Source of the DNA: an uncultured Verrucomicrobiota bacterium
GTDB taxonomy: Bacteria; Verrucomicrobiota; Kiritimatiellia; CAIQIC01; Lenti-01
Length of the DNA stretch: 64,000 nt
Direction: 5' to 3'
Assembly (NCBI GenBank): GCA_964436715.1
Contig: CAYTEK010000002.1
Location: forward strand, 4,282 to 68,281
Part shown: positions 1 through 64,000 of the stretch, piece after piece
Position numbering within the stretch: the stretch's first letter is position 1
Layout: each line of letters starts with the position of its first letter
The notes under the pieces: model-generated
What the model was told of the DNA's origin: nothing
Seen by the model: the letters and a program-made list of their open reading frames with translations, nothing else
The model's database searches: none
Position numbers and translations under genes: made by a program

Positions 1-949
1 TTCGGGCTATCTGGCGCGCGCCGCGTTCATCATGGATCGCCTCATGCACAAGATCGGGCTGCACGGCAAGAGCTTCATTCCGATGCTGACGGGCTTCGGC
101 TGCTCCATCCCCGCCATCATGGCCACCCGCACGCTCGAAAGCCGGCGCGACCGGCTGACGACCATGCTGGTCGTGCCGCTGGTGAGCTGCGGCGCGCGCC
201 TGCCGATCTACGCGCTGATCATCCCGGCGTTCTTCCCGGAAGCCTGGCGCGCGCCGATGCTGTGGCTCATCTATGTCTTTGGCATCGCGCTGGCGATCCT
301 CTGCGCGAAGCTGCTGCGGGCCACGCTGTTCAAGGGCGAGTCCGTGCCCTTCGTGATGGAACTGCCGCCGTACCGACTGCCGACGCTCAAAGGCATCTGG
401 ATCCACATGTGGGACCGCGGCGGCGCCTACCTCAAGAAGGCCGGCACCGTCATCCTCGCCATCTCCGTCGTTCTCTGGGCGCTCACCAGCTTCCCCAAGC
501 TCGGTTCCGTGGATGAATCCCTCCCCGCCGGGGAACAGCAGGCGGCCGAGCTCGCCCACACCGTCGCCGGCCGCATCGGCCACGCCCTGGAACCGGTCAT
601 CCGCCCCCTCGGCTTCGACTGGCGCATCGGCACCGCCATGATCGGGGCGTTTGCCGCCAAGGAAGTGTTCGTGGCGCAACTGGGCATCGTCTATTCCGTC
701 GGGGAAGCCGACGAGGAGTCGGAGCCCCTGCGCGAAAAGCTCCGGCAGAACTACAGCCCCCTCGTGGGCCTCTGCATCATGCTGTTCATGCTGATCTCCG
801 CCCCCTGCATGGCGACCATCGCCGTCACGAAGCGCGAAAGCAATTCCTGGGGCTGGGCCCTCTTCCAGCTGGCCGGGCTCACCGTCCTCGCCTGGCTCGT
901 CACCTTCGCCGTCTACCAACTAGGCACTTGGCTGGGGATCGGCGTCTGA
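1..949 (+). CDS. feoB: Ferrous iron transporter FeoB, C-terminal membrane part (5'-truncated by window edge)
   Basis: Translation 'FIPMLTGFGCSIPAIMATRTLESRRDRLTTMLVVPLVSCGARLP...' matches the FeoB gate/permease region. The frame is open to the window start. Confidence 0.8.
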   Translation, partial: SGYLARAAFIMDRLMHKIGLHGKSFIPMLTGFGCSIPAIMATRTLESRRDRLTTMLVVPLVSCGARLPIYALIIPAFFPEAWRAPMLWLIYVFGIALAILCAKLLRATLFKGESVPFVMELPPYRLPTLKGIWIHMWDRGGAYLKKAGTVILAISVVLWALTSFPKLGSVDESLPAGEQQAAELAHTVAGRIGHALEPVIRPLGFDWRIGTAMIGAFAAKEVFVAQLGIVYSVGEADEESEPLREKLRQNYSPLVGLCIMLFMLISAPCMATIAVTKRESNSWGWALFQLAGLTVLAWLVTFAVYQLGTWLGIGV

Positions 950-995
950 TCCCCGCTGCGAATCTAAACCACCACCAACGCAACCAACGAAAGCA

Positions 996-2009
996 ATGAC
1001 CATGAACAAATCCAATGCGATCCTGCTGGCTTCTCTCCTGATCGGCGCGGGCGCCGCCCGCGCGGACGAATGGGAAGGCCTCCAACTGGCCCCCGGCGTC
1101 GGTCTCGGCGTCCTCGTCGAAGTCGAAGCGGCCTACGAGCAAATCGGCGACGAAGAAAGCACCGACGCCAGCGTGGCGACCTTCGAGGTCGGCCTTGAGG
1201 CCGAACCCATGGAAGGCGTCCGCGGCGAGGCCGCCCTCCTCTGGGAAGAGGGCGACTCCGATTCGCTGGACGTGGATGCCGCGTTCATCGAACTGGGCGG
1301 AACCGAAGCGCTTCCGCTGACCGTGTCCGCGGGCCGCCTGTACCTGCCCTTCGGCGCGTTCAACGGCCTGCTGGTCAGCGATCCGCTCACCTTGGAACTG
1401 GGCGAAACGCGCGAGACGGCCGTCGCCCTCTCCGGCGAGTGGGGCGGCTTCACCGCCTGGGCCGGCGCCTTCGCCGGCGAACGCGAGGACGCCCAAGACC
1501 TCGAAAACGCCGCCGCCGCCTTGGGCTGGACCCCGGTGGAAGGCCTGAGTCTCGGCGTCTCCGCCTTGTCCGACCTGGGCGAAGGCGCGGGCTACGTGGA
1601 CGACCTCAACGAGATTCTCGCCGGCGAAGGCACGGCCGACAAGGCGGCCGGATTCAGCGCGTTTTTCCTCCTCGAACGCGGCGCCTGGTCGCTGGCCGCC
1701 GAATACCTCGGCGCGGCCGAAGACTTGGAATGGTCCGATGCGGAAGGCGAAACCACTTCCGTCCGGCCCCAGGCCTGGCATGTGGATGCGGCCTATGCGT
1801 TCAACGATGCCTGGAGCGCGGCCGTCCGCTACGAAGGCTCCAAGGAATTCAAGGCCGACGAGATGCCCGAGCACCAAGGCGGCGCCGCGGTGTTCTACCA
1901 GCTGAACGCCTTCGCCGTCCTTGGCGCGGAATACCTCTACGGCACCTTCGACGACGAAGAAACCGACGATCGCCACCTCGCCACCCTCCAGCTCGCGCTG
2001 GAATTCTAG
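996..2009 (+). CDS. Secreted acidic outer-membrane beta-barrel-like protein (porin-like), hypothetical
   Basis: Signal peptide 'MTMNKSNAILLASLLIGAGAARA'. Alternating amphipathic strands and a C-terminal '...LALEF' aromatic end typical of OM barrels. Confidence 0.5.
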   Translation: MTMNKSNAILLASLLIGAGAARADEWEGLQLAPGVGLGVLVEVEAAYEQIGDEESTDASVATFEVGLEAEPMEGVRGEAALLWEEGDSDSLDVDAAFIELGGTEALPLTVSAGRLYLPFGAFNGLLVSDPLTLELGETRETAVALSGEWGGFTAWAGAFAGEREDAQDLENAAAALGWTPVEGLSLGVSALSDLGEGAGYVDDLNEILAGEGTADKAAGFSAFFLLERGAWSLAAEYLGAAEDLEWSDAEGETTSVRPQAWHVDAAYAFNDAWSAAVRYEGSKEFKADEMPEHQGGAAVFYQLNAFAVLGAEYLYGTFDDEETDDRHLATLQLALEF

Positions 2010-2019
2010 GAACCCTTCC

Positions 2020-2057
2020 GGGGCGGACCCCGCCGGTCCGCCCCGCCCCCTTTTTTT
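2020..2057 (+). terminator. Rho-independent terminator (perfect 10-bp GC stem GGGGCGGACC/GGTCCGCCCC, loop CCGCC, T7 tract)
   Basis: Read directly: ggggcggacc ccgcc ggtccgcccc gccccc ttttttt, immediately after the stop at 2009. Confidence 0.65.
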
Positions 2058-2210
2058 GCCCTTTTCCGCTCCGGCCCGCCGTCCGGGCCGCCAACACCCC
2101 CCAACCGAGGAAGCGACAAGCACATCGTGATCGCATAAGGATCGCGCCCCGGCAACACCCGGGCCGCGGCCGAAGCCATCCACCGGGCGCTCGGCGGCAA
2201 ACTCATCGAC

Positions 2211-2603
2211 GTGGCTGCGGCGGAGGCCGCCGAAAAACTGCTCGCGGCGGATCTGCTCGTGCTGGGCACCTCCACCTGGGGCGTCGGCGAACTGCAAGAC
2301 GACTGGGCGGCTTTCTTGCCGACGCTGGAGAACCTGGATCTGACCGGCAAGAAAGTCGCCCTCTTCGGCCTGGGCGACCAGGCGAGCTGGGGCGACACCT
2401 TCGTCGACGGCATGGGCATCCTCTACGAAACCGTCGTCGCGCGCGGCGGCACCGTGGTGGGCGCGGTCGCGGCGGAAGGCTACGACTGCGGCGCCTCCCG
2501 GGCGCTCGTCGACGGCCGGTTCGTCGGCCTGCCGCTGGACGAGACCAACCAGCCCGAAAAGACCGCCGAACGGATCGCCGCCTGGACGAAAACGCTGGGC
2601 TGA
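2211..2603 (+). CDS. fldA: Flavodoxin (long-chain FldA-like). Start is the GTG chosen by the ORF track; the upstream FMN-loop codons are cut off by an in-frame TAA.
   Basis: 'LLVLGTSTWGVGELQDDWAAFLPTLENLDLTGKKVALFGLGDQASWGDTFVDGMGILYETVVARGGTVVG...' is a flavodoxin C-terminal fold. Upstream in the same frame, 2118-2210 encodes 'KHIVIA*GSRPGNTRAAAEAIHRALGGKLIDV', which is the phosphate-binding loop with a stop. Confidence 0.7.
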   Translation: MAAAEAAEKLLAADLLVLGTSTWGVGELQDDWAAFLPTLENLDLTGKKVALFGLGDQASWGDTFVDGMGILYETVVARGGTVVGAVAAEGYDCGASRALVDGRFVGLPLDETNQPEKTAERIAAWTKTLG

Positions 2604-2607
2604 GGCC

Positions 2608-2967
2608 ATGAAGGTGTTCCTGCATCACATCTACGAATTCCGCAAAGGCCTGCGGAACCTAGTGCTCTACACCGGGACGGCGGCCGAGCGGACGGCCATC
2701 GAAGCCCGCCTGCGCCGGGAGCGGATCGCCAGCGTGGTGCAGCCGTGCGGCGAAAACCGGATCAACGTCTTCTTCGGCAATCCCGCCTGCGTGGAGATCG
2801 TGCGGCGGTTCGCCGGACGCCCGCTGAACCGGTGGAGTCCCGAAGAGGATTTCATGCTGGGCGTGATGCTCGGCTACGACCGCATCCAGCAATGCCTCCG
2901 TTATGCCCGGCGCGCGCAGTTCCGGACGCCGGCAACGGAACCCGTCCCCGCGGAGGTGGGCGCATGA
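2608..2967 (+). CDS. DUF2023-like small conserved hypothetical protein
   Basis: 'MKVFLHHIYEFRKGLRNLVLYTG...' recalls the DUF2023 family that follows flavodoxin genes in Bacteroidetes. Good codon usage. Confidence 0.5.
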   Translation: MKVFLHHIYEFRKGLRNLVLYTGTAAERTAIEARLRRERIASVVQPCGENRINVFFGNPACVEIVRRFAGRPLNRWSPEEDFMLGVMLGYDRIQQCLRYARRAQFRTPATEPVPAEVGA

Positions 2968-3308
2968 GCGCGACGTGCATCGCGGAATCGCCGCACGGGC
3001 AGGTGCTCTACTGTCCGGGGTGCCGCGTCTTCCATCTGGAGTTCGGCAATCTGCATCTCGCGCTGTGGATCGAGCATCTGTACGAGCTGTGGGAAACATT
3101 GGGGACGCTGGACGCCGCCGAAGCCGAACGGGCCAATGCCCAGGCCCGTTTCCGGCGAAAGGTCCGGATTCCCCTCAAGCACTCCCCGGCCGACCTGCTG
3201 TTCACGGCGGATGAAATGGCCGAACTGCGCGACCTGCTGGGCCGCGCGGTGGACCGGGCGGTCTTGCCGGAAAACGCATGGGTGCATACGGAGGAACCAG
3301 ACGAATGA
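2964..3308 (+). CDS. Hypothetical protein (114 aa)
   Basis: ATG at 2964 is preceded by GGAGGTGGG and overlaps the upstream stop (ATGA). It contains 'CPGCRVFHLEFGN'. Coding-like composition. Confidence 0.45.
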   Translation: MSATCIAESPHGQVLYCPGCRVFHLEFGNLHLALWIEHLYELWETLGTLDAAEAERANAQARFRRKVRIPLKHSPADLLFTADEMAELRDLLGRAVDRAVLPENAWVHTEEPDE

Positions 3309-4129
3309 AAGAACGGGTGCAGTTGGGCGCGGTGCAGGAAACCCTGCTGATCCCCCTGTGGGCGCGGGCGGTGGATTTCCTGAAGCCGCATTCCATCTTG
3401 AAGGACGCGCAGGCGGCTGAACTGGTCAAGCGGATCGACTACGATTTCTCCAAGTTCGCCGGGGCGTGGAAAAGCCAAGTGGGCTGCTGCCTGCGGGGCG
3501 CGATTTTCGACGAGTGGACGCGGGCGGAATTGGCCCAAGATCCCGAAACGCTCGTGGTGGAGATCGGCGCCGGGCTCGACACGCGCTACGAACGCCTCGG
3601 CGGCGCCGCGCGCCGCTGGATCGACCTGGACTTGCCCGACACCATGGCCCTGCGGCGGCGGTTTTTCGCCGAAAACAGCCAAAGGCGATTTGTCGAAGGT
3701 TCCGTGCTGGCGGCGGACTGGGTCAATCCCGTGCGGGAAATGGCAAAAGGACATCCCGTCGCATTCGTGGCGGAAGGGGTGTTGATGTACTTCTCGGAAG
3801 AGGACGTGAAGCGGCTGTTTGGATTGTTGGCCAGGCATTTCCCGGGATCGAGCCTGTTGTTCGACAATCTCGGGCCGGCAATGGTGAAGCACCAGAGCAA
3901 GCACGACAGCGTGACGAAAACCGCGGCGAAATTCGCTTGGGGAATGGCCGACGTCCGAGAAGTGGAGGCGTGGGGCCTTCCCTGCACGCTGGAACAGACG
4001 GCATCGTTTTTCGATGCGCCGCAGGAAGCGCTGCGGAACCTGTTGTGGATGGAACGGGCGATGCTGCTCCTCTCGAAATGGATGAAATATCGGCTGAACC
4101 GGGTGCGCTTCGGCGGATCTCATCCATGA
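3305..4129 (+). CDS. Class I SAM-dependent O-methyltransferase (Ppm1/LCM/TcmP-like family)
   Basis: 'LIPLWARA...VVEIGAGLDTRYERL...AFVAEGVLMYFSEEDVKRLF' matches the leucine carboxyl methyltransferase/TcmP family. ATGA overlap with the upstream gene. Confidence 0.65.
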   Translation: MKERVQLGAVQETLLIPLWARAVDFLKPHSILKDAQAAELVKRIDYDFSKFAGAWKSQVGCCLRGAIFDEWTRAELAQDPETLVVEIGAGLDTRYERLGGAARRWIDLDLPDTMALRRRFFAENSQRRFVEGSVLAADWVNPVREMAKGHPVAFVAEGVLMYFSEEDVKRLFGLLARHFPGSSLLFDNLGPAMVKHQSKHDSVTKTAAKFAWGMADVREVEAWGLPCTLEQTASFFDAPQEALRNLLWMERAMLLLSKWMKYRLNRVRFGGSHP

Positions 4130-4205
4130 GCGCTTGAGCCCTCGATCCCGGTTTTCGAGATGCGGGTTGCAGCCTCTGGCGTGGTCGTGGTATATTTATG
4201 AGCAT

Positions 4206-4544
4206 ATGTCCAAATGGTTGAACAGCTTGGCGGCGGCGCTCTTCGTCTGGGCGCTGGTGTTTGCCCCGGCCATCCACCGGATCGCCGGGCACGCCGGCCA
4301 CGCCTGCACCCATTGCGCCCACGGGCATTCCGAAGACCATTGCCCCGGAGAACCATCGCCGGCGAAACACGACGCGGCGCATTGCCCGATCTGCCAGTTG
4401 GCCGCCACGCCCGCGCTGGCGACCGCTCCGGCCGTCGTCCTGGTTCCGGAGCCCGCGCCCTTGCCGCTGCCCGTCTTTGCGTTCCTTGCGCCCGCGGTTC
4501 CCGCGGCGTGCCGGCTGCCGTTCTCCTGCGGCCCGCCGGCTTGA
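4206..4544 (+). CDS. Small membrane-anchored Cys/His-rich protein, putative metal-binding
   Basis: N-terminal TM 'LAAALFVWALVFAP' followed by 'HRIAGHAGHACTHCAHGHSEDHCPGE...HCPICQ'. Sits at the head of the metal-uptake cluster. Confidence 0.45.
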   Translation: MSKWLNSLAAALFVWALVFAPAIHRIAGHAGHACTHCAHGHSEDHCPGEPSPAKHDAAHCPICQLAATPALATAPAVVLVPEPAPLPLPVFAFLAPAVPAACRLPFSCGPPA

Positions 4545-4632
4545 TCCATCCGGTTCCCGGTTCCCGTCCGCGCCGTCCCGACGACGGCCGGCCGTTCGTT
4601 CATTCCATCCATTCTTACCCCCAGGAGATCCC

Positions 4633-5919
4633 ATGTTTTCCAAGCGTTATTGGCTCGGGCTGCCGCTGGCGGCCGCCCTGTTCGTCGCGCCCGCGCGGGC
4701 GCAAACGGCGGATTCCGCCGCTGCCCCCCCCGATCCGTTCCTCAACCTCAAAGCCTTCAATCCGGACGTCTCGGCCATCGTGGACATGTTCTACTACGAC
4801 GAGAACTCGGACGAGGGCATGGGCCACGTCGCCGGCGAAATCGCCGGTTTCGGCCACGCCCACGCCGAGGGCGAGGGCGAAGAACACCACCACCATGCCG
4901 CGGACAAGGGGTTCAACCTCCGCCACCTCGAACTCCAGTTCTCGGGCACGGTGGATCCGTACTTCAAAGCCACAGCCATCGCCGCCATCGACCTCGACGA
5001 CGCGGAAATGGAAGTGGCCGAGATCGAAACCACGGGCCTGCCCTTCGGCCTGAAGGTCAAAGGCGGCAAGTTCTTCAGCGACTTCGGCTACCTGAACGCC
5101 CAGCATTCCCACGAGTGGGATTTCGTCGACCAGCCGCTGATCTACCAGCTCGCCCTGGGCGCCCACGGCCTCAACGACAAGGGCGTGCAGGTGTCGTGGT
5201 TGGCTCCCGTGCCGTTCTACCTGCTCGCCGGCGTCGAAGCCTTCCAGGGCGACAACGAGCAGGCCTTCGCCTACCACGGCGACGGCGAACTGCCCGAAGA
5301 CGACGGTCCGCGCGTCGGCGTGGGCTGGCTGAAGGTCGGCCCCAACCTGCCCGGCAACCACGGCCTGCAGTTCGGCGCGTTCGCGGCCACCGGCACGCAC
5401 CAGGAGGAACACGACGGCGACGGCGACGGCGAACCGGACCACTGGCTCGACGGCGACACCTCGTTCTGGGGCGCGGACGCGGTCTACAAGTACAATTCGC
5501 CGCAGTCCTACGGCCAAGGCGACTTCGCCCTGCAGGCCGAGTACTTCAGCCGCAAGAAGGACCTCGATCTGGTCGCCCACGACCTGGCCCCGCACCTCGT
5601 CGGCAACTCGCGGATCGACGAGCAGGACGGCTACTACGTGCAGGCGACCTACGGCTTCCTGCCGCGCTGGCGCGCCGGGCTGCGCTGGGAACAGGTCGGC
5701 CTGACCAACGAATCCGAGCTGCCCGACGGCACGACCGAAGACTACGGCACCAGCGACCGCGCCAGCGCCATGCTCGACTTCACCCCGTCGCACTTCTCGC
5801 GCATCCGCCTGCAGGCCAACCAAGGCTCCTACGAGACCGCGAAAGGCACGGAAGACGTGACCGAGGTCTTCGTGCAGTGGATGGTGTCGCTGGGCGCGCA
5901 CGGCGCGCACAACTTCTAA
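4633..5919 (+). CDS. His-rich outer-membrane beta-barrel (porin-like), probably metal-uptake associated
   Basis: AGGAG RBS and signal peptide 'MFSKRYWLGLPLAAALFVAPARAQ'. His clusters 'GHVAGEIAGFGHAHAEGEGEEHHHH'. C-terminal '...GAHGAHNF' aromatic terminus. Directly precedes the znuA genes. Confidence 0.6.
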   Translation: MFSKRYWLGLPLAAALFVAPARAQTADSAAAPPDPFLNLKAFNPDVSAIVDMFYYDENSDEGMGHVAGEIAGFGHAHAEGEGEEHHHHAADKGFNLRHLELQFSGTVDPYFKATAIAAIDLDDAEMEVAEIETTGLPFGLKVKGGKFFSDFGYLNAQHSHEWDFVDQPLIYQLALGAHGLNDKGVQVSWLAPVPFYLLAGVEAFQGDNEQAFAYHGDGELPEDDGPRVGVGWLKVGPNLPGNHGLQFGAFAATGTHQEEHDGDGDGEPDHWLDGDTSFWGADAVYKYNSPQSYGQGDFALQAEYFSRKKDLDLVAHDLAPHLVGNSRIDEQDGYYVQATYGFLPRWRAGLRWEQVGLTNESELPDGTTEDYGTSDRASAMLDFTPSHFSRIRLQANQGSYETAKGTEDVTEVFVQWMVSLGAHGAHNF

Positions 5920-5933
5920 AGGGGGAAGGAAAC

Positions 5934-6929
5934 GTGAAAACTCCCGTGAGCAAGCGTCTCATGGGGGTGTTGACTCTGGCGCTGGCCTTCGCGGCCGGCG
6001 CCGGGGCGACGCCCCTCAACATCGTCGCCACCACCGCCGACATCGCCGACCTGGCGAAGGCCGTGGCGGGCGAGCATGCCGTGGTGTCGAGCATCTGCAC
6101 CGGCACCGAGGATCCGCACTACCTGACCGCCAAGCCCGGGTTCATCGCCCGGGCGCGTGCGGCGGACCTCTGGATCGCGGTCGGCCTCGAACTCGAGTCC
6201 GCCTGGGAACTCCCCGTCCTCAACGGCTCGCGCAACCGCAAGGTCCAGCCGGGCACCGATGGCTATCTGGATCTGTCCAAGAGCGTCGAACTGCTAGACG
6301 TGCCGCAGGGCCCGCTCTCCCGGGCCATGGGCGACGTGCACCCCGGCGGCAATCCGCACTACTGGCTCGATCCGCTCAACGGCCGGCGCATGGCGGAGGC
6401 CATCGCCGAACGGTTGGCGCGCCTGCGTCCCGATCTGGCCGGCGAATTCTACGCCAACCTGGCGCAGTTCCGGAACGCGCTCGATGAGCGCATGTTCGGC
6501 GCGAAAGCGCTGCAGGGCGCCAAGGCAGAAACGCTGTGGAAGCGCCACGCCCGGGGCGAAGCGATCGCCGAACTGGGTGGCTGGGCAGCGCAACTCGCGC
6601 CGCGGCGCGGCCAGGGGCTCGTCACCTACCACAAGAGCTGGATCTATTTCGCCCATCGCTTCGGCCTGCGCGTGGTCGGCGAACTGGAACCCCAGCCGGG
6701 CATTCCGCCGACGGCCGCGCATCTGGCGAAGCTCGTCGCGACGATGAAGGCCGAGCCGGTGGATTTGATCCTGCAAGAGCCCTTCTACAGCACGAAGGCG
6801 GCCGAACGGGTGGCCGCCGCCACCGGCGCCCGCGTCGTCGTGGCCGCCAACTCCGTCGGCGGCCGGCCCGAAGCGACGGATTATCTTGCGTTGCTGGACC
6901 GGATTGTGGCCGAATTGTCGAAGGAGTAA
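5934..6929 (+). CDS. Metal ABC transporter substrate-binding protein (ZnuA/TroA cluster-9 family), paralog 1 without His-rich loop
   Basis: GTG start after the GGGGGAAGGA RBS. Lipoprotein-like signal peptide. 'EDPHY...GNPHYWLDP...YHKSWIYFAHRFGL' are TroA-fold motifs. Confidence 0.75.
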   Translation: MKTPVSKRLMGVLTLALAFAAGAGATPLNIVATTADIADLAKAVAGEHAVVSSICTGTEDPHYLTAKPGFIARARAADLWIAVGLELESAWELPVLNGSRNRKVQPGTDGYLDLSKSVELLDVPQGPLSRAMGDVHPGGNPHYWLDPLNGRRMAEAIAERLARLRPDLAGEFYANLAQFRNALDERMFGAKALQGAKAETLWKRHARGEAIAELGGWAAQLAPRRGQGLVTYHKSWIYFAHRFGLRVVGELEPQPGIPPTAAHLAKLVATMKAEPVDLILQEPFYSTKAAERVAAATGARVVVAANSVGGRPEATDYLALLDRIVAELSKE

Positions 6930-6938
6930 GGCGGAACC

Positions 6939-7901
6939 ATGAAAAACCGTTTGTGGATTTTGTTCGGAGCGCTCGCGCTCGGGGCGACGCTGGCCCGCGC
7001 GGAATTGAACGTGCTGTGCACGACCTTCCCCATCTACCAGATTGCGCGCAACGTCGCGCAGGGCCGCGCGGGCGTGGACCTGCAGCTGATGCTGCCCGCG
7101 GGCATGGGCTGTCCCCACGACTACGCGCTCACGCCGCAGGACATGCGGAAAATCGCCGCGGCGGACGTCCTCGTCGTCAATGGTTTGGGCCTGGAGGAAT
7201 TCCTCGGCGCGCCCGTGGAAACGGCCAACCCCGACGTCGAAACCGTCGATGGTTCGGCCGGCATTCCGGACCTGCTGGAATACGCCCACGAGCATTCCGA
7301 GGCGGAAGAAGAACACGGCCACGAAGCCGAGGCGGACCCCGGCCATGAAGAACACGACCATGGCCATCACCACCACGAGGGCGTGAACCCGCATCTGTTC
7401 GCGAGCCCGCGCCAAGCCGCGCAGATCGCGCTGAACGTCGCGGCCGGCTTGTCCAAGGCCGATCCGGAAGGCGCCGGCGTCTACTTCCGCAACGCCCAGG
7501 CCTATGCCGACCGGCTGAACGCCTTGGCGGACGAGATGGACGCTCTCGGCCGCACGCTGAAGAACAACCGCATCGTCGAGCCTCACGGCGTGTTCGACTA
7601 TCTGGCCCGGGACATGGGCCTGGAAGTTGTCGCCGTCCTGCGCCCGCACGGCCAGGAGCCGTCGGCGGCGGAAATGCTGGAACTGGTGCGCACCCTCCGC
7701 GCCAAGCAGGCGGGCGCCATCTTCACCGAACCGCAGTATCCCGCCAAGGTCGGCGCAGCCCTGGCCCGGGAGACGGGCTTGCCGACGGCCACGCTCGATC
7801 CCGTCGCCACCGGCCCCGACGCGGCGCCGCTGGACTACTACGAAACCGCGATGCGCCAGAACATGGAGGTCCTACGTGCCACCCTCGGCGTCCAACCCTG
7901 A
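6939..7901 (+). CDS. znuA: Zinc ABC transporter substrate-binding protein ZnuA with His/acidic-rich loop
   Basis: Signal peptide. 'CPHDYALTPQD', then the flexible loop 'HEHSEAEEEHGHEAEADPGHEEHDHGHHHHEGVNPH' characteristic of ZnuA. Confidence 0.85.
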   Translation: MKNRLWILFGALALGATLARAELNVLCTTFPIYQIARNVAQGRAGVDLQLMLPAGMGCPHDYALTPQDMRKIAAADVLVVNGLGLEEFLGAPVETANPDVETVDGSAGIPDLLEYAHEHSEAEEEHGHEAEADPGHEEHDHGHHHHEGVNPHLFASPRQAAQIALNVAAGLSKADPEGAGVYFRNAQAYADRLNALADEMDALGRTLKNNRIVEPHGVFDYLARDMGLEVVAVLRPHGQEPSAAEMLELVRTLRAKQAGAIFTEPQYPAKVGAALARETGLPTATLDPVATGPDAAPLDYYETAMRQNMEVLRATLGVQP

Positions 7902-8697
7902 CGCGCCCCGGAATGCGTTCCCGGACGTCGCCGCGGCGTTCGACAACGTCGCGGTGGCGTTCGAGGGCGTGGCGATCCTCGACGCCGTGACCGCTTCGGT
8001 CCCGCGCGGCGGCTGCACCGCCGTCGTTGGCCCGAACGGCGCCGGCAAGACCACGTTGCTGATGGCCCTGCTCGGACAAGTGCCCTTTCAGGGGAACGTC
8101 CGCATCGACCCCTTGCCGGATGGACGGCCGCCGCGCATCGGCTACGTGCCCCAGCGCCTCCAGTTCGATCGCGGCCTGCCCCTGACGGCGGGCGATTTTC
8201 TCGTCATGGGCGCGCAACGCAGCCCCCTCTGGTGGGGCACCCGCGCCTGCCACCGCGACGCGGCGCGGGAACTGCTGCGGGCCGTGAAGGCGGAGCCGCT
8301 CGAACATCGCCGCCTGGGCGCGCTTTCCGGCGGCGAACTCCAGCGCGTGCTGCTGGCGTTGGCGCTCCAGCGCGAACCGGATCTGCTCGTGCTCGACGAA
8401 CCCGCCGCCGGCGTCGACGTGCAGGGCGGCTACCTGTTCTGCGAACTGCTCGAACGCCTGCGCCGGGAACGCGGCTTCACCGAGCTGATGGTCAGCCACG
8501 ATCTGGGCACCGTGGCCCACCACGCCACGCACGTCGTCTTGCTCAACCGCCGCGTCGCGGCGGAAGGCGCTCCCGGCGACGTGCTGACGGGCCCCAACCT
8601 GATGGCCGTGTTCGGCGCCCACATGGGCCTGCTCGACGCGCACGGCCTGGCCCATTCCCGGCTGCCGTGCTGCCAGCCCAAGGGAGGAACAACCTGA
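7876..8697 (+). CDS. znuC: Zinc/metal ABC transporter ATP-binding protein (ZnuC-like)
   Basis: Walker A 'GPNGAGKTTLL', signature 'LSGGELQRVLLA', Walker B 'LLVLDEPAAGVD'. Start is uncertain: GTG 7876 overlaps znuA; GTG 7954 is the alternative. Confidence 0.8.
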   Translation: MPPSASNPDAPRNAFPDVAAAFDNVAVAFEGVAILDAVTASVPRGGCTAVVGPNGAGKTTLLMALLGQVPFQGNVRIDPLPDGRPPRIGYVPQRLQFDRGLPLTAGDFLVMGAQRSPLWWGTRACHRDAARELLRAVKAEPLEHRRLGALSGGELQRVLLALALQREPDLLVLDEPAAGVDVQGGYLFCELLERLRRERGFTELMVSHDLGTVAHHATHVVLLNRRVAAEGAPGDVLTGPNLMAVFGAHMGLLDAHGLAHSRLPCCQPKGGTT

Positions 8698-9560
8698 TGG
8701 ACCCGGCGCCCTTCTATGATCTTCTGGCCCGCCTCCTGCCGTTCGAGGTCCTGCAGGCGCGCTTCATGCAACAGGCCTTGCTCGGCCTGCTGCTCGTCGC
8801 CCCCATGGCCGCCGCCATGGGCGTCCAGGTCATCAATTTCCGGATGGCGTTCTTCGCGGACGCCATCGGCCATTCCGCCTTCGCGGGCGTGGCGCTGGGC
8901 TTGATCTTCGCGGTGAGCCCGTCCTGGACCATGCCGCTCTTCGGCCTGGCCGTGGGGCTCGCCATCATGCTCCTGCAGCGGCGCAGCTCGTTGTCCACCG
9001 ACACGGTGATCGGCGTGGTCTTCGCCGCCGTCATGGCGTTCGGCTTGGCGATGGTGAGCCGCGACCGCGGCGTGGCCCGCGATTTGCAGCGGTTCCTCTA
9101 CGGCGACATCCTGACGATCACGGAGCCCGAATTGCTTGGCCTGGGCTTGCTGTTCCTCGCGGTCATGGCCTTCCAAGCCTGGGGCTACAACCGCCTGCTC
9201 TACGTCAGCCTGAATCCCGTGGTGGCCAGCGTCCACCGGGTGCCGGTCGCCACGTGCCAATATCTGTTCGCCGGCCTGCTGGCGCTGGTGGTCATGTTTT
9301 CGGTATGGGCGGTGGGCGTGCTGCTCGTCACCGCGCTGTTGATCGTGCCCGCGGCGGCGGCGCGCAATTTCGCGCGCTCGGCGGGCAGCATGTTCTGGTG
9401 GAGCCTGCTGATCAGCATCACGGCGGCCATCGCCGGCCTGCTGGTTTCCGCGCAGGATTGGGCCCGCGCCGCCACCGGCCCGACGGTCGTCCTGTGCGGC
9501 TTCGTCTGGTTCCTCGCCAGCCAGGTCGTGGCGACGCTCCGGCGCCGGGGCGCGCGATGA
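8697..9560 (+). CDS. znuB: Zinc/metal ABC transporter permease (ZnuB-like)
   Basis: ATGA overlap with znuC. A multi-TM protein, 'FEVLQARFMQQALLGLLLV...', of the ABC-3 family. Confidence 0.85.
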   Translation: MDPAPFYDLLARLLPFEVLQARFMQQALLGLLLVAPMAAAMGVQVINFRMAFFADAIGHSAFAGVALGLIFAVSPSWTMPLFGLAVGLAIMLLQRRSSLSTDTVIGVVFAAVMAFGLAMVSRDRGVARDLQRFLYGDILTITEPELLGLGLLFLAVMAFQAWGYNRLLYVSLNPVVASVHRVPVATCQYLFAGLLALVVMFSVWAVGVLLVTALLIVPAAAARNFARSAGSMFWWSLLISITAAIAGLLVSAQDWARAATGPTVVLCGFVWFLASQVVATLRRRGAR

Positions 9561-10648
9561 ACGCGTCCGGTCGGCCGATCCTCACCAATGCCTGGGGCGA
9601 CGAGATCCTGCCGCCGGCGCCGGCGCGATCCATTCCGTGGAAAAACGTCCTGATCGCGCTGCTGGTGGCGGCCGGCTGGGCGCTGCCGCTCTTTTGGGGC
9701 GACCAGGCCGGGGTGCGGACGTTCGCGTTGGTGTTCGGCAGCATCGTGCTGGAGGCGCTGCCGTTCATGCTGGTGGGTTCGCTCATCGGCGGGCTCATCG
9801 AAGTCTTCGTCAGCCGCGAGCGCCTGACGCGTCATTTGCCGCGGGGACCGCTGGCGCTGACCTGTGCGGCGGCGCTGCTGGGGCTGGTTCTGCCGGTCTG
9901 CGAATGCGCGGTCGTGCCCGTGGTGCGGCGGCTGACGCGCAAGGGGCTGCCGCTGTCCGCCGCGGTCGCCTACCTGCTCGGCGGCCCCATCGTAAACCCG
10001 ATCGTGGGCGCCTCCACCTTCCTGGCCTACGCGGGCGAATGGCGCATCGTGGCCCTGCGCCTCGGCGCCGGCTACGCCATCGCCGTCGGCGTCGGCTGGC
10101 TCATGGGCCGCCTGTTCGCCCGCCGCCCGGCCTTGCTGGCGGATCGCGCCGGCCACGGCCATGCCGCCGGTTGCGGCTGCGGCTGCGGCCATGACCATGC
10201 GCATGAACAGGGCCACGGCGGCCACGGCCTCGGCGCCCGCCTGGGCGCGGCGCTGCGCCATGCCTCGGACGACTTCACCGCCGTGGCGCACTACCTGATC
10301 CTCGGCGCCGCCATCGCCGCCTTCGCGCAAACCGTGGTCGAGCGCCGCGCCGTGCTGGAACTCGCCGCGATCCCGTTCCTGCCCGCCGCCGCCATGATGG
10401 CGCTGGCCATCCTGCTGAATCTCTGCTCGGAAGCGGATGCGTTCATCGGCGCCTCGTTCCGCGGCCTGGTGCCGCTCCACGCCCAGATGGCGTTCCTGCT
10501 CACGGGGCCCATGTTCGATTTGAAATTGCTGTTGATGTACCGGACGCTCTTCACCCGCCGCGCCATCGCGGCGCTATCGGTCTTGATTCTGCTGGCCGTA
10601 TCCCTGGCGGTCGGCGCAATCGAACTGGCCGGAAAGGCGGGGTTGTGA
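9557..10648 (+). CDS. COG0701/DUF318 family permease with cytoplasmic His/Cys-rich loop
   Basis: ATGA overlap with znuB. Has the family hallmark 'LPVCECAVVPV' and the loop 'GHGHAAGCGCGCGHDHAHEQGHGGHG'. Confidence 0.7.
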   Translation: MNASGRPILTNAWGDEILPPAPARSIPWKNVLIALLVAAGWALPLFWGDQAGVRTFALVFGSIVLEALPFMLVGSLIGGLIEVFVSRERLTRHLPRGPLALTCAAALLGLVLPVCECAVVPVVRRLTRKGLPLSAAVAYLLGGPIVNPIVGASTFLAYAGEWRIVALRLGAGYAIAVGVGWLMGRLFARRPALLADRAGHGHAAGCGCGCGHDHAHEQGHGGHGLGARLGAALRHASDDFTAVAHYLILGAAIAAFAQTVVERRAVLELAAIPFLPAAAMMALAILLNLCSEADAFIGASFRGLVPLHAQMAFLLTGPMFDLKLLLMYRTLFTRRAIAALSVLILLAVSLAVGAIELAGKAGL

Positions 10649-11373
10649 ACGCCATCCGTTTCTATCTCGGGCGCTACGGCCGGCCCCTGCTGTATCTGGC
10701 GTGGTTCATCGCGTTGGCCGGACTGCTGCCCGGCGGCGCCTACGAGGCTTTTCTCCGCCCCGAATTCGGCGTCTTGCTGGGCGCGGCGGTCGTGGTCCTG
10801 CTGGGATTCCTCGCGGTGGACATGGGCCGGCCGCCCACGCCGCCGAAACCCATCTTCGGCGAAACCATCCACATCTTGATCCTGGCGCTGCCTCTCGCCT
10901 ATTTGTCCATCGGGCGCGGCGTCGCGCTGGATTCGGACGCGTTTGCCAAGCGCTGGACGGGGACGACCGCCGGCGGCAACGCCATCGCCGCCGGCGCACC
11001 ACAAGCCGCCCCCGCCGCCTCGGAAACCGCGGCCCGCGAGGCGGACCTGGTGGGCCTGTGCTGGAATTCCGACGCGTACGAAGGCCAGACCGTCGCCGTG
11101 GAAGGCATGCTCCGCCACGAACCGGACGTCGCGGCGCGCTACGGCGGCAACGGCTGGCTGCTCTACCGATTCGTCATTTCCTGCTGCGCCGCAGACGCCC
11201 AGCCCGCGGCGGTCATGCTGACGGGCGAGATGGCGACGAACTGGACCAACGACGCCTGGGTGCGCGCCACGGGTCGGTTCACGCTGCGCCCCGACGAGCC
11301 CCGGCCGGTGCCGATCCTGGAACTGGGCGCGCTCGCGCCCATGAAGAAACCCCGCAACCCTTATCTGTACTAG
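10645..11373 (+). CDS. TIGR03943/DUF1980 family protein (usual partner of the COG0701 permease)
   Basis: GTGA overlap with the upstream gene. Two N-terminal TM helices and a C-terminal soluble domain containing 'RFVISCCAADAQP'. Confidence 0.6.
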   Translation: MNAIRFYLGRYGRPLLYLAWFIALAGLLPGGAYEAFLRPEFGVLLGAAVVVLLGFLAVDMGRPPTPPKPIFGETIHILILALPLAYLSIGRGVALDSDAFAKRWTGTTAGGNAIAAGAPQAAPAASETAAREADLVGLCWNSDAYEGQTVAVEGMLRHEPDVAARYGGNGWLLYRFVISCCAADAQPAAVMLTGEMATNWTNDAWVRATGRFTLRPDEPRPVPILELGALAPMKKPRNPYLY

Positions 11374-11484
11374 CCCGATGCCCATGCGTCTCCATCTCCG
11401 GTTGCGACAGTGCGTGCCGCATGCCGTCTGCATTTTTTGCCTGCTGCGTCCGCTGTGGGGTTGGATGGACCGGGAGGCCGAGGA

Positions 11485-11521
11485 GCCGTCCTCCAACTCG
11501 GCAGCGATGCGGGAGGACGGC
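11485..11521 (+). promoter_or_regulatory. Stable 10-bp GC hairpin in the 236-nt leader of the second ABC transporter (not followed by a U-tract)
   Basis: GCCGTCCTCC (17-nt loop) GGAGGACGGC, read directly. Function unknown. Confidence 0.3.
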
Positions 11522-11609
11522 GAGCCATCGAAGCGGGAGACCAACGTGCTGGGCGACATGCTGTCCCCGAAGGTGTCGCCCGCAGCAGCGCAAGCGCGAG
11601 GAGCGGCCA

Positions 11610-12323
11610 ATGAATGACCCGGTCATCGTGTGCGAGCACGTTGCCGTTTCGTACGGGCGGCAGGAGGTGGTGAGCGACGCCTGCTTGCAGGTGCCGCGCG
11701 GCGCGCTGCTGCCGTTCGTAGGGCCGAACGGCGCGGGCAAGACGACCTTGCTGCGCGCCATCCTCGGCTTGCTCCGGCCCTGCGCCGGCGAGATCCGCAC
11801 GCCGTTCGCGGAAAAACCCGCCGGCTACGTGCCCCAGCAGAAAAACGTCGATCCGCTCTATCCGGTTTCCACGCGCCAGATCGTGGCGATGGGGCTCTAT
11901 CCCGAGTTGGGCGCCTGGAAGCGTCCGAACCCGGAACAACGGCAACGCCTGGAGGCGGCGCTGGTCCGCCTGGACCTGCAAAACCACCAGCGCAAGACGT
12001 TCGGCGAACTGTCCGGCGGCATGAAGCAGAAAGCGCTGCTGGCGCGCGCGCTGGTCAGCGGCGCCGAGGTGTTCGTGCTGGACGAACCCACCTCCGAACT
12101 CGACGAGGAGACCGAACGCGACGTGCTGGGGCAGCTCGTCGCGCTCGCGCGCGACGAGGGCAAGACCGTCCTGCTGGCGCACCACGGCCTCGACCAGGCC
12201 GCCGCCCTGGCCGACCGGGTGTGCGTCGTGCACCACGGCCGCGTCCACCTGGAATCGATCCCCGCGGCCCGCGAACGCCTGGCCGGCACCGGCAGCGCAA
12301 GCGGAGGACGGCGACATGATTGA
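11610..12323 (+). CDS. Metal ABC transporter ATP-binding protein (second ZnuC/MntB-like copy)
   Basis: RBS GAGGAGCGGCC. 'GPNGAGKTTLLRAILG', 'LSGGMKQKALLARAL', 'VFVLDEPTSELD'. Confidence 0.8.
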   Translation: MNDPVIVCEHVAVSYGRQEVVSDACLQVPRGALLPFVGPNGAGKTTLLRAILGLLRPCAGEIRTPFAEKPAGYVPQQKNVDPLYPVSTRQIVAMGLYPELGAWKRPNPEQRQRLEAALVRLDLQNHQRKTFGELSGGMKQKALLARALVSGAEVFVLDEPTSELDEETERDVLGQLVALARDEGKTVLLAHHGLDQAAALADRVCVVHHGRVHLESIPAARERLAGTGSASGGRRHD

Positions 12324-13128
12324 AACGGTCGCGACGCTGGTTTCGACGTTCCCCGAAGCGATCGCGGCGGGCCTGCTGGTCGGCAGCGCCTGCGCGCTGC
12401 TGGGCGTTTTCGTGATCCTCAAGCGCGTCGTGTTCATCGGCATGGCGCTGTCGGAAATCGCCGCGTGCGGCATCGCGGGCGCATTGCTGGCGGGCCTGCC
12501 GCCGCTCCTCGGCGCGATCGCCCTGACGCTGGGCGCGGTGGCCTTGCTGGCCGGCCCCTACGAGAGCCGCCGCCTTCCGCGCGACGCGCTGCTGGGCCTC
12601 CTGTTCGTCGCCGCCGCCAGCCTCAGCGTCCTGCTCGTGGCCGGCAGCGGCCTGGGGCTGGCCGAAATCAAATCCCTGCTCTACGGCGACCTGATCCTCG
12701 CCTCGCGCGCCGATCTGCGGCTGCTGGGCGCGATCCTGGTGCCGACGATCGCCATCCTGCTGGCGTTCCTGCGCCCGCTGCTGTACGCCTTTCTCGACCG
12801 CGAAGCCGCCACCGTGCTCCGCGTGCGGCCCGCGCGCCTGGAAATGCTGTTTTTCCTGCTGCTCGGACTCGTGGTGGCCACGGCTTCGAAAACCGCCGGC
12901 TCGCTGCTCGTCTTCTGCTATCTGATCGTGCCGCCCGCCACCGCGCTGCTGCTGACGAAACGCCTCGGTTTCGCCTTGGTCCTGGCCGCCGCGCTGGCCG
13001 CCGCGGCCACGCTGGTGGGTCTCGCGGTCTCCTTCCTGGCCGACTGGCCGACGAATCCGACGATCTGCGCCGCGGCTTGCGCCCTGCTTCTGCTGGCGCT
13101 GCCGGCGGCGTTGCGGCGCAACCGCTGA
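12316..13128 (+). CDS. Metal ABC transporter permease (ABC-3 family, second copy)
   Basis: Overlaps the ATPase stop. Multi-TM ABC-3 permease: 'LLYGDLILASRADL', 'LLVFCYLIVPPATALLLTKRL'. Confidence 0.8.
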   Translation: MIETVATLVSTFPEAIAAGLLVGSACALLGVFVILKRVVFIGMALSEIAACGIAGALLAGLPPLLGAIALTLGAVALLAGPYESRRLPRDALLGLLFVAAASLSVLLVAGSGLGLAEIKSLLYGDLILASRADLRLLGAILVPTIAILLAFLRPLLYAFLDREAATVLRVRPARLEMLFFLLLGLVVATASKTAGSLLVFCYLIVPPATALLLTKRLGFALVLAAALAAAATLVGLAVSFLADWPTNPTICAAACALLLLALPAALRRNR

Positions 13129-13180
13129 ATCCGGCTCCCCGCGGCTTTCTGCTTTCCAGCCCGGCGCGGGTTCTGCTTAG

Positions 13181-13981
13181 ATGGCGGCCGTGATCATCGA
13201 TTTCCACACCCACGCCTTCGAGGACAGCCTGGCCGCCAAGGCCATTCCGTTCCTCGAAAACGAAGGCAACATCAAGGCCTTCACCGACGGCCGCGCGTCC
13301 GGCCTGTTGGCCTCGATGGACCGCGCCGGCATCGCACGGTCCGTCGTTTGCCCCATCGCGACGAAACCGTCGCATTTCGACGGCATCCGCCGCTGGGCGC
13401 GCGACGTCCGCGCAACCCAGCCGCGGCTTGAAATGCTGCTTTCGATCCATCCCGACGATCCCGACGCGCTCGCGCACGCCGACGAAACCGCGGCCGAAGG
13501 CTTCAAGGGCGTCAAGCTGCACCCCTACTACCAGCGGTTCACGATCGACGACGAACGGATGTTCCCCCTCTACGAGCGCCTCGCCGCGCGCGGGCTGTTC
13601 GCCGTCTTCCATACCGGCTTCGACATGGCCTATCCGTTCGACCGCGTCGCCGATCCCGTCCGCGTGCGGCGCGTCATCGACGTTTTCCCGACGTTGAAAT
13701 TCGTCGCCACGCACCTCGGCGGCTGGCGCGACTGGGAGGAATCCCGGAAACACCTGATCGGCCAGCCCGTTTTCATCGAGACGTCGTATTGCCTGCACGA
13801 AATGCCGGCGGCCGAAGCGCGGGCGATGATCCTCGCGCATCCCGCCGACCGCATCCTGTTCGGCACCGACAGCCCCTGGAGCGACCAGGCCGCCGAGCTC
13901 GCGCGCTGGCGCGCCCTCGGCCTGCCGGAGGATCTCCTCGCCGCCGGGCTCGGCGGCAACGCCGCGCGCCTGCTGGCCTAG
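13181..13981 (+). CDS. Amidohydrolase-2 family TIM-barrel metal-dependent hydrolase
   Basis: 'IIDFHTHAF', 'KGVKLHP', 'FHTG', 'LFGTDSPW' are the usual amidohydrolase_2 motifs. Confidence 0.7.
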   Translation: MAAVIIDFHTHAFEDSLAAKAIPFLENEGNIKAFTDGRASGLLASMDRAGIARSVVCPIATKPSHFDGIRRWARDVRATQPRLEMLLSIHPDDPDALAHADETAAEGFKGVKLHPYYQRFTIDDERMFPLYERLAARGLFAVFHTGFDMAYPFDRVADPVRVRRVIDVFPTLKFVATHLGGWRDWEESRKHLIGQPVFIETSYCLHEMPAAEARAMILAHPADRILFGTDSPWSDQAAELARWRALGLPEDLLAAGLGGNAARLLA

Positions 13982-14055
13982 CGCGTCGCGGCTACGTCAT
14001 GTTCATCTGGATATAACGGCGTTGACATCGTCGTGTCTTTGCATACATTACGGCC

Positions 14056-14892
14056 ATGCGTGGCAGCGTCCATCCGCCCATCGCGCCGACGGCCGCGACA
14101 TCCTCTCCGTCCGCGCAGGCGGACGGAGCCGCCGCGTTTTCCCTGATCGAACTGATCGCCGTCGTCGCGGGCCTGTGCCTGCTGGCGGCCCTCTTGATTC
14201 CCCTGCTCCGCAAGGGCCTCGACCTGGCCCAGGAAGCCGCCTGCAAATCCAACCTGCGCAATTGGGGCGTTGCGGCCCTCGCCTACGCTTCGGAGCACCA
14301 AGGCTATCTGCCTCATCCCGACGGCCCGGAACGCGCGCCCCAAGGCTCCGACAACGGCGAATACGGTTGGATGGACGTGCTGCCGCCCTATCTGGGCCTC
14401 GCGCCGTGGCGGGACATCCCCGAAGGCCACAAGCCGACCGGCGGCGTCTGGCAATGTCCCGCCGCGCGCCTGATCCCCGGCGCCCACTACAGCTATGCGC
14501 CCGAACGCCAAGGCTATTTCAGCTATGCGATGAATTCCTATCTCGCGCACGATTTCAATTTCGGCCTGCCGTGGAACGTCAGCCCCCAGTCCAGTTTTCT
14601 CTTCATGGGCCGCGCCGTCGCGCCGGCCACCACCATCCTCATGTTCGAACAGACGCTCGACCCCGACAAGGGCTACGACCAGGCCGGCGGCCTCGGCACG
14701 GCCGGATGCTACGGCGCCGAAGACGCGCGCGCCGTCACCGAGCGCCACGCCCACACGTTCGGCGGCATGGGCGGCAACGTGGTGTACCTCGACGGCCACG
14801 TCGCCTGGCGCAACGATCTGTGGGACGATCAATTGAAGAATCCACGCATGCCCCAGCGGGGAGACCTGACCTGGTTTCCCTATCCATACTGA
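14056..14892 (+). CDS. Prepilin-type N-terminal cleavage/methylation domain protein with DUF1559-like C-terminus
   Basis: 'AFSLIELIAVVAGLCLLAALLIPLL' is a pilin-like N-terminus. C-terminal '...HTFGGMGGNVVYLDGHVAW' is the H-Xn-DG-type motif common in Verrucomicrobia/Planctomycetes. Confidence 0.7.
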   Translation: MRGSVHPPIAPTAATSSPSAQADGAAAFSLIELIAVVAGLCLLAALLIPLLRKGLDLAQEAACKSNLRNWGVAALAYASEHQGYLPHPDGPERAPQGSDNGEYGWMDVLPPYLGLAPWRDIPEGHKPTGGVWQCPAARLIPGAHYSYAPERQGYFSYAMNSYLAHDFNFGLPWNVSPQSSFLFMGRAVAPATTILMFEQTLDPDKGYDQAGGLGTAGCYGAEDARAVTERHAHTFGGMGGNVVYLDGHVAWRNDLWDDQLKNPRMPQRGDLTWFPYPY

Positions 14893-14906
14893 CCAGGAGT
14901 CCGACC

Positions 14907-16412
14907 ATGAATGCCTTCCCCTTCCGATCCTTCTTCCTGCGCGCGGCGACCGTCGCCGCTTGGCTCGCGCTCGGCGGCGCCGCGCGCGCGGCGGAGGTCG
15001 TGCTGGCCATCGACGCCGACACCTATCTGGACAGCGCCGCCGCCAACGCCGACGCCAACTTCGGCGCCGCCACCTCGGTCAAGACGCTCATCAGCAGCAC
15101 CGACGGCTCCGCTTGCCGCAGCCTGTTTCGCCTGCCGCCGGAACTCGGCCTGTATCCAACGGCCAAACTGGCCAAGGTCGAGGTTTGTTTCTACGTCTTC
15201 AAGGATCAGACCAGCGGGCGCCACGTCACGCTGTATCCCCTGACCCGCCCCTTCGTCGAAGGCACCGGCAACGCCGACGGCGCCACGTGGCACACGGCCG
15301 ACGGCTCCAACGCCTGGACTTCCGCCGGCGGCGATTTCGACACCAATTTCCCCGTCGTCGGCACCTTGGGCGCGGGCAATTTCTTCCGCTGGGACGTCAC
15401 GCCCCTGCTGCTCGACGCCGGGGCGCGCGCAAACCTCCTCGACCACGGCGCGCTGCTGCAAATCGACGAACTGCCCCTGCCGACCAACGGCACGCCGCGC
15501 GCGCCGTTCACCAGCTCGGACGGTGCCGCCGCCGAACGGCCCTGCGTCCGGGTGACCGTCGCCGCGCCGCTGTCCTTCCCCATCGCGACGGACGCCTATC
15601 TGGACAGCCGCAGCGCGAACGTCGATCGCAACTACGGCGGGGCCACCACCGTCAAGGCGCTGATCAACTCCTCCGACGCCTCCGTCTGCCGCGGCCTCTT
15701 CCGGTTGCCGCCGGAACTGGAACTCTACGAACCCGAGGAAATCGCGGCGGCGAACGTCTATTTCTACGTCTGGCAGGACAACACCGCCGACCGCAACGTC
15801 ACGCTCTACCCGCTGACGCGCGATTTCGCCGAAGGTGCGGGCAACGGCGCCACGAACGTCGAAGGCGCGACGTGGCAGACGTGCGACGGCACCAACGCGT
15901 GGACCGCCCCCGGCGGCGATTACGACGCCGCCTTCCCCGTCGTCGGCGTGAAGGAAACCGTTCTCGATCCGGACCTGAACGACCGCTTCTTCCGGTGGGA
16001 CCTCGCGCCGCTGCTGGCCAACGAAACGGCGCGCTCCAACCTGCTGGCCCACGGCGCGCTGCTGATGATCGACGAAGAACCCGTGCCGGCCACCGGCATG
16101 CCGCGCGCGCCGTTCACCAGTTCGGACGACTTGGGTTACGCCCCCGCCTATCGGCCCCACCTCGACCTGCAGGTGATCCTGCGCACGCCGGCGGCCCCGC
16201 AAATCGTCGTCTCCAACGGCGTCGTGACCATGGATCTCGCCGGGTGCACCCCCTACGTCACCAACCGGATCGAGCGCACCTTCGACCTGGCGCAGACCAA
16301 CGGCTGGACGTGGGTCGCCGACCTCGTGACGACCGGCGCCGCCACCAATTGGGCGGAGACGCTGCCGGCGGAAGCGACCAACGCGTTCTACCGCGTGCGG
16401 ATCGCGGAATAG
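14907..16412 (+). CDS. Secreted protein with two ~200-aa tandem internal repeats (DNRLRE-like domain?), hypothetical
   Basis: Signal peptide 'MNAFPFRSFFLRAATVAAWLALGGAARAAE'. Repeat 1 '...DADTYLDSAAANADANFGAATSVKTLISSTDGSACRSLFRLPPELGLY...VTLYPLTRPFVEGTGN' recurs as '...TDAYLDSRSANVDRNYGGATTVKALINSSDASVCRGLFRLPPELELY...VTLYPLTRDFAEGAGN'. Confidence 0.6.
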   Translation: MNAFPFRSFFLRAATVAAWLALGGAARAAEVVLAIDADTYLDSAAANADANFGAATSVKTLISSTDGSACRSLFRLPPELGLYPTAKLAKVEVCFYVFKDQTSGRHVTLYPLTRPFVEGTGNADGATWHTADGSNAWTSAGGDFDTNFPVVGTLGAGNFFRWDVTPLLLDAGARANLLDHGALLQIDELPLPTNGTPRAPFTSSDGAAAERPCVRVTVAAPLSFPIATDAYLDSRSANVDRNYGGATTVKALINSSDASVCRGLFRLPPELELYEPEEIAAANVYFYVWQDNTADRNVTLYPLTRDFAEGAGNGATNVEGATWQTCDGTNAWTAPGGDYDAAFPVVGVKETVLDPDLNDRFFRWDLAPLLANETARSNLLAHGALLMIDEEPVPATGMPRAPFTSSDDLGYAPAYRPHLDLQVILRTPAAPQIVVSNGVVTMDLAGCTPYVTNRIERTFDLAQTNGWTWVADLVTTGAATNWAETLPAEATNAFYRVRIAE

Positions 16413-16413
16413 C

Positions 16414-16785
16414 CTACTTCAGCAGGCCGTGCAGGCGGCGCAATTCCTTGGCGCTGGCGGCCAAGCTCTGGGCATAGATGGCGCCGTACAGCGCCAAGAC
16501 CTGCTGGCCGGTCTTCGTCAGGTGCGAGCCGCCGCCTTGGCGGCCGCCCGTGCTGGATGCCACCAGCGGTTCGCGAAAGCAGGCGTTCAGCGCTTCGATG
16601 AGCTGCCAGGCGCGCTTGTAGCTCATCTTCATCTGCCGCGCGGCTTCGGTGATGGAATGCTTGTCGGCGATCAGTTCGAGCAGATGCGCCTTGCCGGGGC
16701 CGAGCGTCGCGCAGATGACGCGCAGATGCGCCTTCTTTTCCGGGGTGCCGAACTTCTTCTTCAACGTCTGTCGGGTCGTGCCCAT
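16414..16785 (-). CDS. Winged-helix transcriptional regulator, ModE N-terminal-domain-like
   Basis: 'ITEAARQMKMSYKRAWQLIEALNACFREPLVASSTGGRQGGGSHLTKTGQQVL' resembles the ModE/LysR-type HTH. ATG at 16785 chosen so the CDS does not overlap the tRNA; the ORF-track N-terminus would. Confidence 0.6.
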   Translation of the reverse strand: MGTTRQTLKKKFGTPEKKAHLRVICATLGPGKAHLLELIADKHSITEAARQMKMSYKRAWQLIEALNACFREPLVASSTGGRQGGGSHLTKTGQQVLALYGAIYAQSLAASAKELRRLHGLLK

Positions 16786-16824
16786 GCGCGCCAGTTCCTC
16801 GATCCTTGGGTTCCAAGAAAAAAG

Positions 16825-16901
16825 TGGTCGGGGCGACGAGATTTGAACTCGTGACCTTTTGCACCCCAAGCAAACGCGCTACCAGTCTGCGCTACGCCCC
16901 G
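16825..16901 (-). tRNA. tRNA-Pro (anticodon GGG)
   Basis: Minus-strand sequence CGGGGCG-TA-GCGC-AGACTGGTA-GCGC-G-TTTGC-TTGGGGT-GCAAA-AGGTC-ACGAG-TTCAAAT-CTCGT-CGCCCCG-A-CCA folds as a canonical cloverleaf. Confidence 0.85.
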
Positions 16902-16950
16902 ACCTGAGGCGATCAGCCTCGTCGGATGTATCATGGGGACGGCGGCGCCG

Positions 16951-17397
16951 TCAACGGCGGTTTTCCAGCGCGGCCGCCGCCGAACGCTTGTTGAGGGCGC
17001 GGATGTCCCGCAACCGCACGATGGTTTCCTTGCGGCGCACGGGAACCGCGCCCTTGGCGGATTCCCAATGAACCACCGTCGGCACGCTCACGTCGGCCAA
17101 CTTGCCGAATTCGGCCTGGGTCAGGCCCAAGCGCTTCCGCAGGGAACGCACGCCCTTGCCCGTGATCCAAAAACGCGAATTTTGCTCCGCGCCTTCCGCG
17201 GCGGCCGCGGGAGCGGCGAACCGGCCCTGGCTCAAGGCCTTCGTTTCCTTCTGCAAGGCCGCGATTTGGCGCCGCAGGTCGGCGATGAGCCCGCGATGGG
17301 CCGCGTTGATCCGCTGGACCGGCGCCAAGGCCTTCTTGACTTCCTTGCGGGCCAGACGGGAAATTTCCGCCTTCAGTTCTTTCATCACGTTGGACAT
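16951..17397 (-). CDS. XRE-family (Cro/C1-type HTH) transcriptional regulator with N-terminal coiled coil
   Basis: 'LRKRLGLTQAEFGKLADVSVPTVVHWESAKG' is an HTH_XRE motif. The N-terminus 'MSNVMKELKAEISRLARKE...' is heptad-rich. Confidence 0.6.
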   Translation of the reverse strand: MSNVMKELKAEISRLARKEVKKALAPVQRINAAHRGLIADLRRQIAALQKETKALSQGRFAAPAAAAEGAEQNSRFWITGKGVRSLRKRLGLTQAEFGKLADVSVPTVVHWESAKGAVPVRRKETIVRLRDIRALNKRSAAAALENRR

Positions 17398-17599
17398 GTC
17401 GCTACCTCGCTCGCTTCGGCGGCCGACCGGGGAAAACGCATCGTCCCGGCCTGATTTCCGCCGATTTCGATGCAATTTATTGAAAACGCGGGGGGCTGTC
17501 TAACGGAAAACTCGATTTTCTCGCGATTTCGGCGGCGGCCAGCGCCGGACCGGGTTGACAGTCCGCCCGGCCCCCGCTATCTTTTCCCCCGACTTGAAT

Positions 17600-17674
17600 G
17601 GCGCGGTAGCCAAGTGGTAAGGCAAGGGTCTGCAAAATCCTTATGCATCGGTTCGATCCCGATCCGCGCCTCCA
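17600..17674 (+). tRNA. tRNA-Cys (anticodon GCA)
   Basis: GGCGCGG-TA-GCC-AAGTGGTAA-GGC-A-AGGGT-CTGCAAA-ATCCT-TATGC-ATCGG-TTCGATC-CCGAT-CCGCGCC-T-CCA cloverleaf. Confidence 0.85.
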
Positions 17675-17732
17675 ATTTTCCGTTCAACGTCCTGCGCCGC
17701 AAGGCGCATTTTTCGCATAGGGAAGGTATCGC

Positions 17733-20435
17733 ATGAACGCTCCGCACGCGCAGAAGGCCGAAGACGTCCTCGCCGCGCTCCGCTCTGGACCGAACGGGCT
17801 CTCCGCCGCCGAAGCCGCCGCGCGGCTGGCCACCCATGGCCCCAACGAGCTGCGGGAGACCATATCCCGACCGGCCTGGAAGATGCTGGTTGCCCAGTTC
17901 GTCGAGCCCATGATCCTCATTCTCGTCGCGGCGGCCGTGCTTTCCTTCGTCCTCGGCGACGTCACCGAGGGCGTCGCCATTCTCGCCATCGTCCTGCTGT
18001 TCGGCGTCCTGGGGTTCATCCAGGAATACCGCGCCGAAAAAGCCATGGCCGCCCTCAAGCAGCTGGCGAGCCCGGTCGTCCGAGTCCGCCGCGCCGGCGC
18101 CCTGCTGGAAATTCCCGCGCGGGAACTCGTGCCCGGCGACGTCGTCCAGCTCGAAACCGGCAACGTCGTGCCGGCCGACCTGCGGCTCATCCACGTCGTC
18201 CGCCTCGGCGTCATGGAAGCCGCCCTCACCGGCGAGTCGGAAGCCGTCCAAAAGCAAACCGGCGCGTTGGCCGACGACAAGCTGCCGTTGGGCGACCGCA
18301 GGAATCTCGCGTTCATGGGCACCGTCGTCGCCCACGGACGCGGCGAAGGCGTCGTGGTTGAAACCGGCATGCGCACCGAGCTCGGCAAGATCGCCGGCCT
18401 GATCCAGGAGATCGACGAAGGCCGCACGCCGCTGCAGCGCAAGCTCGCGCAGGTGGGCAAGCACCTGTCCATCGCGGGCCTCGGCGCGGCCCTCGCCCTG
18501 CTGACCATCGGCTTGCTGCGCGGCGAGAAATTCGGCGAAATGCTCCTGACCGCCGTCAGCCTGCTCGTCGCCGTGGTGCCGGAAGGCCTGCCGGCCGTCA
18601 TCACCGCCACGCTCGCCTTGGGCGGCCGGCGCATGCTGAAGCGCCACGCGCTCATCCGCAAGCTGCCCGCCGTCGAGACCCTCGGCGCCGTCACCGTCAT
18701 CTGCACCGACAAGACCGGCACCCTGACCGAAAACCGCATGACCGTCGCCCGGCTCCACACTCTCCATCGCGACGTGTTCCTGTCCGGCGAACGGGCCGAA
18801 CCGGCCCTGCCGAGCGCCGAAGACGAACCCGAACTCCTGCCCTTGCTGCTCGCCGCCGCGCTGTGCAACGACGGCCATCTCGTCCCCGAGGAAGCCGGCC
18901 GGCCGCCGCGCGCGATCGGCGACCCCACCGAAACCGCCCTGCTCGTCGCCGCCGAGCGCTTCGGCATCGCCACGCCGTCGCTCGGCGAAGAACTGCCGCG
19001 CCTCGCCGAATTTCCGTTCGATTCCGACCGCAAGCGCATGGCCACGCTCCACCGCGGCGACGCCGGGGACTATCCGTTGCCCGACGCCATGACCGCTCCC
19101 GTCCTGGCCGCCGTCAAGGGTTCGCCCGACGGCATGGCCCGGTTGGCCACGCACGTGCTGGATCAAGGTCGCATCGTGCCGCTCACCGACGAGATCCGCC
19201 GCAAATTCCACGTCGACAACGAACGCATGGCCAACGACGGCATCCGCGTGCTCGGCATCGCGTTCCGCCGCTTCGACGCGCCGCCGCCGAGCCAAGCCCA
19301 GGCCCGCGACGTCGAAACCGACCTCGTGTTCTGCGGGCTCGTCGGCATGCTGGATCCGCCGCGCGCCGCCGTCCGCGCCGCCGTGGCCGGCAGCCATGCC
19401 GCCGGCATCCGCACGATCATGATCACCGGCGACCATCCCCTCACCGCCGCCGCCATCGCCCGCAACCTGCGCCTCGCGCCGGCGGGCGCGGAACCGCGCG
19501 TCCTGACCGGCGCCGAGCTCGCCGCCCTTTCCGACGCCGACCTCGCGGCGCGGGTCGAGGAAATTTCCGTCTATGCCCGCGTTTCGCCGGAAGACAAGCT
19601 GCGCATCGTCGCCGCCCTGCAGAAGCGCGGGCACGTCGTCGCCATGACCGGCGACGGCGTGAACGATTCGCCGGCCCTCAAGCGCGCGGAAATCGGCGTG
19701 GCCATGGGCATCACCGGCACCGACGTCGCCAAGGAAGCCTCCAAGATGGTGCTGCTCGACGACAATTTCGCCACCATCGTCGCCGCCATCGAGGAAGGCC
19801 GCGTCATCTACGACAACCTCGTGCGCTTCATCAAGTATTCCTTCGGCGGCAATCTCGGCAAGGTGCTCGTCATGATGCTCGCGCCTCTCGCGGGCATCGG
19901 CGCGATGGCGCTGCGCCCGCTGCATCTGCTGTGGCTGAACCTGCTCACCGACGGCCTGATGGGTCTCGCCCTCGGCCTCGAATCCGCCGAACCCGACGTC
20001 ATGAACCGGCCGCCGCGCAAGCCCGCCGCTCCCATCCTCGACGGCGCCACCATCGCGCACGTGTCTTGGATGGGCGCGTTCATCTGCGGCGCGAGCCTGT
20101 TGCTGGCCGGCGCCTGGCATCGCTTCGGCTGGGGCGACGGCGAATGGCAGACGGTGCTGTTTTCGGCGATCGGCTTCGCGCAGATCGGCCAAGCCTGGGG
20201 TCTGCGCGCGCTCGCCGAAAAGCCGTTCCGCTTCGGCCGCAACCCCGCGCTGGCGGGCCTGACGCTCGTCACGCTCGTTTTGCAGCTTGGCGTCATCTAC
20301 GTGCCATCCCTGGCGCTGGCGTTCAAGCTGCAGCCGCTTTCCCCCGCCGGACTGGGCGCCACCGCGGGCCTCGGCCTGTTCACCTTCGTTCTCGTGCATC
20401 TCGAGCGCCGCCGGCATGGCCGCCGCCCGGTCTGA
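17733..20435 (+). CDS. Cation-transporting P-type ATPase (type II, Ca2+/Mg2+-ATPase-like)
   Basis: 'ICTDKTGTLTEN' phosphorylation motif, 'MTGDGVNDSPALKRAEIGVAMGITGTD' hinge, N-terminal Cation_ATPase_N, and C-terminal 10-TM domain. Confidence 0.9.
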   Translation: MNAPHAQKAEDVLAALRSGPNGLSAAEAAARLATHGPNELRETISRPAWKMLVAQFVEPMILILVAAAVLSFVLGDVTEGVAILAIVLLFGVLGFIQEYRAEKAMAALKQLASPVVRVRRAGALLEIPARELVPGDVVQLETGNVVPADLRLIHVVRLGVMEAALTGESEAVQKQTGALADDKLPLGDRRNLAFMGTVVAHGRGEGVVVETGMRTELGKIAGLIQEIDEGRTPLQRKLAQVGKHLSIAGLGAALALLTIGLLRGEKFGEMLLTAVSLLVAVVPEGLPAVITATLALGGRRMLKRHALIRKLPAVETLGAVTVICTDKTGTLTENRMTVARLHTLHRDVFLSGERAEPALPSAEDEPELLPLLLAAALCNDGHLVPEEAGRPPRAIGDPTETALLVAAERFGIATPSLGEELPRLAEFPFDSDRKRMATLHRGDAGDYPLPDAMTAPVLAAVKGSPDGMARLATHVLDQGRIVPLTDEIRRKFHVDNERMANDGIRVLGIAFRRFDAPPPSQAQARDVETDLVFCGLVGMLDPPRAAVRAAVAGSHAAGIRTIMITGDHPLTAAAIARNLRLAPAGAEPRVLTGAELAALSDADLAARVEEISVYARVSPEDKLRIVAALQKRGHVVAMTGDGVNDSPALKRAEIGVAMGITGTDVAKEASKMVLLDDNFATIVAAIEEGRVIYDNLVRFIKYSFGGNLGKVLVMMLAPLAGIGAMALRPLHLLWLNLLTDGLMGLALGLESAEPDVMNRPPRKPAAPILDGATIAHVSWMGAFICGASLLLAGAWHRFGWGDGEWQTVLFSAIGFAQIGQAWGLRALAEKPFRFGRNPALAGLTLVTLVLQLGVIYVPSLALAFKLQPLSPAGLGATAGLGLFTFVLVHLERRRHGRRPV

Positions 20436-20490
20436 CCGCGGATGCGGTTAGGCGCCGCTTGCGCGCGCATCCGTTTGGCGGCGTTTTGAA

Positions 20491-21639
20491 TTGACGCCGC
20501 GCCCCGCGGAGTTCAAAAGACCCGCCATGGTCTCCCTCGTGCCATTCTGCCGACAAGCGTTTCGTCGCTTGCACGGCTTGGCGCCAACCGCCGAAACGCC
20601 GCCGCTGTCGCCCGCGGACCGCGAAGTCCTCGCGGCCCAAGCGCGCCGCCATCGGCTGACCGGCCTGCTGCAAGCGGGCCTGTCGGCGGAAGCCGGCTTC
20701 GCGATGCCGACCGCCGCTTTCGGACAAGCCCAGCGCGCCGCGCGCTTCGCGCAGGAGGCCGAACGCCTGTTTGCGCTCCTGGCTCCGCGGCTCCGGCGCC
20801 TGGCGCTGCTGAAAGGCCCCGCGTTGGCCGCGCAGGCCTGGCCCCAGCTTGGTCTGCGCAGCTGCGACGATCTCGATTTTCTCTGCGACCCCGGCGATTT
20901 TGCGGCGCTCGTGGCCGGACTCGCCGCCGCCGGCTATGCGCCCGAAACCGACCATCCGCGCCATCTGGCCCATTTGTGGCACTACGGCTGGGGCGCGGCG
21001 TTCCGGCATCCCGACGGCTTTCTGGTGGAAGCGAACCGGCGCTTCTTTCCGCCGCAATATCCGTGGCCCGGCCGGTGCAACGGCCGCTGGAAAACGGCCT
21101 TCGCGCCCGTGCGGCTGGAAGAAGCCGAAGTCCGCGCGCCCACGCCGGCGCTGCACCTCTTGCTGAGTTGCCTGCACGCCGTCTGGCACGGCTGGGCGCG
21201 CCTGGCCTGGCTGGTCGACGTCGCCGGACTCCTCGTGCGGCATCCGGCGATCTTCCCGCAGGCGCTGGCGCTGGCCCGGCGCAGTTCCTTCGCGGAACAA
21301 GCGTTGATCGCCGGCTGCGGCGTGGCCGATGCGCTTTTCGGACCAAATCTTGCCGCGCCGCCGTTGCCCGCGGCGCCGGCGGCGGCGGTCGCCGAAGCCG
21401 TCGCCTTGCTGGACGGCGCCGCGCGCCCGCTGGGCGGCCGCGAATTGCGCCGCCTGCATGAACGCTTCATGACGCCGGCGGAAATCGCGTTCTATCGCTT
21501 GCGCCGCACGTTCACGCCCGGCGACGGCGATTTCCGTTGGATCGCCCTGCCAATCCCCTTGCGCGGCTTGTATTGGCTCCTGCGCCCCCTGCGCGGTGCG
21601 CTCTACGACACCCATTTCCTCAAGCCGGGCGCGCGATAA
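20491..21639 (+). CDS. Nucleotidyltransferase-family protein (NTP_transf_5/PF14907-like), hypothetical
   Basis: 'CDDLDFLCDPGDFAALVAGLAAAGY' is a minimal NTase-fold motif. Start is uncertain (ATG 20491 or 20527). Confidence 0.5.
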   Translation: MTPRPAEFKRPAMVSLVPFCRQAFRRLHGLAPTAETPPLSPADREVLAAQARRHRLTGLLQAGLSAEAGFAMPTAAFGQAQRAARFAQEAERLFALLAPRLRRLALLKGPALAAQAWPQLGLRSCDDLDFLCDPGDFAALVAGLAAAGYAPETDHPRHLAHLWHYGWGAAFRHPDGFLVEANRRFFPPQYPWPGRCNGRWKTAFAPVRLEEAEVRAPTPALHLLLSCLHAVWHGWARLAWLVDVAGLLVRHPAIFPQALALARRSSFAEQALIAGCGVADALFGPNLAAPPLPAAPAAAVAEAVALLDGAARPLGGRELRRLHERFMTPAEIAFYRLRRTFTPGDGDFRWIALPIPLRGLYWLLRPLRGALYDTHFLKPGAR

Positions 21640-22595
21640 AGCGCCGCGCACGTCGCCCAGCTGGCGCCGAAAGCCAGCCCGATGACGGCCACCGCGGCGA
21701 ACGCCGAATCCAACGGCCAGCCGGCCGCGCCGGCGATCGTCTGCAATCCCTCCACGAAAAAGCCGTGGACGAAGAAAATGCCGTAGCTGAGGATCGAAAT
21801 CCGCCGCACCCATTCCGGCATGGGCCCGCCGTCCCGATAGATCGCCCACACCGTCAGGGCTAGCGCCAACGGCGCCGGGCACCACGCGGACGGCAGCGGT
21901 CCAAACGCCACCGCCGCCGCCACGACCGCCGCCGCCGCGGACAGCGCGCGCCGCCGCGGCGCATCGAGCGGCCACCGCCAGCGCCCCAGCGCCAGCGCGA
22001 GGCCCAACGGCACGAAGCCCGTCAGCCCCAACGCGTGGACGAACAGGCTGTGGGCCGGCGCCAACTCCAGGTCCGCGGAAATCCGCTGGCCCGCCCACAG
22101 CAGCGCCACGCCCGCCGCGGCCAACGCCCAAGCGGCCCATCCGCGCCCGCGCGCGCAACGACCGCACCACAGGATCGCCGGCAAAAACAACCCGCTCCAA
22201 TACATCAAGGCAGCGATGAAATACAGCTGGTAGGAGGCGCCGCCCAGCAGGACGACCGCCGGCCAATCGACGTCCAGCGGCGCCGCGCCGGCGACGACGG
22301 CGTGTTTGGCGGCGCGCACGACGACGTAGGCCGCGCTCCAGAACAGATACGGCGGCAGCAGGCGCGCCAGCCGTTTCCGCAGCACGGCCCCCGCCCGCTC
22401 TTCCGGATGTCGCAGCGCGGCGTGCTGCATCAGGAAAAAGCTGGCGAGCACGAATAGCGGCACCGCCGCGCCCGCCAGGCCGGAAGCGCGCAGCGCCCAA
22501 ACGCTGGTGTCGCAGCCATGGATCCACACGACGCCGAAAATGGCCGCCGCGCGCAGCAAGTCGAACCCTTCGATGCGTTCGGCGCCGGCGGTCAT
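21603..22595 (-). CDS. Acyltransferase family 3 (OafA/YrhL-like membrane O-acyltransferase)
   Basis: 'FDLLRAAAIFGVVWIHG' and a ~10-TM profile. ATGA overlap with the upstream GT4. The ORF-track N-terminal extension was rejected as low complexity. Confidence 0.7.
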   Translation of the reverse strand: MTAGAERIEGFDLLRAAAIFGVVWIHGCDTSVWALRASGLAGAAVPLFVLASFFLMQHAALRHPEERAGAVLRKRLARLLPPYLFWSAAYVVVRAAKHAVVAGAAPLDVDWPAVVLLGGASYQLYFIAALMYWSGLFLPAILWCGRCARGRGWAAWALAAAGVALLWAGQRISADLELAPAHSLFVHALGLTGFVPLGLALALGRWRWPLDAPRRRALSAAAAVVAAAVAFGPLPSAWCPAPLALALTVWAIYRDGGPMPEWVRRISILSYGIFFVHGFFVEGLQTIAGAAGWPLDSAFAAVAVIGLAFGASWATCAALYRAPGLRKWVS

Positions 22596-23713
22596 GCGCC
22601 TGCCAGCTCCGCGACGAGCGCGACGAGCGGCCGCGAACATTCGTCCCAGGAAAACCGCGCCGCGTTGGCCCGCGCCGCCGCCGACAACCGCGCCCATTCC
22701 GCCTCGTCTTCCAGCAGCGTCCGCAGCGCCGCGGCGACGCCGGGCACGTCGTCGGGATCGCGGAACAGGCCGCCCGCGCCGCAGATCTCGGGCACGGCGC
22801 AGACCGTCGAGCTCACGACCGGCGTGCCGAACAGCTGCGCTTCGATGGCGGGAATGCCGAACGATTCGCACCGGCTCATCAGGCAGAACGCCCGCGCCCG
22901 CGCGCAGAGGGCATCGAGCCGCTCGCGCGGCACGAAGCCGGCGAATTCCACGGCCGCGGCCACGCCGAGCGCGGCGGCCAGCGCGCGCATTTCGCGTTCG
23001 TAGGCGGGATCGGGCCAGGATCCGGCGAACACCAGCCGGGCCTGCGGGCAGCGGTCGCGCACGTCGCGCAGCGCGCGCAGCAGCGTCTCCGCGTTCTTGT
23101 GCCGGCCCATGACGGACGTGCACAGGATCAATCCCGGTTCGCGCGGGATGCCCGCGGCCGCGGCGGCGCGCGCCCGGGTGGCGTCTTCCGCCGCCTGGTA
23201 CGCCACGAGGCCGCGCTTTTCCGCGAAGCCGGCGTGGGCGCGATAGGCCTCCTGCATGTAGCGGGAATTGAACACTAACGCGTCCGCCGCGCGCAGCGCG
23301 CGGCGATAGGCGCGGCGCTGCAGCCACGCCTTGGCGAAATCGCGCCGCCGCCGCGCGGCCGACACCAGCGCCCACGGATTCTGGCAGAAAACGATCTGTG
23401 GCACGTCCAGCCCGCGGGCGGCGATGCCGTTGGGCGCGAAATAGGCGGCGACGTCCAGCCGCCGCGCGAGCCGCGCCAGGTGCAGCCGTTCCCACGCCGC
23501 GCGGCACGGCCAGCGGCGCGTGGCGGCCGGCGCGAATTCCCAATCCGCGCCGGCGCCCAGTCCGGCGCGCAGCGCGGCCATGTCGGCGCGGCCCAGCATG
23601 ACCAAACGCACGCGCCCGCGCAGATTCCGTTCGATCTGTCCCAAATGCCCCAGCAGCACGTGCACGCCGCTCGGGTTGGTCGCCGACAACGCGTTGACCA
23701 GCAGCCTACGCAT
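22592..23713 (-). CDS. Glycosyltransferase family 4
   Basis: C-terminal 'ESFGIPAIEAQLFGTPVV' GT4 motif (the Glu-X7-Glu region). Confidence 0.75.
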   Translation of the reverse strand: MRRLLVNALSATNPSGVHVLLGHLGQIERNLRGRVRLVMLGRADMAALRAGLGAGADWEFAPAATRRWPCRAAWERLHLARLARRLDVAAYFAPNGIAARGLDVPQIVFCQNPWALVSAARRRRDFAKAWLQRRAYRRALRAADALVFNSRYMQEAYRAHAGFAEKRGLVAYQAAEDATRARAAAAAGIPREPGLILCTSVMGRHKNAETLLRALRDVRDRCPQARLVFAGSWPDPAYEREMRALAAALGVAAAVEFAGFVPRERLDALCARARAFCLMSRCESFGIPAIEAQLFGTPVVSSTVCAVPEICGAGGLFRDPDDVPGVAAALRTLLEDEAEWARLSAAARANAARFSWDECSRPLVALVAELAGA

Positions 23714-25601
23714 GGAGCGCCACGTCCGTCTCGACGATGTCCCAGCGCACCAGCCGCACGGGCACGCCCTGCAGCATCTGCCGCAGGCCCGCGAGCGCGG
23801 CGGCATCGACGGCCTCGACGAGATAGACGACGGCGATGCGATGCTGGACGATCAGCGCCGGCAATTCGCGCCAGGTGCCGACGACGCGGATGCCGTGGAC
23901 GAAATGCCCCGTGATGGCGGCATCCTCGCTGACCAGCCCGACGACTTCGAGCGGCTCGCGCGCGGGGGCGCGGAAGGAAATCTGCCGGAGGAACAGCGTG
24001 GTGCGATAGCCCGCGCCGCAGACGAGCGCGCGCACCGGCGCGAAACCGTCGGCCCGGGGACCGCGCATCCGCCATTGCATGAGGTCCTGCACCACGCGCA
24101 GGGCGGCGCGGGTCAGCACCACCGCCGGTGCGGCCAGGCCCGCCAGCAGCAGGTAATAGAGCGCCAGCGACAGGACCTCGCTGCGGCCGCGCGCGACGAG
24201 CAGCTGCAAGCCGCAGGCGATGGCGTAGCCCAGCGTCACGGCCAGGCCCGTCGCGGCGTATTCCGACACCCGCGCCAGATACCAGACGCGCGAGTAGGAA
24301 CGGAACAGCAGCAGCACCACGAACGGCACGAACAGATCCATGGGCGCGGCCTGCAACCACGCGGTCTTCAGCGCCACGTCCAGCGTGCCGTCCTGCAGGT
24401 CCAGCAAGGCGCGGCCGATCAGCAGGACGACGTTCAGGATGAGCACGTCGCCCGCGATGTAGAACAGAAGCGTTTGGTTGCGCCGCACCGGCCGCGCCAA
24501 GCCCTGCAGCGCGACGCGGCCGCTTTCCTGCAGTTCGATGCCCGCCAGATGCCGCACGACCGTGTAGGCCGCCAGCAGGAACGCCAGCACCAGGATGCCC
24601 AGCGCCCGGTCGTGGAACACGGTCGCGAGAATGCCCACCGCCACCAGCGCCGCCGTGGCGACGTAGAGCAGGCCCGCCACCTGCCCCTGGCCATGGCCTT
24701 TTCGCAGCAGGCGATGGTGCAAATGGTCCGCGTCCGCCTCGTCCAAACCCGGCCCGGGCCCTTGCCCGGCGCCGCGGCTAAGCATCCGGCGCATGGCGCG
24801 GCGCCAAACGGCCAGCACCACGTCGAACAGCGGCACGCCCACCGCCAGCAGCGGCATGCCGAGACCCGCCATGAACGGCCCCTTCGAATTCGTCGAAATC
24901 GACAGCGCCGCCAACGTGAAGCCCAGGAACATGCTGCCGGCATCGCCCAAAAACACGCTGGCCGGATGGAAATTGTAGCGCAGGAACCCGAGGCACGCGC
25001 CCGCCAACCCCAAGAACAGCAGCACGTCGCCCGGCGACCCGCGGAACACCAGCGACAGGCCGATGCCCGCCGCCGCGATCGACGCGATGCCGGCCGCCAG
25101 TCCATCCACGCCGTCGATGAGGTTGAAGGCGTTCATCAGCGCGACGAACCAGAAGATCGTCGCCACGGCATCCACCCATTCCGGAAACGCGAAGCCGAGG
25201 ATGTTCTGGAGGTGGATTCCCGACTCGAAGGCCGCCGCGGCCAAGACCACCTGCCCCGCCAGCTTCACCAGCGGCTTGAGCTCCCACCGATCGTCCAGCA
25301 GGCCCAGCAGCACCACGCCCGCGCTCAACGGCAAAAAGCGATACCACCAGTCGATGGACACCTGGCCCACGAACGGTTTCCAGGGAAACAGGAACACGGC
25401 CGCGCAAGCCACGTGGAACCCGACGAACACCGCCAGTCCGCCGCCGCGCGGAACCGGCTGGCGATGCACCTTGCGCTCGGTCGGGCGATCCATGAAGCCC
25501 CACCCCGGCGCCAGCCGCCGCCACAACGGCGTCAGCGCCAGCGCCGCCAGCAAGCCGACCAGGAAGACGGTCGGATATTTCAAAATGGCTTCGAGGCTCA
25601 T
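23706..25601 (-). CDS. WecA/MraY-family polyprenyl-phosphate HexNAc-1-phosphate transferase fused to a C-terminal TM + CoA-binding-like (WbaP N-terminus-like) domain
   Basis: 'MDRPTERKVHRQPVPRGGGLA', 'LLDDRWEL', 'NAFNLIDGVDGLAAG' identify the MraY/WecA family. An extra ~280 aa carries TM helices and 'VGLVSEDAAITGHFVHGIRVVGTWRELPALI'. Confidence 0.75.
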   Translation of the reverse strand: MSLEAILKYPTVFLVGLLAALALTPLWRRLAPGWGFMDRPTERKVHRQPVPRGGGLAVFVGFHVACAAVFLFPWKPFVGQVSIDWWYRFLPLSAGVVLLGLLDDRWELKPLVKLAGQVVLAAAAFESGIHLQNILGFAFPEWVDAVATIFWFVALMNAFNLIDGVDGLAAGIASIAAAGIGLSLVFRGSPGDVLLFLGLAGACLGFLRYNFHPASVFLGDAGSMFLGFTLAALSISTNSKGPFMAGLGMPLLAVGVPLFDVVLAVWRRAMRRMLSRGAGQGPGPGLDEADADHLHHRLLRKGHGQGQVAGLLYVATAALVAVGILATVFHDRALGILVLAFLLAAYTVVRHLAGIELQESGRVALQGLARPVRRNQTLLFYIAGDVLILNVVLLIGRALLDLQDGTLDVALKTAWLQAAPMDLFVPFVVLLLFRSYSRVWYLARVSEYAATGLAVTLGYAIACGLQLLVARGRSEVLSLALYYLLLAGLAAPAVVLTRAALRVVQDLMQWRMRGPRADGFAPVRALVCGAGYRTTLFLRQISFRAPAREPLEVVGLVSEDAAITGHFVHGIRVVGTWRELPALIVQHRIAVVYLVEAVDAAALAGLRQMLQGVPVRLVRWDIVETDVALHA

Positions 25602-26797
25602 GCTCGTTCCTTCGCGGCCCGTTCCACCAATTCGGCCATTTTAGCGCAATTTGCCTTTTGCGCAAAGCGTTGTTCGCCGATCCGGGCGGCGCCGGCGCCT
25701 TTTTCCGCGCGCCGCCGCGCATCGCCGATTTCATCCGCGACCGCCGCGAGCGCGGCGGCATCGCCCGGCGGCAACATCCAACCGGCGTTCGCCGCCGCCA
25801 GCCAGCGGCCGACGGCGCTTTCCGGTGGTCCCGCGAAAACGACCGGCCGACCCAGTGCGCAGGCAGCCTGGAATTTGCTTGGCACCACTACGCCCGTCCA
25901 TTCCGGCCGTTGGGAAACCAAGTGGACGTCGGCGGCCAACAGGTGGGCCGCCGCCGTTTCAGCCGGCGCCGGCGGCAGGAATTCGAACCGGTCGCCCCAG
26001 CGCCGTTCCCATTCCGCGCGCGACGGTCCGGCGCCGGCGAACACGAAACGGCTGCGCGGCGCTTGGGCTTTCATGGCTTCCGCCAGCGCGGCGAATTCGT
26101 CCGCGCGATGGGCGCGGCCCATGTTGCCGCTGTAGAGCAGGACGATCTCGTCGGCGGTCCAGCCGCGCGCGCGGCGGAGGTCGCGCGCGGCGGCGCGGGT
26201 CGCATCGTCGGCGGCGAGTCCGCTCCAGACGGGTATTTCCTCGACGCGGGCGGCGCCGCTCGCGCGCAGGAGTTCCGCCATGTCGGGACCCAAGGCGACG
26301 GCGGCGAACGCCCGACGGCGTTCCTCGCGCGCCGCGGCGGCCAAGAGCGGTTTCAGCGGATTCCAGGGCCGCAGCCAGCCGTGCGCCGCCAAGGCCTCGG
26401 GATAGAGATCCATGCACCACAGCACGAACGGCGTGCCGTGCGTTTTGCGTTCGTGCGCGCCGAGCAAGCCGATGAACGGCGGCGTGGTCAGGCACACGAC
26501 GGCGTCCAGGCGGGGCAACCGCGCCAGTGCCCGCCGCGCACCGCGAAAGAAGGCCAGATAGTCGGCGAATTTCGCGCCGGCGCCGTGCCGATGGACGTCG
26601 CTCCGGCCCACGCGCACCACCTGCGCGCCGGCGAGCGCGGCCGGCGCCGCGGCGGCTTCCGCGCCATAGCCCGCGGCGGAGGCCAGCACCGTCGCGGCAT
26701 GGCCGCGCCGCACCAGTTCCGCGGCCAAATCGGCCAGCAGGCGGCCCGTAGGCGCCTGAGCCGGCGGAAAGAACTGGTTGATCAGCGCGACGTTCAT
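25598..26797 (-). CDS. Glycosyltransferase family 4
   Basis: 'MNVALINQFFPPAQAPTGR', 'GTPFVLWCMDLYPE', and 'VVPSKFQAACALGRPVV' GT4 C-terminal domain. Confidence 0.75.
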   Translation of the reverse strand: MNVALINQFFPPAQAPTGRLLADLAAELVRRGHAATVLASAAGYGAEAAAAPAALAGAQVVRVGRSDVHRHGAGAKFADYLAFFRGARRALARLPRLDAVVCLTTPPFIGLLGAHERKTHGTPFVLWCMDLYPEALAAHGWLRPWNPLKPLLAAAAREERRRAFAAVALGPDMAELLRASGAARVEEIPVWSGLAADDATRAAARDLRRARGWTADEIVLLYSGNMGRAHRADEFAALAEAMKAQAPRSRFVFAGAGPSRAEWERRWGDRFEFLPPAPAETAAAHLLAADVHLVSQRPEWTGVVVPSKFQAACALGRPVVFAGPPESAVGRWLAAANAGWMLPPGDAAALAAVADEIGDARRRAEKGAGAARIGEQRFAQKANCAKMAELVERAAKERA

Positions 26798-27633
26798 TTT
26801 CCGTCCGGCGGCGGTTTGCGCAATTCGGCGTCGATCATGCGTTCGTAGCCGGCCATTTCGCGGCAATAGCGCCAACCGGCTGCGCCGTCGAGAAAGCCCA
26901 GGCGCAGGACGTAGGCGTAGAGAAAACGCAGCAGGGGCCGGCCCGGCAGGCGATAGGACAGCGCGCGCGCCGCGGCGCGGCGGGCGGCGCGATCGCGACT
27001 GCCCAGCGCCCGCAGGGACCCGCCGGCGCCGCCGGCGCGGATGCGCGCGGCCTCGGCGACCGCGTAGCGCAGATGCCGGGCGCGCCATTCGGCCCAGCCC
27101 TTGGAAAAATTGTAGTGTCGCAGCGGCGCGTCGAAATAGACGGCGGCGGCCGGCGCGGCCGCCAGCGTTTCCCCATGCCCGCGCATGGCGTAGCGCGCGC
27201 CCCGACGATGCACCAGGCGCGGCACGTACACCGGATAGTCCGCGCTGAAGCGCAGCCACTTTTCCCCCAGCATCACCTGGCGGGCGAGATAGCCGACGGC
27301 GCCGGTCGCCAGCGCCGGCAGGCGCCGGCGGATTTCGGCCAGCAGTTCCGGCGTTGCGACCTCGTCGGCGTCCAGATGCAGGACCCAATCGTTTTGCAGA
27401 CCGGCTTCGTCCAGCGCCCAGTTGCGCTGGTCGGCGAACGAAACGAACGGATGGACGACGACGCGCGCCCCGCATGCGGCGGCGACGCGCGGACTGTCGT
27501 CGGCGCTGCCGTCGTCCACCACGACGACCTCGGCGCAGTCCCGCAGCGCGCGCAGGCAGCGCGGCAGATTGGCCGCTTCGTCGTGGGAGAGCACGACCGC
27601 CGAGATGGGAATAACTTCGTTCAAACCGTTCAT
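26794..27633 (-). CDS. Glycosyltransferase family 2
   Basis: 'ISAVVLSHDEAANLPRCL...VVVVDDGSADDS' and the 'LHLDADE' DXD motif. ATG 27633 chosen; the N-terminal asparagine-rich repeat was excluded. Confidence 0.7.
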   Translation of the reverse strand: MNGLNEVIPISAVVLSHDEAANLPRCLRALRDCAEVVVVDDGSADDSPRVAAACGARVVVHPFVSFADQRNWALDEAGLQNDWVLHLDADEVATPELLAEIRRRLPALATGAVGYLARQVMLGEKWLRFSADYPVYVPRLVHRRGARYAMRGHGETLAAAPAAAVYFDAPLRHYNFSKGWAEWRARHLRYAVAEAARIRAGGAGGSLRALGSRDRAARRAAARALSYRLPGRPLLRFLYAYVLRLGFLDGAAGWRYCREMAGYERMIDAELRKPPPDGK

Positions 27634-27647
27634 GCCGTTGAAATCGT

Positions 27648-28067
27648 TCAACTCGTTGAGACCGCTGCAATTGCACAAGACGGCACGCCGCCCGTTTTCC
27701 AATCGCCGTGTTTCTGAAGGTGCTTGATCATGCCCCAGCACAATTGGGCGGACCGCACGACCAAGGCCAAGGCCTCGATGAATTGCTCCTCCGACAGATA
27801 TTTCAGATCTTTGGCAAGGTACAGCATGCTGCGTACCTCACCGGCGGAACCGCGGGCAATGAAAAGAAACTTCGCAAAATCCTTGTTGGACCCCCGCTCG
27901 AATCCTTCGGCGATGTTGTTCATAACCGATACCGCAGCCCGGCGAATCTGATCCACGAGACTGATGTCTTTCCGAAACGCATCTTGCTTCGTCAGCTCGT
28001 AAACCATATTCGCCAAGGTCCGAGCAACCTGCCAGGACTCCAATTCCTCAAATCTCCGAATCGCCAT
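27648..28067 (-). CDS. Four-helix-bundle protein (TIGR02436, '23S rRNA intervening-sequence protein' family)
   Basis: 'FEELESWQVARTLANMVYELTK...FLFIARGSAGEVRSMLYLAKDL'. GC looks noticeably lower (~50-55% by eye) than the flanks. Confidence 0.65.
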   Translation of the reverse strand: MAIRRFEELESWQVARTLANMVYELTKQDAFRKDISLVDQIRRAAVSVMNNIAEGFERGSNKDFAKFLFIARGSAGEVRSMLYLAKDLKYLSEEQFIEALALVVRSAQLCWGMIKHLQKHGDWKTGGVPSCAIAAVSTS

Positions 28068-28121
28068 TCCCAACTCCACTCGATTTCCACGATTCAAACG
28101 ATTTCAACGCCTTCAACGATT

Positions 28122-28694
28122 TCATGCGCTTTCCACTTTCCGCATCCGCAGGAATTTCGCCGGATTCCCGCCCACGATCTGTCCGGGGGGCACGTCGTGC
28201 AGCACGACGGCGCGCACGCCGGCGACGGCGTCGGTCCCGATTTCCACGCCGGGATGGACGTAGGCCTCGGCGCAAACCCAGGCCCCGGCGCCGATCTTCA
28301 CGGGCGCCACGACCAGCGGCATGTTCGGATGGTCCACGTCGTGCGTGGCCGTGCACAGGAACGCGCGCTGGCTGACGGTGGCATGGGCGCCGATTTCGAT
28401 GCGCCCGACGGAATACACGTCCACGCCGGCGCCGAGGGTCGCGCAATCGCCCAGCGCGAGATTCCACGGCGCCCAGATTTTCGCGGACGGCATGATCTGC
28501 GCCCCGCGTCCCACCTGCGCGCCGAACAGCCGCAGCAGCGCGCGGCGCGGCGCGTGCCAAAACCAGGGCGACGGCCGGAACAGCAGGAGCCAAGCCGCCT
28601 GCCACAGCAGACGCGCCGCCTTGTTGGCGGACGAGTGCGGACTGGGGCAGGCCGCGCGATCCACCCGAATTCGAGACGATGCCGTGTCAGCCAT
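28122..28694 (-). CDS. Hexapeptide-repeat acetyltransferase (WcaF-like, colanic-acid-type)
   Basis: Left-handed beta-helix repeats 'IGAHATVSQRAFLCTATHDVDH...VKIGAGAWVCAEAYVHPGVEIG' with a 'GNPAKFLRMR' ending. Confidence 0.7.
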   Translation of the reverse strand: MADTASSRIRVDRAACPSPHSSANKAARLLWQAAWLLLFRPSPWFWHAPRRALLRLFGAQVGRGAQIMPSAKIWAPWNLALGDCATLGAGVDVYSVGRIEIGAHATVSQRAFLCTATHDVDHPNMPLVVAPVKIGAGAWVCAEAYVHPGVEIGTDAVAGVRAVVLHDVPPGQIVGGNPAKFLRMRKVESA

Positions 28695-29766
28695 GGGAAT
28701 CCTTCCGCTCCAGCGTTTGTTCGTACCATTCCAGCAGGGATCGCCCCAGCGAAGCAACGTCAAAAGCAGCGGCGCGGGCCTGGCCCGCCGCGATCAGGCG
28801 CTGCCGCCGGACCTCGTCCGCCAACAGCGTCCGGCACTGCGCCGCCAGCGCGGCCGGATCGGACGCCGGCGCGGCGAGCGCGGCCGCGCCCGCCACTTCG
28901 ACCAGCGCCGGCGCCGTCGAGCACACGACCGGACAACCGGCCGCCATGGCTTCGATCACGGGCATGCCGTAGCCTTCGTCCAAGCTGGGAACCAGGAACA
29001 GCGTCGCCCGGCGATAGAGACCGTGCAGCGCCGCGTCGGCCACGGGGCCGACGAAATGCACGCGGGCCAGGCGCGCGGCCGCCGCGCGCCATTCCGGAGG
29101 GGGCGGCGGACCGACCATGACCAGATGCAGGTCGCGCCGCTCGCCCAGGCGGGCGAACACCTCCAAAACGCCCGCGCGGTTCTTGTAGGCCGCGTTGTTG
29201 CCGACGTGGAGCATGAAACGCGCCGGCGGCTCCAGCCCCGGAATCGCGACCGGCGCCGGCGGCGGCAGAGGCCGCGGCGGATGCGGCGCGACGATCACGC
29301 CGGCCGTTCTGCCCGCCAGGCGTTCCAGGTCTCGCCGCGTCGCCTGGGACACGGCGCACAAGCCGGCGCAATCCTCCAGCGCGCGCACGCCGCGGCGGAT
29401 CAGCCAAGCGGCCGCCGCGCTGGGGCGCCCCGGCAATTCCCCGCGCAGCTGCAACAGCGGAATCAGGTCGTGGACCGTGACGAGGCTGCGGCGCCGCGAC
29501 GCCGGGGGAATGAACGCGGCCATCGAACCGTCCAGCCAGTGGTGGAGATCGGCGGACTGCGCCGCAAGGACCCGCCGCGCGTTGCGCAGGCGCCAGAAGT
29601 GGTGCCGCCACATGGAAGCGCCGCCGCGCGGATCGAACAGATCGCAGGTCGCGAACTCCCAGCCGTCCGCCAGCGGTTCGACGGCCTGCCGCACCAAATC
29701 GGCATAGGCCGCCATGCTGCCCGGCACGTTCGGCGGCGCCGTGCGGATCCATGCGAGGCGCTTCAC
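28687..29766 (-). CDS. Glycosyltransferase family 4
   Basis: 'SLDEGYGMPVIEAMAAGCPVVCS' GT4 motif. GTG start at 29766 forms a GTGA overlap with the upstream Wzy-like gene stop. Confidence 0.7.
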   Translation of the reverse strand: MKRLAWIRTAPPNVPGSMAAYADLVRQAVEPLADGWEFATCDLFDPRGGASMWRHHFWRLRNARRVLAAQSADLHHWLDGSMAAFIPPASRRRSLVTVHDLIPLLQLRGELPGRPSAAAAWLIRRGVRALEDCAGLCAVSQATRRDLERLAGRTAGVIVAPHPPRPLPPPAPVAIPGLEPPARFMLHVGNNAAYKNRAGVLEVFARLGERRDLHLVMVGPPPPPEWRAAAARLARVHFVGPVADAALHGLYRRATLFLVPSLDEGYGMPVIEAMAAGCPVVCSTAPALVEVAGAAALAAPASDPAALAAQCRTLLADEVRRQRLIAAGQARAAAFDVASLGRSLLEWYEQTLERKDSHG

Positions 29767-31127
29767 GGAAACCGCTCCGTTTTCGCCGGCGGCGCAGCAA
29801 CCCCGCGCGCGTCGGACAACAACAAACCGGTCAGGAACGCCAGCAGGAACGCGACCAAGGGATCGCCGAAAATCTGGGCGGACACCACCGACGACGCCAC
29901 GTTGGCCACCAAGATCGAAAAGATGCCTGCCGTCAGGAAGAACGAATCCCGTCCCTGCCCCAGGCGCACCACGTGGTAGGCCGTGATGAACATCACCACG
30001 CCCAAGATCAGGTAAAGCACGTTGCCCGGCACGCCGACCTCCGCGACGATCTTGCTGGGGCCGCTCTCCTGCCACAGTCGCGGCGTTTCCACGTTGGGGA
30101 TGTTGTGCACCCCCTGCTGGGACATGCCCAGTCCGTAGCCCCAGAAGCCGGCTTGGTTGATCGTGGTGACGACGGAATGGAACCCGTGGGCCTCGACGCG
30201 TTCCTCCACGTCGGCGAACGTGCTGACGTAGAAGCGTTCGAGCGCTTCGTTGTGGACCATCGACGAAATCAGATACCACCCCAGGCCGACGATCATCGCC
30301 GTCATGCCGCAGACGGACAGGATGCGCTGGACGTTCTTGAAACGGAACACGAGCAGCGCGTAGCCGCCCAGGAAAATCGGAATCATCGACAGCATCTTGC
30401 GACGGCCGCACAGCCAGATGTTCAGGATGCCCCAGATCGCCACCGCGATCCACAGCCAGCGCGCCGGCCCCTTGGCGCGCAGCGCCAGCACGACCGCCAC
30501 CATGAACAGCAGCGCGGCGTGCCAGCCCATCACGTCGGGACCGCGGAAAAATCCGGACAACATGTGCACGGCTTCGCCCGTCCGGTGCGTGACCCAGACC
30601 GCGCCCATCATTTCCGTGCCGACGATCGGCCGGCAAAACGGCAAGTCGAACGCCTCCAGCGGGCCGCCGATCAGCATCAGGGACGCGGCGACGGCATAGA
30701 AGACCAGGAAGGCGCCGATGCCGCCGGACCGGTCCGGATACCGCCAGCCGGCCACCAACACGCAGAACATGGTGGCGTAGACGAACGCCCCCAGCAGCGT
30801 GATCATCCACGAATTGCGGCCGTAGGTGGCGGAAATGGCCGCCGGAATGACCAAGTAGGCGGCGAAGATTTTCGCCCACAACCCGAACCGGGGAAAACAG
30901 GCGAAGAAACGATCGAACCGCAGTTGTCCGGAAAACGCGGCCGAGCCCATGGCGCACAGCCAGATGGGCGCCGAGGCCATGACCAGATAGGCCGGCGCGC
31001 CAGGAATGACCTTTCGCAGCGGATCCTGCAACAAACCCACCGCGATGGCCGCCAGCACGCCCCAGCGCCAGTTGAACAGCGCGACCAAGCAGCCGGCGAT
31101 CACCAACGCGATCATTCCGTTCAGCAT
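29763..31127 (-). CDS. O-antigen ligase/polymerase family membrane protein (Wzy-like), copy 1
   Basis: Ten or more TM helices and a periplasmic loop 'HNEALERFYVSTFADVEERVEAHGFHSVVTTINQAGFWGYGLG' typical of the Wzy_C domain. Confidence 0.7.
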   Translation of the reverse strand: MLNGMIALVIAGCLVALFNWRWGVLAAIAVGLLQDPLRKVIPGAPAYLVMASAPIWLCAMGSAAFSGQLRFDRFFACFPRFGLWAKIFAAYLVIPAAISATYGRNSWMITLLGAFVYATMFCVLVAGWRYPDRSGGIGAFLVFYAVAASLMLIGGPLEAFDLPFCRPIVGTEMMGAVWVTHRTGEAVHMLSGFFRGPDVMGWHAALLFMVAVVLALRAKGPARWLWIAVAIWGILNIWLCGRRKMLSMIPIFLGGYALLVFRFKNVQRILSVCGMTAMIVGLGWYLISSMVHNEALERFYVSTFADVEERVEAHGFHSVVTTINQAGFWGYGLGMSQQGVHNIPNVETPRLWQESGPSKIVAEVGVPGNVLYLILGVVMFITAYHVVRLGQGRDSFFLTAGIFSILVANVASSVVSAQIFGDPLVAFLLAFLTGLLLSDARGVAAPPAKTERFP

Positions 31128-32305
31128 GCGCGCCCCCCTTCGGCGACCTGCTGGACCGCCGCCACGATGCCTGCGGCCGCCGCCTCGAGTCCGAACGCGC
31201 CCACGCGCGCCGCGGCCGCCCGCCCTTCCCGCGCCGCGCGGCCGGGATCCCCCGCGTAGCCGTCCAGGATTTCCGCCAGCGCGACGACGTCCCCGCCTTC
31301 GAACGCGCGGCCCGTCTCGTTTTCGACGACGAGATCCGCGCAACAGCCCGCCGCGCGCGAAACGACGGCGGGCCGGCCGGAGGCCATGGCTTCGTTCACG
31401 ACCAAGCCCCAGGTTTCGCCGGCGTCGGACGGCAGCACGAGCGCATCGGCGGCGGCATAGGCGTCGGGCAGGCGCGATTGATTGAGAAATCCCGCGAACG
31501 AAACCGGCAGGTTCCGTTCGCGCGCCAGGCGCTCGCACGCGCCGCGCAGCGGCCCCTCCCCCGCCACCAGCACGTGGACGCGCGCGCGACGATCCGCCGG
31601 CAGGCGCGCAAGGGCTTCCAGCAAATCGGCCGGGCGCTTCTTCGCTTCCAATTTGCCGGCAAACAGGAAAACGACGGCCTCCGCGGGCAAGCCGAATCCC
31701 GCGCGCAAATCGGCGCGCCGCCCGGCGCGCGCCGCGGCCTGCGCGGCGAAGAAATCGTTGTCCACCGCATACGGCGACCAAAAGATGCGGTTTTCGGGAC
31801 GGCGATGGAAGCGGTAGAAGTCGCGATTGGCCGACCCGATGGCGAGGAAGGCGTCGTATTGCCGCAGCAGCAGTCCGTGCAACGCATGCTTCCACGCGGC
31901 GCGCGGCCGCAGCAAGTTCGCCTCGCCCCGCACCAGGCACGGAATGCCGAGCCGCCGGCAGGCCCAGAGCGCCTGCAGGCAGGTTTTCGCGACCCAGCCG
32001 TTCACCAGCACGGCGTCCGGTCGCAGTTCCCGCAGGCGCCGCGCGAGGCCCGGCGTGTCGCAGCCGCCAAACGTCGTCGCGGACGGCCGGCGGGCCCGGT
32101 TTTCCAGCACTTCGCTGCGGTAGCCCTCGCGCAAGGGCACGTCCCACGCGAACGGCACGCCGAAGCCGGCGCCCTGCTGCGCGGGGTCGGGTTCCAGCGC
32201 ATAGAGCACCGTCAGGTCGAGGCGTGGATCCGCCGCCAGTTTCCGGAACAAGGGCGCCTTGTACTGGATCGGATGCGTTTCGACGATGACGAGGCGGTGC
32301 GGCAT
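31121..32305 (-). CDS. Glycosyltransferase family 4
   Basis: 'VLPSDAGETWGLVVNEAMASGRPAVVS' GT4 motif. Alternative start at 32317. Confidence 0.75.
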   Translation of the reverse strand: MPHRLVIVETHPIQYKAPLFRKLAADPRLDLTVLYALEPDPAQQGAGFGVPFAWDVPLREGYRSEVLENRARRPSATTFGGCDTPGLARRLRELRPDAVLVNGWVAKTCLQALWACRRLGIPCLVRGEANLLRPRAAWKHALHGLLLRQYDAFLAIGSANRDFYRFHRRPENRIFWSPYAVDNDFFAAQAAARAGRRADLRAGFGLPAEAVVFLFAGKLEAKKRPADLLEALARLPADRRARVHVLVAGEGPLRGACERLARERNLPVSFAGFLNQSRLPDAYAAADALVLPSDAGETWGLVVNEAMASGRPAVVSRAAGCCADLVVENETGRAFEGGDVVALAEILDGYAGDPGRAAREGRAAAARVGAFGLEAAAAGIVAAVQQVAEGGRAC

Positions 32306-32310
32306 GGGTC

Positions 32311-33174
32311 CTACCATAGGTTCAACAGGCGCCGGATGCCAGTCGCGATCATGCGCCGGCGCGCGCGGGAATCCGGCACGTTGCGCAGCGTGCCGGGCTC
32401 GATGAATCGGCCCGCGAGCAGGCGCGCCGCGCCCAGCAGCTTGGCGCGGAGCCGATATCCCCCATAGCGCAACCGGCTGCCGCGGGCATATGGCGGCAGG
32501 AAATGCAAGGGACCCCACAGCACGTCGGCCTGGTGGGAACCCTTCATCCCCATGCCGGCCAAGGCGTGTTCCGGATTGGGAATTCCGCCGTGTTCGCCGT
32601 ATTGGCGCGCGGGAAAGAACGAAAGCATTCCTTTTTTCCGAAGCTCGAATTGCAGATAGGTGTCCCAAGGCGCAAGCATTTCGGGGCCATGCCGCGCCAA
32701 TTCCGCATCCGCGAATGCGACCAGCGCCTGGGCGATCTCGGGCCCCATGACGCCCGCCACCATCGTGCAGGCGTGGCCTCGCAGATAGCCGCCGGGCCAC
32801 CCCTCGTACAACCGCGGACCGCCGGCGTACAGCCACGCCCAAGCTCGATTCCGCAGTTCCGGCGGAAACGGCAGCGGCAACGAGCCGAGGCCCCGGCACG
32901 GCACAAAGTCCGCTTCCACCACCATCCACAAGCCATCTTGCGCGGCGCAACGCGCCCAAGCCCCGCGGTGATTCAACAGGCAGCGCGCCACCCGGCTGAA
33001 ACCCATTTCCCGGTCGGTGTAGGTCGGCCGCAGCACCTCGACGCAAAAGCCCTCCTCCGCCAAGGCGCGCTCGAGCGCCGACGTGTCCTCGCGCCACGCC
33101 AAGATGCACGCGCGGACGACGCAATCCCGCAAAGCGGGCGGCGCTGCGGGCGACGCTGGAACCGGCGACGTCAT
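32311..33174 (-). CDS. Hypothetical protein (possible GT25-like glycosyltransferase)
   Basis: Coding-like frame with an ATGA overlap to the upstream GT2. No confident motif match. Confidence 0.4.
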   Translation of the reverse strand: MTSPVPASPAAPPALRDCVVRACILAWREDTSALERALAEEGFCVEVLRPTYTDREMGFSRVARCLLNHRGAWARCAAQDGLWMVVEADFVPCRGLGSLPLPFPPELRNRAWAWLYAGGPRLYEGWPGGYLRGHACTMVAGVMGPEIAQALVAFADAELARHGPEMLAPWDTYLQFELRKKGMLSFFPARQYGEHGGIPNPEHALAGMGMKGSHQADVLWGPLHFLPPYARGSRLRYGGYRLRAKLLGAARLLAGRFIEPGTLRNVPDSRARRRMIATGIRRLLNLW

Positions 33175-34106
33175 GCGCCGGCGCTCTCCAGCAAGCGCGG
33201 GCCGCGGCGATGCAGGCGCAGGGCCAAGGCCAAGGCGCGCAGTTCGCCGACGAACTTAACCGGAATCCACCACGGATGCAGCAAATGGAACCGGGTCCGC
33301 ACCTCCCGGAAGGGACGCCGCAGCAGGTAGCGCATCCGCAGCCAGCCCCGCCCGCAGCGGAGCGCGAAATAATAATCCCCTACGCCGTGGGCCGGCGAAG
33401 CCGACGTCAGATGGCTGCCCGTCGTGCGGGTGCCGCCGCGCGCCGCGCGCAGATGATGGACCGTCGCCGCCGGCTCGAAGCGCAGGCGGCCGCCGGCGCG
33501 GCACAGCCGCGCGCAGAATTCGGCGTCGAAGCGATAGGAAACGGGCGGCAGGAAATTTTCGTCGAAGCCGCCGACCGCCAGCGCCGCGGCGCGACGGAAC
33601 GACAGGTTGCCGGACATGCCGTTTTGCACCCAGGCGGCCGCGGCGGAGCTGAAATCGAAATCCTGCGCGGCGAGCGGATCGCCGGAATCCACGTGGACGT
33701 AGCCGATCCGCGGAGCCTGCCCCGGCTGCAGGACTTGGCCGGCCACGCCGACGACGGCCGCGTCGGCGTAGCACCGGGCGTGCGCGCCGACGAACGCCGG
33801 CTCCACCTCGACGTCGTCGTCCAGGCAGAGCACGATTTCCTGCGTGGCGCAGCGGAGGCCGCGGTTCAGCGCCTGTGGCTGCGACGGTTCGGCGATCCGG
33901 ATCCAGCGGATGCGGCCGGCGGCGTGCCAGTCCCGCAGGCGCGCGTCCGTGGCGGGCTCGTGGACGCTCGTCTGGTCGAGCACGAGGATTTCCGCGGCGG
34001 CCGGCCGTTGAGCCAGCAGTTGTTCGACCGTCCGCACCAGCACGGCCTCGCGCCCGTACGTGGGAATCGCCACGCTGACCGGAACGACTCGGGGGGCTGC
34101 GTCCAT
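33171..34106 (-). CDS. Glycosyltransferase family 2
   Basis: 'VSVAIPTYGREAVL...ILVLDQTS' and the 'LCLDDDVEV' DXD motif. Confidence 0.7.
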   Translation of the reverse strand: MDAAPRVVPVSVAIPTYGREAVLVRTVEQLLAQRPAAAEILVLDQTSVHEPATDARLRDWHAAGRIRWIRIAEPSQPQALNRGLRCATQEIVLCLDDDVEVEPAFVGAHARCYADAAVVGVAGQVLQPGQAPRIGYVHVDSGDPLAAQDFDFSSAAAAWVQNGMSGNLSFRRAAALAVGGFDENFLPPVSYRFDAEFCARLCRAGGRLRFEPAATVHHLRAARGGTRTTGSHLTSASPAHGVGDYYFALRCGRGWLRMRYLLRRPFREVRTRFHLLHPWWIPVKFVGELRALALALRLHRRGPRLLESAGA

Positions 34107-34111
34107 CGTCG

Positions 34112-34993
34112 TCACCCGCGCCGGGCCACGGCCCAAAAGGTGCAAACCGGCGGCCGTTCGCCCAAAGCTGCCAGGAACGCGGCCGGATCCGCGATCCGCC
34201 GCACGGGATCGCGACCCAGATACCGCACGGCGAACTTGCCGAACGGCGACAGACGGGCTTCGGCGTTTTCATAGAGTTCGACCGCTTTGTAATCGGCCCG
34301 CAGCCGCTCCACGACGCCCCGCGCCGTATCGCCATACGCCCCCAGCATGTGCGGGTGGACCTCCATGAAAATGGTCGGCCGCCCGCGGCGCAGCACCTCG
34401 CGGCTGCCCGCCAAAACGCGCCCTTCATAACCCTCGACGTCGATCTTGAGGAAATCAACGCGGCGCGCGCCGATGATTTCGTCCAGCGGCAGAAGCGGCA
34501 CTTGGTAGACGGAGGAGGCCGCGTTGCCGATGCCGCCGTTGATTCCCGCCCGGAACCCGACGGTGCCCGCGCCGGCGCCGACCGCCACTTCGCGCAATTC
34601 GACGTTGCGAAATCCGTTTTCCGCGATATTTCGCTTCAGCTCCGGGAGGTTTTCCGCGGAAGGCTCGATGGCCACCACGCTGCCGGTCGGACCCGTCAGC
34701 TTCTCGAAGAGCAGGAGATAATAGCCAATGTTCGCGCCCACGTCGACGACCGCGCCGCCCGGCGGCACGAGGCGCGACAGCAGAAAACGTTCGCCGATGA
34801 ACCGTTCGCCTTCAAGATACAGCAACCGCTGAGCCGACGACCGGGAAACGTCGATCGCCAGGCGGGATCCGAACAGCGGCCGGCGCAAGATGCAAGGCGA
34901 CGGCACGCCGGCGAACGCGCGCTCGGCCCGCGGCAGGGCGCGGAACCGCTGGATCCAGAACGCAAACCGCAATCCCGCGAATCGCGCCGCCAT
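34112..34993 (-). CDS. FkbM-family SAM-dependent methyltransferase
   Basis: 'VVDVGANIGYYLL...VVAIEPSAENLPEL...VDFLKIDVEGYE' are the FkbM/TIGR01444 motifs. Confidence 0.75.
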   Translation of the reverse strand: MAARFAGLRFAFWIQRFRALPRAERAFAGVPSPCILRRPLFGSRLAIDVSRSSAQRLLYLEGERFIGERFLLSRLVPPGGAVVDVGANIGYYLLLFEKLTGPTGSVVAIEPSAENLPELKRNIAENGFRNVELREVAVGAGAGTVGFRAGINGGIGNAASSVYQVPLLPLDEIIGARRVDFLKIDVEGYEGRVLAGSREVLRRGRPTIFMEVHPHMLGAYGDTARGVVERLRADYKAVELYENAEARLSPFGKFAVRYLGRDPVRRIADPAAFLAALGERPPVCTFWAVARRG

Positions 34994-34996
34994 CGC

Positions 34997-35551
34997 TCAC
35001 GCCCTCCGCCCAATGGGCTTGGCGGGCACGCCGCCCACGATCGCGTAGGGCTCCACGTCGCGATTGACCACGGCCCCGGCGGCGACGACGGCGCCTGCGC
35101 CGATCGTCACGCCGCACAGCACGACCGCGTTGGCGCCGATCCACACGTCGTCGCCGATGACCACTTCCGCCGCCTCGCAGGGTTGCCGGAAGATGGGCAA
35201 ACCCCGCGCCAGCGCGTGGGAGTGGTCGGTGATGAACACGCCGGGCGCGATCAGCGCACCTTTGCCGATCGTCACCCGGCGGCTGACTTCGATCTCCGTG
35301 CCGCGGCCGATGAAGGTGTACTCGCCGATCCGCAGGCACGCGTCGGGATCGCCCACGTTCAGCCACACGTCCGACTGGAGCATGCAGCGCGCACCGAGAT
35401 GCACCGTCCACGGATGCTCGAGGCGCGTGCCGCGGCCCAGCAGGCATTTGGGATGCACATCCGCGCCTTGCCAGCGGTACAGATGCGCGCGCAGGCGGGC
35501 GAACGCGATGCGGAGCGTTTCCCGCACCCGATAGATGAACCGAGCGATCAT
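34997..35551 (-). CDS. Hexapeptide-repeat (LbH) O-acetyltransferase (WbbJ/maltose acetyltransferase-like)
   Basis: 'IGDDVWIGANAVVLCGVTIGAGAVVAAGAVVNRDVEPYAIVGGVPAKPI'. GGAGA RBS. ATGA overlap with the upstream GT4. Confidence 0.75.
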   Translation of the reverse strand: MIARFIYRVRETLRIAFARLRAHLYRWQGADVHPKCLLGRGTRLEHPWTVHLGARCMLQSDVWLNVGDPDACLRIGEYTFIGRGTEIEVSRRVTIGKGALIAPGVFITDHSHALARGLPIFRQPCEAAEVVIGDDVWIGANAVVLCGVTIGAGAVVAAGAVVNRDVEPYAIVGGVPAKPIGRRA

Positions 35552-36732
35552 GGCGTTCTCCTTCCGGATGGTTGGGACAGCAGTTTCTCGTAGAACGACT
35601 CGGTTTCGGCCGCCACGCGTTCCCAGGAATGCGCCGCGGCGGTTTGCGCCGCTGCCGCCGAAACTCGGGCGGCCTGTTCGGGATGGCGCCACCAATTCCG
35701 CACGGCCGCCACGACGTCCGCGGCGGAATTGAAAGGCACCAAGGCGCCGTTTTCGCCCGGGCGCAACACGTCGCGCATGCCGCCCGTCGGCGTGCCGACC
35801 ACGCACAGCCCGCGCGCCATGGCTTCCAGAAACACCTTGCCGAATCCTTCGAACAGCGACGGAAACAGGAACACGCCATGCCGGTCGTAGATTTTCGCAA
35901 GTTCCTCTTGGGCGACCCAGCCGACCAGCCGAACGCGGGAGCGAACGCGCGCATCCAGCATCGCGGCGGCGCGCGCATGGTCGGCGGACGGCACGACCCA
36001 GGTGAAAGTCGCGTCGGCATCGGCCAACAGCAAATCCGAAGCCGCGCGCGCCAAGGCATGAATGCCTTTGGCGAACGTGAATCCGCCAACGTGCAGCAGC
36101 CGTTTCACTCGCGCCGGAGACCAGGGCACCGGGGGCGCCTGCCGGAACGCAGGTGCCGGCGCTTGCGGAATGCAAGCCACTCGATCCGGCGGCACCTGCC
36201 ATTTTTCCACCAGATACTCCGCGTCGCTGGAACTGCTGACGATGGTGCCGGCGGCATATCGCGCCGCCCACCGTCCGTGTTGCGCCAGGCGCCGGTCGAT
36301 GAACCAGCCCGGCACGGCGTTCAGCGGAGCGCGGCTGCGCACGCCCAGGCTGCGCCGCCAGTTTCGGAGGACTTCTTCCATGTGGTCGTCCAGACCGTGG
36401 CTGCGATGAACCAAGACGCCCGGCCGGCGTTGGCGGAGCTGTTCCCGCGCGGCAAGCCAGCAATGGGCTTGGTTGACATGGACGACGTCGTACGCTTGTT
36501 CGCGATATTTCGCGGCGATGGCCGCCTCGTAGGCCCGCGGCAATTCGAAGACGTAGTGGAGATTCCAATGCTTGATCCGGTGCGGCAGGCCGTCCGCCCA
36601 GATTTCGTCGATGCGATGGCCGCGCCGGCGCAGCGCGTCCAGCGTCTGCCATTCCGTGCCGGCGGCGCCCGAATTCGGGTTTCGGTCGAGATCGGCCACG
36701 AACAGGATGCGCAATGCGGAGGAACTAGGCAT
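35548..36732 (-). CDS. Glycosyltransferase family 4
   Basis: 'LFPSLFEGFGKVFLEAMARGLCVVGT' GT4 motif. Confidence 0.75.
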   Translation of the reverse strand: MPSSSALRILFVADLDRNPNSGAAGTEWQTLDALRRRGHRIDEIWADGLPHRIKHWNLHYVFELPRAYEAAIAAKYREQAYDVVHVNQAHCWLAAREQLRQRRPGVLVHRSHGLDDHMEEVLRNWRRSLGVRSRAPLNAVPGWFIDRRLAQHGRWAARYAAGTIVSSSSDAEYLVEKWQVPPDRVACIPQAPAPAFRQAPPVPWSPARVKRLLHVGGFTFAKGIHALARAASDLLLADADATFTWVVPSADHARAAAMLDARVRSRVRLVGWVAQEELAKIYDRHGVFLFPSLFEGFGKVFLEAMARGLCVVGTPTGGMRDVLRPGENGALVPFNSAADVVAAVRNWWRHPEQAARVSAAAAQTAAAHSWERVAAETESFYEKLLSQPSGRRTP

Positions 36733-37735
36733 GGCGTTCCTCCTGCGGCGCCGGACGCCTCGCCAGCCGGGCGCATTGCAGCAGGCGCAGCCAATTTTTC
36801 GCGTTCCAAGGCTGGCGGCGGCAGGCCTCCCGAAAGTATTTCGCGGCCCGCGGATCGCCGTTGCGGCGCAGGGCTTCGCCGACGAAATACCAGCCGTCCG
36901 CCCGCGGGCGCGGGCGGGCCGGTTTCGCGCCCGGCGCGCGCGGCGCCGGTCGAATTGCGGCCGCGGCCTGCAAATGCGGCTCTTCGCTCGCGCCCGCGCG
37001 ACGCGCCTGGATCGCGCCGAACAGGCATTGGTGCAGCCGGCGCTGGCGTTTTCCGTTGCGCATGGAAAGACCTTCCGGAAACACGCGGCAGTGATACAGC
37101 GCGGCCGGCACGCCGGCGAATTTGCCGCGCTCGGCGAGGCGGCACCACAGGTCGCCGTCCTGACCGTAGTAGAATTGCCAACGATAGCCTCCCGCCGCCC
37201 GGTAGGCGTCCAGGCGGAACATGACCGACGGATGCGAAGTCGGCCCGTTCACGAGGTAGCCTTCGGCCGCGGTGACGGACGCCGGCGCGATCCAGACATC
37301 CGGTCCGGCGGCCACGTCTGCGGCGCCGCGCTCCACGTACAGCGGTTCCCAGGCAGGCCCGCAAAACTCGGTCCAGCAGGTGACCAGCACGACGTCCGGA
37401 TGGGCGTCGAGCACCGCCTTCTGCCGCGCCAGGCGGTCGGGCGCCATGACGTCGCCCGCGTCGATGCGGGCGACGTACGCCCCGCGCGCGGCTGCACAGC
37501 CGTCGATCAAGGCGCGGGTCAGCCCGGCGTTGGCTTTGGAAATCACGCGCAGGCGCGCCTCCCGGCGCGCGCAATCCGCCAGGATTTCGCCGACGCGCGG
37601 ATCGGTCGAACCATCGTCGACGACGATGAATTCAAAATCGCGTTCGGTCTGCGCCCAAACGCTGGCGAGCGTTTCGGGCAGGACGTCCACGTCGTTGCGG
37701 ACGCCCATGACGACGGAGATGGCCGGCGCGTTCAT
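36725..37735 (-). CDS. Glycosyltransferase family 2
   Basis: 'ISVVMGVRNDVDVL...FEFIVVDDGSTD' and the 'ARIDAGD' DXD motif. Confidence 0.7.
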   Translation of the reverse strand: MNAPAISVVMGVRNDVDVLPETLASVWAQTERDFEFIVVDDGSTDPRVGEILADCARREARLRVISKANAGLTRALIDGCAAARGAYVARIDAGDVMAPDRLARQKAVLDAHPDVVLVTCWTEFCGPAWEPLYVERGAADVAAGPDVWIAPASVTAAEGYLVNGPTSHPSVMFRLDAYRAAGGYRWQFYYGQDGDLWCRLAERGKFAGVPAALYHCRVFPEGLSMRNGKRQRRLHQCLFGAIQARRAGASEEPHLQAAAAIRPAPRAPGAKPARPRPRADGWYFVGEALRRNGDPRAAKYFREACRRQPWNAKNWLRLLQCARLARRPAPQEERHA

Positions 37736-38754
37736 GGTTCCAGCACCCGTTTCCAATCGGCCAAGGCGCGTTCCAGCTGTTCCCGCTGCAACTCGGCGGC
37801 GGCGCGCGCCGGCGGCTGCGCCAAACAAGCGACCGCGCGCCGGACATCGTCCGCCGACGCGGGATCCACAGGCATGGCCAGCGCCCGTTCGGCGGACGGC
37901 AGGCGGGCGTGCTGGCGCGGATGGACCAGCACGTGGCAGCCGGCGGCCAGCGCATCGGTCGCCGTGGTCTTGCTGCCGTAGCCCAACGGCGACAGCACGG
38001 CCGCCGCCTTGGCTCCGCACAGCAGCGCCCACGGCTCGGCCACGCGCCCCAGGCGCTCCACGTTTTCCGGCCAGGCGTCCGGCGGCGCATCCAGCAACCC
38101 GGCGCTCGCCGCCAAGCGCCGGCCGGCCCATTCGGGCCGGCGCGCCAGCGCGGCAAAGCCGGCGACGTGGCCGCGACCGATGGCATCGCGCGTGCCGGCG
38201 AGGCAGACCACGTCGAATTCGCGCTGCGCCCACAACCGGGGACGCACGTCCGGCCGCAGCGCCGGCCACGGACAGAAATAGGGCGCGGAATGGCGGCGCG
38301 CGGCGCCCGCCAAGCGCGCCCAGTAATGGTCGTCGTCCCACGGGCTGATGCCCGCGAGCGCATCCGCGGCTTGGCAGCAACGCCGGTCGCGGCCCAGCAG
38401 CCGGAAGAAGCCATAGACGTCGCGCGGCAGGCCGCGCAGCCGGCGCCAATCCTTTTGCGCGCGAGCCCAATGCTGGTACGCCTCCGCGTTGACGGTGCGC
38501 AATACGATCCGCGCTTGCGGGCAGCGCCGCTTCAGTTTCTCCATGGCTTCGGGCCAGAACGTGTAATACCAGATCGCGACGTCCGCCGCGGAACCGATCA
38601 GCGCGGCGAGTTCGCCGACGTTGCCGCCGTCGAACCGGAACTCCCGCCACGCGACGTCGAGCCACGCGAGCACGAGGCGGATGCCCTGCAGATCCTTCCA
38701 TTGGCCGGCGCCGGGCCGGCCTTCCCACGTCGTGGGCACCACCAGCCAGATCAT
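37732..38754 (-). CDS. Hypothetical protein, possibly a GT-B-fold glycosyltransferase-like protein
   Basis: Coding-like. C-terminal 'LSPLGYGSKTTATDALAAGCHVLV'. ATGA overlaps on both sides. Confidence 0.45.
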   Translation of the reverse strand: MIWLVVPTTWEGRPGAGQWKDLQGIRLVLAWLDVAWREFRFDGGNVGELAALIGSAADVAIWYYTFWPEAMEKLKRRCPQARIVLRTVNAEAYQHWARAQKDWRRLRGLPRDVYGFFRLLGRDRRCCQAADALAGISPWDDDHYWARLAGAARRHSAPYFCPWPALRPDVRPRLWAQREFDVVCLAGTRDAIGRGHVAGFAALARRPEWAGRRLAASAGLLDAPPDAWPENVERLGRVAEPWALLCGAKAAAVLSPLGYGSKTTATDALAAGCHVLVHPRQHARLPSAERALAMPVDPASADDVRRAVACLAQPPARAAAELQREQLERALADWKRVLEP

Positions 38755-39761
38755 GGCGCCGCGCCCTCCGCGAGTTGCCGCCGGTCGCGGACCACGCGGC
38801 TTTCCGTCGGCTCCGCCAGGATGCGGCGCAACAGTTCGCTGTTGCGATGGCCGCTTTGCTTCTGCGGCGCCGGCGGATGCCACAAATGGATCGCCGGCAG
38901 GAACGACCCGGGATACAGCTTGCGCGTCCGCAAGCGATCGAGAAATTCCACGTCCTCCCCGCCCCAGCCTTCGAACCGTTCGTCGTGGCCGCCGATTTCG
39001 AAGTAGGTTTCGCGGCGGATCACCGCGACGAGCCCGGGATTGTTCTGGTGCACGAACGCCACTTCGCGAACCGCCGCCGGAGATCCCTGTCGCATGAATT
39101 CCCGGCTGTCGGGGGCATCCAGCAAGAAGAGGAAGCGCAGCGGACGCACGGCTTCCCAGCCGCGGTCCAAGCATTCGACGGAACGCGCGAGAAAATCGGG
39201 CGACGGCACGACGTCGGCGTCGAGCAGGATCAAGATCGGATTTCGCGCGGCCCGGGCGCCGGCGTTCATGGCTTTGCTTTTGTTGAACGCTTCGTCCGCC
39301 GCCGCCGGCACGAACAGGTGCCGAATCCCGCGCGGCCAATCGCGGGCATAGCGCGGCGCGACGTCGTGCTCGCAAAGCAGCACTTCCGATTCCGCTCCGA
39401 TCATGCGGCGCAGGGTCTCGGCGACGAACGCGACGGCGGCAAACCGCGCTTCGCCCCGCACGGGCAAAATCACCGAAACGGGAGACGCGAAAGCGACCTG
39501 CCGTTCGCACCAGACGTGGCGCAACAGCCGCGCACCCGTGGTCGGAAACGTTCGGCAAGCCGTCAAAAACGAAGAATCGGACCACCGGCAAATTCGCCCG
39601 GCGCCATCGGGGGTCTTTTCCAATCGCTCGTTCCGGTTGTGCAAATCCACCCACTCCAGGCCCAGGCGGCGAGCCAAGCCGGGCGCGCGCAAAACCAGTT
39701 CCAGGCGCCAACGTTCGTGCAGCCAGCACCCCAGTTTCTGCTTGGGCGTGGGCGCGTTCAT
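38751..39761 (-). CDS. Glycosyltransferase family 2-like (galactosyltransferase-type C-terminal 'FEGWGGEDVEF' motif)
   Basis: 'ILILLDADVVP' DXD motif and 'ERFEGWGGEDVEFLDRL'. Confidence 0.6.
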   Translation of the reverse strand: MNAPTPKQKLGCWLHERWRLELVLRAPGLARRLGLEWVDLHNRNERLEKTPDGAGRICRWSDSSFLTACRTFPTTGARLLRHVWCERQVAFASPVSVILPVRGEARFAAVAFVAETLRRMIGAESEVLLCEHDVAPRYARDWPRGIRHLFVPAAADEAFNKSKAMNAGARAARNPILILLDADVVPSPDFLARSVECLDRGWEAVRPLRFLFLLDAPDSREFMRQGSPAAVREVAFVHQNNPGLVAVIRRETYFEIGGHDERFEGWGGEDVEFLDRLRTRKLYPGSFLPAIHLWHPPAPQKQSGHRNSELLRRILAEPTESRVVRDRRQLAEGAAP

Positions 39762-40699
39762 GGTTTCCTGCCCAGCCATTTCCGGCGCAGCCGGGTCAAT
39801 GCGAAATAGCCCGGCACCAGGCGATGCTTGGGCAACAGGGGCGAAAACAACAGCGTCGGCCGGCGCACCAGCGCCTGCCATGCCGCGCGCGTCAGTTCGG
39901 CGTCGCTCCACGGCCCGCCGTAGCGGAACTTGAGCAGCGCGGCGCCCGCGGCCGCCGCGCGACGCAGCGCCCGCGGCGCGGCCGCGAGTTCGCGGGAATC
40001 CGCCAGCATCTTCAAGTACTCGCGGTAGATGGCGGCGAGATGCCGGTCGCGCTGCTCGGGATGCGATCGATAGGCCGCTCGCACCTGCCGGGACTGGACC
40101 ACCTCCGCATGGAACGCCAGGCGGATCCACAGATCCGTGTCCGGCACGTGCGGGATGGCGGGATTCCACCCGCCGAGTTCCAGCGCGAGCTCGCGGCGGA
40201 AGAACGCCGCGGGCTGATAGACGAACAGTTCGCGCGCCAGCAGCCGGGCGAGCGAATACGCGGGCTGCCGCGGCGAAAACAGGAGGCGGCCCGCCGCATC
40301 CACGCGTTCGACGTCGCCGAACACCAGTCCCGCCGCCGGATGGGATTGAAATTCCCGCACCGCGGCGGCGAAGGCGCCGGGCAGATAATAATCGTCCGAA
40401 CTCTGGATGGCGGCGAGGGCGCCGCGCGCGCGGCGCAGGCCCTTGTTCGCGGCATCCACCACGCCTTGGTCCGGTTCCGACGTCCAGCGCAACTCGGGCA
40501 AGGCGCCGAAGGACTTGAGGACGTCCACGGTGTCGTCGGTGGAGGCGCCATCCACCACGACGATCTCGATGGGCCGGTACTCCTGCTCCAGGCACGATTC
40601 GATCGTGCGCCGAATGAACGCGCCTTGGTTGTAGCTGGGCACGACGACGGACAGCAACGGCTGTTCCGGCAGCGGCGGGAGCGAAAGTGGCGCGTTCAT
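39758..40699 (-). CDS. Glycosyltransferase family 2
   Basis: 'LSVVVPSYNQGAFI...IEIVVVDGASTDDT' and the 'SSDDYY' DXD-like motif. Confidence 0.7.
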   Translation of the reverse strand: MNAPLSLPPLPEQPLLSVVVPSYNQGAFIRRTIESCLEQEYRPIEIVVVDGASTDDTVDVLKSFGALPELRWTSEPDQGVVDAANKGLRRARGALAAIQSSDDYYLPGAFAAAVREFQSHPAAGLVFGDVERVDAAGRLLFSPRQPAYSLARLLARELFVYQPAAFFRRELALELGGWNPAIPHVPDTDLWIRLAFHAEVVQSRQVRAAYRSHPEQRDRHLAAIYREYLKMLADSRELAAAPRALRRAAAAGAALLKFRYGGPWSDAELTRAAWQALVRRPTLLFSPLLPKHRLVPGYFALTRLRRKWLGRKP

Positions 40700-41715
40700 G
40701 GCTTCGGCATCCGGCGCAGGTCGTCCAGCCACGCCGCGACCAGCGGCAGTTCCTCCGGCGGAAAGATGCCCTGCCCTACCAGCGCGGCATAGCACGCGCG
40801 CAGGTTGTCCGCCACGCGCTCCGCGCCGGCCGGCAGCGCAAGCGCGGACAGGATTTCCGCGATGCGTTCATTGCGGAGGTAGCCCGGCACTTCGTCCTCG
40901 AAATCGCGCAGATAATCGTGGGGATTGCGGTCCTGCACGACTTCCGGCGCATGGAAGGCCACGCCCGCGCCCAAGGCCCACAGGCAGCGCTGGGCTACGA
41001 AGCTCTTCCAGATGTCGCACATGCGGAACGCGCAGTGGCTGGGCACGTACAGCAGCGGAAAGGCGATGGGCCACCACCACGTGCTCTGCGTGTTGAACGG
41101 GCACCACTGGCCCGCGCCGAGCCAGACGGACGGCCGCGCATCGAAATCGAACGGCCGATCCTGCACGAGGCGCCACACCGCATCGACGTCGGGCGAGCCG
41201 TTGACGAGTCCCTGCTGGATCGGCGCACGGACGGCCGGCCCCGGCGCGCCGCAGGGCGCCGCGGGCGCGGACGCGCGCGCGAGCGGAAAACCTCGCGGCC
41301 AAATCCGCGAATCGTCCGTGAAATGGCGGTAGACGTTCACCCAGCCGGCGCCCTCCACGCGGCGCGGCGCCGCCACGGTCTCGGCGCGCGGCGCCCAGGT
41401 CGCCAGCGGCGCGTTGTCGTCGTCGGTTTCGTAGATGCACGTGGCGCCGGCGCGGATGGCGTGGAGATAGCCGACGTTCTTGCGCGCGTAGTGGCCCGTC
41501 GGCAGCGCCCGCGCGAGGGCGAAGCCGCTGGCGCGCTGGGCGGCCAGGTCCAGGAAATCGCACTCCGGCAAATCGAACGCGGCGGGGCCCTTCTGGTCCC
41601 CCGCCACGACGAGGCGCCCGCCGACCTGCGCCAGCCGGCGCTGCAGTTCGCGCACCGCCGGCGTCGGCGGCTGGATCGTGGTGACGACGGCGAACAGTTC
41701 CGGCCGCGCGCTCAC
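40696..41715 (-). CDS. DUF288/STELLO-like putative glycosyltransferase
   Basis: 'LFAVVTTIQPPT...ARKNVGYLHAIRAGATCIYETDDDN'. GTG start forms a GTGA overlap with the wzt stop. Confidence 0.45.
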   Translation of the reverse strand: MSARPELFAVVTTIQPPTPAVRELQRRLAQVGGRLVVAGDQKGPAAFDLPECDFLDLAAQRASGFALARALPTGHYARKNVGYLHAIRAGATCIYETDDDNAPLATWAPRAETVAAPRRVEGAGWVNVYRHFTDDSRIWPRGFPLARASAPAAPCGAPGPAVRAPIQQGLVNGSPDVDAVWRLVQDRPFDFDARPSVWLGAGQWCPFNTQSTWWWPIAFPLLYVPSHCAFRMCDIWKSFVAQRCLWALGAGVAFHAPEVVQDRNPHDYLRDFEDEVPGYLRNERIAEILSALALPAGAERVADNLRACYAALVGQGIFPPEELPLVAAWLDDLRRMPKP

Positions 41716-42974
41716 GGGCCCTCCTCCGCGCCGGCGAGGGCGCATTCGCCGCGCACGACGATCAGGCCCTCGCGCGCCTCGCCGCGATAGCCGTTGCCGT
41801 AGAGGTCGGACTCGATGACGTCGAAATGCAGCGCGCCGTCCACGCGGTCGATCAGGCGCACGCCGGGTTCGAACACGAGCAGATCCAGCGAATAGGCGCC
41901 GGCCATCAGCGGCAGCTCGGGAATTTCCAGGCGCGCCAATTCGCGCGGATGCCGCGGCGCGGCGCCGAAGCCGCCGGACATCGCGGAATTGAAGTGGCAG
42001 ATCTTCTGGTCGAACACGGAACGCACCGTGAGGCCGACGACGGCGGACGGATAGCGGTCGAAGCCCTCGAGCCGGACGTCCACCCGCAGGCTGTCGCCCG
42101 TCCGCGCGGACGACACGGGGCACCCTTGCGCGTCCACCATGCGCGCGGCCTGCAGCAGCAGCGGCGCCTGCGGCAGCACCGGCTGGCGGGGATGGAACGA
42201 AACGTAGCCCCGGGCATCCTGCGCCTGGCTGTCTTCCGTGCTGTGGATGTAGGTCTGGATCACTTCGTCCGCCGGACCGATGCCCGCCACCCGGCCCTGG
42301 CGCAGCATCAGCGCGCGATGGCACAGGCTGCTCACGGCCGCCATGTTGTGGCTGACGAACAGCACGGTGCGCCCGCCGCTCGCCACGTCCTGCATGGCGC
42401 CGAGGCACTTGCGCTGGAAGGCGACGTCGCCCACGGCGAGCACTTCGTCGATCAGGAGAATCTCCGGCCGCAGATGGGCGGCCACGGCGAACGCGAGCCG
42501 CACCTGCATGCCCGAACTGTAGCGCTTGACGGGCGTGTCCATGAACTTTTCCAGGCCGGCGAAATCCACGATGCGTTCATATTCTTCGACGATCTCCCGC
42601 CGGCGCAGGCCAAGGATCGTGCCGTTGAGAAACACGTTTTCGCGGCCGGTCAATTCGGGATGGAAGCCGGTGCCCACCTCCAGCAGCGACGCGATGCGGC
42701 CGCGCAGCGTGGCTGCGCCGGTCGTGGGATCGGTGATGCCCGCCAGGATTTTCAGCAGCGTGCTCTTGCCGGCGCCGTTGGAGCCGATGATGCCGAACAC
42801 TTCGCCTTCGTTCACGGCGAAATCGACGTCGGCGAGCGCATGCAGGACCGGCGCCGGCGCGCCGCGCCGCCCCCGCAGCCGGTCGGCCAGTTTCGCCGTC
42901 CAATCGCGATGGATTTCCCCGAGCCGGAACGTCTTGCCCAGCCGGGCGACTTCGATGATGGGCGGCGCGCTCAT
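41712..42974 (-). CDS. wzt: Polysaccharide ABC exporter ATP-binding protein Wzt/TagH-like with ~170-aa C-terminal extension (putative carbohydrate-binding domain)
   Basis: 'GIIGSNGAGKSTLLK', 'YSSGMQVRLAFAVA', 'ILLIDEVLAVGD', then an extra C-terminal beta-rich region. ATGA overlap with wzm. Confidence 0.85.
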   Translation of the reverse strand: MSAPPIIEVARLGKTFRLGEIHRDWTAKLADRLRGRRGAPAPVLHALADVDFAVNEGEVFGIIGSNGAGKSTLLKILAGITDPTTGAATLRGRIASLLEVGTGFHPELTGRENVFLNGTILGLRRREIVEEYERIVDFAGLEKFMDTPVKRYSSGMQVRLAFAVAAHLRPEILLIDEVLAVGDVAFQRKCLGAMQDVASGGRTVLFVSHNMAAVSSLCHRALMLRQGRVAGIGPADEVIQTYIHSTEDSQAQDARGYVSFHPRQPVLPQAPLLLQAARMVDAQGCPVSSARTGDSLRVDVRLEGFDRYPSAVVGLTVRSVFDQKICHFNSAMSGGFGAAPRHPRELARLEIPELPLMAGAYSLDLLVFEPGVRLIDRVDGALHFDVIESDLYGNGYRGEAREGLIVVRGECALAGAEEGP

Positions 42975-43807
42975 ATGACGTCCGCCACCGTGCGTTCGAC
43001 GCGTCGGAAAAACACCATCCCCGACACCAGCAACAGGATGGAAAGCAGGAAGCCCGCGCCCATCACGGGCCAGCCGACGACGGACTTGCCGAGCAGCGCC
43101 CACCGAAACCCTTCGACGACGCCGGTCATGGGATTGAGCTGCAGCAGCCATTGGAAGCGTTCGGGCAGGAGCTTCACGGCATAGACCACCGGCGTGACGA
43201 ACATGCCCAGCTGGATCAGGTACGGCACCAGGTGCTGGACGTCGCGGTAGCGCACCGCCGCGGCGCTGAGCCACAGCGAAAGTCCGCCGGCGAAAACGAT
43301 GGCCGGCAGCAGGAACGCGGGAAACAGCAGCATTTGCGGGCCGAACGCCACGTCGGCGCGGTACCACGCCATCAGGCCGAACAAGACGATCAGCGACAGC
43401 GCCAGATCGATCAGGCTGGTGAACAGATACGAGAACGGCAGGATCATGCGCGGAAAATAGACCTTGTTGATCATGTTGCCGCCGGCGATCAGGCTGCCGG
43501 TGGCGCTGGTGATCGTCGTGGCGAAATAGGTCCACGGCAGCAGGCCGGCATACAGGAAGACCGGATAGGGAATGCCGTCGGACGGCAAGTCGGCCAACCG
43601 GCCGAACACGACGCTGAACACGAGCATTTGCATCACCGGCTTGAGAATGGCCCACGCGATGCCGATCACGCTCTGCTTGTAGCGCACCGTCAGGTTGCGC
43701 CAAACCAGCGTGCCCAGCAAATCGCGGTAATCCCACAATTCGCCCAGCGCCAGGTCGAACCAGCCGGTCCGCGGGCGGCGCACGTATTCCGTTCGCGCTG
43801 CGGCCAT
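42971..43807 (-). CDS. wzm: ABC-2 type polysaccharide exporter permease Wzm-like
   Basis: Six-TM ABC-2 permease: 'LLGTLVWRNLTVRYKQSVIGIAWAILKPV...'. Confidence 0.8.
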   Translation of the reverse strand: MAAARTEYVRRPRTGWFDLALGELWDYRDLLGTLVWRNLTVRYKQSVIGIAWAILKPVMQMLVFSVVFGRLADLPSDGIPYPVFLYAGLLPWTYFATTITSATGSLIAGGNMINKVYFPRMILPFSYLFTSLIDLALSLIVLFGLMAWYRADVAFGPQMLLFPAFLLPAIVFAGGLSLWLSAAAVRYRDVQHLVPYLIQLGMFVTPVVYAVKLLPERFQWLLQLNPMTGVVEGFRWALLGKSVVGWPVMGAGFLLSILLLVSGMVFFRRVERTVADVI

Positions 43808-43810
43808 GGG

Positions 43811-45124
43811 TCACCCGCTCCCCAACGGTTCGGCGCCGGACGTCGCCGGCCGGGCGCCGAGCCAAATGCCGGCCCAGGCGGCGGCGATCAGCGCAAGCAA
43901 CGGAATGCGCAGGGGAAAATCGACGACGCCATGGAGCGCGCACGCGACCAACCCCAGGCCGAAGGCGCGGCGTTCGAAATCCGCGAAGGACGGAATTTCG
44001 TCCGGCTCGGCGCGAACGGGTTTGCGGGCGGACAGCGCCAGCGCCGCGATCGCCGCCAGCGCCAGCAATCCCGCCCCGCCGTATTCGACGCCGAACTGAA
44101 CCGGCTCGCAGTGGGCATGCCGGATGGCCAGCCCCGCATAGGCATCGGATTGGTAATACGGGAAAACGGCGGGAAACGCGCCCGGACCGATGCCCCAGAC
44201 GGGCCGCGCCTGCCATGCGGCCAACGCGTCCTTCAAGATGCCGGAACGAAACGCCCATTCCTTGCCGATGGTTCCCAGATGCCGCCATTCGTTCCAGAAC
44301 GCGCGCACGGCGAAGCCCGCCGCCGCCACCACGGCGGCGGCGGCCGCGACCTTGAGCCCCCGCGAAGCGGGGATGCCGGCGAACGGATAGTCTCGGACCG
44401 TCCGACGATGCCATGCGACGCAGGCCGCCACCAGCAGGGCCATGACGGCCACGCCGGCGCGGGAACCGCACGCCACCGTCGCCGCCGCCGCCAGGCCCGC
44501 GGCCAGCAGATACAGCCCGGCGGGACTGGACGGACGTCCGGCCTGCACGGCGCGGAAACGCGCGCGCGCCGCCGCCGCCAGCACCACCGGCAACAGCAGG
44601 TTGGCATACACGGCATAATGGTTTTCGTTGACGAAAATGCCGGTGTAGGCGCGGATGCGCGGCGCGTTCGGCTCCAGCCGCTGCGCCAAGACCACCAGCG
44701 CCATCGCCGCCGCCGCCACGGCCACGAAGCCCTCCAGCCGGCGAATCTGCCGCCGCGAAAGCACGAAGCCGGAAGCAAACGCGGCGAACGCAGCCACGCC
44801 CAGGCACAGCGTCGCCCACGTGCCGGCGGAATCGGCGGAAGCCGGCCAGCCGCGCCAATGCGCCCGCGGCATCAGGCCGCGCCCGGCGCTCCATTCGTGG
44901 GACGGATTCCACGCGTAGAGGAAAATCAAGCCCAGCAGGCAACCGCCGGCCACCCAGATCCGTCCGGGCAGGGAACCGGCGAGCAGGCAACCGCCCAAGG
45001 CCAGCAGCGCGCAACCCGGCAGCCACGCGAGGTTCCACGGCGCGGGCAACGGAACGTTCACGGCGGAGGCCCCCAGCAGCAGCAGGAGCAACGGCAGCGC
45101 GAATGGAGAATCGGCGGACTTCAT
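43811..45124 (-). CDS. O-antigen ligase family (Wzy-like) membrane protein, copy 2
   Basis: Multi-TM with the loop 'IFVNENHYAVYANLLLPV' and 'HAHCEPVQFGVEYGGAGLLAL'. ATGA overlap with the wzc stop. Confidence 0.65.
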   Translation of the reverse strand: MKSADSPFALPLLLLLLGASAVNVPLPAPWNLAWLPGCALLALGGCLLAGSLPGRIWVAGGCLLGLIFLYAWNPSHEWSAGRGLMPRAHWRGWPASADSAGTWATLCLGVAAFAAFASGFVLSRRQIRRLEGFVAVAAAAMALVVLAQRLEPNAPRIRAYTGIFVNENHYAVYANLLLPVVLAAAARARFRAVQAGRPSSPAGLYLLAAGLAAAATVACGSRAGVAVMALLVAACVAWHRRTVRDYPFAGIPASRGLKVAAAAAVVAAAGFAVRAFWNEWRHLGTIGKEWAFRSGILKDALAAWQARPVWGIGPGAFPAVFPYYQSDAYAGLAIRHAHCEPVQFGVEYGGAGLLALAAIAALALSARKPVRAEPDEIPSFADFERRAFGLGLVACALHGVVDFPLRIPLLALIAAAWAGIWLGARPATSGAEPLGSG

Positions 45125-47268
45125 CCCTGGGTCGGCGGCGGCGTTTCGGCCGGCTGGCTTTGGTAATACCGATAGGCATAGCCGCCGTAGCGCCGGTAAT
45201 AATAATAGTTGGCCATGGAATTGAGATTGACCCCGTTCAGGATGCTGCCGAGGCAAGGCGTGCCGCTTTCCCGCAGCTTGAGCGCCGCGTGGCTCGCGCC
45301 CAGGCTGTGCGTGACGCCGTAGCGCACCACGAACAGCACGCCGTCCACGTCCGGCAGCAGGACGAGCGAATCGCTGACGCCGAGCACCGGCGGCGCATCG
45401 ACGATGACGTGCTCGTAGACTTCCTTCGCTTCCCGCAGGAAATCGGACAACGCGCGCCGCCCCAGCAGTTCGGCCGGATGCGACGGAATCCGGCCCGACA
45501 ACAGCACGTCGAGATTCGGCACGTCGTTCTTGAACAGCGCCGCCTGCCACCGGACTTTTTCCTGCAGCACGTCGGCCAACCCCGCGCCTTCGCGATCGCC
45601 GCCGAAGATCTTGGTCAAGGCGGGCCGCCGCAGATCGGCGCCGACCAGCAGCGTGCGCCGGCCGTCCTGCGCGAGGCTGACGGCCAGATTGGCGGACACG
45701 AGGGATTTGCCCTCGCCCGGCCCCGCGCTGGTGACCATCAGGACGGGCGCGTTGCGCACGTCCTCCCGCAAGAGCAGGCTGGCGCGCAGGGTGCGGAACG
45801 CCTCGGCCGTTTCGCCGGTCCGCTTGAGATGGGCGACCAAGCCGCGCTCGCGATCGGTCTTGTCGTAGATCAGCGGAATCGTGGCCAGCACGGGCAGGCC
45901 CAGCAGGCGTTCGACTTCCTCGTTGCGGCGGAAGCGATGATCGGCGTAGTAGAACAGGAAGATCGCGCCCAATCCGAGGATCAGGCCGAAGGCGGCGCCA
46001 CGCACCGCGGCCTGGCCGAGCCGCGGGCGGAACGGCGCCTTCGCGGGCCGGGCCTCTTCGGCCAGCCGGATGACGTCGGTCGGCATCGACTCGGAGATGC
46101 TGGCCTCCTTCATGCGCGCGATGACGGCCTGGTGGATTTCCTGGTCGGCCTCGATGTTGCGCTTGAGTTCGTTGTAGCGCACGAGCTTGCGATCCAGTTC
46201 GAACGCCGCCCGTTCCTGTTCCTGCAGCGCGGTCTGGAGCCCCTTCTCCCGTTCGACCAGCATCTCGTAGCGGCTTTTCAGCGCATAGAGGGCGTCGGTG
46301 CAAGCGTCTTCGAACTGCTTCTTGAACTTCTCTTCCAACTCAACCGCCTGCTGCAGGTCGGGATGCCGATCGCGATAGCGCTGCTGCAAGCCGGCGACCT
46401 CGCGCTGCTGTTCCTGCAGCTTCTGGAGCGCCGTTTGGACGGCCAGGTCGTTCAGCACCGCCGCGATCTGGGTCAACGGCGTCCGCGCGTCGATCTGCGC
46501 CTGCACGGATTTCCACATGGTTTCGGCCTGGATGCGATCCGTCTGCGCCGACGTCAACGCGCCGTTCAAGGCCTTGAGCTTCTCGATGACGATGTTTTGG
46601 TCTTCCTCGAGGGAAACCGACCCGGTCTGCTCGCGATATTCCTGGAGTTCGAGCAGGCCCTTTTCCAGCTTCTCGCGGTATTCCTCCGAACGCTCGCGAA
46701 GCCAATCGACGGCCTGCATGGAAGCGCCCATGCGGTTGTCGAGATCCTGCTGGATGTAGGACTGCGCCAAGGCGTTGGCCAGGTTGGCGGCCAGTTGCGG
46801 ATCCGAATGCTCGACGACGATGTTGATCATCCGGCTCTTCTCGACGGCGGTGAGGGTGACGAACCCCTGCGCGATCTCGATTTTTTCGTCCGCCGTCTTG
46901 CCGGGCAGGAAGCGCGGATCCTGCGCCAGCCCGCTGCGCTCCAGCGCCTGGGCCATCATGTTGCGGCTGTGCAGGGCGTTGAGGTGGGTGTTGAAATATT
47001 CCAGGTTGCGCGTGTTGTAGGCCAGCACGTCCTGGTAATTGAGGATCTTGGGAATCTGCGCCTCGACCAGCAGCGTGGCGGTGCTGCGATAGCAGGGCGT
47101 CTGGCGCCGGGCCTGGAAGAAGAACGCCAGGAAGACGAGGGACGCGATCAACACGCCCAGCCAGGCGCGCTCCATGAGAATGGCGACGCCTTCCCGCCAA
47201 TCGGGGAATTTCGAAAGCGGGCCGTCCGCGCTTTCCGCTTCGCCGGCGACGTATGGAGTTTTGCTCAT
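45121..47268 (-). CDS. wzc: Polysaccharide co-polymerase with C-terminal BY-kinase (Wzc/GumC/EpsB-like tyrosine autokinase)
   Basis: N-terminal TM, long coiled coil and second TM, then 'VTSAGPGEGKSLVSANLA' Walker A, 'VIVDAPPV' Walker B, and a C-terminal Tyr cluster 'YYYYRRYGGYAYRYYQ'. Confidence 0.85.
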   Translation of the reverse strand: MSKTPYVAGEAESADGPLSKFPDWREGVAILMERAWLGVLIASLVFLAFFFQARRQTPCYRSTATLLVEAQIPKILNYQDVLAYNTRNLEYFNTHLNALHSRNMMAQALERSGLAQDPRFLPGKTADEKIEIAQGFVTLTAVEKSRMINIVVEHSDPQLAANLANALAQSYIQQDLDNRMGASMQAVDWLRERSEEYREKLEKGLLELQEYREQTGSVSLEEDQNIVIEKLKALNGALTSAQTDRIQAETMWKSVQAQIDARTPLTQIAAVLNDLAVQTALQKLQEQQREVAGLQQRYRDRHPDLQQAVELEEKFKKQFEDACTDALYALKSRYEMLVEREKGLQTALQEQERAAFELDRKLVRYNELKRNIEADQEIHQAVIARMKEASISESMPTDVIRLAEEARPAKAPFRPRLGQAAVRGAAFGLILGLGAIFLFYYADHRFRRNEEVERLLGLPVLATIPLIYDKTDRERGLVAHLKRTGETAEAFRTLRASLLLREDVRNAPVLMVTSAGPGEGKSLVSANLAVSLAQDGRRTLLVGADLRRPALTKIFGGDREGAGLADVLQEKVRWQAALFKNDVPNLDVLLSGRIPSHPAELLGRRALSDFLREAKEVYEHVIVDAPPVLGVSDSLVLLPDVDGVLFVVRYGVTHSLGASHAALKLRESGTPCLGSILNGVNLNSMANYYYYRRYGGYAYRYYQSQPAETPPPTQG

Positions 47269-47284
47269 CGTTCGCTCCCGTCCG

Positions 47285-48079
47285 TCAGAAAAACACTTCC
47301 GGCACCATGACGACGTCGTTGGGCTCCAGCGGCACGTCCTGTTGCTTGCCTTTGCCGTCCAGCAGGTCCGACACGCGAATCTTCAGCGTGGTTTGGCGGC
47401 CATTCGGCAATTTCCGGACGATGCGGACGCGATCGGGGCTGGCGAGATCGGTGAAGCCCCCCGCCCCGGCGATCGCCTGCAGCAAGGTCGTCGTGCCGCC
47501 GAAGGGCAGCGGATAGACGCCGGGCGCCTTGACCTCGCCCAACACGGTGATTTGCGAACTCTGCGTGGTCAGCAGCTTGACGATGACGCGCGGATTGACC
47601 AGGTAGTCCTGATCCAGTTTTTCGGCGATGAACGTCTCGGCCTCCGCGACCGTCTTGCCGGCCAAGGGGATCGCGCCCGCCAGCGAATGGCGGACGTCGC
47701 CCGCGGGATCGAGCTTGAACGTGCCGGACAGATCCGGCTCGCGATAGATCTGGAGATCGATTTCGTCGCCGGCTTGCAGCCGATATTCGACGGGCGCGGC
47801 CGCGGCCGCGGCGGGCGGCGCATCCTCCAGGTTGGCGGGCTTCGCGCGGGCGGCCTTCTTGGGGGTCGCATCGTTTTTCGCGGCGGCTCCGGCGACGCCT
47901 TGTGCGTCGCGCGCCGGCGCGGAAGTTTCCGCCGGCATCCCGGACGCAGGCGCGGCGCCCAAGAACCCGTCCGGCGGCCGCGGCCGCGTCTCGCCGGCGC
48001 ACCCCGTCAACCAAGCCAAGACCAGAACCGTCCCCCAGAGCGTGCGCCCATGGCCCAATCTGTTCAAGCGATGCGGCAT
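47285..48079 (-). CDS. wza: Polysaccharide export outer-membrane lipoprotein (Wza/OPX family: Poly_export + SLBB)
   Basis: Lipobox 'LAWLTGC'. 'YRLQAGDEIDLQIYREPDLSG' is the Poly_export motif; 'LGEVKAPGVYPLP...TLLQAIAGAGG' is SLBB. Confidence 0.8.
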   Translation of the reverse strand: MPHRLNRLGHGRTLWGTVLVLAWLTGCAGETRPRPPDGFLGAAPASGMPAETSAPARDAQGVAGAAAKNDATPKKAARAKPANLEDAPPAAAAAAPVEYRLQAGDEIDLQIYREPDLSGTFKLDPAGDVRHSLAGAIPLAGKTVAEAETFIAEKLDQDYLVNPRVIVKLLTTQSSQITVLGEVKAPGVYPLPFGGTTTLLQAIAGAGGFTDLASPDRVRIVRKLPNGRQTTLKIRVSDLLDGKGKQQDVPLEPNDVVMVPEVFF

Positions 48080-48135
48080 GCGGTTTTCTATAGCACGATC
48101 GTTCCGAAAAGAAAACGCCGGAATGCGGCCGGCTT

Positions 48136-49413
48136 TCAATAATTCCAGCTGGCGCGCAGCGACCAGCGGCCTTGTTCGTAGGAATTCGCTTCCTGCGACT
48201 CCTCGTCGCCGTCCACGTCGCCGTCGCGGCGCATGTAGGAATAGGCCGCACCGACGGAGAAGCGGTCCTTGCTCCACCAATCCACGCCGAGCGAGAAGCC
48301 CCAGTAGCGATCGGTCCGGCCATCCCAATCTTCATCCGCGGCCGCGTCGCCGCCGGAATAATCGATTTGCCCGAACGTGGCCGACGCGGTCCCGCGCAAG
48401 CGTTCGGTGAACAGGCGGCGCGTGGCGCCGAACACCGCGCCTTGGTCCACCACGTCGGTGGCATCCGCATCGACGGCCGGCCGGACGTCCGCATGGAGCT
48501 CGCCGGTGAACGTGGTCAGACCGAACGGCGAACTCTCGGCCCGCAGCGAGGCGATCCAGTGCGCATAGTCGCCGCGTTCCTCCGCGTCGTAGGCGCGCCA
48601 CATGTAGCCCAGCCGCCCCGTGGCGTTGAACTTGGGCGACTGCTTGCCGCGCAGGCCCAGCGACAGGTCGCAGAAATCGGCGGCGGCGGCCGAATCCGCG
48701 CGCCGCGGATCGTCGCGGCCGGCGCCGGCTTGGGCGAACAGCTGGCTCTTGCCCGACACGCGGTGATACAGCCGGCCCGCGCCATAGTAGCGGTTGTAGT
48801 CCAGATAGCTGTCCGCGTCGAATTCGTGGATTTCCACATTGCCCTGCAGCCCGACGCTGGACTTGCCCGAAATCCGATGCTCCGCGGACAGGTCGCCGAT
48901 CCAGTCCCGCTTGGACACTCGTGCGCCCACCACGGTGTCCACGTCTTCCAGCCGGCGGTAGCCCAGCTGGGCCTGGAGCTGGCTCTTGCCGGTGCGGAAG
49001 ACGCTGCCCAGCCGCAGCAGGTGGCTGGGATCGTCGCTCGCGTCGTCTTCGCTGTCGTAGATCGGCAGGATCAGGCCGTAGTCGGCGTAGACGTGGTTGC
49101 CCGCCGGCCGGCCCCAGATCGCCAGCAGTCCCGGCACCAGCGCCGCGGTCGTGCGTTCCGTGCCGTTGGACGGATCGAGAAACACGTTGTCGTCGCGCTC
49201 GAACACCACGCTCGCGCGCGGCAGCAGCGCGCCGGTCCGCGCCGGCACGTAGAACGGCTCGGCCACCGGGCCGCCCTGGTCGATGGCGGCCGCGGCATCG
49301 ACGCCGCGCGTGTAGAAGCCGGAGGCGTAGCTGTCGTCCGCGGCCCGGGCGGCGCCGGCCGCCCAAACCGCGGCGAGCGCCGCCAGCCTTCCGATGGCAC
49401 CCGCGCACCGCAT
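48136..49413 (-). CDS. Outer-membrane beta-barrel protein (EPS-locus associated, EpsL-like?)
   Basis: Signal peptide 'MRCAGAIGRLAALAAVWAAGAARAADDS'. Alternating beta-strand pattern and a C-terminal '...SLRASWNY' aromatic terminus. Confidence 0.55.
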   Translation of the reverse strand: MRCAGAIGRLAALAAVWAAGAARAADDSYASGFYTRGVDAAAAIDQGGPVAEPFYVPARTGALLPRASVVFERDDNVFLDPSNGTERTTAALVPGLLAIWGRPAGNHVYADYGLILPIYDSEDDASDDPSHLLRLGSVFRTGKSQLQAQLGYRRLEDVDTVVGARVSKRDWIGDLSAEHRISGKSSVGLQGNVEIHEFDADSYLDYNRYYGAGRLYHRVSGKSQLFAQAGAGRDDPRRADSAAAADFCDLSLGLRGKQSPKFNATGRLGYMWRAYDAEERGDYAHWIASLRAESSPFGLTTFTGELHADVRPAVDADATDVVDQGAVFGATRRLFTERLRGTASATFGQIDYSGGDAAADEDWDGRTDRYWGFSLGVDWWSKDRFSVGAAYSYMRRDGDVDGDEESQEANSYEQGRWSLRASWNY

Positions 49414-49415
49414 CG

Positions 49416-51305
49416 TCAGGGAGCTTCCTCGAAGCGGAAGGCCTGGATCAGCTCCACTTCCCCTTCATCGTAGGGGATGCCATCGTCCTTCAGCACGTTC
49501 TGCTGCCACCGATCGGGATGCGTCGCCGACCGGAACGCCTTCTGCTGCACTTGCAGCTGCGTCTTGCCGGCCACGAGGCCGCAGTTGAACCAGCCCACCT
49601 GGCGGGCGGCGAACACGGGCAGCACCTGCGCGAAATCGCTGCCCGTCTGCCGCATCAGCCAATCGGAACAAACGATGGGCCGGCGATAGCGCTGCAACAG
49701 CTCGATCCGCGCCTCGAGGCCTTCGGCGCCTTCGAAGCTGTGGAAGGTGACGAGGTCGGACCGCTCGAGCTTGCGGGCGGCCATCGCGCTGCCGAATTCC
49801 TTCCAGGCGGGCACGGCCAGCGGCTGGGCGGGATCGACGTCGCGGGCCCAGTTGAAGACCTGGTCCAGCAGCGGCAGGCTTTGCTCCCACAGGCCGCCGT
49901 TGCCGGCCGTGTTGTAGAGATCCCAATACAAGACGCGTTCGTCGCGCTTGAACGCGCCCACCACGTCCCGGAGATATTTTTCCAGTTGGGGCCAGGCGGC
50001 GCGATCCTTCACCGCGTCCGGCGCCGGACTGGGCACCCAGCGGGCGTTGTATTCGCCGGCGACCGGTTCGGGCTGCGGGCCGACCTGCGGCCCCTGCCCC
50101 GCCAGATTCAAATCGTCGAACAGCACGGGCACGACGCGCAGGTCGTGCTTCGCGGCCAATTCGAGCAGGCGCTCCACCCGCCGGAGAAAACCGTCCGGAT
50201 CGGCCTGCCAAACGGCATATTGAAGCTGGACGCGAATGGCGGTGTAGCCGACGTCCTGCGCCCAGCCGAGTTCCTGGTCGATCGTGTCGGGATCGAAGGT
50301 GTCGGCCATCCACATTTCGACCGAATTCACCGCGGTGCGCGGAACGTAATTGACGCCTTTGACCGGGCCGAGCTTCTCGTACCAGGCCCAAATGCGCGGC
50401 TCGTCCCAGCGTCCGCCGGGTTCGCCCGCCTGGGCGCGCGGCCTCCGCGCGGGCCGGGTCGCCGCCACGGAAGGCCGAATCGTGGGGCTGGCGTCCGTCA
50501 CCAGCGCGCCGTCGTCCAGCGCGACGAAATCCGACGCCAGGCCCAGATATTCGCCCAAACCCTCCCGGTCGAACGACCGATCGCGGTGCAGGAACGGCTC
50601 CAGATCGGCGAAGAAGGCGTTGCAAAGCTCGAACTGGAACCACGCGGCGTTCGCGGCGTCGTTTTCGGCCTGCGTTTCGACCTGCGGGCCTTCGACGACG
50701 AACCGGATCGCCTCGCCGGATTTCAGTTCGACGCGTTCGCCGCCGCGCGGCGCAACGGAGAGTTCGTAGGCCTCGCTCGCGACGTGCCAGCCTTGGCGGT
50801 CGTCCTGCGCCACGGCAAACGTGCCGCCCTGGGCCGCGATCGCGCCGTCCGCCGTCTCGACGCGGACGTCCAGCGAAGGCGTCGGCGCCCCCGCATGCAC
50901 GCGCAGGCCGCCGCGGAGCAACCGCACGTGGATGCGGCGCACCAAATCGTCCTCGCTCTCCGGCAGCCCGTCGGCCGTGTGGCGCAATTCGTCGATGGCC
51001 AGTTCGGAGTTCGGCGCCACGCAGAGAATCGCGCCCGGCGAGCAGACCAGGCACAGGCGACCGTCCTTGCCCGTGGTCACGCGGACGTTTTCGCCCATGG
51101 CCGCGCCTTCGAACAGATCCCGCAGCTCGGAGCGACCTTCGTGCATGGGCGCGGTGAACACGCGCACCTGCGCCGTCCCGGTCATGGCCGCGACGATGGC
51201 CTCGCCCGCGTTCTCGGCTGCCGCGGCCGACCCAACGCCGAACCCCGCGGCAAACGCGACCGCCACCAGCCGTCCTGCCCGAAAAACGATGCTTGTGTTG
51301 TTCAT
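49416..51305 (-). CDS. Secreted glycoside hydrolase (GH5/cellulase-superfamily TIM barrel) with N-terminal beta-rich domain
   Basis: Signal peptide. 'GVNYVPRTAVNSVEMWMADTFDPDTIDQELGWAQDVGYTAIRVQL' and '...LYWDLYNTAGN' match GH5-type (beta/alpha)8 hydrolases. Confidence 0.6.
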   Translation of the reverse strand: MNNTSIVFRAGRLVAVAFAAGFGVGSAAAAENAGEAIVAAMTGTAQVRVFTAPMHEGRSELRDLFEGAAMGENVRVTTGKDGRLCLVCSPGAILCVAPNSELAIDELRHTADGLPESEDDLVRRIHVRLLRGGLRVHAGAPTPSLDVRVETADGAIAAQGGTFAVAQDDRQGWHVASEAYELSVAPRGGERVELKSGEAIRFVVEGPQVETQAENDAANAAWFQFELCNAFFADLEPFLHRDRSFDREGLGEYLGLASDFVALDDGALVTDASPTIRPSVAATRPARRPRAQAGEPGGRWDEPRIWAWYEKLGPVKGVNYVPRTAVNSVEMWMADTFDPDTIDQELGWAQDVGYTAIRVQLQYAVWQADPDGFLRRVERLLELAAKHDLRVVPVLFDDLNLAGQGPQVGPQPEPVAGEYNARWVPSPAPDAVKDRAAWPQLEKYLRDVVGAFKRDERVLYWDLYNTAGNGGLWEQSLPLLDQVFNWARDVDPAQPLAVPAWKEFGSAMAARKLERSDLVTFHSFEGAEGLEARIELLQRYRRPIVCSDWLMRQTGSDFAQVLPVFAARQVGWFNCGLVAGKTQLQVQQKAFRSATHPDRWQQNVLKDDGIPYDEGEVELIQAFRFEEAP

Positions 51306-51332
51306 GGCCTGCTATACCTTTTCGCTTGGAAC

Positions 51333-51797
51333 ATGTCGTTGCCCGCACCCGAATCCCGCGAAATCGTCGAGGCGCTCCTGCGCCAGCGCACGCGCGTTGC
51401 CTTCCGCGCCCAGGGTCCCAGCATGAATCCGACCATTCGCGACGGAGAGACCGTTTTCGTCCGCCCCGCGGACGCGAACGCCTTCCACATTGGAAGCGTT
51501 GTACTGTATCGAACGTCCGGCCGTTTGGCACTTCACAGAATCGCTTTTAACGATAAACGAACAAAACGGCTGTTTCTGGTCGGAGACGCTGCCGTCGCCG
51601 GCGGCGAATGGATTCCGGCCGCCGACGTGATCGGCCTCGCGGAAGGACTGCGCCGCAACGACGCCGTCCGCCGGCTGGACGCCTTCGGCCGCCGCTTGGC
51701 GGGCCGCCTGCGCTTCGCCTTGCGCCCGCTGCGCCGCGCGCTCTGGAATTTCCGCCAGACGCATCATGCGCAAACTCCGGCCCGCGGGGATTCCTGA
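51333..51797 (+). CDS. S24/S26-type (LexA/signal-peptidase-like) serine peptidase
   Basis: 'RAQGPSMNPTIRDGETVFVRP' nucleophile motif and a downstream Lys. The 3' end overlaps the convergent kinase gene by 34 nt. Confidence 0.5.
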   Translation: MSLPAPESREIVEALLRQRTRVAFRAQGPSMNPTIRDGETVFVRPADANAFHIGSVVLYRTSGRLALHRIAFNDKRTKRLFLVGDAAVAGGEWIPAADVIGLAEGLRRNDAVRRLDAFGRRLAGRLRFALRPLRRALWNFRQTHHAQTPARGDS

Positions 51798-52663
51798 AGT
51801 TCCGCCGCCGCCCGCACCGCGTCCGGCGTTTTCGTGAAATGCAGCCGGGCGACGGCGACCTCGCGCACCAGGCGATCCAGCCCGTCCAGAATTCCCTGCG
51901 ACCACTCTTCCTCGAACCACGGCACCGCCGCCACGTCCAGCAGAGCCAGGCGCGATTGGGCGGCGGTCATCGGTTCCGCGCGATCCTGCGCGTCCTGTTT
52001 CAGGAACGCGATCCCGCCCAGCGGCACTTCCGCCGCTTCGGCGAAGCGTCCCGATCCCGGCCACGGCGTGCCGGCCACCCGCCAAGCGGCGCCGCGGCGG
52101 AACACCGCGACGCGATCGTCGTTGAGAATCCGCCAGCCGGCATCCCGCAGCAACGCCGACATCGTGGATTTGCCCGCGCCGCTGCGGCCCGCGAACACCC
52201 AGCCCATCCCGTCTTTCACGGCCACCGCCGCATGCAGCAAGGCGCCGCCCATCTGCGACAGCAGGCCCCACGTCCAAATCTGGTCCACCGGATAGCGCAA
52301 CGGCGCCTCGCAAACGCCGGCACGCCACGCGGAAGCCGGCAGCGCCAGTTCCGCGCGCGTCAAGTCGCGCGCCACGCGGCCGATCATGCGCCGTTCCTCC
52401 GGCGCCCCCAAGCCGACGTGGACGACCAGATCCGCGCCGTCTTTCCAAGCCGCCCAATGGCGCCCCGCGCGCCAGAGCGGCGCGTCCGCGGGCGGCGCCG
52501 CGGTGCCGCAAACGATCTCCACCGGCAATTCGCGCAGCGGCGCGCCGCCGCCGGTGGAATAAAAAGCCGCATGGGGCGGCGCGCCATAGCGCACCGTCCC
52601 CGCGCACGCGGTCCGCAGCGCAAAGCGCAGCGGCCCGACGTCCAAATGCCCGGCGCCGGTCAC
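51764..52663 (-). CDS. HPr-kinase-related P-loop kinase (HprK C-terminal-domain-like)
   Basis: 'HAAVAVKDGMGWVFAGRSGAGKSTMSALL' is the HprK-type Walker A. The GTG start makes a GTGA overlap with the small ORF stop. Confidence 0.65.
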   Translation of the reverse strand: MTGAGHLDVGPLRFALRTACAGTVRYGAPPHAAFYSTGGGAPLRELPVEIVCGTAAPPADAPLWRAGRHWAAWKDGADLVVHVGLGAPEERRMIGRVARDLTRAELALPASAWRAGVCEAPLRYPVDQIWTWGLLSQMGGALLHAAVAVKDGMGWVFAGRSGAGKSTMSALLRDAGWRILNDDRVAVFRRGAAWRVAGTPWPGSGRFAEAAEVPLGGIAFLKQDAQDRAEPMTAAQSRLALLDVAAVPWFEEEWSQGILDGLDRLVREVAVARLHFTKTPDAVRAAAELQESPRAGVCA

Positions 52664-52845
52664 GAACCTCCCTCGTAGGCCACCACGGGCGGCCCCACGC
52701 AGCGGTAGTCGGCATCCAGCTTGCAGCCTTCGGACAACGTCTCCGCCAACGCCAGATCCACCCGTTGGATTTCCGGCTTTTCGTAGCGGGGGCGCGGGGC
52801 CGGACTCTCGTCGGGGGTGGAAATTCGTTCGCAATCCGGTTTCAT
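52660..52845 (-). CDS. Small ORF (61 aa), candidate precursor or partner peptide of the rSAM/PqqD/kinase cassette
   Basis: Strong RBS GGAGGAACGCC-ATG. The ATG overlaps the rSAM stop (ATGA) and the stop overlaps the kinase GTG (GTGA). Peptide: MKPDCERISTPDESPAPRPRYEKPEIQRVDLALAETLSEGCKLDADYRCVGPPVVAYEGGS. Confidence 0.4.
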   Translation of the reverse strand: MKPDCERISTPDESPAPRPRYEKPEIQRVDLALAETLSEGCKLDADYRCVGPPVVAYEGGS

Positions 52846-53936
52846 GGCGTTCCTCCGTTCCGGCGGCCCAGCGCCGCCGCATATCGCAATTCCGTCGTTT
52901 GCCGCATGTAATCCGACTCCCGTTCTTCGTCGCCCGTTTCCAGGCGGTTGAACGCGGGACAATGGACGCAGGCGCCGCGGCGTTCGCCGAACAGGCTGCC
53001 GTCCGTTTGCGTGCGCGTCCGGCGGCGGATGTCCGCCAAATCGCCGGCCCAGACTTCGCGGAACGGCCGACCGGCGGCGGCGCAGGCATAGGCCGTCGCC
53101 AGCAAACACGGCGTCAGGTTGCCGAACGGGTCGCAATGAAAGGACGTCCGGCCGGCCGCGCAGGCATACAATTGGTCGCCGGCGGGATGCGCGGCGGTTT
53201 TCTCGATCTTCTCGCGCCACATCCGGCGCCGCTCGGGCGTCGCCAGGTCCGCCCGCACCACTTCCTCCGGCGACACGCGCAGCGCCAGCGGCGCGCGCGA
53301 ACCGTCTTCCAGGCACGGAAAAATCGCCGCATCGTGCCGGAAAGTCGCGCCGCTGGCCGCGGCCTGCCGCTCCATTTCGGCGCGCTCGCCGCAATTGCCT
53401 TTCATCAAGACGGTTTTCAGCGCGACGCGCACGCCGGCCGCCTGCAGCCGGCGGATGCCCGCCCAGGCCCGCGCGTGCGAACCCGGCGCGCCGGTGATCG
53501 CGTCGTGGGTGGCCGCCGTCGCGCCGTAGAGGCTGATTTCCACCTTGCGCGGCGCCCATTCGCGGAACAGCCCCGCGATCTCGTCCGTGACGAGCGTCCC
53601 GTTGGTGAAGACGGTCACGACCAGGCCCAATTCGCGGGCCTGGCGATGGATCTCCGCGAAATCCGGCCGCAGCAAAGGTTCGCCGCCGGTGAGCGTGAGA
53701 TAGAGGCACCCCGCCTCGGCCCATTCGGCCAGCGCCGCCCGCACGGCGGCGGTGTCGAGTTCGCGCGGCTGGCGGCGACGTTGCTCCGCCTGGTCGCCCA
53801 GATAGCAGTGGACGCAGCGCAAGTTGCAGCGCCGCGTCAGTTCCAGCGTCGCGGCGATCGGTCGCCGCGCCGCGGCGGCGCGCAGGCGGAACGCTTCGGT
53901 CCAATCCCGGGGCCGGGAGTCGCTGGCGCGGTTCAT
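52842..53936 (-). CDS. Radical SAM enzyme with C-terminal SPASM domain (peptide-modifying maturase type)
   Basis: 'CNLRCVHC' CX3CX2C cluster, 'LTGGEPLL', and the SPASM cysteines 'CAAGRTSFHCDPFGNLTPC...GACVHCPAF'. Confidence 0.85.
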   Translation of the reverse strand: MNRASDSRPRDWTEAFRLRAAAARRPIAATLELTRRCNLRCVHCYLGDQAEQRRRQPRELDTAAVRAALAEWAEAGCLYLTLTGGEPLLRPDFAEIHRQARELGLVVTVFTNGTLVTDEIAGLFREWAPRKVEISLYGATAATHDAITGAPGSHARAWAGIRRLQAAGVRVALKTVLMKGNCGERAEMERQAAASGATFRHDAAIFPCLEDGSRAPLALRVSPEEVVRADLATPERRRMWREKIEKTAAHPAGDQLYACAAGRTSFHCDPFGNLTPCLLATAYACAAAGRPFREVWAGDLADIRRRTRTQTDGSLFGERRGACVHCPAFNRLETGDEERESDYMRQTTELRYAAALGRRNGGTP

Positions 53937-54226
53937 GCGCGCACCTCCTCCAGCAGCCGCTGAACCAGCAATTCGCCGGCGAATTCCCGGCAATCGGCCA
54001 GCGCCGCTTCCGGCGCGACGGCGAATTCGGCCGCCAGCGCCGCCGCCGTGGCGGCCAAGGTGCGGCCACCGGCCAAGGCATTCCAAATGAATTCGCCCGT
54101 CGCGTTGATCGGAAACACGCAGCCTTCCCGGGCGACGGCGCCCGACACCGGCACGAGCAGGCGGTCGGCGCCGATCCGGCGCACCACCACCTTGCCTGCC
54201 ACCTCGAATGTCGCCGCGTCGTTCAT
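53933..54226 (-). CDS. PqqD-family protein (RiPP recognition element/peptide chaperone)
   Basis: A ~97-aa protein, 'AGKVVVRRIGADRLLVPVSGAVAREGCVFPINATGEFIWNAL', with the PqqD fold pattern. ATGA overlap with the rSAM gene. Confidence 0.7.
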   Translation of the reverse strand: MNDAATFEVAGKVVVRRIGADRLLVPVSGAVAREGCVFPINATGEFIWNALAGGRTLAATAAALAAEFAVAPEAALADCREFAGELLVQRLLEEVRA

Positions 54227-54233
54227 TCCCGGT

Positions 54234-57200
54234 TTACTTCTTCTTGGCCTTGACGCCGATGAACACGCGCTCTGCCCACGGGCGGTTCACCCGCGTGCGC
54301 ACGGTTTCCATGACACCGTCGGCGTCCGGTTCCACGCCCAGCGTCTGGACGTCGTCCGGTTCCAGCGCCCATTCCTGCAGGTTTTCCGACACGAACAGCC
54401 GATAATCGACGTCGTTGCGCTGGACGCGCCGCTTCCAGCGCAAAACGAAGCCGGACTCGTCCGCTCCGCTGCCGTCCGCAGCCGACGGCGCGAATCCGAA
54501 CTCCGGCAACTCGGCTTCGACGGGGTTCTCGCCGTCGAGCGCGTAGTCGGCGAAATTCGCCGTCGTCGCGCCGCTGACGGCGGCGTTGGTCAGGTCGGCG
54601 GGCGCGAAGCGATCCCAGCGCCACTGGGCGAAATTGTCGGCGCCGGGCCGTTCGTCCACGTTGTCTGCGATCCGCAGCGCGGGATCGCCCAGCAGGTTGT
54701 AGACGGCGTAGGTGTCGTCGGCCAGCGTCTCCGGAGCCATGCGGCGCCGCGCCAGGAGAATCGCCCGGCCCAGCGTGCCCGCGCCTTCTTCCGTCACGGC
54801 GCGATAGAAGGCCGCGCCCAATTCCGCCGCGAATTCGTTGCGCGAGAGTCCGGCGGGCCCCCAGACCGCGACGGCTCCCCCGCCGGCCTTCCGCAGCAGG
54901 AGTTCGCCCAGGCTGTTCACGCCGGGCGCCTCGTACCGCCCGACCAGGCAGCTCAGCGCCACGACGATCGGCGGCCGATTGGGATTGTTCAGGCCGGCGA
55001 CGTCCGCCGCCTTGAGCAGGTTCAGCTTGCTCCAGTTCGCGACGCCGCCGTGGCCCGTGTAGTGGATGAAGCCCGCGCCGCTGTTGAAATAGGCCAGCAG
55101 CTTGTTGCGCGCGGGCGTGATGGCCGTGGCGTTGAGATCGACGACGTCCGCCAGCGGATGCTTGGCGTCGGCCAACGCGGCGAGGCGCTCGTTGGCGGCC
55201 TTGAAGTCGCCCGCGGCGGCGTCGTTGACGTCGTTGGCGAGCACGATCTGGTTCTGCCAGTTCTGGCCGAAGCCGGCTTCGTAGGCCTTGATCTTCGCGA
55301 TCATCGCCGCGAGGTCGTTCGTCGTCAGCGCCGGCAAGCGGCCGATGGCGACGTCCGGCAATTCGTCGCCGCCGACGTCCGCCAGCCGTTCGTCGGCGGC
55401 GAAGAGGCCGTCGCTGCCCGCGAACAGCAGCGGCGGCAGGTGATTCACTTCGTTGCTGAGCGCGTTCAAATAGTCGTAGTGGCCGTTGCCCGCCAGCAGG
55501 ACCATCCACGGCGCCTCCGCCCAGCTGCCCGCGGCGTAGGCCAGCAGCTCCGGAATCGCTTCGGGCGTGCGCAGGCCGCCGGCCAGCAGGTCGCACACGT
55601 CTTCGAACGCCGCCACGCCGACGCGCAGGCCTTGCGCGGCGCGGTAGTCCGTCAGTTCCCGCACCGCGTTGGTGAAGGCGCGCGGCGCCACGACGAGATA
55701 GTCGATCCGGTTCGTTTCGGACAGGAACCACGCCTCCGCCGCCGCGGCGACCGGCGCCAGCGACGGAATGCCGTCTGCTTCGGCCAAGGCGAAGCGCGCG
55801 TCGTCGGCCGTCGCCGCCCAGGCCTTCGCCGGCAGTTCGCCGTTTTCGTCGGCGATCCACGTCGCCCCGCCGTCCCGGTCCAGCGCGACCGCCAGCGGTT
55901 CCGCGTACGCCGCCGCCGAAATCGCGGTGCCGGCCGGCGCCGCGAAATGCGCCGTGCCGGGGCTCGCAACGAGCGTCCGGTCGTAGGTCGCCGTGAAGCC
56001 GTCCACGACGAAGTAGTTCAGGTTGGTGGGCTCCCGGCAGCTCACCGCCAGCACGTTCGTCCCGTCGAACGCGACGCCCGCGGGCACGTCCAGCTCGGCC
56101 GCGAACGTTTCCTGGCCTTCGAATTCGGCCGTGCCCACCGGCACGCCGTTCAGGGCGAACGCCACGAGATGGTCCGGGTTCCGCGCCGCGACCTGCAGCC
56201 AGCCGATCAGGTCCACCGCCAGCGTCAGCGCGCCGCCGCCGTTGCCGGTCAGGACGAACGGAAATTCCGCCTGGTTCGCAGCCGCGTTGGTCGAATTCAT
56301 CACGAACTTCCAATAGTAGAAGTCGTCCGGTTTCGCCGTCACGGCGGTGTTGCCCGGATAGCGGTCCTCCTCGAAACGGATGGACGTCGCGAAGACGGCG
56401 GCGCCGCCGCCCGCGCCCGGGGCGCGCCGCGGCATGGCCAGTCCGCGGCCTTCGTAGATCAGGTAGGCGTTGTCGCGCGCGTACCAGTTGGCCGCCGGCC
56501 CGCCGTGGAAGACCAGCCGGTCGCGCGCCGCGTCGAAGAGCGTCGGCACCAGCCGGCCGGCGCCGAACACGCACAGCGCGTTCGACGCCGCCAGGGCGCG
56601 GATCTCGTCCGCCGGCCGGCCCATGCCGGCCGCGACGTCCGCCAGCGCCACGCCGTAGAGGCCTTCTGCGCCCACGGTCGTCTTCAGGACGGACGAAGGC
56701 CCGCGGTCTTCCTCCGTGCCCAGCCAGAGCGAAGCCGCCGCGTTCTTCGGCGCCGGCCGCGGCGCGCCGAACGTCGCCGCATGGACGCCCAGATCCAGGC
56801 GCGTGCCCGACAGTTCCAGTTCTTCGAGGCGATACGTGCCCGTGCCGCGCGCGCAGGCGGCCGGATCCTTCTGCCGATACGTCGCGCCCGTTTCGTTGAA
56901 CGCGGCCGGCACCGGCTGTTCGTTCAGCAACGTCTCCGCGCCGGTTTCCGGATCGATCCGGTAGACGAAGAAGCCCGCCGTGTTCCACTCCGAACTCGTG
57001 CGCCACACCACCTGGCCGCCGGTTTCCGTCCACTCGCCCCAGACCTCGGCGACTTCCGCGCGGGTGGAATTCAGGCTGGCGAAACCGAAATCCACCGTCC
57101 GATTGGTCGTGCCGGCCGACACGGCGAACGGCGCCGTTTCGAAGTGGCCGGCCGTCGCGCCGTTGGTCGCATCGCTGTCCTGGGCGTCGTCGCCGCCCGC

Positions 57201-60200
57201 ATTGGCCGTCGTCGCAACGACATTCGACGAAATGTCCGTCATGTCGAAGCGCACCCGGTAGGTGCCGCTGGCCAAACCCGCGAACAGGTAGGTGCCCGTG
57301 CTGTCGGTGTTGGTCGTGCGCAGCACGTTGCCGGCGGCGTCGAGCAGCGCCACGGGCAGGTTGGCGATGAAATGGGCCTCGGCCGCGTCCTGGATCCCGT
57401 TGCCGTTGTCGTCGAACCAAACCCGGTCGCCGATGGCCGCCCCGCCCTTCGGCACGATGACCACCGCGCTGCTGTCGTTGCTGGCCACGGGATCGTACAG
57501 GTCGCGGCCCGAGATCGCGGCCACGTTGGTGATCGACATCCCCGAGGTGTTTTCGCGCACGGTGACGTTGATGTAGAGCGTCGTCGCGGCGTTCGCGGCC
57601 AACGTGCCGATCGTCCACGCGCCGGTGCCCGCGTTGTAATTTCCGTTCGAATGGCCGTTGTACTGGAGCTGCGCCGGCAGGACGTCGGCGATCTGCACGC
57701 CCGTCGCCGCGTTCGGCCCGCGGTTGGTCGCCACCAGCACGTATTCGATGATCTGCACCGGATCGGGCGCGTTGGTCGTGACGTACTTGCTCACGCCCAC
57801 GTCGGCGAATTGCACGCAATTCGTGACGGCAGCGTAGATCGCCGGCTGGACCGCGCTGAAGGCCGAAGCCTCATTCAGCAGCTGCGTCGTCGTCGCGGGC
57901 GAACTCACGACCGCCTGCACGGTGACGGTCGCGGATTGGCTGTTGGTCAGCCGCAGATTGACCAGCAGGTTCGGCGGCGGACCCGCCGTCGCCAGCGTGC
58001 CGCCCGCCCACGTCACGCTGCCGGTCACGTAGGCCAAGCCGCTCGGCAGCGGATCGTAGAGCGCGATGCCCGTTTGCGTCACCGTGCCGGTGTTCTGGAC
58101 GACCAGCGTGTAGGTGATCGCGTTGCCGACGGTCAAGCAGGAGCCGGCGCTGGACGTCTTGGTCAGCCGCAGCCCGCGGACGATCGCGGCGAACCCCGCA
58201 TCCCGGCTCGCGTCGGTCGTGCCCGGCGGCAGATAGAACGCCGCCGTGGAGCCGGTGGCCGGCGAAACGTCGCTGTCCGCCGCGTCGCTGCCGCCCTGGT
58301 CTTGCAGGGTGTAGGTGTAGTTGCTGGGCGCGGCGAACTGCAGGAAATAGGTGCCGACCGTCAGGTTCGAGAAGGCATAGGCGCCGGTCGCCGACGACGT
58401 GGTCACGCCCACCGCGTTCGAAGCCGCGTCGTAGAGCGTCACCACCACGCCCGGCATTCCCGTTTCGCTGCCGCCGTCCTGGAGGCCGTCGCCGTCCACG
58501 TCGCGCCAGACGAAATCGCCGATCGCGGAAGACGGCTGGTAGAAGCCCGCGTCGCGGGTCGCGTCGTTCGTTCCGCCGCTCAAGGCAAAGACCGCCGTGC
58601 GCCCCGTGTTGGTGCTGATGTCGCTGTCCAGCGCGTCGTCCCCGCCCTGGTCCTGCGCCGTGGCCAGATAGTTCGACGGCGTGGCGAATTCGAGAAAATA
58701 GGAACCGCTTGGCAGATTCGTGAAGGCGTAGGCGCCGTCCACGCCGGACGTTGCGGTCAGCAGCAGGTTCGAAACGGCGTCGTACAGCCGCACCGTCGCG
58801 CCGGCGATGCCGGGTTCCACGCCGCTTTGCAGGCCGTTGCCGTCCACGTCGTGCCAGACGACGTCCCCCACCCGATTGGCCGCGGAATAATTGGTGGCCG
58901 CGGCGGTCGCCGGCGCGGTCTGGGCATTGGTCGCCGTGGCGACGTTGACGAGCTGGGTGGCCGCCAGCGGCACGCCCAGCGTGCCGCGCACGCGCACGGT
59001 GACGCTCGAACCCGGCGGCAGCGAACAATCGACCAGCAGGTTCGTCAAGTCCGCCGTCAGGTTCGACACGACGACGATCTGCGACGCGTTGCTGTATTGG
59101 GCCACGACGTTGGTGACCACGTCGAAGCCCCGGTTGGTGAACGTGACGAAGTCGAAATTGATCCGATCGCCGGTGTTGAAATTGCCCCCCGCCCTCAGCC
59201 GCAGGCCCATGTTGGCGGACATCCACGTGGTGACGTTGGTGGTGACCGCGACGTAGCCGGCATCGGTGCCGTCGGTCGTCGGCACGGCGAAGACCTGGGT
59301 TTGCGCGGCGAAGTTGTTGGTCGAGAGGTAGACGGTCAGCGTATCGCCGGCGTCCCAGTTCTCGCGGCGGTAGGCCAAGCTCAGGGTCACGTTGGTGTAG
59401 GTGCGGCCGGCCCGCGTCGTGGCCAACTGGTTGCTGCGCGTGACCGAATCGTTGTCGGCATTGGTGTTTTCGAACACCAGGGCGTTGGTGCCGCCGACCG
59501 TGCGAATCAATTCGCTGCCGGTGGTCGCGTTGCCGTTGTCGCCCGTTTCGATCCAGTTGCCGAACCAGTTGGTCGTGCCGTCGTTGTTGTTGTAGGCCGC
59601 CGTGGAAAAAGCGTCGGACACCGTCTCCGCGAAGGCATTGGTCGTCACCGTCTCGAACTGGACGAGCGCGGCGCCGTTGGGCGCGAAATTCACGCCGGCG
59701 GGCAAGGCGTCGGTCAGCTGGATGCCCACCAAGGTGACCGTGCCCGTGTTTTCGATCGTGAGGTAGTAATCGTTGGTGGCGCCGTAGTTCCAGTTCGTGG
59801 CCAGCGCCGAAACCTTGGTCAGCCGCATGCCGATGTTGCCCGAGGCGGCATTCGTCACGCGCGCCGTGATCCACGTCGTCTGCTGGTCGCTCAGCAGCCG
59901 CGCCGCGTTGACGAATTCCGTCGCCGTGATCGGATCGTCCACCGTCGCCGTCAGATAGACGGTCATGTTCGTGCCCGGCGGCAGCGCGTAGTCGTCCAGC
60001 AGGAGCGGCGGATCCGGCAGCGCGTTGGTGGCGTTGGCCGCCGACGCCGCGATGCGCACGTTGTCCAGCCAGACGACGTCGTTCGCGTCGCGCGAGGCGT
60101 TGCCGCCGAACCGGATCACCGTGCCCGTCGAGGCATAGGCCGAAACGTCGAACGTGGCCGTGAAATAGGAACCGTCGTTCGTGGCCCCGCCGATCTGGCC

Positions 60201-63200
60201 CACTTGGACGAACGTGCCGCCGCCGTTGGAGGAGACGTTGACGTTGACGTAGTCGCCCGCCTCGAGGCCCGCGCGGCGATAGCTGAATTGCAGCGTGGCG
60301 CTCGTGTAGCCCGCCAAGTTCGCCGCGCGCTGGAAGAGCGAAGTCGAGACCGTGCGCACCGCGTAGGTCTGGCCCGGGATGGACGTGCCGTCCACCGCCA
60401 TCCGCACGTTGCCGTTGGTGGCCACGGCGTCGTCGTAGACCTCCGTCCAGGGTCCGGCCCAGGCCACGTTGCCGTCGCTGTTGGCGAACGTCTGGAGATC
60501 GAACAGGTCCAGGAACACGTTGGTGTGGGCGAAAGGCCGGTAGAGCCGGGCGGTGCCGTTCGAATACGTCGTGCCGAACGGCAGGACGTCTTCAAGCCGG
60601 ATGCCGGTCTGCGCCACCGTGCCGGTGTTGGAAATCTGGATCGCATAGACCACGCTCGTGCCGGCCGTCAGCAGGTTGGTCGTGCTCGACGTCTTCTGCA
60701 GCCGGACGCCTTCCGTCGCGTTGATCCGGTTGGTCACCGGGTTCGAATCGAGCGGCGTCCGGCTCTGGTCGGCGCGGACCTGCGCCGAATTGACGGTTTG
60801 CGTGGCCACCGGCGGGTTGTCCACCATGACGGCGAACGTCACCGTGGCCGTGCTCCCCGGCAGCAGCGTCACGTCTTCCGCCAGGATCGGCGGCGCCGCG
60901 CCCGCCACCGTCGCGTTGGTTCCGACCAGGACGAACTTCACGTCGTCGAAACGCACGTAATCGGTGGTGCCCAGCGAGGTGGTGCTCAGAAACCGGATCG
61001 CCGTGTTGGTGGACAGGTAGGCGCTGACGTCGACGTTCGTGGAAGCGTAGGCGGTGTCGGTCCCCGCGCCCTGGATCCGCACCAGCAGGTTCGACGACGT
61101 CCAATTGTTGGTGGAAATGAACACGCTGACCGCGTCGTTCGCGTTGTCCAGGGCATCCCGCAAATAGCGGAAGCTCAACGTGGCGCCCCCTTGTCCGGAC
61201 AGGTCGGCGGAACGGGTGGCGGAACGGCTGGCGCCCGCGATTTCCAACACGAAAGCTTCCGCCGAATTGGTCAGGACGTCGGCCAACACCCGGACGTAGC
61301 CGGCCGCCACGCCGTCCGCTTCGCCGCCTTCCGCCCACGGCGTCAGCCAGGGCACCGTGCCGTCGTCGTTCGTGAAAGCCCGTTCGTCGAACCGGTCGTG
61401 CACGACGTTCGTCTGCACGCCGGAAAGCGCGATCCGCGTGCTGTTGGACACGTACGTCAGCCCCAGCGGCAGGTCGTCGTCGATCCGCATCCCCGTGTAG
61501 GTCACCGCGCCCGTGTTGACCACCGTGACGGTGTAGGTGAAATTCGTGCCCGGCTCCAACAGGTTCGTCGTGCTGACCGCCTTGGAGATCGCCAAGCCGC
61601 CGACCATCACGTTCGTGCTGGAACCCGTGGTCCAATTGCCGTTGGTGCCGCCCACTGTCGCGTTGTTGTGGATGTAGCCGGTGAAATCGACGGGCAGGTT
61701 GGTCACGATCTGCGTCACGTAGCGCACCGTGGTGGTCTGCCCCAGTCCGATGGTGCCGAGGTCGCAGCCGCCTTCGTCGAACGGGAACCGCGTCAGTTTC
61801 GGCGGCAAGCTGTCGGGCACGTCGTTGGTGGCGCCGGCGGCGGCCAACATCGCGCTGTTGGTGACGTACGTCGTCAAATCGGTCGGCGGGTTGTCCTCGA
61901 AAATCACGTGGCTGGCCGTGGCGAAACCCACGTTGACCACGTCCACCAGATACTCCAAGGTGTCCCCGGCGTCCGGATAGCCGTTCTCGTTGACGTCGTT
62001 CAGCAAGGTCGCGAATTTCTTCGAAATCACGGTGGGGAACGCCGGAATGGCGTAGCCCATGTCGAGATAGGGATTGCCCGTGCCGGCCAGGGCGGAATCC
62101 TCGCCCCAGGCGCCCAGCAGCACCGTGCCGTCCGTCGTGTAGTAGCGCAGGCCCGATTGATCGTCGTCGCCGGCGTCGAGCAGGCGAATCGTCTGCAGCG
62201 CCGCGACGTTGGTGGCCAAGTCGCACAGATTGCCTTGCGGATCCGTCACGGACCCGGTCGTCGGATCGGCGTCGTAATCCACGTAGAGCGTCGTGTTGCT
62301 GAGCGCCGACACCCACACGGGGTTGCCGTTCGCGCCCGTGCCGGTCGTGCCGTAGCCCGGGCCCCAGCCGACCAGGCCGGCGGTGGACATCATCTTTTCC
62401 GGAACCAGGCTGATGCCCCAGTCGTAGTCCTGGCAGGAGCCGGCCGTGTCGAACAGGCTCACGCCGATGAACGGACTGCCGGCGGCGGCGACGAAACGGG
62501 CGCCGCCGTTCAGCGGCATCTGGAAGGGCGCGCCCACGGCGTTGGCCGCGATGGCGATGCTGCCCGTGCTGGTGGCCGTCGTCACGGTCACCGTGATGGC
62601 CGCGGCGTTGGGATTGAACAGGTACACGTGCGCGGCATAGGTCGTTCCCGCGGAATTGGTCCGCGAACACACCGGCGTGAAATAGTCGGAATCCCACTGG
62701 GTTTCCGGCCACAGTTCGAACCAGCGCGTCTCGTAGTTGGAACCGACGTCGCCCGTGATCAGGCTGCATTGGAACGGCTGGCTGCCGCGCACCGTCGCGC
62801 CGGCCTTCACCCCGCCGTTCACGAAATAGGGCTCGCCTTGGTCCAGATAAATCGTCGTTTCGTAAACGCCGTCGGCGTTGGCGTCGATCTCGACCCGGGT
62901 GAAATCGTAGTCGCCCATGACGTAGAGGGACGACGTGCTGAACATCTCGTTGGTGTTGGCGCCGCTGCCGGTGCCCTCGCCCACCGGCGCGCGATAGACC
63001 ATTCCGTGCGAACCGATGTCCCGCACGCCGATCGCCTCCGCGATCACTTCGCCGGGATCGACCGGGTACATGGCGCGCGTCATGGCGATCGGCTGGGTCA
63101 CGGACACCTTGTCGCGGCCGTCGTATTCGATCGTCACGCTGTTGCGCGTCACGTCGATCTGGTCTTCCAGCCGCACCACCGCGCCGGCATCCAGCACGTC

Positions 63201-63548
63201 GCTCGGAACGTCCGGCGGATACCCGTTGTCCGGATTCGCATCGCCCCACACCTGGCTGGTCATTTGCGTGGGCGACGTGATGTCCGCTTCGTAGCCGTCT
63301 TCCCAATGATCGTAGTAGATGATCGTCTGATCCGTTCCGACGGCCATGCCGATCACGGATTCCATCACGACGCCGATGTTGCCGGCGAAGGCATCGACTG
63401 CGTTCAGCGAAATCTGCATGTCGTCTTCCGGCAGCGGCACGAAGAACGTCTGCAGCACGTTGGCGCCGGACGCCGCGCCCGGCAGCAACCCCGCGGCCAG
63501 CATCGCCGCGCCCAACCAATGCTTCCACCCATTCATAAATATGTTCAT
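54234..63548 (-). CDS. Giant (~3100 aa) secreted surface protein: DUF11/SdrD-B/Cna-B-like repeats plus a C-terminal gingipain-like (peptidase C25/clan CD) domain
   Basis: Signal peptide 'MNIFMNGWKHWLGAAMLAAGLLPGAASGA'. Repeated 'GDVVWHDVDGNGLQ...GSYFLEFATPSNY' (SdrD B-like) and 'TYTVTVVNTGAVTYTG...DDLPLGLTYV' (DUF11). C-terminal 'IHYTGHGGVANWS...IVVALSCLVGRYE' is a His/Cys dyad as in C25. Confidence 0.8.
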   Translation of the reverse strand: MNIFMNGWKHWLGAAMLAAGLLPGAASGANVLQTFFVPLPEDDMQISLNAVDAFAGNIGVVMESVIGMAVGTDQTIIYYDHWEDGYEADITSPTQMTSQVWGDANPDNGYPPDVPSDVLDAGAVVRLEDQIDVTRNSVTIEYDGRDKVSVTQPIAMTRAMYPVDPGEVIAEAIGVRDIGSHGMVYRAPVGEGTGSGANTNEMFSTSSLYVMGDYDFTRVEIDANADGVYETTIYLDQGEPYFVNGGVKAGATVRGSQPFQCSLITGDVGSNYETRWFELWPETQWDSDYFTPVCSRTNSAGTTYAAHVYLFNPNAAAITVTVTTATSTGSIAIAANAVGAPFQMPLNGGARFVAAAGSPFIGVSLFDTAGSCQDYDWGISLVPEKMMSTAGLVGWGPGYGTTGTGANGNPVWVSALSNTTLYVDYDADPTTGSVTDPQGNLCDLATNVAALQTIRLLDAGDDDQSGLRYYTTDGTVLLGAWGEDSALAGTGNPYLDMGYAIPAFPTVISKKFATLLNDVNENGYPDAGDTLEYLVDVVNVGFATASHVIFEDNPPTDLTTYVTNSAMLAAAGATNDVPDSLPPKLTRFPFDEGGCDLGTIGLGQTTTVRYVTQIVTNLPVDFTGYIHNNATVGGTNGNWTTGSSTNVMVGGLAISKAVSTTNLLEPGTNFTYTVTVVNTGAVTYTGMRIDDDLPLGLTYVSNSTRIALSGVQTNVVHDRFDERAFTNDDGTVPWLTPWAEGGEADGVAAGYVRVLADVLTNSAEAFVLEIAGASRSATRSADLSGQGGATLSFRYLRDALDNANDAVSVFISTNNWTSSNLLVRIQGAGTDTAYASTNVDVSAYLSTNTAIRFLSTTSLGTTDYVRFDDVKFVLVGTNATVAGAAPPILAEDVTLLPGSTATVTFAVMVDNPPVATQTVNSAQVRADQSRTPLDSNPVTNRINATEGVRLQKTSSTTNLLTAGTSVVYAIQISNTGTVAQTGIRLEDVLPFGTTYSNGTARLYRPFAHTNVFLDLFDLQTFANSDGNVAWAGPWTEVYDDAVATNGNVRMAVDGTSIPGQTYAVRTVSTSLFQRAANLAGYTSATLQFSYRRAGLEAGDYVNVNVSSNGGGTFVQVGQIGGATNDGSYFTATFDVSAYASTGTVIRFGGNASRDANDVVWLDNVRIAASAANATNALPDPPLLLDDYALPPGTNMTVYLTATVDDPITATEFVNAARLLSDQQTTWITARVTNAASGNIGMRLTKVSALATNWNYGATNDYYLTIENTGTVTLVGIQLTDALPAGVNFAPNGAALVQFETVTTNAFAETVSDAFSTAAYNNNDGTTNWFGNWIETGDNGNATTGSELIRTVGGTNALVFENTNADNDSVTRSNQLATTRAGRTYTNVTLSLAYRRENWDAGDTLTVYLSTNNFAAQTQVFAVPTTDGTDAGYVAVTTNVTTWMSANMGLRLRAGGNFNTGDRINFDFVTFTNRGFDVVTNVVAQYSNASQIVVVSNLTADLTNLLVDCSLPPGSSVTVRVRGTLGVPLAATQLVNVATATNAQTAPATAAATNYSAANRVGDVVWHDVDGNGLQSGVEPGIAGATVRLYDAVSNLLLTATSGVDGAYAFTNLPSGSYFLEFATPSNYLATAQDQGGDDALDSDISTNTGRTAVFALSGGTNDATRDAGFYQPSSAIGDFVWRDVDGDGLQDGGSETGMPGVVVTLYDAASNAVGVTTSSATGAYAFSNLTVGTYFLQFAAPSNYTYTLQDQGGSDAADSDVSPATGSTAAFYLPPGTTDASRDAGFAAIVRGLRLTKTSSAGSCLTVGNAITYTLVVQNTGTVTQTGIALYDPLPSGLAYVTGSVTWAGGTLATAGPPPNLLVNLRLTNSQSATVTVQAVVSSPATTTQLLNEASAFSAVQPAIYAAVTNCVQFADVGVSKYVTTNAPDPVQIIEYVLVATNRGPNAATGVQIADVLPAQLQYNGHSNGNYNAGTGAWTIGTLAANAATTLYINVTVRENTSGMSITNVAAISGRDLYDPVASNDSSAVVIVPKGGAAIGDRVWFDDNGNGIQDAAEAHFIANLPVALLDAAGNVLRTTNTDSTGTYLFAGLASGTYRVRFDMTDISSNVVATTANAGGDDAQDSDATNGATAGHFETAPFAVSAGTTNRTVDFGFASLNSTRAEVAEVWGEWTETGGQVVWRTSSEWNTAGFFVYRIDPETGAETLLNEQPVPAAFNETGATYRQKDPAACARGTGTYRLEELELSGTRLDLGVHAATFGAPRPAPKNAAASLWLGTEEDRGPSSVLKTTVGAEGLYGVALADVAAGMGRPADEIRALAASNALCVFGAGRLVPTLFDAARDRLVFHGGPAANWYARDNAYLIYEGRGLAMPRRAPGAGGGAAVFATSIRFEEDRYPGNTAVTAKPDDFYYWKFVMNSTNAAANQAEFPFVLTGNGGGALTLAVDLIGWLQVAARNPDHLVAFALNGVPVGTAEFEGQETFAAELDVPAGVAFDGTNVLAVSCREPTNLNYFVVDGFTATYDRTLVASPGTAHFAAPAGTAISAAAYAEPLAVALDRDGGATWIADENGELPAKAWAATADDARFALAEADGIPSLAPVAAAAEAWFLSETNRIDYLVVAPRAFTNAVRELTDYRAAQGLRVGVAAFEDVCDLLAGGLRTPEAIPELLAYAAGSWAEAPWMVLLAGNGHYDYLNALSNEVNHLPPLLFAGSDGLFAADERLADVGGDELPDVAIGRLPALTTNDLAAMIAKIKAYEAGFGQNWQNQIVLANDVNDAAAGDFKAANERLAALADAKHPLADVVDLNATAITPARNKLLAYFNSGAGFIHYTGHGGVANWSKLNLLKAADVAGLNNPNRPPIVVALSCLVGRYEAPGVNSLGELLLRKAGGGAVAVWGPAGLSRNEFAAELGAAFYRAVTEEGAGTLGRAILLARRRMAPETLADDTYAVYNLLGDPALRIADNVDERPGADNFAQWRWDRFAPADLTNAAVSGATTANFADYALDGENPVEAELPEFGFAPSAADGSGADESGFVLRWKRRVQRNDVDYRLFVSENLQEWALEPDDVQTLGVEPDADGVMETVRTRVNRPWAERVFIGVKAKKK

Positions 63549-63660
63549 GCGTTTTCCTGTGGCCGATTCCGAACCGTCGAAACATTCCACGTGCAAAATA
63601 TTGTCAATAAACTAGAACAGATCTGTTTGAATCGTGTTAGGAGCGGCGGAAAGCCGGCAA
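63549..63660 (-). promoter_or_regulatory. AT-rich promoter/leader region of the giant surface-protein gene
   Basis: The window's lowest-GC stretch by eye, 'tcaataaactagaacagatctgtttgaatcgtgtt', lies just upstream of the start. Confidence 0.35.
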
Positions 63661-63802
63661 AAAACTTCCCAAAAGGCCGATTTTGCTTCCGAAATCGAGC
63701 GATTTGCGGCGATTTTCGCCTTCCATCCCCCATTTTCGAAGTTGGGGTCCGGATTTTTTGGGGGCTCGGCGCAACGGGCCGACGCCGGTCGGCGCGGTGC
63801 GG

Positions 63803-64000
63803 CTACGGGGTCAACCCGCGCAGCGTTTTCATGGCGACGTCGCCCAATTCCAACGTGTGCCGGCTGTCGCGAAAAACGATCCGATGGCCGGCGTCGCGGC
63901 CGCCATCCTGCGCGATTTGAACTTCGCGCAGGTTGACGATCGTCGAGCGATCCAGCGCCTTGAATTCGTCCGGCAGGATCTCGCGCCATTCGCGCAGCGG
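63803..64000 (-). CDS. C-terminal fragment of a LytTR-family DNA-binding regulator (5' end beyond window)
   Basis: Minus-strand translation '...FKALDRSTIVNLREVQIAQDGGRDAGHRIVFRDSRHTLELGDVAMKTLRGLTP*' resembles the LytTR C-terminus (RSxIVNL...). Confidence 0.45.
   Translation of the reverse strand, partial: PLREWREILPDEFKALDRSTIVNLREVQIAQDGGRDAGHRIVFRDSRHTLELGDVAMKTLRGLTP

What the first reader, a model, noticed from the sequence alone, without database searches (positions are those of the whole stretch)
52660..54226. Translationally coupled PqqD -> radical-SAM/SPASM -> 61-aa peptide -> HPr-kinase-like cassette: candidate undescribed peptide-modification system
Four minus-strand genes are chained by 4-nt overlaps: ATGA at 53933-53936, ATGA at 52842-52845, GTGA at 52660-52663. 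PqqD-family proteins act as RiPP recognition elements for partner rSAM/SPASM maturases, as in PqqD/PqqE and MftB/MftC. HPr-kinase homologues are known as peptide kinases that phosphorylate the C-terminal Ser of lasso-peptide precursors, as in paeninodin-type clusters. Here the small ORF ends in ...YEGGS with a C-terminal Ser, and contains Glu/Tyr/Cys residues that are typical rSAM crosslink substrates. No lasso cyclase, B2 protease or exporter is present. So the combination of rSAM, a PqqD-type recognition element (RRE), a kinase and a peptide does not match a characterised RiPP class.
Basis: partly seen in the sequence, partly recalled or inferred. Interest (0 to 1): 0.88.

Follow-up and report, generated by a model that had tools for sequence, protein, structure and literature searches.

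The report
Radical-SAM plus kinase peptide-maturation cassette
A real, strongly conserved five-gene cassette in uncultured Kiritimatiellia probably makes a small modified peptide, by adding a radical-SAM enzyme to the machinery of the recently described phosphorylated peptides of Bacilli, and it sits at the head of a polysaccharide-export locus.

Summary
PqqD (53933-54226), a radical-SAM enzyme (52842-53936), a 61-aa ORF (52660-52845) and an HPr-kinase-like protein (51764-52663) lie on the minus strand, joined by ATGA/ATGA/GTGA overlaps.

The small ORF is a real gene. It has 180 homologue clusters. Its N-terminus varies. The motif YxxPx[IL]..RVxLAxxET-L-S-x-GCK, a second Cys and a terminal Gly-Ser are conserved. 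Third codon positions are saturated.

The same PqqD-rSAM-peptide-kinase set recurs in all 26 close loci (Kiritimatiellia/Verrucomicrobiota MAGs). It also recurs in 7 of 8 distinct architectures sampled from the distant family, including a Desulfatibacillaceae MAG with an unrelated neighbourhood.

Popov et al. [quoted passage not shown] So "matches no characterised class" is only partly true.

The new element is the SkfB/PqqE-like radical-SAM enzyme with a degenerate four-Cys SPASM domain, plus the Cys-containing core.

Proposed pathway: the RRE binds the leader, the rSAM enzyme cross-links Cys, the kinase phosphorylates the C-terminal Ser, and the peptidase cuts after Thr36. The chemistry is inferred, not shown. 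Verdict: new variant of a known kind.

The parts
53933..54226 (-). PqqD-family RiPP recognition element (97 aa), discrete. It starts 8 nt after the stop of the giant surface-protein gene.
   Evidence: Pfam PqqD E=2.4e-12. Best NCBIfam hit is lasso_PqqD_Strm at 31 bits, below its cutoff. The only PDB hits are lasso TbiB1 (5v1u, E=0.0086) and LPP LppB (9x8z_B, E=0.14). Present in all 26 close loci (25 with the gene inside the fragment) and in 7 distant loci.
52842..53936 (-). Radical-SAM peptide maturase (364 aa). It has CX3CX2C at C37/C41/C44 and a degenerate SPASM (Twitch-like) C-terminal domain that keeps C259, C277, C323 and C326.
52660..52845 (-). Precursor peptide gene (61 aa): MKPDCERISTPDESPAPRPRYEKPEIQRVDLALAETLSEGCKLDADYRCVGPPVVAYEGGS.
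   Evidence: 180 homologue clusters, none with a Pfam or NCBIfam family. Invariant residues are Y21, P24, R28, L31, A32, E35, T36, G40, C41, K42, C49 and P52. 120 of 121 end in Ser. Third codon positions vary at 44 of 44 sites, against 18 of 44 second positions. In L004/L019 the gene sits upstream of PqqD with the same sequence.
52738..52845 (-). Predicted leader (Met1-Thr36) with the RRE-binding motif Y21-x-x-P24-x-I26 and E35-T36 at the predicted cleavage site.
   Evidence: The register is identical to the LPP leader: Y-16, P-13, V-11, E-2, T-1, with cleavage after T-1 shown experimentally for LppA (PMC13381572). The cleavage site here is inferred.
52663..52737 (-). Predicted core (Leu37-Ser61, 25 aa, 2584.19 Da monoisotopic unmodified): LSEGCKLDADYRCVGPPVVAYEGGS.
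   Evidence: GCK, a further Cys and a terminal Gly-Ser are the only core features kept in divergent and distant homologues. Mass.
51764..52663 (-). HprK/P-fold P-loop kinase-like protein (299 aa, GTG start), a member of Pfam ScmC. Predicted peptide Ser kinase.
51333..51797 (+). Archaeal/ER-type signal-peptidase-I-like serine peptidase (154 aa) with no predicted membrane anchor. It is convergent with the kinase gene and overlaps its 3' end by 34 nt. Predicted leader peptidase.
   Evidence: Hits TIGR02228 sigpep_I_arch at E=1.6e-8 and Pfam Peptidase_S24 at E=1.4e-6; both searches used the fragment 51393-51797. The start is corrected to the ATG at 51333. The N-terminal helix, GPS30M, H68-R and GD85AA are conserved in the close loci that reach this gene. 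Compare LppS catalytic residues S29/H68/D93 and F42. Present on the opposite strand in 24 of the 26 close loci (L025 and L026 end before it).
20569..21639 (+). NTP_transf_5 nucleotidyltransferase-like gene at the far end of the polysaccharide locus. It is a possible sixth, remote component.
   Evidence: PF14907 E=5.5e-33. In distant relatives an NTP_transf_5 gene adjoins the cassette (L036, L037, L038, L040). Similarity to the window protein is only 24-29%. No copy lies within 10 kb of the cassette in any close locus. Linkage here is not demonstrated.

Best explanation
This is a ribosomal peptide maturation cassette. It is a lasso/LPP-type recognition-and-tailoring set (discrete PqqD RRE, HprK-like kinase, signal-peptidase-I-like leader peptidase) in which a radical-SAM enzyme replaces the lasso cyclase.

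Proposed order of events:
1. The 61-aa precursor is bound through its Y21-x-x-P24-x-I26 leader motif by the PqqD protein. Inferred from homology to the TbiB1/LppB complexes.
2. The RRE presents the core to the SkfB/PqqE-like radical-SAM enzyme. That enzyme modifies the GCK...C region, most likely by forming thioether cross-link(s) from Cys41 and/or Cys49. Inferred; the chemistry is untested.
3. The HprK-like kinase phosphorylates a serine, most likely the universally conserved C-terminal Ser61, as the paeninodin-type kinases do. Inferred.
4. The cytoplasmic signal-peptidase-I-like enzyme removes the leader after Glu35-Thr36, as LppS does after E-2/T-1. Inferred.
5. A remote NTP_transf_5 enzyme may decorate the phosphoserine.

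The product is a conserved molecule (a 25-residue core), not a hypervariable toxin. Its genes head a roughly 30-kb exopolysaccharide synthesis and export locus, downstream of a giant C25-domain surface protein.
For: Gene set and overlaps.

The peptide is a real gene under purifying selection, with a variable N-terminus and a conserved leader and core.

Co-occurrence:
- All 26 close loci, from Kiritimatiellia/Verrucomicrobiota MAGs, carry the genes their fragments reach.
- In 7 of 8 distinct distant architectures (kinase 25-36% identical), PqqD, rSAM and a 54-62-aa ORF again flank the ScmC-like gene. One of these is a Desulfatibacillaceae MAG with no polysaccharide or giant-protein context.
- All the distant peptides keep YxxPx[LIVM]...GCK...C...GS*.

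Leader register equals the LPP leader, for which RRE binding and cleavage after T-1 were shown experimentally (PMC13381572).

The RRE's only PDB relatives are TbiB1 and LppB.

The peptidase keeps Ser30/His68/Asp85 and an N-terminal helix like LppS.

The kinase keeps the His-Lys-Asp-Asp motif (PMC9266682).

The rSAM enzyme is closest to the thioether-forming SkfB and belongs structurally with SPASM/Twitch peptide maturases.

Peptides with three Cys go with rSAM enzymes that have seven SPASM Cys. Peptides with two Cys (the window clade and L042) go with rSAM enzymes that have lost three of them.
Against: - No modification has been observed. Every chemical step is inferred from homology.
- All curated NCBIfam hits are far below their cutoffs, so no enzyme is an equivalog of a characterised one.
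- The best NCBIfam hit is MftC, a decarboxylase/cross-linker, not a thioether synthase.
- LPP kinases phosphorylate core Ser3, not a C-terminal Ser. Here Ser38 (core position 2) is present in 108 of 121 homologues, so the site is ambiguous.
- Distant peptides have Val instead of Thr at the -1 position, even where an S24 gene is present (L038). The cleavage site may therefore differ, for example after Gly40.
- The Cys-count correlation may reflect a single evolutionary event.
- No dedicated exporter is present.
- Within the close clade, co-occurrence cannot be separated from inherited synteny.
Confidence: 0.72

Rival explanations
1. The peptide is the precursor of a small redox cofactor or metabolite, in the manner of PQQ or mycofactocin. 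The rSAM enzyme would modify a few C-terminal residues, which are then excised. The kinase and peptidase would be processing steps.
For: The core is unusually conserved for a RiPP. MftC is the best NCBIfam hit at 116 bits and PqqE is among the best PDB hits at 26% identity. The C-terminal ...E-G-G-S is nearly invariant. A discrete PqqD partner is typical of both pathways.
Against: MftC and PqqE scores are far below their cutoffs of 265 and 381 bits. There is no Val-Tyr terminus and no Glu-x3-Tyr motif. None of the other pathway genes (MftD/E/F, PqqB/C) turned up in the Pfam scans of the window. In divergent and distant homologues the core apart from GCK, Cys and GS varies widely, which does not fit a single cofactor structure.
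Confidence: 0.1
2. The system is essentially an LPP-type linear (poly)phosphorylated peptide pathway. The rSAM enzyme performs a non-cross-linking tailoring step, such as epimerisation, C-methylation or dehydrogenation, or is accessory.
Against: Cys41 and a second Cys are invariant across the whole family, and their number tracks the number of SPASM cysteines. The closest sequence relative with a structure is the thioether synthase SkfB. The rSAM gene is retained in 7 of 8 distinct distant architectures, so it is not accessory.
Confidence: 0.15
3. The rSAM enzyme and its neighbours serve another substrate, such as the adjacent giant C25-domain protein, a sulfatase (anSME-like) or the polysaccharide. 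The 61-aa ORF would be a small accessory protein rather than the substrate.
Against: No anSME model is among the 25 best NCBIfam hits shown, and only 4 of the SPASM Cys are present. The Desulfatibacillaceae and L041 cassettes have no giant protein nearby. In L008 and L013 other genes separate the giant protein from the cassette. The small ORF carries a canonical RRE-binding leader motif in register with experimentally studied leaders.
Confidence: 0.04
4. It is a phosphorylated lasso peptide whose cyclase and B2 protease are encoded elsewhere in the genome.
For: The leader fits YxxPxL...T. The predicted core starts with a small residue if cleavage follows Leu37. Asp46 (93%) would lie at core position 9. 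The C-terminal Ser and the HprK-like kinase match paeninodin-type clusters (PMC9266682).
Against: No Asn-synthase-like cyclase or Transglut_core3 protease appears among about 50 window genes scanned, nor in any of the 26 close loci. Some homologues lack an acidic residue at core positions 7-9, for example L026. The rSAM gene occupies the place of the cyclase throughout the family.
Confidence: 0.03

Closest known systems
LPP (linear polyphosphorylated peptide) biosynthetic clusters of Bacillota: LppA/B/K/S/N/D (Popov et al. 2026, Nat Commun 17:6633, PMC13381572)
   Same: - Discrete PqqD-type RRE.
- HprK-like kinase.
- Archaeal-type signal-peptidase-I-like leader peptidase with a Ser/His/Asp triad (S30/H68/D85 here; S29/H68/D93 in LppS).
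- Leader motif Y-16, P-13, hydrophobic -11, E-2, T-1 in the same register.
- Embedded in a polysaccharide biosynthesis locus.
   Different: - A radical-SAM enzyme is an integral part here. The paper mentions none.
- The core is short, Cys-containing and conserved. LPP cores are 35-200-aa precursors with highly variable C-termini.
- No MsbA-type exporter.
- The NTP transferase is 30 kb away instead of adjacent.
- The host is Kiritimatiellia, whereas LPPs are described as restricted to Bacillota.
- LppB similarity is marginal (E=0.14).
Paeninodin / pseudomycoidin-type phosphorylated lasso peptide clusters (PadeK, ThcoK, PsmK, PsmN)
   Same: - Kinase of the HprK family with a His-Lys-Asp-Asp catalytic set.
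- Precursor with a conserved C-terminal Ser.
- [Y/W]xxP leader bound by a discrete B1 RRE.
- An NTP_transf_5-type enzyme is associated in relatives.
   Different: - No macrolactam synthetase (C) and no B2 cysteine protease.
- A radical-SAM enzyme and a serine peptidase take their places.
- An acidic residue at core positions 7-9 is not universal.
SynChlorMet (SCM) cassette of NCBIfam/TIGRFAMs (ScmC TIGR04249, ScmD TIGR04248, ScmE/ScmF TIGR04250/04251) and Pfam ScmC PF27840
   Same: - Combines an HprK-like 'ScmC' protein, a PqqD homologue and radical-SAM/SPASM enzyme(s).
- The window protein's family carries Pfam ScmC.
   Different: - All four NCBIfam models are missed by a wide margin: 36.5 against a cutoff of 125, 23.9 against 100, 80 and 91 against 400 bits.
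- One rSAM gene rather than two.
- SCM has no published experimental characterisation that I could find; a full-text search returned no paper.
SkfB (sporulation killing factor maturase), a Twitch-domain sactionine synthase
   Same: Best solved relative by sequence profile (E=4.5e-26, 26% identity). Radical-SAM core plus a reduced, four-Cys auxiliary-cluster domain. The peptide substrate contains Cys.
   Different: SkfB carries its RRE as a fused N-terminal domain, while here the RRE is a separate protein. The skf operon has no kinase or signal-peptidase-like partner. The NCBIfam SkfB model scores 68 bits against a cutoff of 300.

Membership tests
LPP RiPP family (Popov et al. 2026) | Discrete RRE (PqqD fold) encoded next to the precursor | tested here: met
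   Pfam PqqD E=2.4e-12. LppB (9x8z_B) is one of only two PDB hits, but at E=0.14.
LPP RiPP family (Popov et al. 2026) | Archaeal-type signal-peptidase-I-like leader peptidase with a Ser/His/Asp triad | tested here: met
   TIGR02228 E=1.6e-8 (34.6 bits, below the 51.85 cutoff) and Pfam S24 at 28.4 bits, above the 23.3 cutoff. S30, H68 and D85 are conserved in the close loci that reach the gene. Activity not tested.
LPP RiPP family (Popov et al. 2026) | HprK-like kinase | tested here: met
LPP RiPP family (Popov et al. 2026) | Leader motif YxxPxVLxHQxIxFETxxS with cleavage after T-1 | tested here: inconclusive
   Y, P, hydrophobic -11, E-2 and T-1 are in the same register. The middle of the motif differs (RVDLALA against LxHQxIxF) and Ser follows ET by 2 residues, not 3. 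Cleavage not tested.
LPP RiPP family (Popov et al. 2026) | Adjacent NTP transferase and MsbA-like exporter | tested here: not met
   No MsbA-type gene in the window. The only NTP_transf_5 gene is 30 kb away, and none lies within 10 kb in the close loci.
LPP RiPP family (Popov et al. 2026) | Linear product whose primary modification is phosphorylation, with no cross-linking enzyme | tested here: not met
   A radical-SAM maturase gene is an integral, conserved part of the cassette. The product itself is not testable here.
Lasso peptides (paeninodin type) | Asn-synthetase-like macrolactam synthetase (C) and transglutaminase-like B2 protease | tested here: not met
   No such Pfam families among the window genes scanned or the close loci.
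Lasso peptides (paeninodin type) | Tailoring kinase with His-Lys-Asp-Asp and a precursor ending in Ser | tested here: met
   The motif requirement comes from PMC9266682.
SynChlorMet cassette (NCBIfam equivalogs) | Scores above the curated cutoffs for ScmC, ScmD, ScmE and ScmF | tested here: not met
   36.5 against 125, 23.9 against 100, 80.3 against 400 and 90.7 against 400 bits. None of the 68 distant family members comes near a cutoff either; the best E-value is 4.8e-12.
Pfam ScmC (PF27840) | Match to the Pfam model | tested here: met
   All 120 listed homologues, including P0241 at 97% identity, carry a precomputed PF27840.1 hit. The model is absent from the local Pfam copy, so the window protein itself could not be scored.
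Sactipeptide/ranthipeptide maturases | Radical-SAM core plus SPASM/Twitch auxiliary cluster domain, acting on a Cys-containing core | tested here: met
   CX3CX2C plus C259/C277/C323/C326. SkfB is the best PDB relative. Cys41 and Cys49 are invariant.
Sactipeptide/ranthipeptide maturases | Formation of Cys-S to C-alpha/beta/gamma thioether bonds | not testable with these tools
   Requires mass spectrometry or NMR of the product.
Mycofactocin / PQQ systems | MftC or PqqE equivalog score, and a C-terminal Val-Tyr or Glu-x3-Tyr precursor | tested here: not met
   116 against 265 bits and 79.7 against 381 bits. The peptide ends in GGS.
Anaerobic sulfatase-maturating enzyme | anSME family score and a full seven/eight-Cys SPASM domain | tested here: not met
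   Not among the 25 best NCBIfam hits shown. Only four C-terminal Cys are conserved.

The most novel reading that the evidence does not exclude
The matured peptide is not a free antibiotic. It would be a component or controller of the cell envelope glycan. After cross-linking and C-terminal Ser phosphorylation, the phosphoserine is nucleotidylated or glycosylated by the NTP_transf_5 enzyme, as PsmN does on pseudomycoidin. The peptide then becomes a primer, cap or anchor for the exopolysaccharide made by the roughly 30-kb locus that lies between the cassette and the NTase gene. Alternatively it could be linked to the giant C25-domain surface protein.

The basis is a recurrent association of RRE/HprK-kinase peptide cassettes with polysaccharide loci. 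It appears in Bacilli (LPP and paeninodin), in Kiritimatiellia and Lentisphaerota, and next to WbqC/DegT/GT4 sugar genes in L041.
Probability: 0.12. Interest if true: 0.85.

Novelty: new variant of a known kind. Interest (0 to 1): 0.66.

Why it matters
It defines a large family of peptide-maturation cassettes that has no experimental characterisation I could find. The kinase-like protein alone has about 680 family representatives at E<=1e-30.

The family joins two chemistries that are normally separate: radical-SAM cross-linking and HprK-type serine phosphorylation. It uses the recognition and leader-removal logic just established for LPPs.

It extends that logic from Bacillota to Gram-negative anaerobes: Kiritimatiellia, Lentisphaerota and Desulfobacterota.

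It adds independent cases of an unexplained link between such cassettes and exopolysaccharide or surface-protein loci. This makes the proposed role in capsule or biofilm biology testable.

It also provides a natural pair: rSAM enzymes with seven SPASM Cys paired with three-Cys peptides, and enzymes with four SPASM Cys paired with two-Cys peptides. This pair could be used to study what the second auxiliary cluster does.

Tried and rejected
1. **Lasso reading of the core** (Ser38 as residue 1, Asp46 as the ring acceptor at position 9). Rejected. There is no cyclase or B2 protease, and L026 has no acidic residue at positions 7-9.

2. **Covariation of Thr-1 with the presence of the SpI-like peptidase.** The Desulfatibacillaceae locus has Val and no peptidase. 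Rejected, because L038 has Val and an S24 gene.

3. **Treating the NTP_transf_5 gene as a proven member.** tblastn found no copy within 10 kb of the cassette in any close locus. The metagenome scan with it returned only 7 loci. One was the same strain and one kept the glycosyltransferase neighbour; none linked it to the cassette. I keep it as a possibility only, because distant relatives place such a gene next to the cassette.

4. **Literature searches that found nothing.** These were: 'SynChlorMet'; 'HPr kinase + radical SAM + PqqD + RiPP'; 'Kiritimatiell + radical SAM + RiPP'; 'signal peptidase + RRE + radical SAM + kinase'. 'ScmC' returned only unrelated acronyms. The PF14907 search found one unrelated preprint on phosphonate biosynthesis that holds both PF14907 and 'radical SAM'.

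5. **My first coordinates for the peptidase gene** (51393-51797) started inside the gene. They are corrected to 51333-51797.

6. **Promoter and terminator scan** of 51200-54400. It found nothing above chance.

7. **My first crude GC3 gene call** mis-assigned strands. It was replaced by a codon-model call.

8. **Complex prediction** (RRE + leader + peptidase). Not possible with the single-chain predictor.


Full report
**1. Observation**

The window has 64-73% G+C, so spurious ORFs are frequent.

The sequence shows ATGA at 53936-53933, ATGA at 52845-52842 and GTGA at 52663-52660. Shine-Dalgarno-like GGAGGA and GAGGGAGG lie ahead of the second and third starts.

Family searches identify:
- PqqD (53933-54226; Pfam E=2.4e-12).
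- A radical-SAM enzyme (52842-53936; E=9.5e-26).
- No family for the 61-aa ORF (52660-52845).
- Weak HprK-type hits for the fourth protein (51764-52663).

The kinase assignment is firmer at the family level:
- A profile of 38 homologues matches HprK/P structures 1jb1/2qmh at E=1.7e-6. The match runs across the catalytic His, the P-loop and the Asp-Asp.
- H144, K165, D182 and D183 are invariant, even among relatives of 25-36% identity. These correspond to the His-Lys-Asp-Asp set reported as essential in lasso-peptide kinases (PMC9266682).

**2. The small ORF is a gene**

A profile search found 180 clusters of about 60-aa homologues with no family annotation.

In 121 sequences:
- The first 17 residues vary freely.
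- Invariant residues are Y21, P24, R28, L31, A32, E35, T36, G40, C41, K42, C49 and P52.
- 120 of 121 end in Ser.

Among 16 distinct coding sequences, all 44 third codon positions vary but only 18 second positions do. Invariant residues use 2-5 synonymous codons.

In L004/L019 the gene has moved upstream of PqqD and keeps its sequence. The ORF overlaps its neighbours by only 4 nt, so the conservation is its own.

**3. Co-occurrence**

rSAM homologues of 53-97% identity form more than 120 clusters. The few that carry a name are labelled Kiritimatiellia. A pattern scan of species-representative genomes with the peptide motif returned 21 loci, nearly all labelled Kiritimatiellia or Verrucomicrobiota MAGs (one is an unclassified 'uncultured bacterium').

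In all 26 close loci the order is: giant SdrD_B/Peptidase_C25 protein, PqqD, rSAM, peptide, kinase-like, an S24-type peptidase on the opposite strand, a FecR-domain protein, a beta-barrel, then Wza. Several fragments end before the last genes. This continues into tyrosine kinase, Wzy and Wzm/Wzt.

This could be inherited synteny, so I sampled the distant family. A profile search of 1.84 billion representatives gave 20,978 hits, 677 of them at E<=1e-30. There is a sharp gap after the 15 representatives of the window clade.

Contexts of nine distant members, representing eight distinct architectures:
- PqqD, rSAM and a 54-62-aa ORF lie next to the ScmC-like gene in seven of the eight.
- One of those seven is a Desulfatibacillaceae MAG with unrelated neighbours.
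- One has the rSAM and peptide genes on the other strand.
- The exception is the Lentisphaerota type (L035/L039), which has a transglutaminase-like gene upstream and only about 500 bp of further sequence before the contig end.

All seven distant peptides read YxxPx[LIVM]..[VI].L.A.[DE][EQ][VT][LM]..GCK...C...GS*.

**4. A fifth gene**

Convergent with the kinase gene lies 51333-51797 (+). It hits archaeal-type signal peptidase I (TIGR02228, E=1.6e-8) and Peptidase_S24. I corrected its start after seeing the conserved N-terminus.

The protein has:
- An N-terminal helix (xIIxxLLRQ).
- GPS30M, H68-R and GD85AA, conserved in the close loci that reach the gene.
- No membrane anchor.

Its 3' end overlaps the kinase gene by 34 nt in about half of the loci.

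**5. Comparison with the literature**

Popov et al. 2026 (PMC13381572) describe LPPs in Bacillota. The conserved core genes encode:
[quoted passage not shown] It removes the leader only when the RRE presents it.
- A discrete RRE (LppB, PDB 9x8z).
- An HprK-like kinase (LppK) that polyphosphorylates core Ser3.
- An NTP transferase.
- An MsbA-like pump.

The clusters are embedded in capsular polysaccharide loci. The leader motif is YxxPxVLxHQxIxFETxxS, with Y-16, P-13, V-11 and cleavage after T-1.

The window peptide has Y21, P24, I26, E35 and T36 in exactly that register. The window peptidase has S30, F42 and H68. The window PqqD has only two PDB relatives, lasso TbiB1 and LppB.

The paper mentions no radical-SAM enzyme and calls LPPs restricted to Bacillota. 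So the recognition, phosphorylation and leader-removal parts have an experimentally characterised analogue. The rSAM part does not.

**6. The radical-SAM enzyme**

Invariant cysteines are C37/C41/C44 plus C259, C277, C323 and C326. That is CX17C (with GX4C) followed by CX2C, or four of the seven SPASM cysteines.

Distant homologues also have Cys at window positions 314, 317 and 345, completing a SPASM motif. The window clade and L042 have lost them. In the same comparison, peptides paired with seven-Cys enzymes have three Cys, and those paired with four-Cys enzymes have two. This fits the enzyme acting on Cys, but it may be a single evolutionary event.

The best solved relative by profile is the Twitch thioether synthase SkfB (E=4.5e-26), then PqqE.

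All NCBIfam equivalog scores are far below their cutoffs. That includes MftC (116 against 265), ScmE/F, the GeoRSP rSAM, SkfB and PqqE.

**7. Mechanism proposed**

Shown by sequence and conservation: the gene set, the leader/core layout and the catalytic residues.

Inferred:
- The RRE binds YxxPxI.
- The rSAM enzyme forms thioether(s) from Cys41 and/or Cys49.
- The kinase phosphorylates Ser61. This is the only Ser conserved through the whole family, and it is the site used by paeninodin-type kinases.
- The peptidase cuts after Thr36, releasing a 25-residue core of 2584.19 Da before modification.

Uncertainties:
- Ser38 is an alternative phosphorylation site.
- Cleavage after Gly40 would fit the small -3/-1 rule, and would fit the distant peptides that have Val at -1.

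**8. Setting**

Pfam scans of about 50 window genes show the following:
- 22.6-51.3 kb (minus strand) is one polysaccharide locus. It contains roughly a dozen glycosyltransferases, acetyl- and methyltransferases, Wzy, Wzm/Wzt, a tyrosine kinase, Wza, a beta-barrel and a FecR-domain protein.
- At its far end lies an NTP_transf_5 gene (20569-21639, E=5.5e-33).
- In distant relatives an NTP_transf_5 gene adjoins the cassette (L036, L037, L038, L040). In L036 a Transglut_core3 (B2-like) gene lies nearby. L041 continues into WbqC/DegT/GT4 sugar genes.
- Giant C25-domain proteins adjoin the cassettes in L036, L037, L038 and L040, and probably in L042.

In the window clade the polysaccharide locus therefore appears to lie between cassette components. 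I could not show that the window NTase belongs to the system.

**9. Verdict**

This is a genuine, conserved cassette that I found no experimental study of. It is best described as a lasso/LPP-type pathway in which a radical-SAM enzyme replaces the cyclase.

Database curators have partly seen the kind (Pfam ScmC, the SynChlorMet cassette). Its non-rSAM half was characterised in 2026. I therefore rate it a new variant of a known kind, not categorically new.

Interest is moderately high for three reasons: the size of the family, the combination of chemistries, and the repeated, cross-phylum association with polysaccharide and surface-protein loci.

Noticed in passing
window 22592-51305 (minus strand): One long polysaccharide synthesis and export locus. 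It contains GT2/GT4 glycosyltransferases, hexapeptide acyltransferases, an FkbM methyltransferase, a GT4 (PF00953) initiating transferase, Wzy_C, Wzm/Wzt ABC transporter, a GNVR/AAA_31 tyrosine kinase, Wza, a beta-barrel and a FecR-domain protein with an unassigned roughly 330-aa C-terminal domain.
   Followed up: partly
window 54234-63596 (minus strand): A giant 3120-aa surface protein with SdrD_B, DUF11/CLIPPER and CarboxypepD_reg repeats and a C-terminal Peptidase_C25 (gingipain-like) domain. Its stop lies 8 nt before the PqqD start. Similar giant C25 proteins adjoin distant cassettes (L036, L037, L038, L040), which suggests a link that I did not resolve.
   Followed up: partly
window 51764-51797; close loci: The kinase-like gene and the convergent peptidase gene overlap tail-to-tail by exactly 34 nt in 12 of the 25 loci tabulated (window included) (31, 16 or 10 nt in seven others). 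The peptidase C-terminus ...RQTHHAQTPARGDS is identical in L001 despite 71% overall identity. This points to dual-coding constraint.
   Followed up: no
rSAM positions 314, 317, 345 (window 52900-52997) versus L034, L036-L041: The window clade and L042 have lost three of the seven SPASM cysteines. Their peptides have two Cys instead of three. This may be co-evolution of auxiliary cluster and substrate.
   Followed up: partly
L008 2960-8635; L013 5924-8567: In two close loci, extra genes sit between the giant protein and PqqD. L008 has a second C25-type protein and a roughly 1000-aa sensor kinase on the opposite strand. L013 has a sensor-kinase-like protein plus a LytTR-type response regulator, the regulator type common in peptide quorum sensing.
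   Followed up: no
L035 / L039 (Lentisphaerota-type loci): An ScmC-like gene, a convergent S24-like peptidase and the FecR/barrel/Wza/tyrosine-kinase/Wzy genes are present. Directly upstream is a 226-aa secreted transglutaminase-like protein instead of PqqD/rSAM/peptide. The contigs end about 500 bp further on, so absence is not established.
   Followed up: partly
window 2-20435 (plus strand); L038 9836-13107: A metal-transport region: FeoB C-terminus, two ZnuA-type binding proteins, two ABC-3/ABC_tran sets, an ArsP-type permease and a P-type ATPase. In distant locus L038 the cassette plus NTase is directly followed by Fur/FeoA and FeoB. In the window the NTase side of the polysaccharide locus also faces a FeoB-containing region. 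This may be a remnant of a shared ancestral arrangement.
   Followed up: no
window 51306-51332: Only about 27 bp separate the divergent starts of the peptidase gene (ATG 51333, +) and the FecR-domain gene (ATG 51305, -). No sigma-70-like promoter was detected.
   Followed up: no

What the first reader, a model, noticed from the sequence alone, without database searches (positions are those of the whole stretch)
52660..52845. Unannotated 61-aa ORF with strong Shine-Dalgarno wedged between rSAM and kinase
GGAGGAACGCC-ATG sits inside the rSAM gene's last codons. Both ends overlap their neighbours by exactly 4 nt, the same coupling grammar used throughout the adjacent 26-kb operon. The peptide (MKPDCERISTPDESPAPRPRYEKPEIQRVDLALAETLSEGCKLDADYRCVGPPVVAYEGGS) has three Cys, a Pro-rich N-terminal half, and a Gly-Gly-Ser C-terminus. 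Short ORFs like this are routinely missed by gene callers in high-GC genomes.
Basis: seen in the sequence. Interest (0 to 1): 0.7.

Follow-up and report, generated by a model that had tools for sequence, protein, structure and literature searches.

The report
Conserved precursor peptide in radical-SAM cassette
The 61-codon ORF is a real, conserved gene, most likely the substrate peptide of an uncharacterised peptide-modifying cassette (chaperone, radical-SAM enzyme, HPr-kinase-like enzyme, small peptidase) that always lies next to a giant surface protein and polysaccharide-export genes.

Summary
The ORF is on the minus strand, 52660..52845, exactly as described. It has a GGAGGA box 5 nt upstream, an ATGA overlap with the radical-SAM gene and a GTGA overlap with the kinase-like gene.

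An ORF of this size means nothing by itself, because the window holds 285 ORFs of at least 61 aa. The evidence that it codes:
- The codon-position GC signal switches into its frame.
- More than 220 homologues of 45-72 aa exist, 89 clusters at 50% identity.
- dN/dS is 0.02-0.5 at near-saturated synonymous sites.
- Loci fetched through the kinase alone also carry the ORF.

The peptide has three parts: a variable N-terminus, a conserved leader (PYxKPxIxRVDLALAETL) and a core of about 21 aa (GCK...C...GS-COOH). Of 117 family members, 116 end in Ser or Thr.

The neighbours are a PqqD chaperone, a radical-SAM enzyme with four conserved C-terminal Cys, an HPr-kinase-fold ScmC protein and a convergent S24/S26 peptidase.

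Best reading: a RiPP precursor, Cys-crosslinked, phosphorylated on its last Ser and freed from its leader. The chemistry is inferred, not shown.

The peptide matches no Pfam or NCBIfam model, and I found no paper on it. The kinase does not start further upstream. Only two of the three Cys are conserved. I rate it a new variant of a known kind.

The parts
52660..52845 (-). Gene for the 61-aa peptide (stop codon included): MKPDCERISTPDESPAPRPRYEKPEIQRVDLALAETLSEGCKLDADYRCVGPPVVAYEGGS
   Evidence: Sequence and translation. Frame-specific GC3. 31 close homologues, then 224 homologues. 89 clusters at 50% identity. dN/dS well below 1.
52851..52856 (-). Shine-Dalgarno-like GGAGGA, 5 nt upstream of the ATG, inside the rSAM coding sequence
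   Evidence: A purine-rich GGAG/GGAA/AAGG box sits at the same distance in 12 of the 13 orthologous loci checked; L033 lacks it.
52735..52794 (-). Codons 18-37, the conserved leader RPRYEKPEIQRVDLALAETL, presumed docking site for the PqqD chaperone
   Evidence: Y21, P24, R28 and D30-L37 are invariant in the close set (A1). P24 and L31 are invariant, and Y21, E35, L37 at least 90% conserved, across 91 diverse members (A3). The motif resembles the WKKPELEVLNV leader of a Paenibacillus lasso-type precursor.
52663..52734 (-). Codons 38-61, the presumed core SEG-CKLDADYRCVGPPVVAYEGGS, with invariant C41, K42, C49, G60, S61
   Evidence: Of 117 members, 116 end in Ser or Thr and 106 end in GS. All have 2-3 Cys after the leader. 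Position -1 before CK is Gly in 106 of 116; position -3 is Ser, Gly or Ala in 113 of 116.
53933..54226 (-). PqqD-family protein, 97 aa (peptide chaperone, RRE type)
   Evidence: Pfam PqqD 47.5 bits against cut-off 23.4. Weak NCBIfam matches to the lasso PqqD chaperone and to ScmD. Present in every related locus.
52842..53936 (-). Radical-SAM peptide-modifying enzyme, 364 aa, with CxxxCxxC and a shortened SPASM/twitch-like C-terminal domain (four conserved Cys)
   Evidence: Pfam Radical_SAM 91 bits. Matches to MftC, PqqE, ScmE/F and sactipeptide maturases all fall below their family cut-offs. Nearest solved relatives are SkfB and PqqE. Cys pattern.
51764..52663 (-). ScmC-family protein, 299 aa, GTG start, HPr-kinase/PEPCK-fold P-loop enzyme (presumed peptide Ser kinase)
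   Evidence: Weak NCBIfam matches to HprK_rel_A and ScmC. Homologues carry Pfam PF27840 ScmC. H144, GRSGAGKST and NDDR are invariant and align to HprK/P 2qmh and 1jb1. AF2 model pLDDT 93; Foldseek returns PEPCK and HprK/P.
51333..51797 (+). S24/S26-type Ser-Lys peptidase, 154 aa, with GPSMNPT and KRLFLVGD motifs. It is convergent and overlaps the ScmC 3' end by 34 nt. Presumed leader peptidase.
   Evidence: Pfam Peptidase_S24 30.3 bits against cut-off 23.3, and a weak match to archaeal-type signal peptidase I. Conserved in all related loci, on the same strand as ScmC in Nitrospira and Thiolapillus.
54234..63596 (-). Giant surface protein of about 3120 aa (SdrD_B and DUF11 repeats, C-terminal PorU-like Peptidase_C25 domain), a constant neighbour of the cassette. 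Its start is not fixed.
   Evidence: A C25-domain protein lies beside the cassette in every GCK-family locus that has enough flank.
49416..51305 (-). 629-aa protein with a FecR domain, a conserved neighbour
   Evidence: Pfam FecR 28.9 bits against cut-off 24. Conserved in L001-L015, L032 and L034.
48136..49413 (-). Outer-membrane beta-barrel protein, 425 aa, distantly EpsL/BBP2-like, a conserved neighbour
   Evidence: Homologues carry Pfam BBP2_2. Conservation.
41712..47268 (-). Polysaccharide assembly and export genes downstream in the same orientation: Wzc-like (45121..47268), Wzy_C (43811..45124), ABC-2 permease (42971..43807), Wzt ATPase (41712..42974)
   Evidence: Same order in L001-L010, L012, L013 and L032.

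Best explanation
The ORF is a translated gene for a ribosomally made precursor peptide (RiPP type) that the four small genes around it mature.

**Shown here**
- The gene is real and under purifying selection.
- The peptide has a variable N-terminus, a strongly conserved leader (PYxKPxIxRVDLALAETL) and a short core, GCK...C...GS-COOH.
- Across distant lineages, and in at least one rearranged gene order (L034), it travels with four genes: a PqqD-family chaperone, a radical-SAM enzyme of the peptide-modifying SPASM/twitch group, an HPr-kinase-fold ScmC protein with intact P-loop and DD motifs, and an S24/S26 Ser-Lys peptidase.

**Inferred**
1. PqqD binds the leader and presents the core to the radical-SAM enzyme.
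2. The radical-SAM enzyme modifies the core, most probably through crosslinks (thioethers) from the two invariant Cys.
3. ScmC phosphorylates the side chain of the invariant C-terminal Ser, as the HPr-kinase homologues of lasso-peptide clusters do.
4. The S24/S26 peptidase removes the leader. The likely site is the small-x-small position [S/G/A]-x-G just before CK. The alternative is after ETL, which is the lasso register.
5. The product of about 21-24 residues acts together with the invariably adjacent C25-peptidase giant surface protein, FecR-domain protein, outer-membrane barrel and polysaccharide export genes, either as a surface or polysaccharide-associated modifier or as a signal.
For: **Coding**
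- The frame-specific GC3 switch falls on the ORF.
- 31 close homologues of 59-63 aa.
- 89 clusters at 50% identity, nearly all 45-72 aa, and 224 proteins with the profile.
- dN/dS is 0.02-0.5 with pS 0.4-0.8 in codons 18-61.
- The start is pinned by in-frame stops just upstream in lower-GC orthologues.

**Unbiased presence**
- Loci fetched with ScmC alone carry the ORF: L011-L016.

**Anatomy**
- Alignments and counts.

**Cassette**
- PqqD, rSAM, ScmC, S24 peptidase.
- Synteny, including the rearranged locus L034 and the Nitrospira and Thiolapillus loci.

**Kinase analogy**
- HPr-kinase homologues of lasso clusters phosphorylate the C-terminal Ser of linear precursors, which share little beyond that Ser (PMC8498205).
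- A Paenibacillus violae lasso-type locus found with the ScmC query holds:
  - an ScmC-like protein (27% identity over 162 aa, E 1e-16);
  - a PqqD and an S24-like peptidase;
  - a 44-aa precursor, MKKEWKKPELEVLNV...TWS, that ends in Ser.
Against: - No chemistry was observed. Modification, phosphorylation and cleavage are all inferred.
- The core is unusually conserved for an antimicrobial RiPP. That fits a cofactor-like or housekeeping product better.
- The radical-SAM enzyme scores below the cut-off of every named NCBIfam family, so its reaction is unknown.
- Similarity of ScmC to HprK/P covers only the P-loop core in sequence (about 57 residues), and the structural TM-scores are modest (0.27-0.5).
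- One database entry, P0172 (257 aa), has the peptide frame fused to the rSAM C-terminus and diverging after SEG. It may be a broken copy or an assembly error.
- Two peptidases (S24/S26 and C25) are candidates for processing, and nothing tells them apart.
Confidence: 0.75

Rival explanations
1. The peptide is the precursor of a small cofactor-like or polysaccharide-linked moiety, as PqqA is for PQQ or MftA for mycofactocin, rather than a free bioactive peptide. In this reading the radical-SAM enzyme and the kinase work on the C-terminal Gly-Ser end. Only a small fragment, or a peptide conjugated to glycan through phospho-Ser, is the functional product.
For: - The best NCBIfam similarities of the rSAM are to the mycofactocin maturase MftC and to PqqE, and of the chaperone to PqqD.
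- The core and the extreme C-terminus are highly conserved, as in PqqA and MftA (established knowledge).
- The cassette is constantly linked to Wzy_C, Wzc, Wza-like and ABC export genes.
- A related locus carries an NTP_transf_5 gene (L033), and so does the lasso-type locus L030. Phospho-Ser of the lasso peptide pseudomycoidin is glycosylated by such a nucleotidyltransferase (PMC8498205).
Against: - All rSAM scores are far below the MftC and PqqE cut-offs (116 against 265, 80 against 381).
- None of the other PQQ or mycofactocin genes is annotated in the cassette or in the related loci.
- The two invariant Cys and the GCK motif have no counterpart in PqqA or MftA.
- The window cassette has no nucleotidyltransferase.
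Confidence: 0.15
2. It is a lasso-peptide precursor. The leader has the lasso register (Tyr -17, Pro -14, Ile/Leu -12, Thr -2 if cleaved after L37), the core would start at Ser38 and close a ring on Asp7 or Asp9, and the C-terminal Ser would be phosphorylated as in paeninodin.
For: - Register counted from the sequence.
- The PqqD protein's best NCBIfam hit is the lasso PqqD chaperone.
- An HPr-kinase-like gene plus a C-terminal Ser is the paeninodin pattern.
- Homology to the Paenibacillus lasso-type locus.
Against: - No Asn-synthetase-like cyclase and no transglutaminase-type B2 protease is annotated in the cassette or in any of the related loci that came with gene annotation.
- A radical-SAM enzyme sits in their place.
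- The acidic residue at core positions 7-9 is not conserved in the family.
- Thr at -2 is replaced by Val in many members.
Confidence: 0.03
3. It is a small structural or regulatory protein, for example a subunit or inhibitor of ScmC or of the rSAM, or a partner of the FecR-domain protein, and is not itself modified.
For: - Conservation extends over the whole C-terminal two thirds.
- There is one copy per locus.
- It is tightly coupled to its neighbours by 4-nt overlaps.
Against: - The combination of a variable N-terminus, a PqqD-type leader motif, a Cys-bearing tail and an invariant last Ser/Thr is the standard layout of a modified precursor.
- A PqqD chaperone has no known role without a peptide substrate (established knowledge of RRE domains).
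- Length and sequence between the conserved Cys vary freely, 6 to 20 residues, which is unlike a folded protein.
Confidence: 0.05
4. It is a chance ORF in GC-rich DNA, or the 5' end of the kinase gene.
For: - The window has 285 ORFs of at least 61 aa.
- The kinase frame is open up to 53089, and the peptide frame up to 54081.
Against: - GC3 frame switch.
- dN/dS well below 1.
- Conservation in genomes of 49-66% GC, where the alternative frames are closed.
- ScmC homologues are about 300 aa, and the aligned ones start at the same residue.
- Intergenic spacers separate the peptide and ScmC in L011, L013 and L016.
Confidence: 0.02

Closest known systems
SynChlorMet (Scm) cassette of NCBIfam/TIGRFAMs: ScmC (TIGR04249), ScmD (TIGR04248, PqqD-like), ScmE and ScmF (TIGR04250/1, radical SAM/SPASM); Pfam PF27840 ScmC
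   Same: - An HprK-like ScmC-family protein, a PqqD-family protein and a PqqE-like radical-SAM enzyme are encoded side by side.
- Homologues of the window's kinase carry the Pfam ScmC domain.
- The window proteins give their weak NCBIfam matches to ScmC, ScmD, ScmE and ScmF.
- The Scm cassette is uncharacterised. From my memory of the TIGRFAMs text, not checked here, no precursor was assigned to it.
   Different: - There is one radical-SAM gene, not two.
- All scores are far below the equivalog cut-offs: ScmC 36.5 against 125, ScmD 23.9 against 100, ScmF 90.7 and ScmE 80.3 against 400.
- Here the precursor is identified, and an S24/S26 peptidase, a C25 giant protein and polysaccharide genes are constant companions.
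Phosphorylated lasso peptides (paeninodin type) with HPr-kinase homologues
   Same: - A PqqD-type chaperone and an HPr-kinase-like enzyme.
- A precursor that ends in Ser.
- A similar leader motif: aromatic-x-K-P-x-[LI]-x-x-[VL].
- In Paenibacillus violae, an S24-like peptidase as well.
   Different: - No lasso cyclase and no B2 protease.
- A radical-SAM enzyme is the main modifying enzyme.
- Invariant Cys residues take the place of a ring-forming Asp or Glu.
Sactipeptides and ranthipeptides (for example SkfA/SkfB, subtilosin/AlbA, PapA/PapB)
   Same: - A Cys-bearing core.
- A radical-SAM enzyme with a SPASM/twitch-type auxiliary-cluster domain.
- SkfB is the nearest solved relative (E 1e-18).
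   Different: - The chaperone is a separate PqqD protein, not an N-terminal domain of the enzyme.
- Only four conserved C-terminal Cys.
- A kinase and an S24/S26 peptidase belong to the cassette.
- The crosslink itself is not shown.
PQQ (PqqA/D/E) and mycofactocin (MftA/B/C) maturation
   Same: The same three-part logic of small conserved peptide, PqqD-family chaperone and radical-SAM enzyme. The PqqA-like 'KP...L...E.T' flavour of the leader is my own comparison.
   Different: - Scores are below the family cut-offs.
- The modified residues differ: there is no Glu/Tyr pair and no C-terminal Val-Tyr.
- The accessory genes differ.

Membership tests
RiPP precursor served by a PqqD-family chaperone and a radical-SAM enzyme | A small ORF next to the chaperone and radical-SAM genes, on the same strand in nearly all loci, conserved as a unit | tested here: met
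   Window layout. The same unit appears in more than 20 loci, including a rearranged one.
RiPP precursor served by a PqqD-family chaperone and a radical-SAM enzyme | Two-part peptide: a conserved leader for recognition and a core with the modifiable residues | tested here: met
   A1 and A3 alignments and residue counts.
RiPP precursor served by a PqqD-family chaperone and a radical-SAM enzyme | The peptide is post-translationally modified and its leader is removed | not testable with these tools
   Needs mass spectrometry of the expressed product.
SynChlorMet cassette (NCBIfam equivalogs TIGR04248-04251) | ScmC and ScmD score above the curated cut-offs | tested here: not met
   ScmC 36.5 against 125 bits; ScmD 23.9 against 100 bits.
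SynChlorMet cassette (NCBIfam equivalogs TIGR04248-04251) | Two radical-SAM/SPASM genes (ScmE and ScmF) | tested here: not met
   A single rSAM gene; ScmF 90.7 and ScmE 80.3 against 400 bits.
Pfam ScmC domain family (PF27840) | The kinase-like protein carries the ScmC domain | tested here: inconclusive
   Homologues of 46-97% identity carry precomputed PF27840 hits. The local Pfam copy returned no PF27840 (ScmC) match for the window protein, even at E up to 1, so the window protein was not shown to carry the domain.
Lasso peptide | Asn-synthetase-like macrolactam cyclase (C protein) and transglutaminase-type leader protease (B2) | tested here: not met
   Absent from the cassette and from the annotated neighbourhoods of the related loci. 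Present, for comparison, in the Paenibacillus locus L030.
Lasso peptide | Leader with Tyr -17, Pro -14, Leu -12, Thr -2, and an acidic residue at core position 7-9 | tested here: inconclusive
   The register fits in the window peptide if it is cleaved after L37. Thr -2 and the acidic residue are not conserved in the wider family.
HPr-kinase-type peptide Ser kinase (as in paeninodin clusters) | HprK/P catalytic core: P-loop GxSGxGKS and the DD motif | tested here: met
   GRSGAGKST and NDDR are invariant and align to 2qmh and 1jb1. PEPCK/HprK fold from the AF2 model.
HPr-kinase-type peptide Ser kinase (as in paeninodin clusters) | The substrate peptide ends in Ser | tested here: met
   111 of 117 members end in Ser and 5 in Thr.
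HPr-kinase-type peptide Ser kinase (as in paeninodin clusters) | Phosphotransfer to the C-terminal Ser | not testable with these tools
   Needs a kinase assay or MS.
Sactipeptide/ranthipeptide | Radical-SAM enzyme with an auxiliary-cluster (SPASM/twitch) domain, and Cys in the core | tested here: met
   for the enzyme; for the Cys.
Sactipeptide/ranthipeptide | Cys sulfur to carbon thioether bridges in the product | not testable with these tools
   Needs MS/NMR.
PQQ or mycofactocin pathway | PqqE or MftC equivalog score, and the PqqA or MftA precursor signature | tested here: not met
   MftC 116 against 265 bits and PqqE 80 against 381 bits. The peptide matches no NCBIfam or Pfam model even at E up to 10.

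The most novel reading that the evidence does not exclude
The cassette makes a Cys-bridged peptide that ends in phospho-Ser and is built into the cell surface. It would be joined through its terminal phospho-Ser to the exported polysaccharide, with the Wzy_C ligase-like enzyme of the operon as candidate. Or it would be joined to, or processed by, the PorU-like C25 domain of the giant adhesin. In this reading a RiPP is an obligatory structural part of a polysaccharide or adhesin assembly system in Kiritimatiellia, Nitrospira, Acidobacteriota and others, not a secreted toxin.
Probability: 0.12. Interest if true: 0.85.

Novelty: new variant of a known kind. Interest (0 to 1): 0.6.

Why it matters
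- **A substrate for the ScmC proteins.** These proteins exist in databases only as a name, with no substrate and no function. In the searches done here I found no assigned precursor and no paper on them. This peptide family supplies a candidate substrate and concrete, testable predictions: −2 Da crosslink steps on C41 and C49, +80 Da on Ser61, and cleavage before CK.
- **A wider role for HPr-kinase-like tailoring.** It extends the pairing of an HPr-kinase-like enzyme with a C-terminal Ser from lasso peptides to a radical-SAM pathway. The ScmC-like, PqqD and S24-like proteins may form an older module shared by both.
- **An unusual genomic setting.** The cassette is fixed beside a giant protein carrying a C25 peptidase domain and beside polysaccharide export genes, across several phyla. 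That points to a physiological role at the cell surface, which would be unusual for a RiPP.
- **A practical lesson for annotation.** The peptide and the convergent S24 peptidase are both easy to lose in high-GC DNA, where gene callers sometimes pick the antisense ORF.

Tried and rejected
- **Family searches on the peptide.** Pfam and NCBIfam searches of the window peptide and four relatives found nothing relevant, even at E up to 10. The only hit was a chance-level DUF3088 match for one relative, E 0.26.
- **Literature.** Searches for SynChlorMet, ScmC, and HPr kinase with radical SAM, PqqD or RiPP found no paper on this cassette. They returned only lasso-kinase work and one 2014 genome-mining note.
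- **Kinase starting upstream.** Rejected.
- **Lasso peptide.** Rejected for lack of a cyclase and a B2 protease.
- **RNA element or terminator in the interval.** Rfam gave only a chance-level miRNA hit outside the ORF. Promoter and terminator scans were at shuffle level.
- **Gene between ScmC and the FecR-like gene.** An ORF on the operon strand, called in some public assemblies (L010, L011, L013), is the antisense of the real S24 peptidase gene.
- **Genome scan with the ScmC alignment.** The generic P-loop pattern swamped it and only 17 loci came back.
- **Organism names for distant members.** Cluster look-ups gave none.
- **My first guess at the Poly_export gene.** The frame 47265..48131 was wrong and gave no Pfam hit. 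From synteny the gene is probably 47285..48079; this was not verified.
Full report
**1. The observation**

The ORF lies on the minus strand, with ATG at 52845-52843 and TGA at 52662-52660. It encodes the quoted 61 residues.
- GGAGGA sits at 52856-52851, 5 nt before the ATG, within the last codons of the upstream radical-SAM gene.
- The ATG overlaps that gene's TGA (ATGA).
- The ORF's TGA overlaps the GTG of the downstream gene (GTGA).
- The same 4-nt overlap joins PqqD/rSAM, Wzc-like/Wzy_C, ABC-2/Wzt and Wzt/next gene, but not all pairs in the operon.

The ORF is not remarkable by itself. The window is 68.6% GC and contains 285 ORFs of at least 61 aa, and the peptide's own frame stays open for 473 codons.

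**2. Is it coding?**

- **Composition.** Codon-position GC is 0.66/0.52/0.76. A sliding plot shows the high-GC third position moving from the rSAM frame to the peptide frame in 52850-52715, and then to the kinase frame.
- **Homologues.** A search of 5.8 billion proteins found 31 homologues of 59-63 aa at 50-93% identity. A profile search of 1.84 billion cluster representatives found 89 clusters, nearly all 45-72 aa. A wider profile found 224 proteins. None has a Pfam domain or a name other than 'hypothetical protein'.
- **Selection.** In a codon alignment of 11 loci, synonymous sites are close to saturation (pS 0.4-0.8). Non-synonymous change in codons 18-61 is low (pN 0.07-0.38), giving dN/dS 0.02-0.5. 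Window against L001 shows 22.5 synonymous and 10.5 non-synonymous differences.
- **Start codon.** In lower-GC relatives, in-frame stops lie a few codons upstream of the ATG, which fixes the start. A purine-rich SD-like box sits at the same distance in 12 of the 13 orthologous loci checked; L033 lacks it.
- **Unbiased presence.** Loci retrieved through the kinase homologue alone, at 41-51% identity, all carry the small gene: L011-L015, plus a Nitrospira locus, L016.
- **Kinase start.** About 120 homologues are roughly 300 aa long. The 19 aligned with the window protein match from their N-termini, M..aG.L.IGPLRF. In L011, L013 and L016 a spacer separates the two genes.

One database entry, P0172, shows the frame fused upstream and diverging after SEG. 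This is a possible broken copy or assembly error, and I could not resolve it.

**3. Anatomy of the peptide**

- Residues 1-17 vary freely, including the first Cys and the prolines.
- Y21, P24, R28, D30-L37, G40, C41, K42, C49, P52, G60 and S61 are invariant in the close set.
- Across 91 diverse members, P24, L31, C41, K42 and C49 are invariant. Y21, E35, L37, G60 and S61 are at least 90% conserved.

Counts from 117 members:

| Feature | Count |
|---|---|
| End in Ser | 111 of 117 |
| End in Thr | 5 of 117 |
| End in GS | 106 of 117 |
| Gly immediately before CK | 106 of 116 |
| Ser, Gly or Ala three residues before CK | 113 of 116 |
| Two Cys from CK to the end | 90 of 116 |
| Three Cys from CK to the end | 26 of 116 |
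| Length from CK to the end | median 21 aa (17-33) |

Spacing between the Cys varies from 6 to 20 residues.

A more distant subfamily, KPYxKP...CS...C...S-COOH, follows the rSAM gene in an Acidobacteriota locus and a Thiolapillus locus.

**4. The neighbours**

Upstream:
- A 97-aa PqqD-family protein at 53933..54226, Pfam 47.5 bits.
- The radical-SAM enzyme at 52842..53936. It has CxxxCxxC plus four conserved C-terminal Cys. Its nearest solved relatives are SkfB and PqqE. It scores below the cut-off of every named family.

Downstream:
- The ScmC-family protein at 51764..52663. H144, GRSGAGKST and NDDR are invariant and align with the HprK/P catalytic core. The AF2 model has pLDDT 93, and Foldseek returns PEP carboxykinase and HprK/P.
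- On the opposite strand, overlapping the ScmC 3' end, a 154-aa S24/S26 Ser-Lys peptidase at 51333..51797. It carries GPSMNPT and KRLFLVGD and scores 30.3 bits on Pfam Peptidase_S24.

A tblastn map shows the C25-domain protein, PqqD, the rSAM, the peptide, ScmC and the S24 peptidase together in every GCK-family locus that has enough flank. That includes L034, where orientations are shuffled, and the Nitrospira locus. The FecR-domain protein and the outer-membrane barrel are present in most loci.

Downstream in the window lie Wzc-like, Wzy_C, ABC-2 and Wzt genes and glycosyltransferases. Upstream lies a roughly 3120-aa protein with SdrD_B and DUF11 repeats and a PorU-like C25 peptidase domain.

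**5. Mechanism**

*Shown:* a conserved coding gene with a leader/core layout, tied to a chaperone, a peptide-type radical-SAM enzyme, a kinase-fold enzyme and a peptidase.

*Inferred:*
- PqqD binds the leader.
- The rSAM crosslinks through the two invariant Cys.
- ScmC phosphorylates the terminal Ser.
- The S24/S26 enzyme cuts at the small-x-small site before CK, or after ETL.

Two things support the kinase step. First, published work shows that HPr-kinase homologues in lasso clusters phosphorylate the C-terminal Ser of linear precursors, which share little beyond that Ser (PMC8498205).

Second, there is a link found here. The ScmC query pulled out a Paenibacillus violae lasso-type locus with:
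- an ScmC-like protein (27% identity over 162 aa);
- a PqqD, an S24-like peptidase and NTP_transf_5;
- an Asn-synthase-type cyclase;
- a 44-aa precursor, MKKEWKKPELEVLNV...TWS, whose leader resembles YEKPEIQRVDL and which ends in Ser.

**6. Comparison with known systems**

- **SynChlorMet cassette.** This is the closest named entity, but its equivalog cut-offs are not met and it has two rSAM genes.
- **Lasso peptide.** It is not one, because no cyclase or B2 protease is annotated in the cassette or the related loci.
- **Sactipeptides and ranthipeptides.** It shares the enzyme type and the Cys-bearing core.
- **PQQ and mycofactocin.** It shares the three-part logic.
- **Literature.** No paper on this peptide family or on ScmC was found.

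**7. Verdict**

The ORF is best described as the precursor peptide of an uncharacterised radical-SAM/ScmC maturation cassette that is widespread in uncultured Kiritimatiellia-like bacteria and present in other phyla.

It is a new variant of a known kind. The chemistry and the biological role are open, above all the meaning of the constant link to a C25 giant surface protein and to polysaccharide export. That link is the most interesting part.

Noticed in passing
window 51333..51797 (+): An S24/S26-type peptidase gene runs convergent to the operon and overlaps the ScmC 3' end by 34 nt. In several public assemblies (L010, L011, L013) the gene caller annotated the antisense ORF on the operon strand instead.
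   Followed up: yes
window 54234..63596 (-): A protein of about 3120 aa with SdrD_B and DUF11 repeats and a C-terminal PorU-like Peptidase_C25 (type IX sortase-like) domain. A C25-domain protein lies beside the cassette in every related locus with enough flank, including Nitrospira and Vicinamibacteria. Its role is unknown.
   Followed up: partly
L030 1858..9773 (Paenibacillus violae): A lasso-type cluster with two HprK-like genes, PqqD, an S24-like peptidase in the place where a B2 protease would be expected, NTP_transf_5 and an Asn-synthase cyclase. It also has a 44-aa precursor that ends in Ser, with a WKKPELEVLNV leader. The ScmC-like, PqqD and S24-like proteins are homologous to the window's.
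   Followed up: partly
L018 9823..10089; L021 9808..9999: A divergent peptide subfamily, ...KPYxKP...(A/V)CS...C...S-COOH, lies directly after the rSAM gene in an Acidobacteriota locus and a Thiolapillus locus. There the gene order is ScmC-PqqD-rSAM-peptide.
   Followed up: partly
L016 5994..7586 (Nitrospira MAG): PqqD appears fused to the N-terminus of the rSAM. The rSAM reading frame is split into two ORFs (5994..7160 and 7157..7435), which suggests a frameshift or a sequencing error.
   Followed up: no
protein P0172 (257 aa, metagenome): A database protein in which the rSAM C-terminus runs in frame into the peptide homologue and the sequence diverges after ...AETLSEG. It is either a disrupted copy of the peptide gene or an assembly artefact.
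   Followed up: no
window 52660..54081 (-) and 51764..53089 (-): The peptide frame and the kinase frame both stay open far upstream through the rSAM gene (473 and 441 codons). This is typical of high-GC DNA and a trap for start-site assignment.
   Followed up: yes
L033 10912..12186: In a distant relative of the cassette, an NTP_transf_5 nucleotidyltransferase, a methyltransferase and glycosyltransferases follow the cassette. This nucleotidyltransferase family accompanies HprK-like kinases in phosphoglycosylated lasso peptides.
   Followed up: no
window 49416..51305 (-) and 48136..49413 (-): A 629-aa protein with only a FecR domain recognisable, followed by a 425-aa outer-membrane barrel distantly like EpsL. 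The pair is conserved with the cassette in most loci, and its function is unknown.
   Followed up: partly
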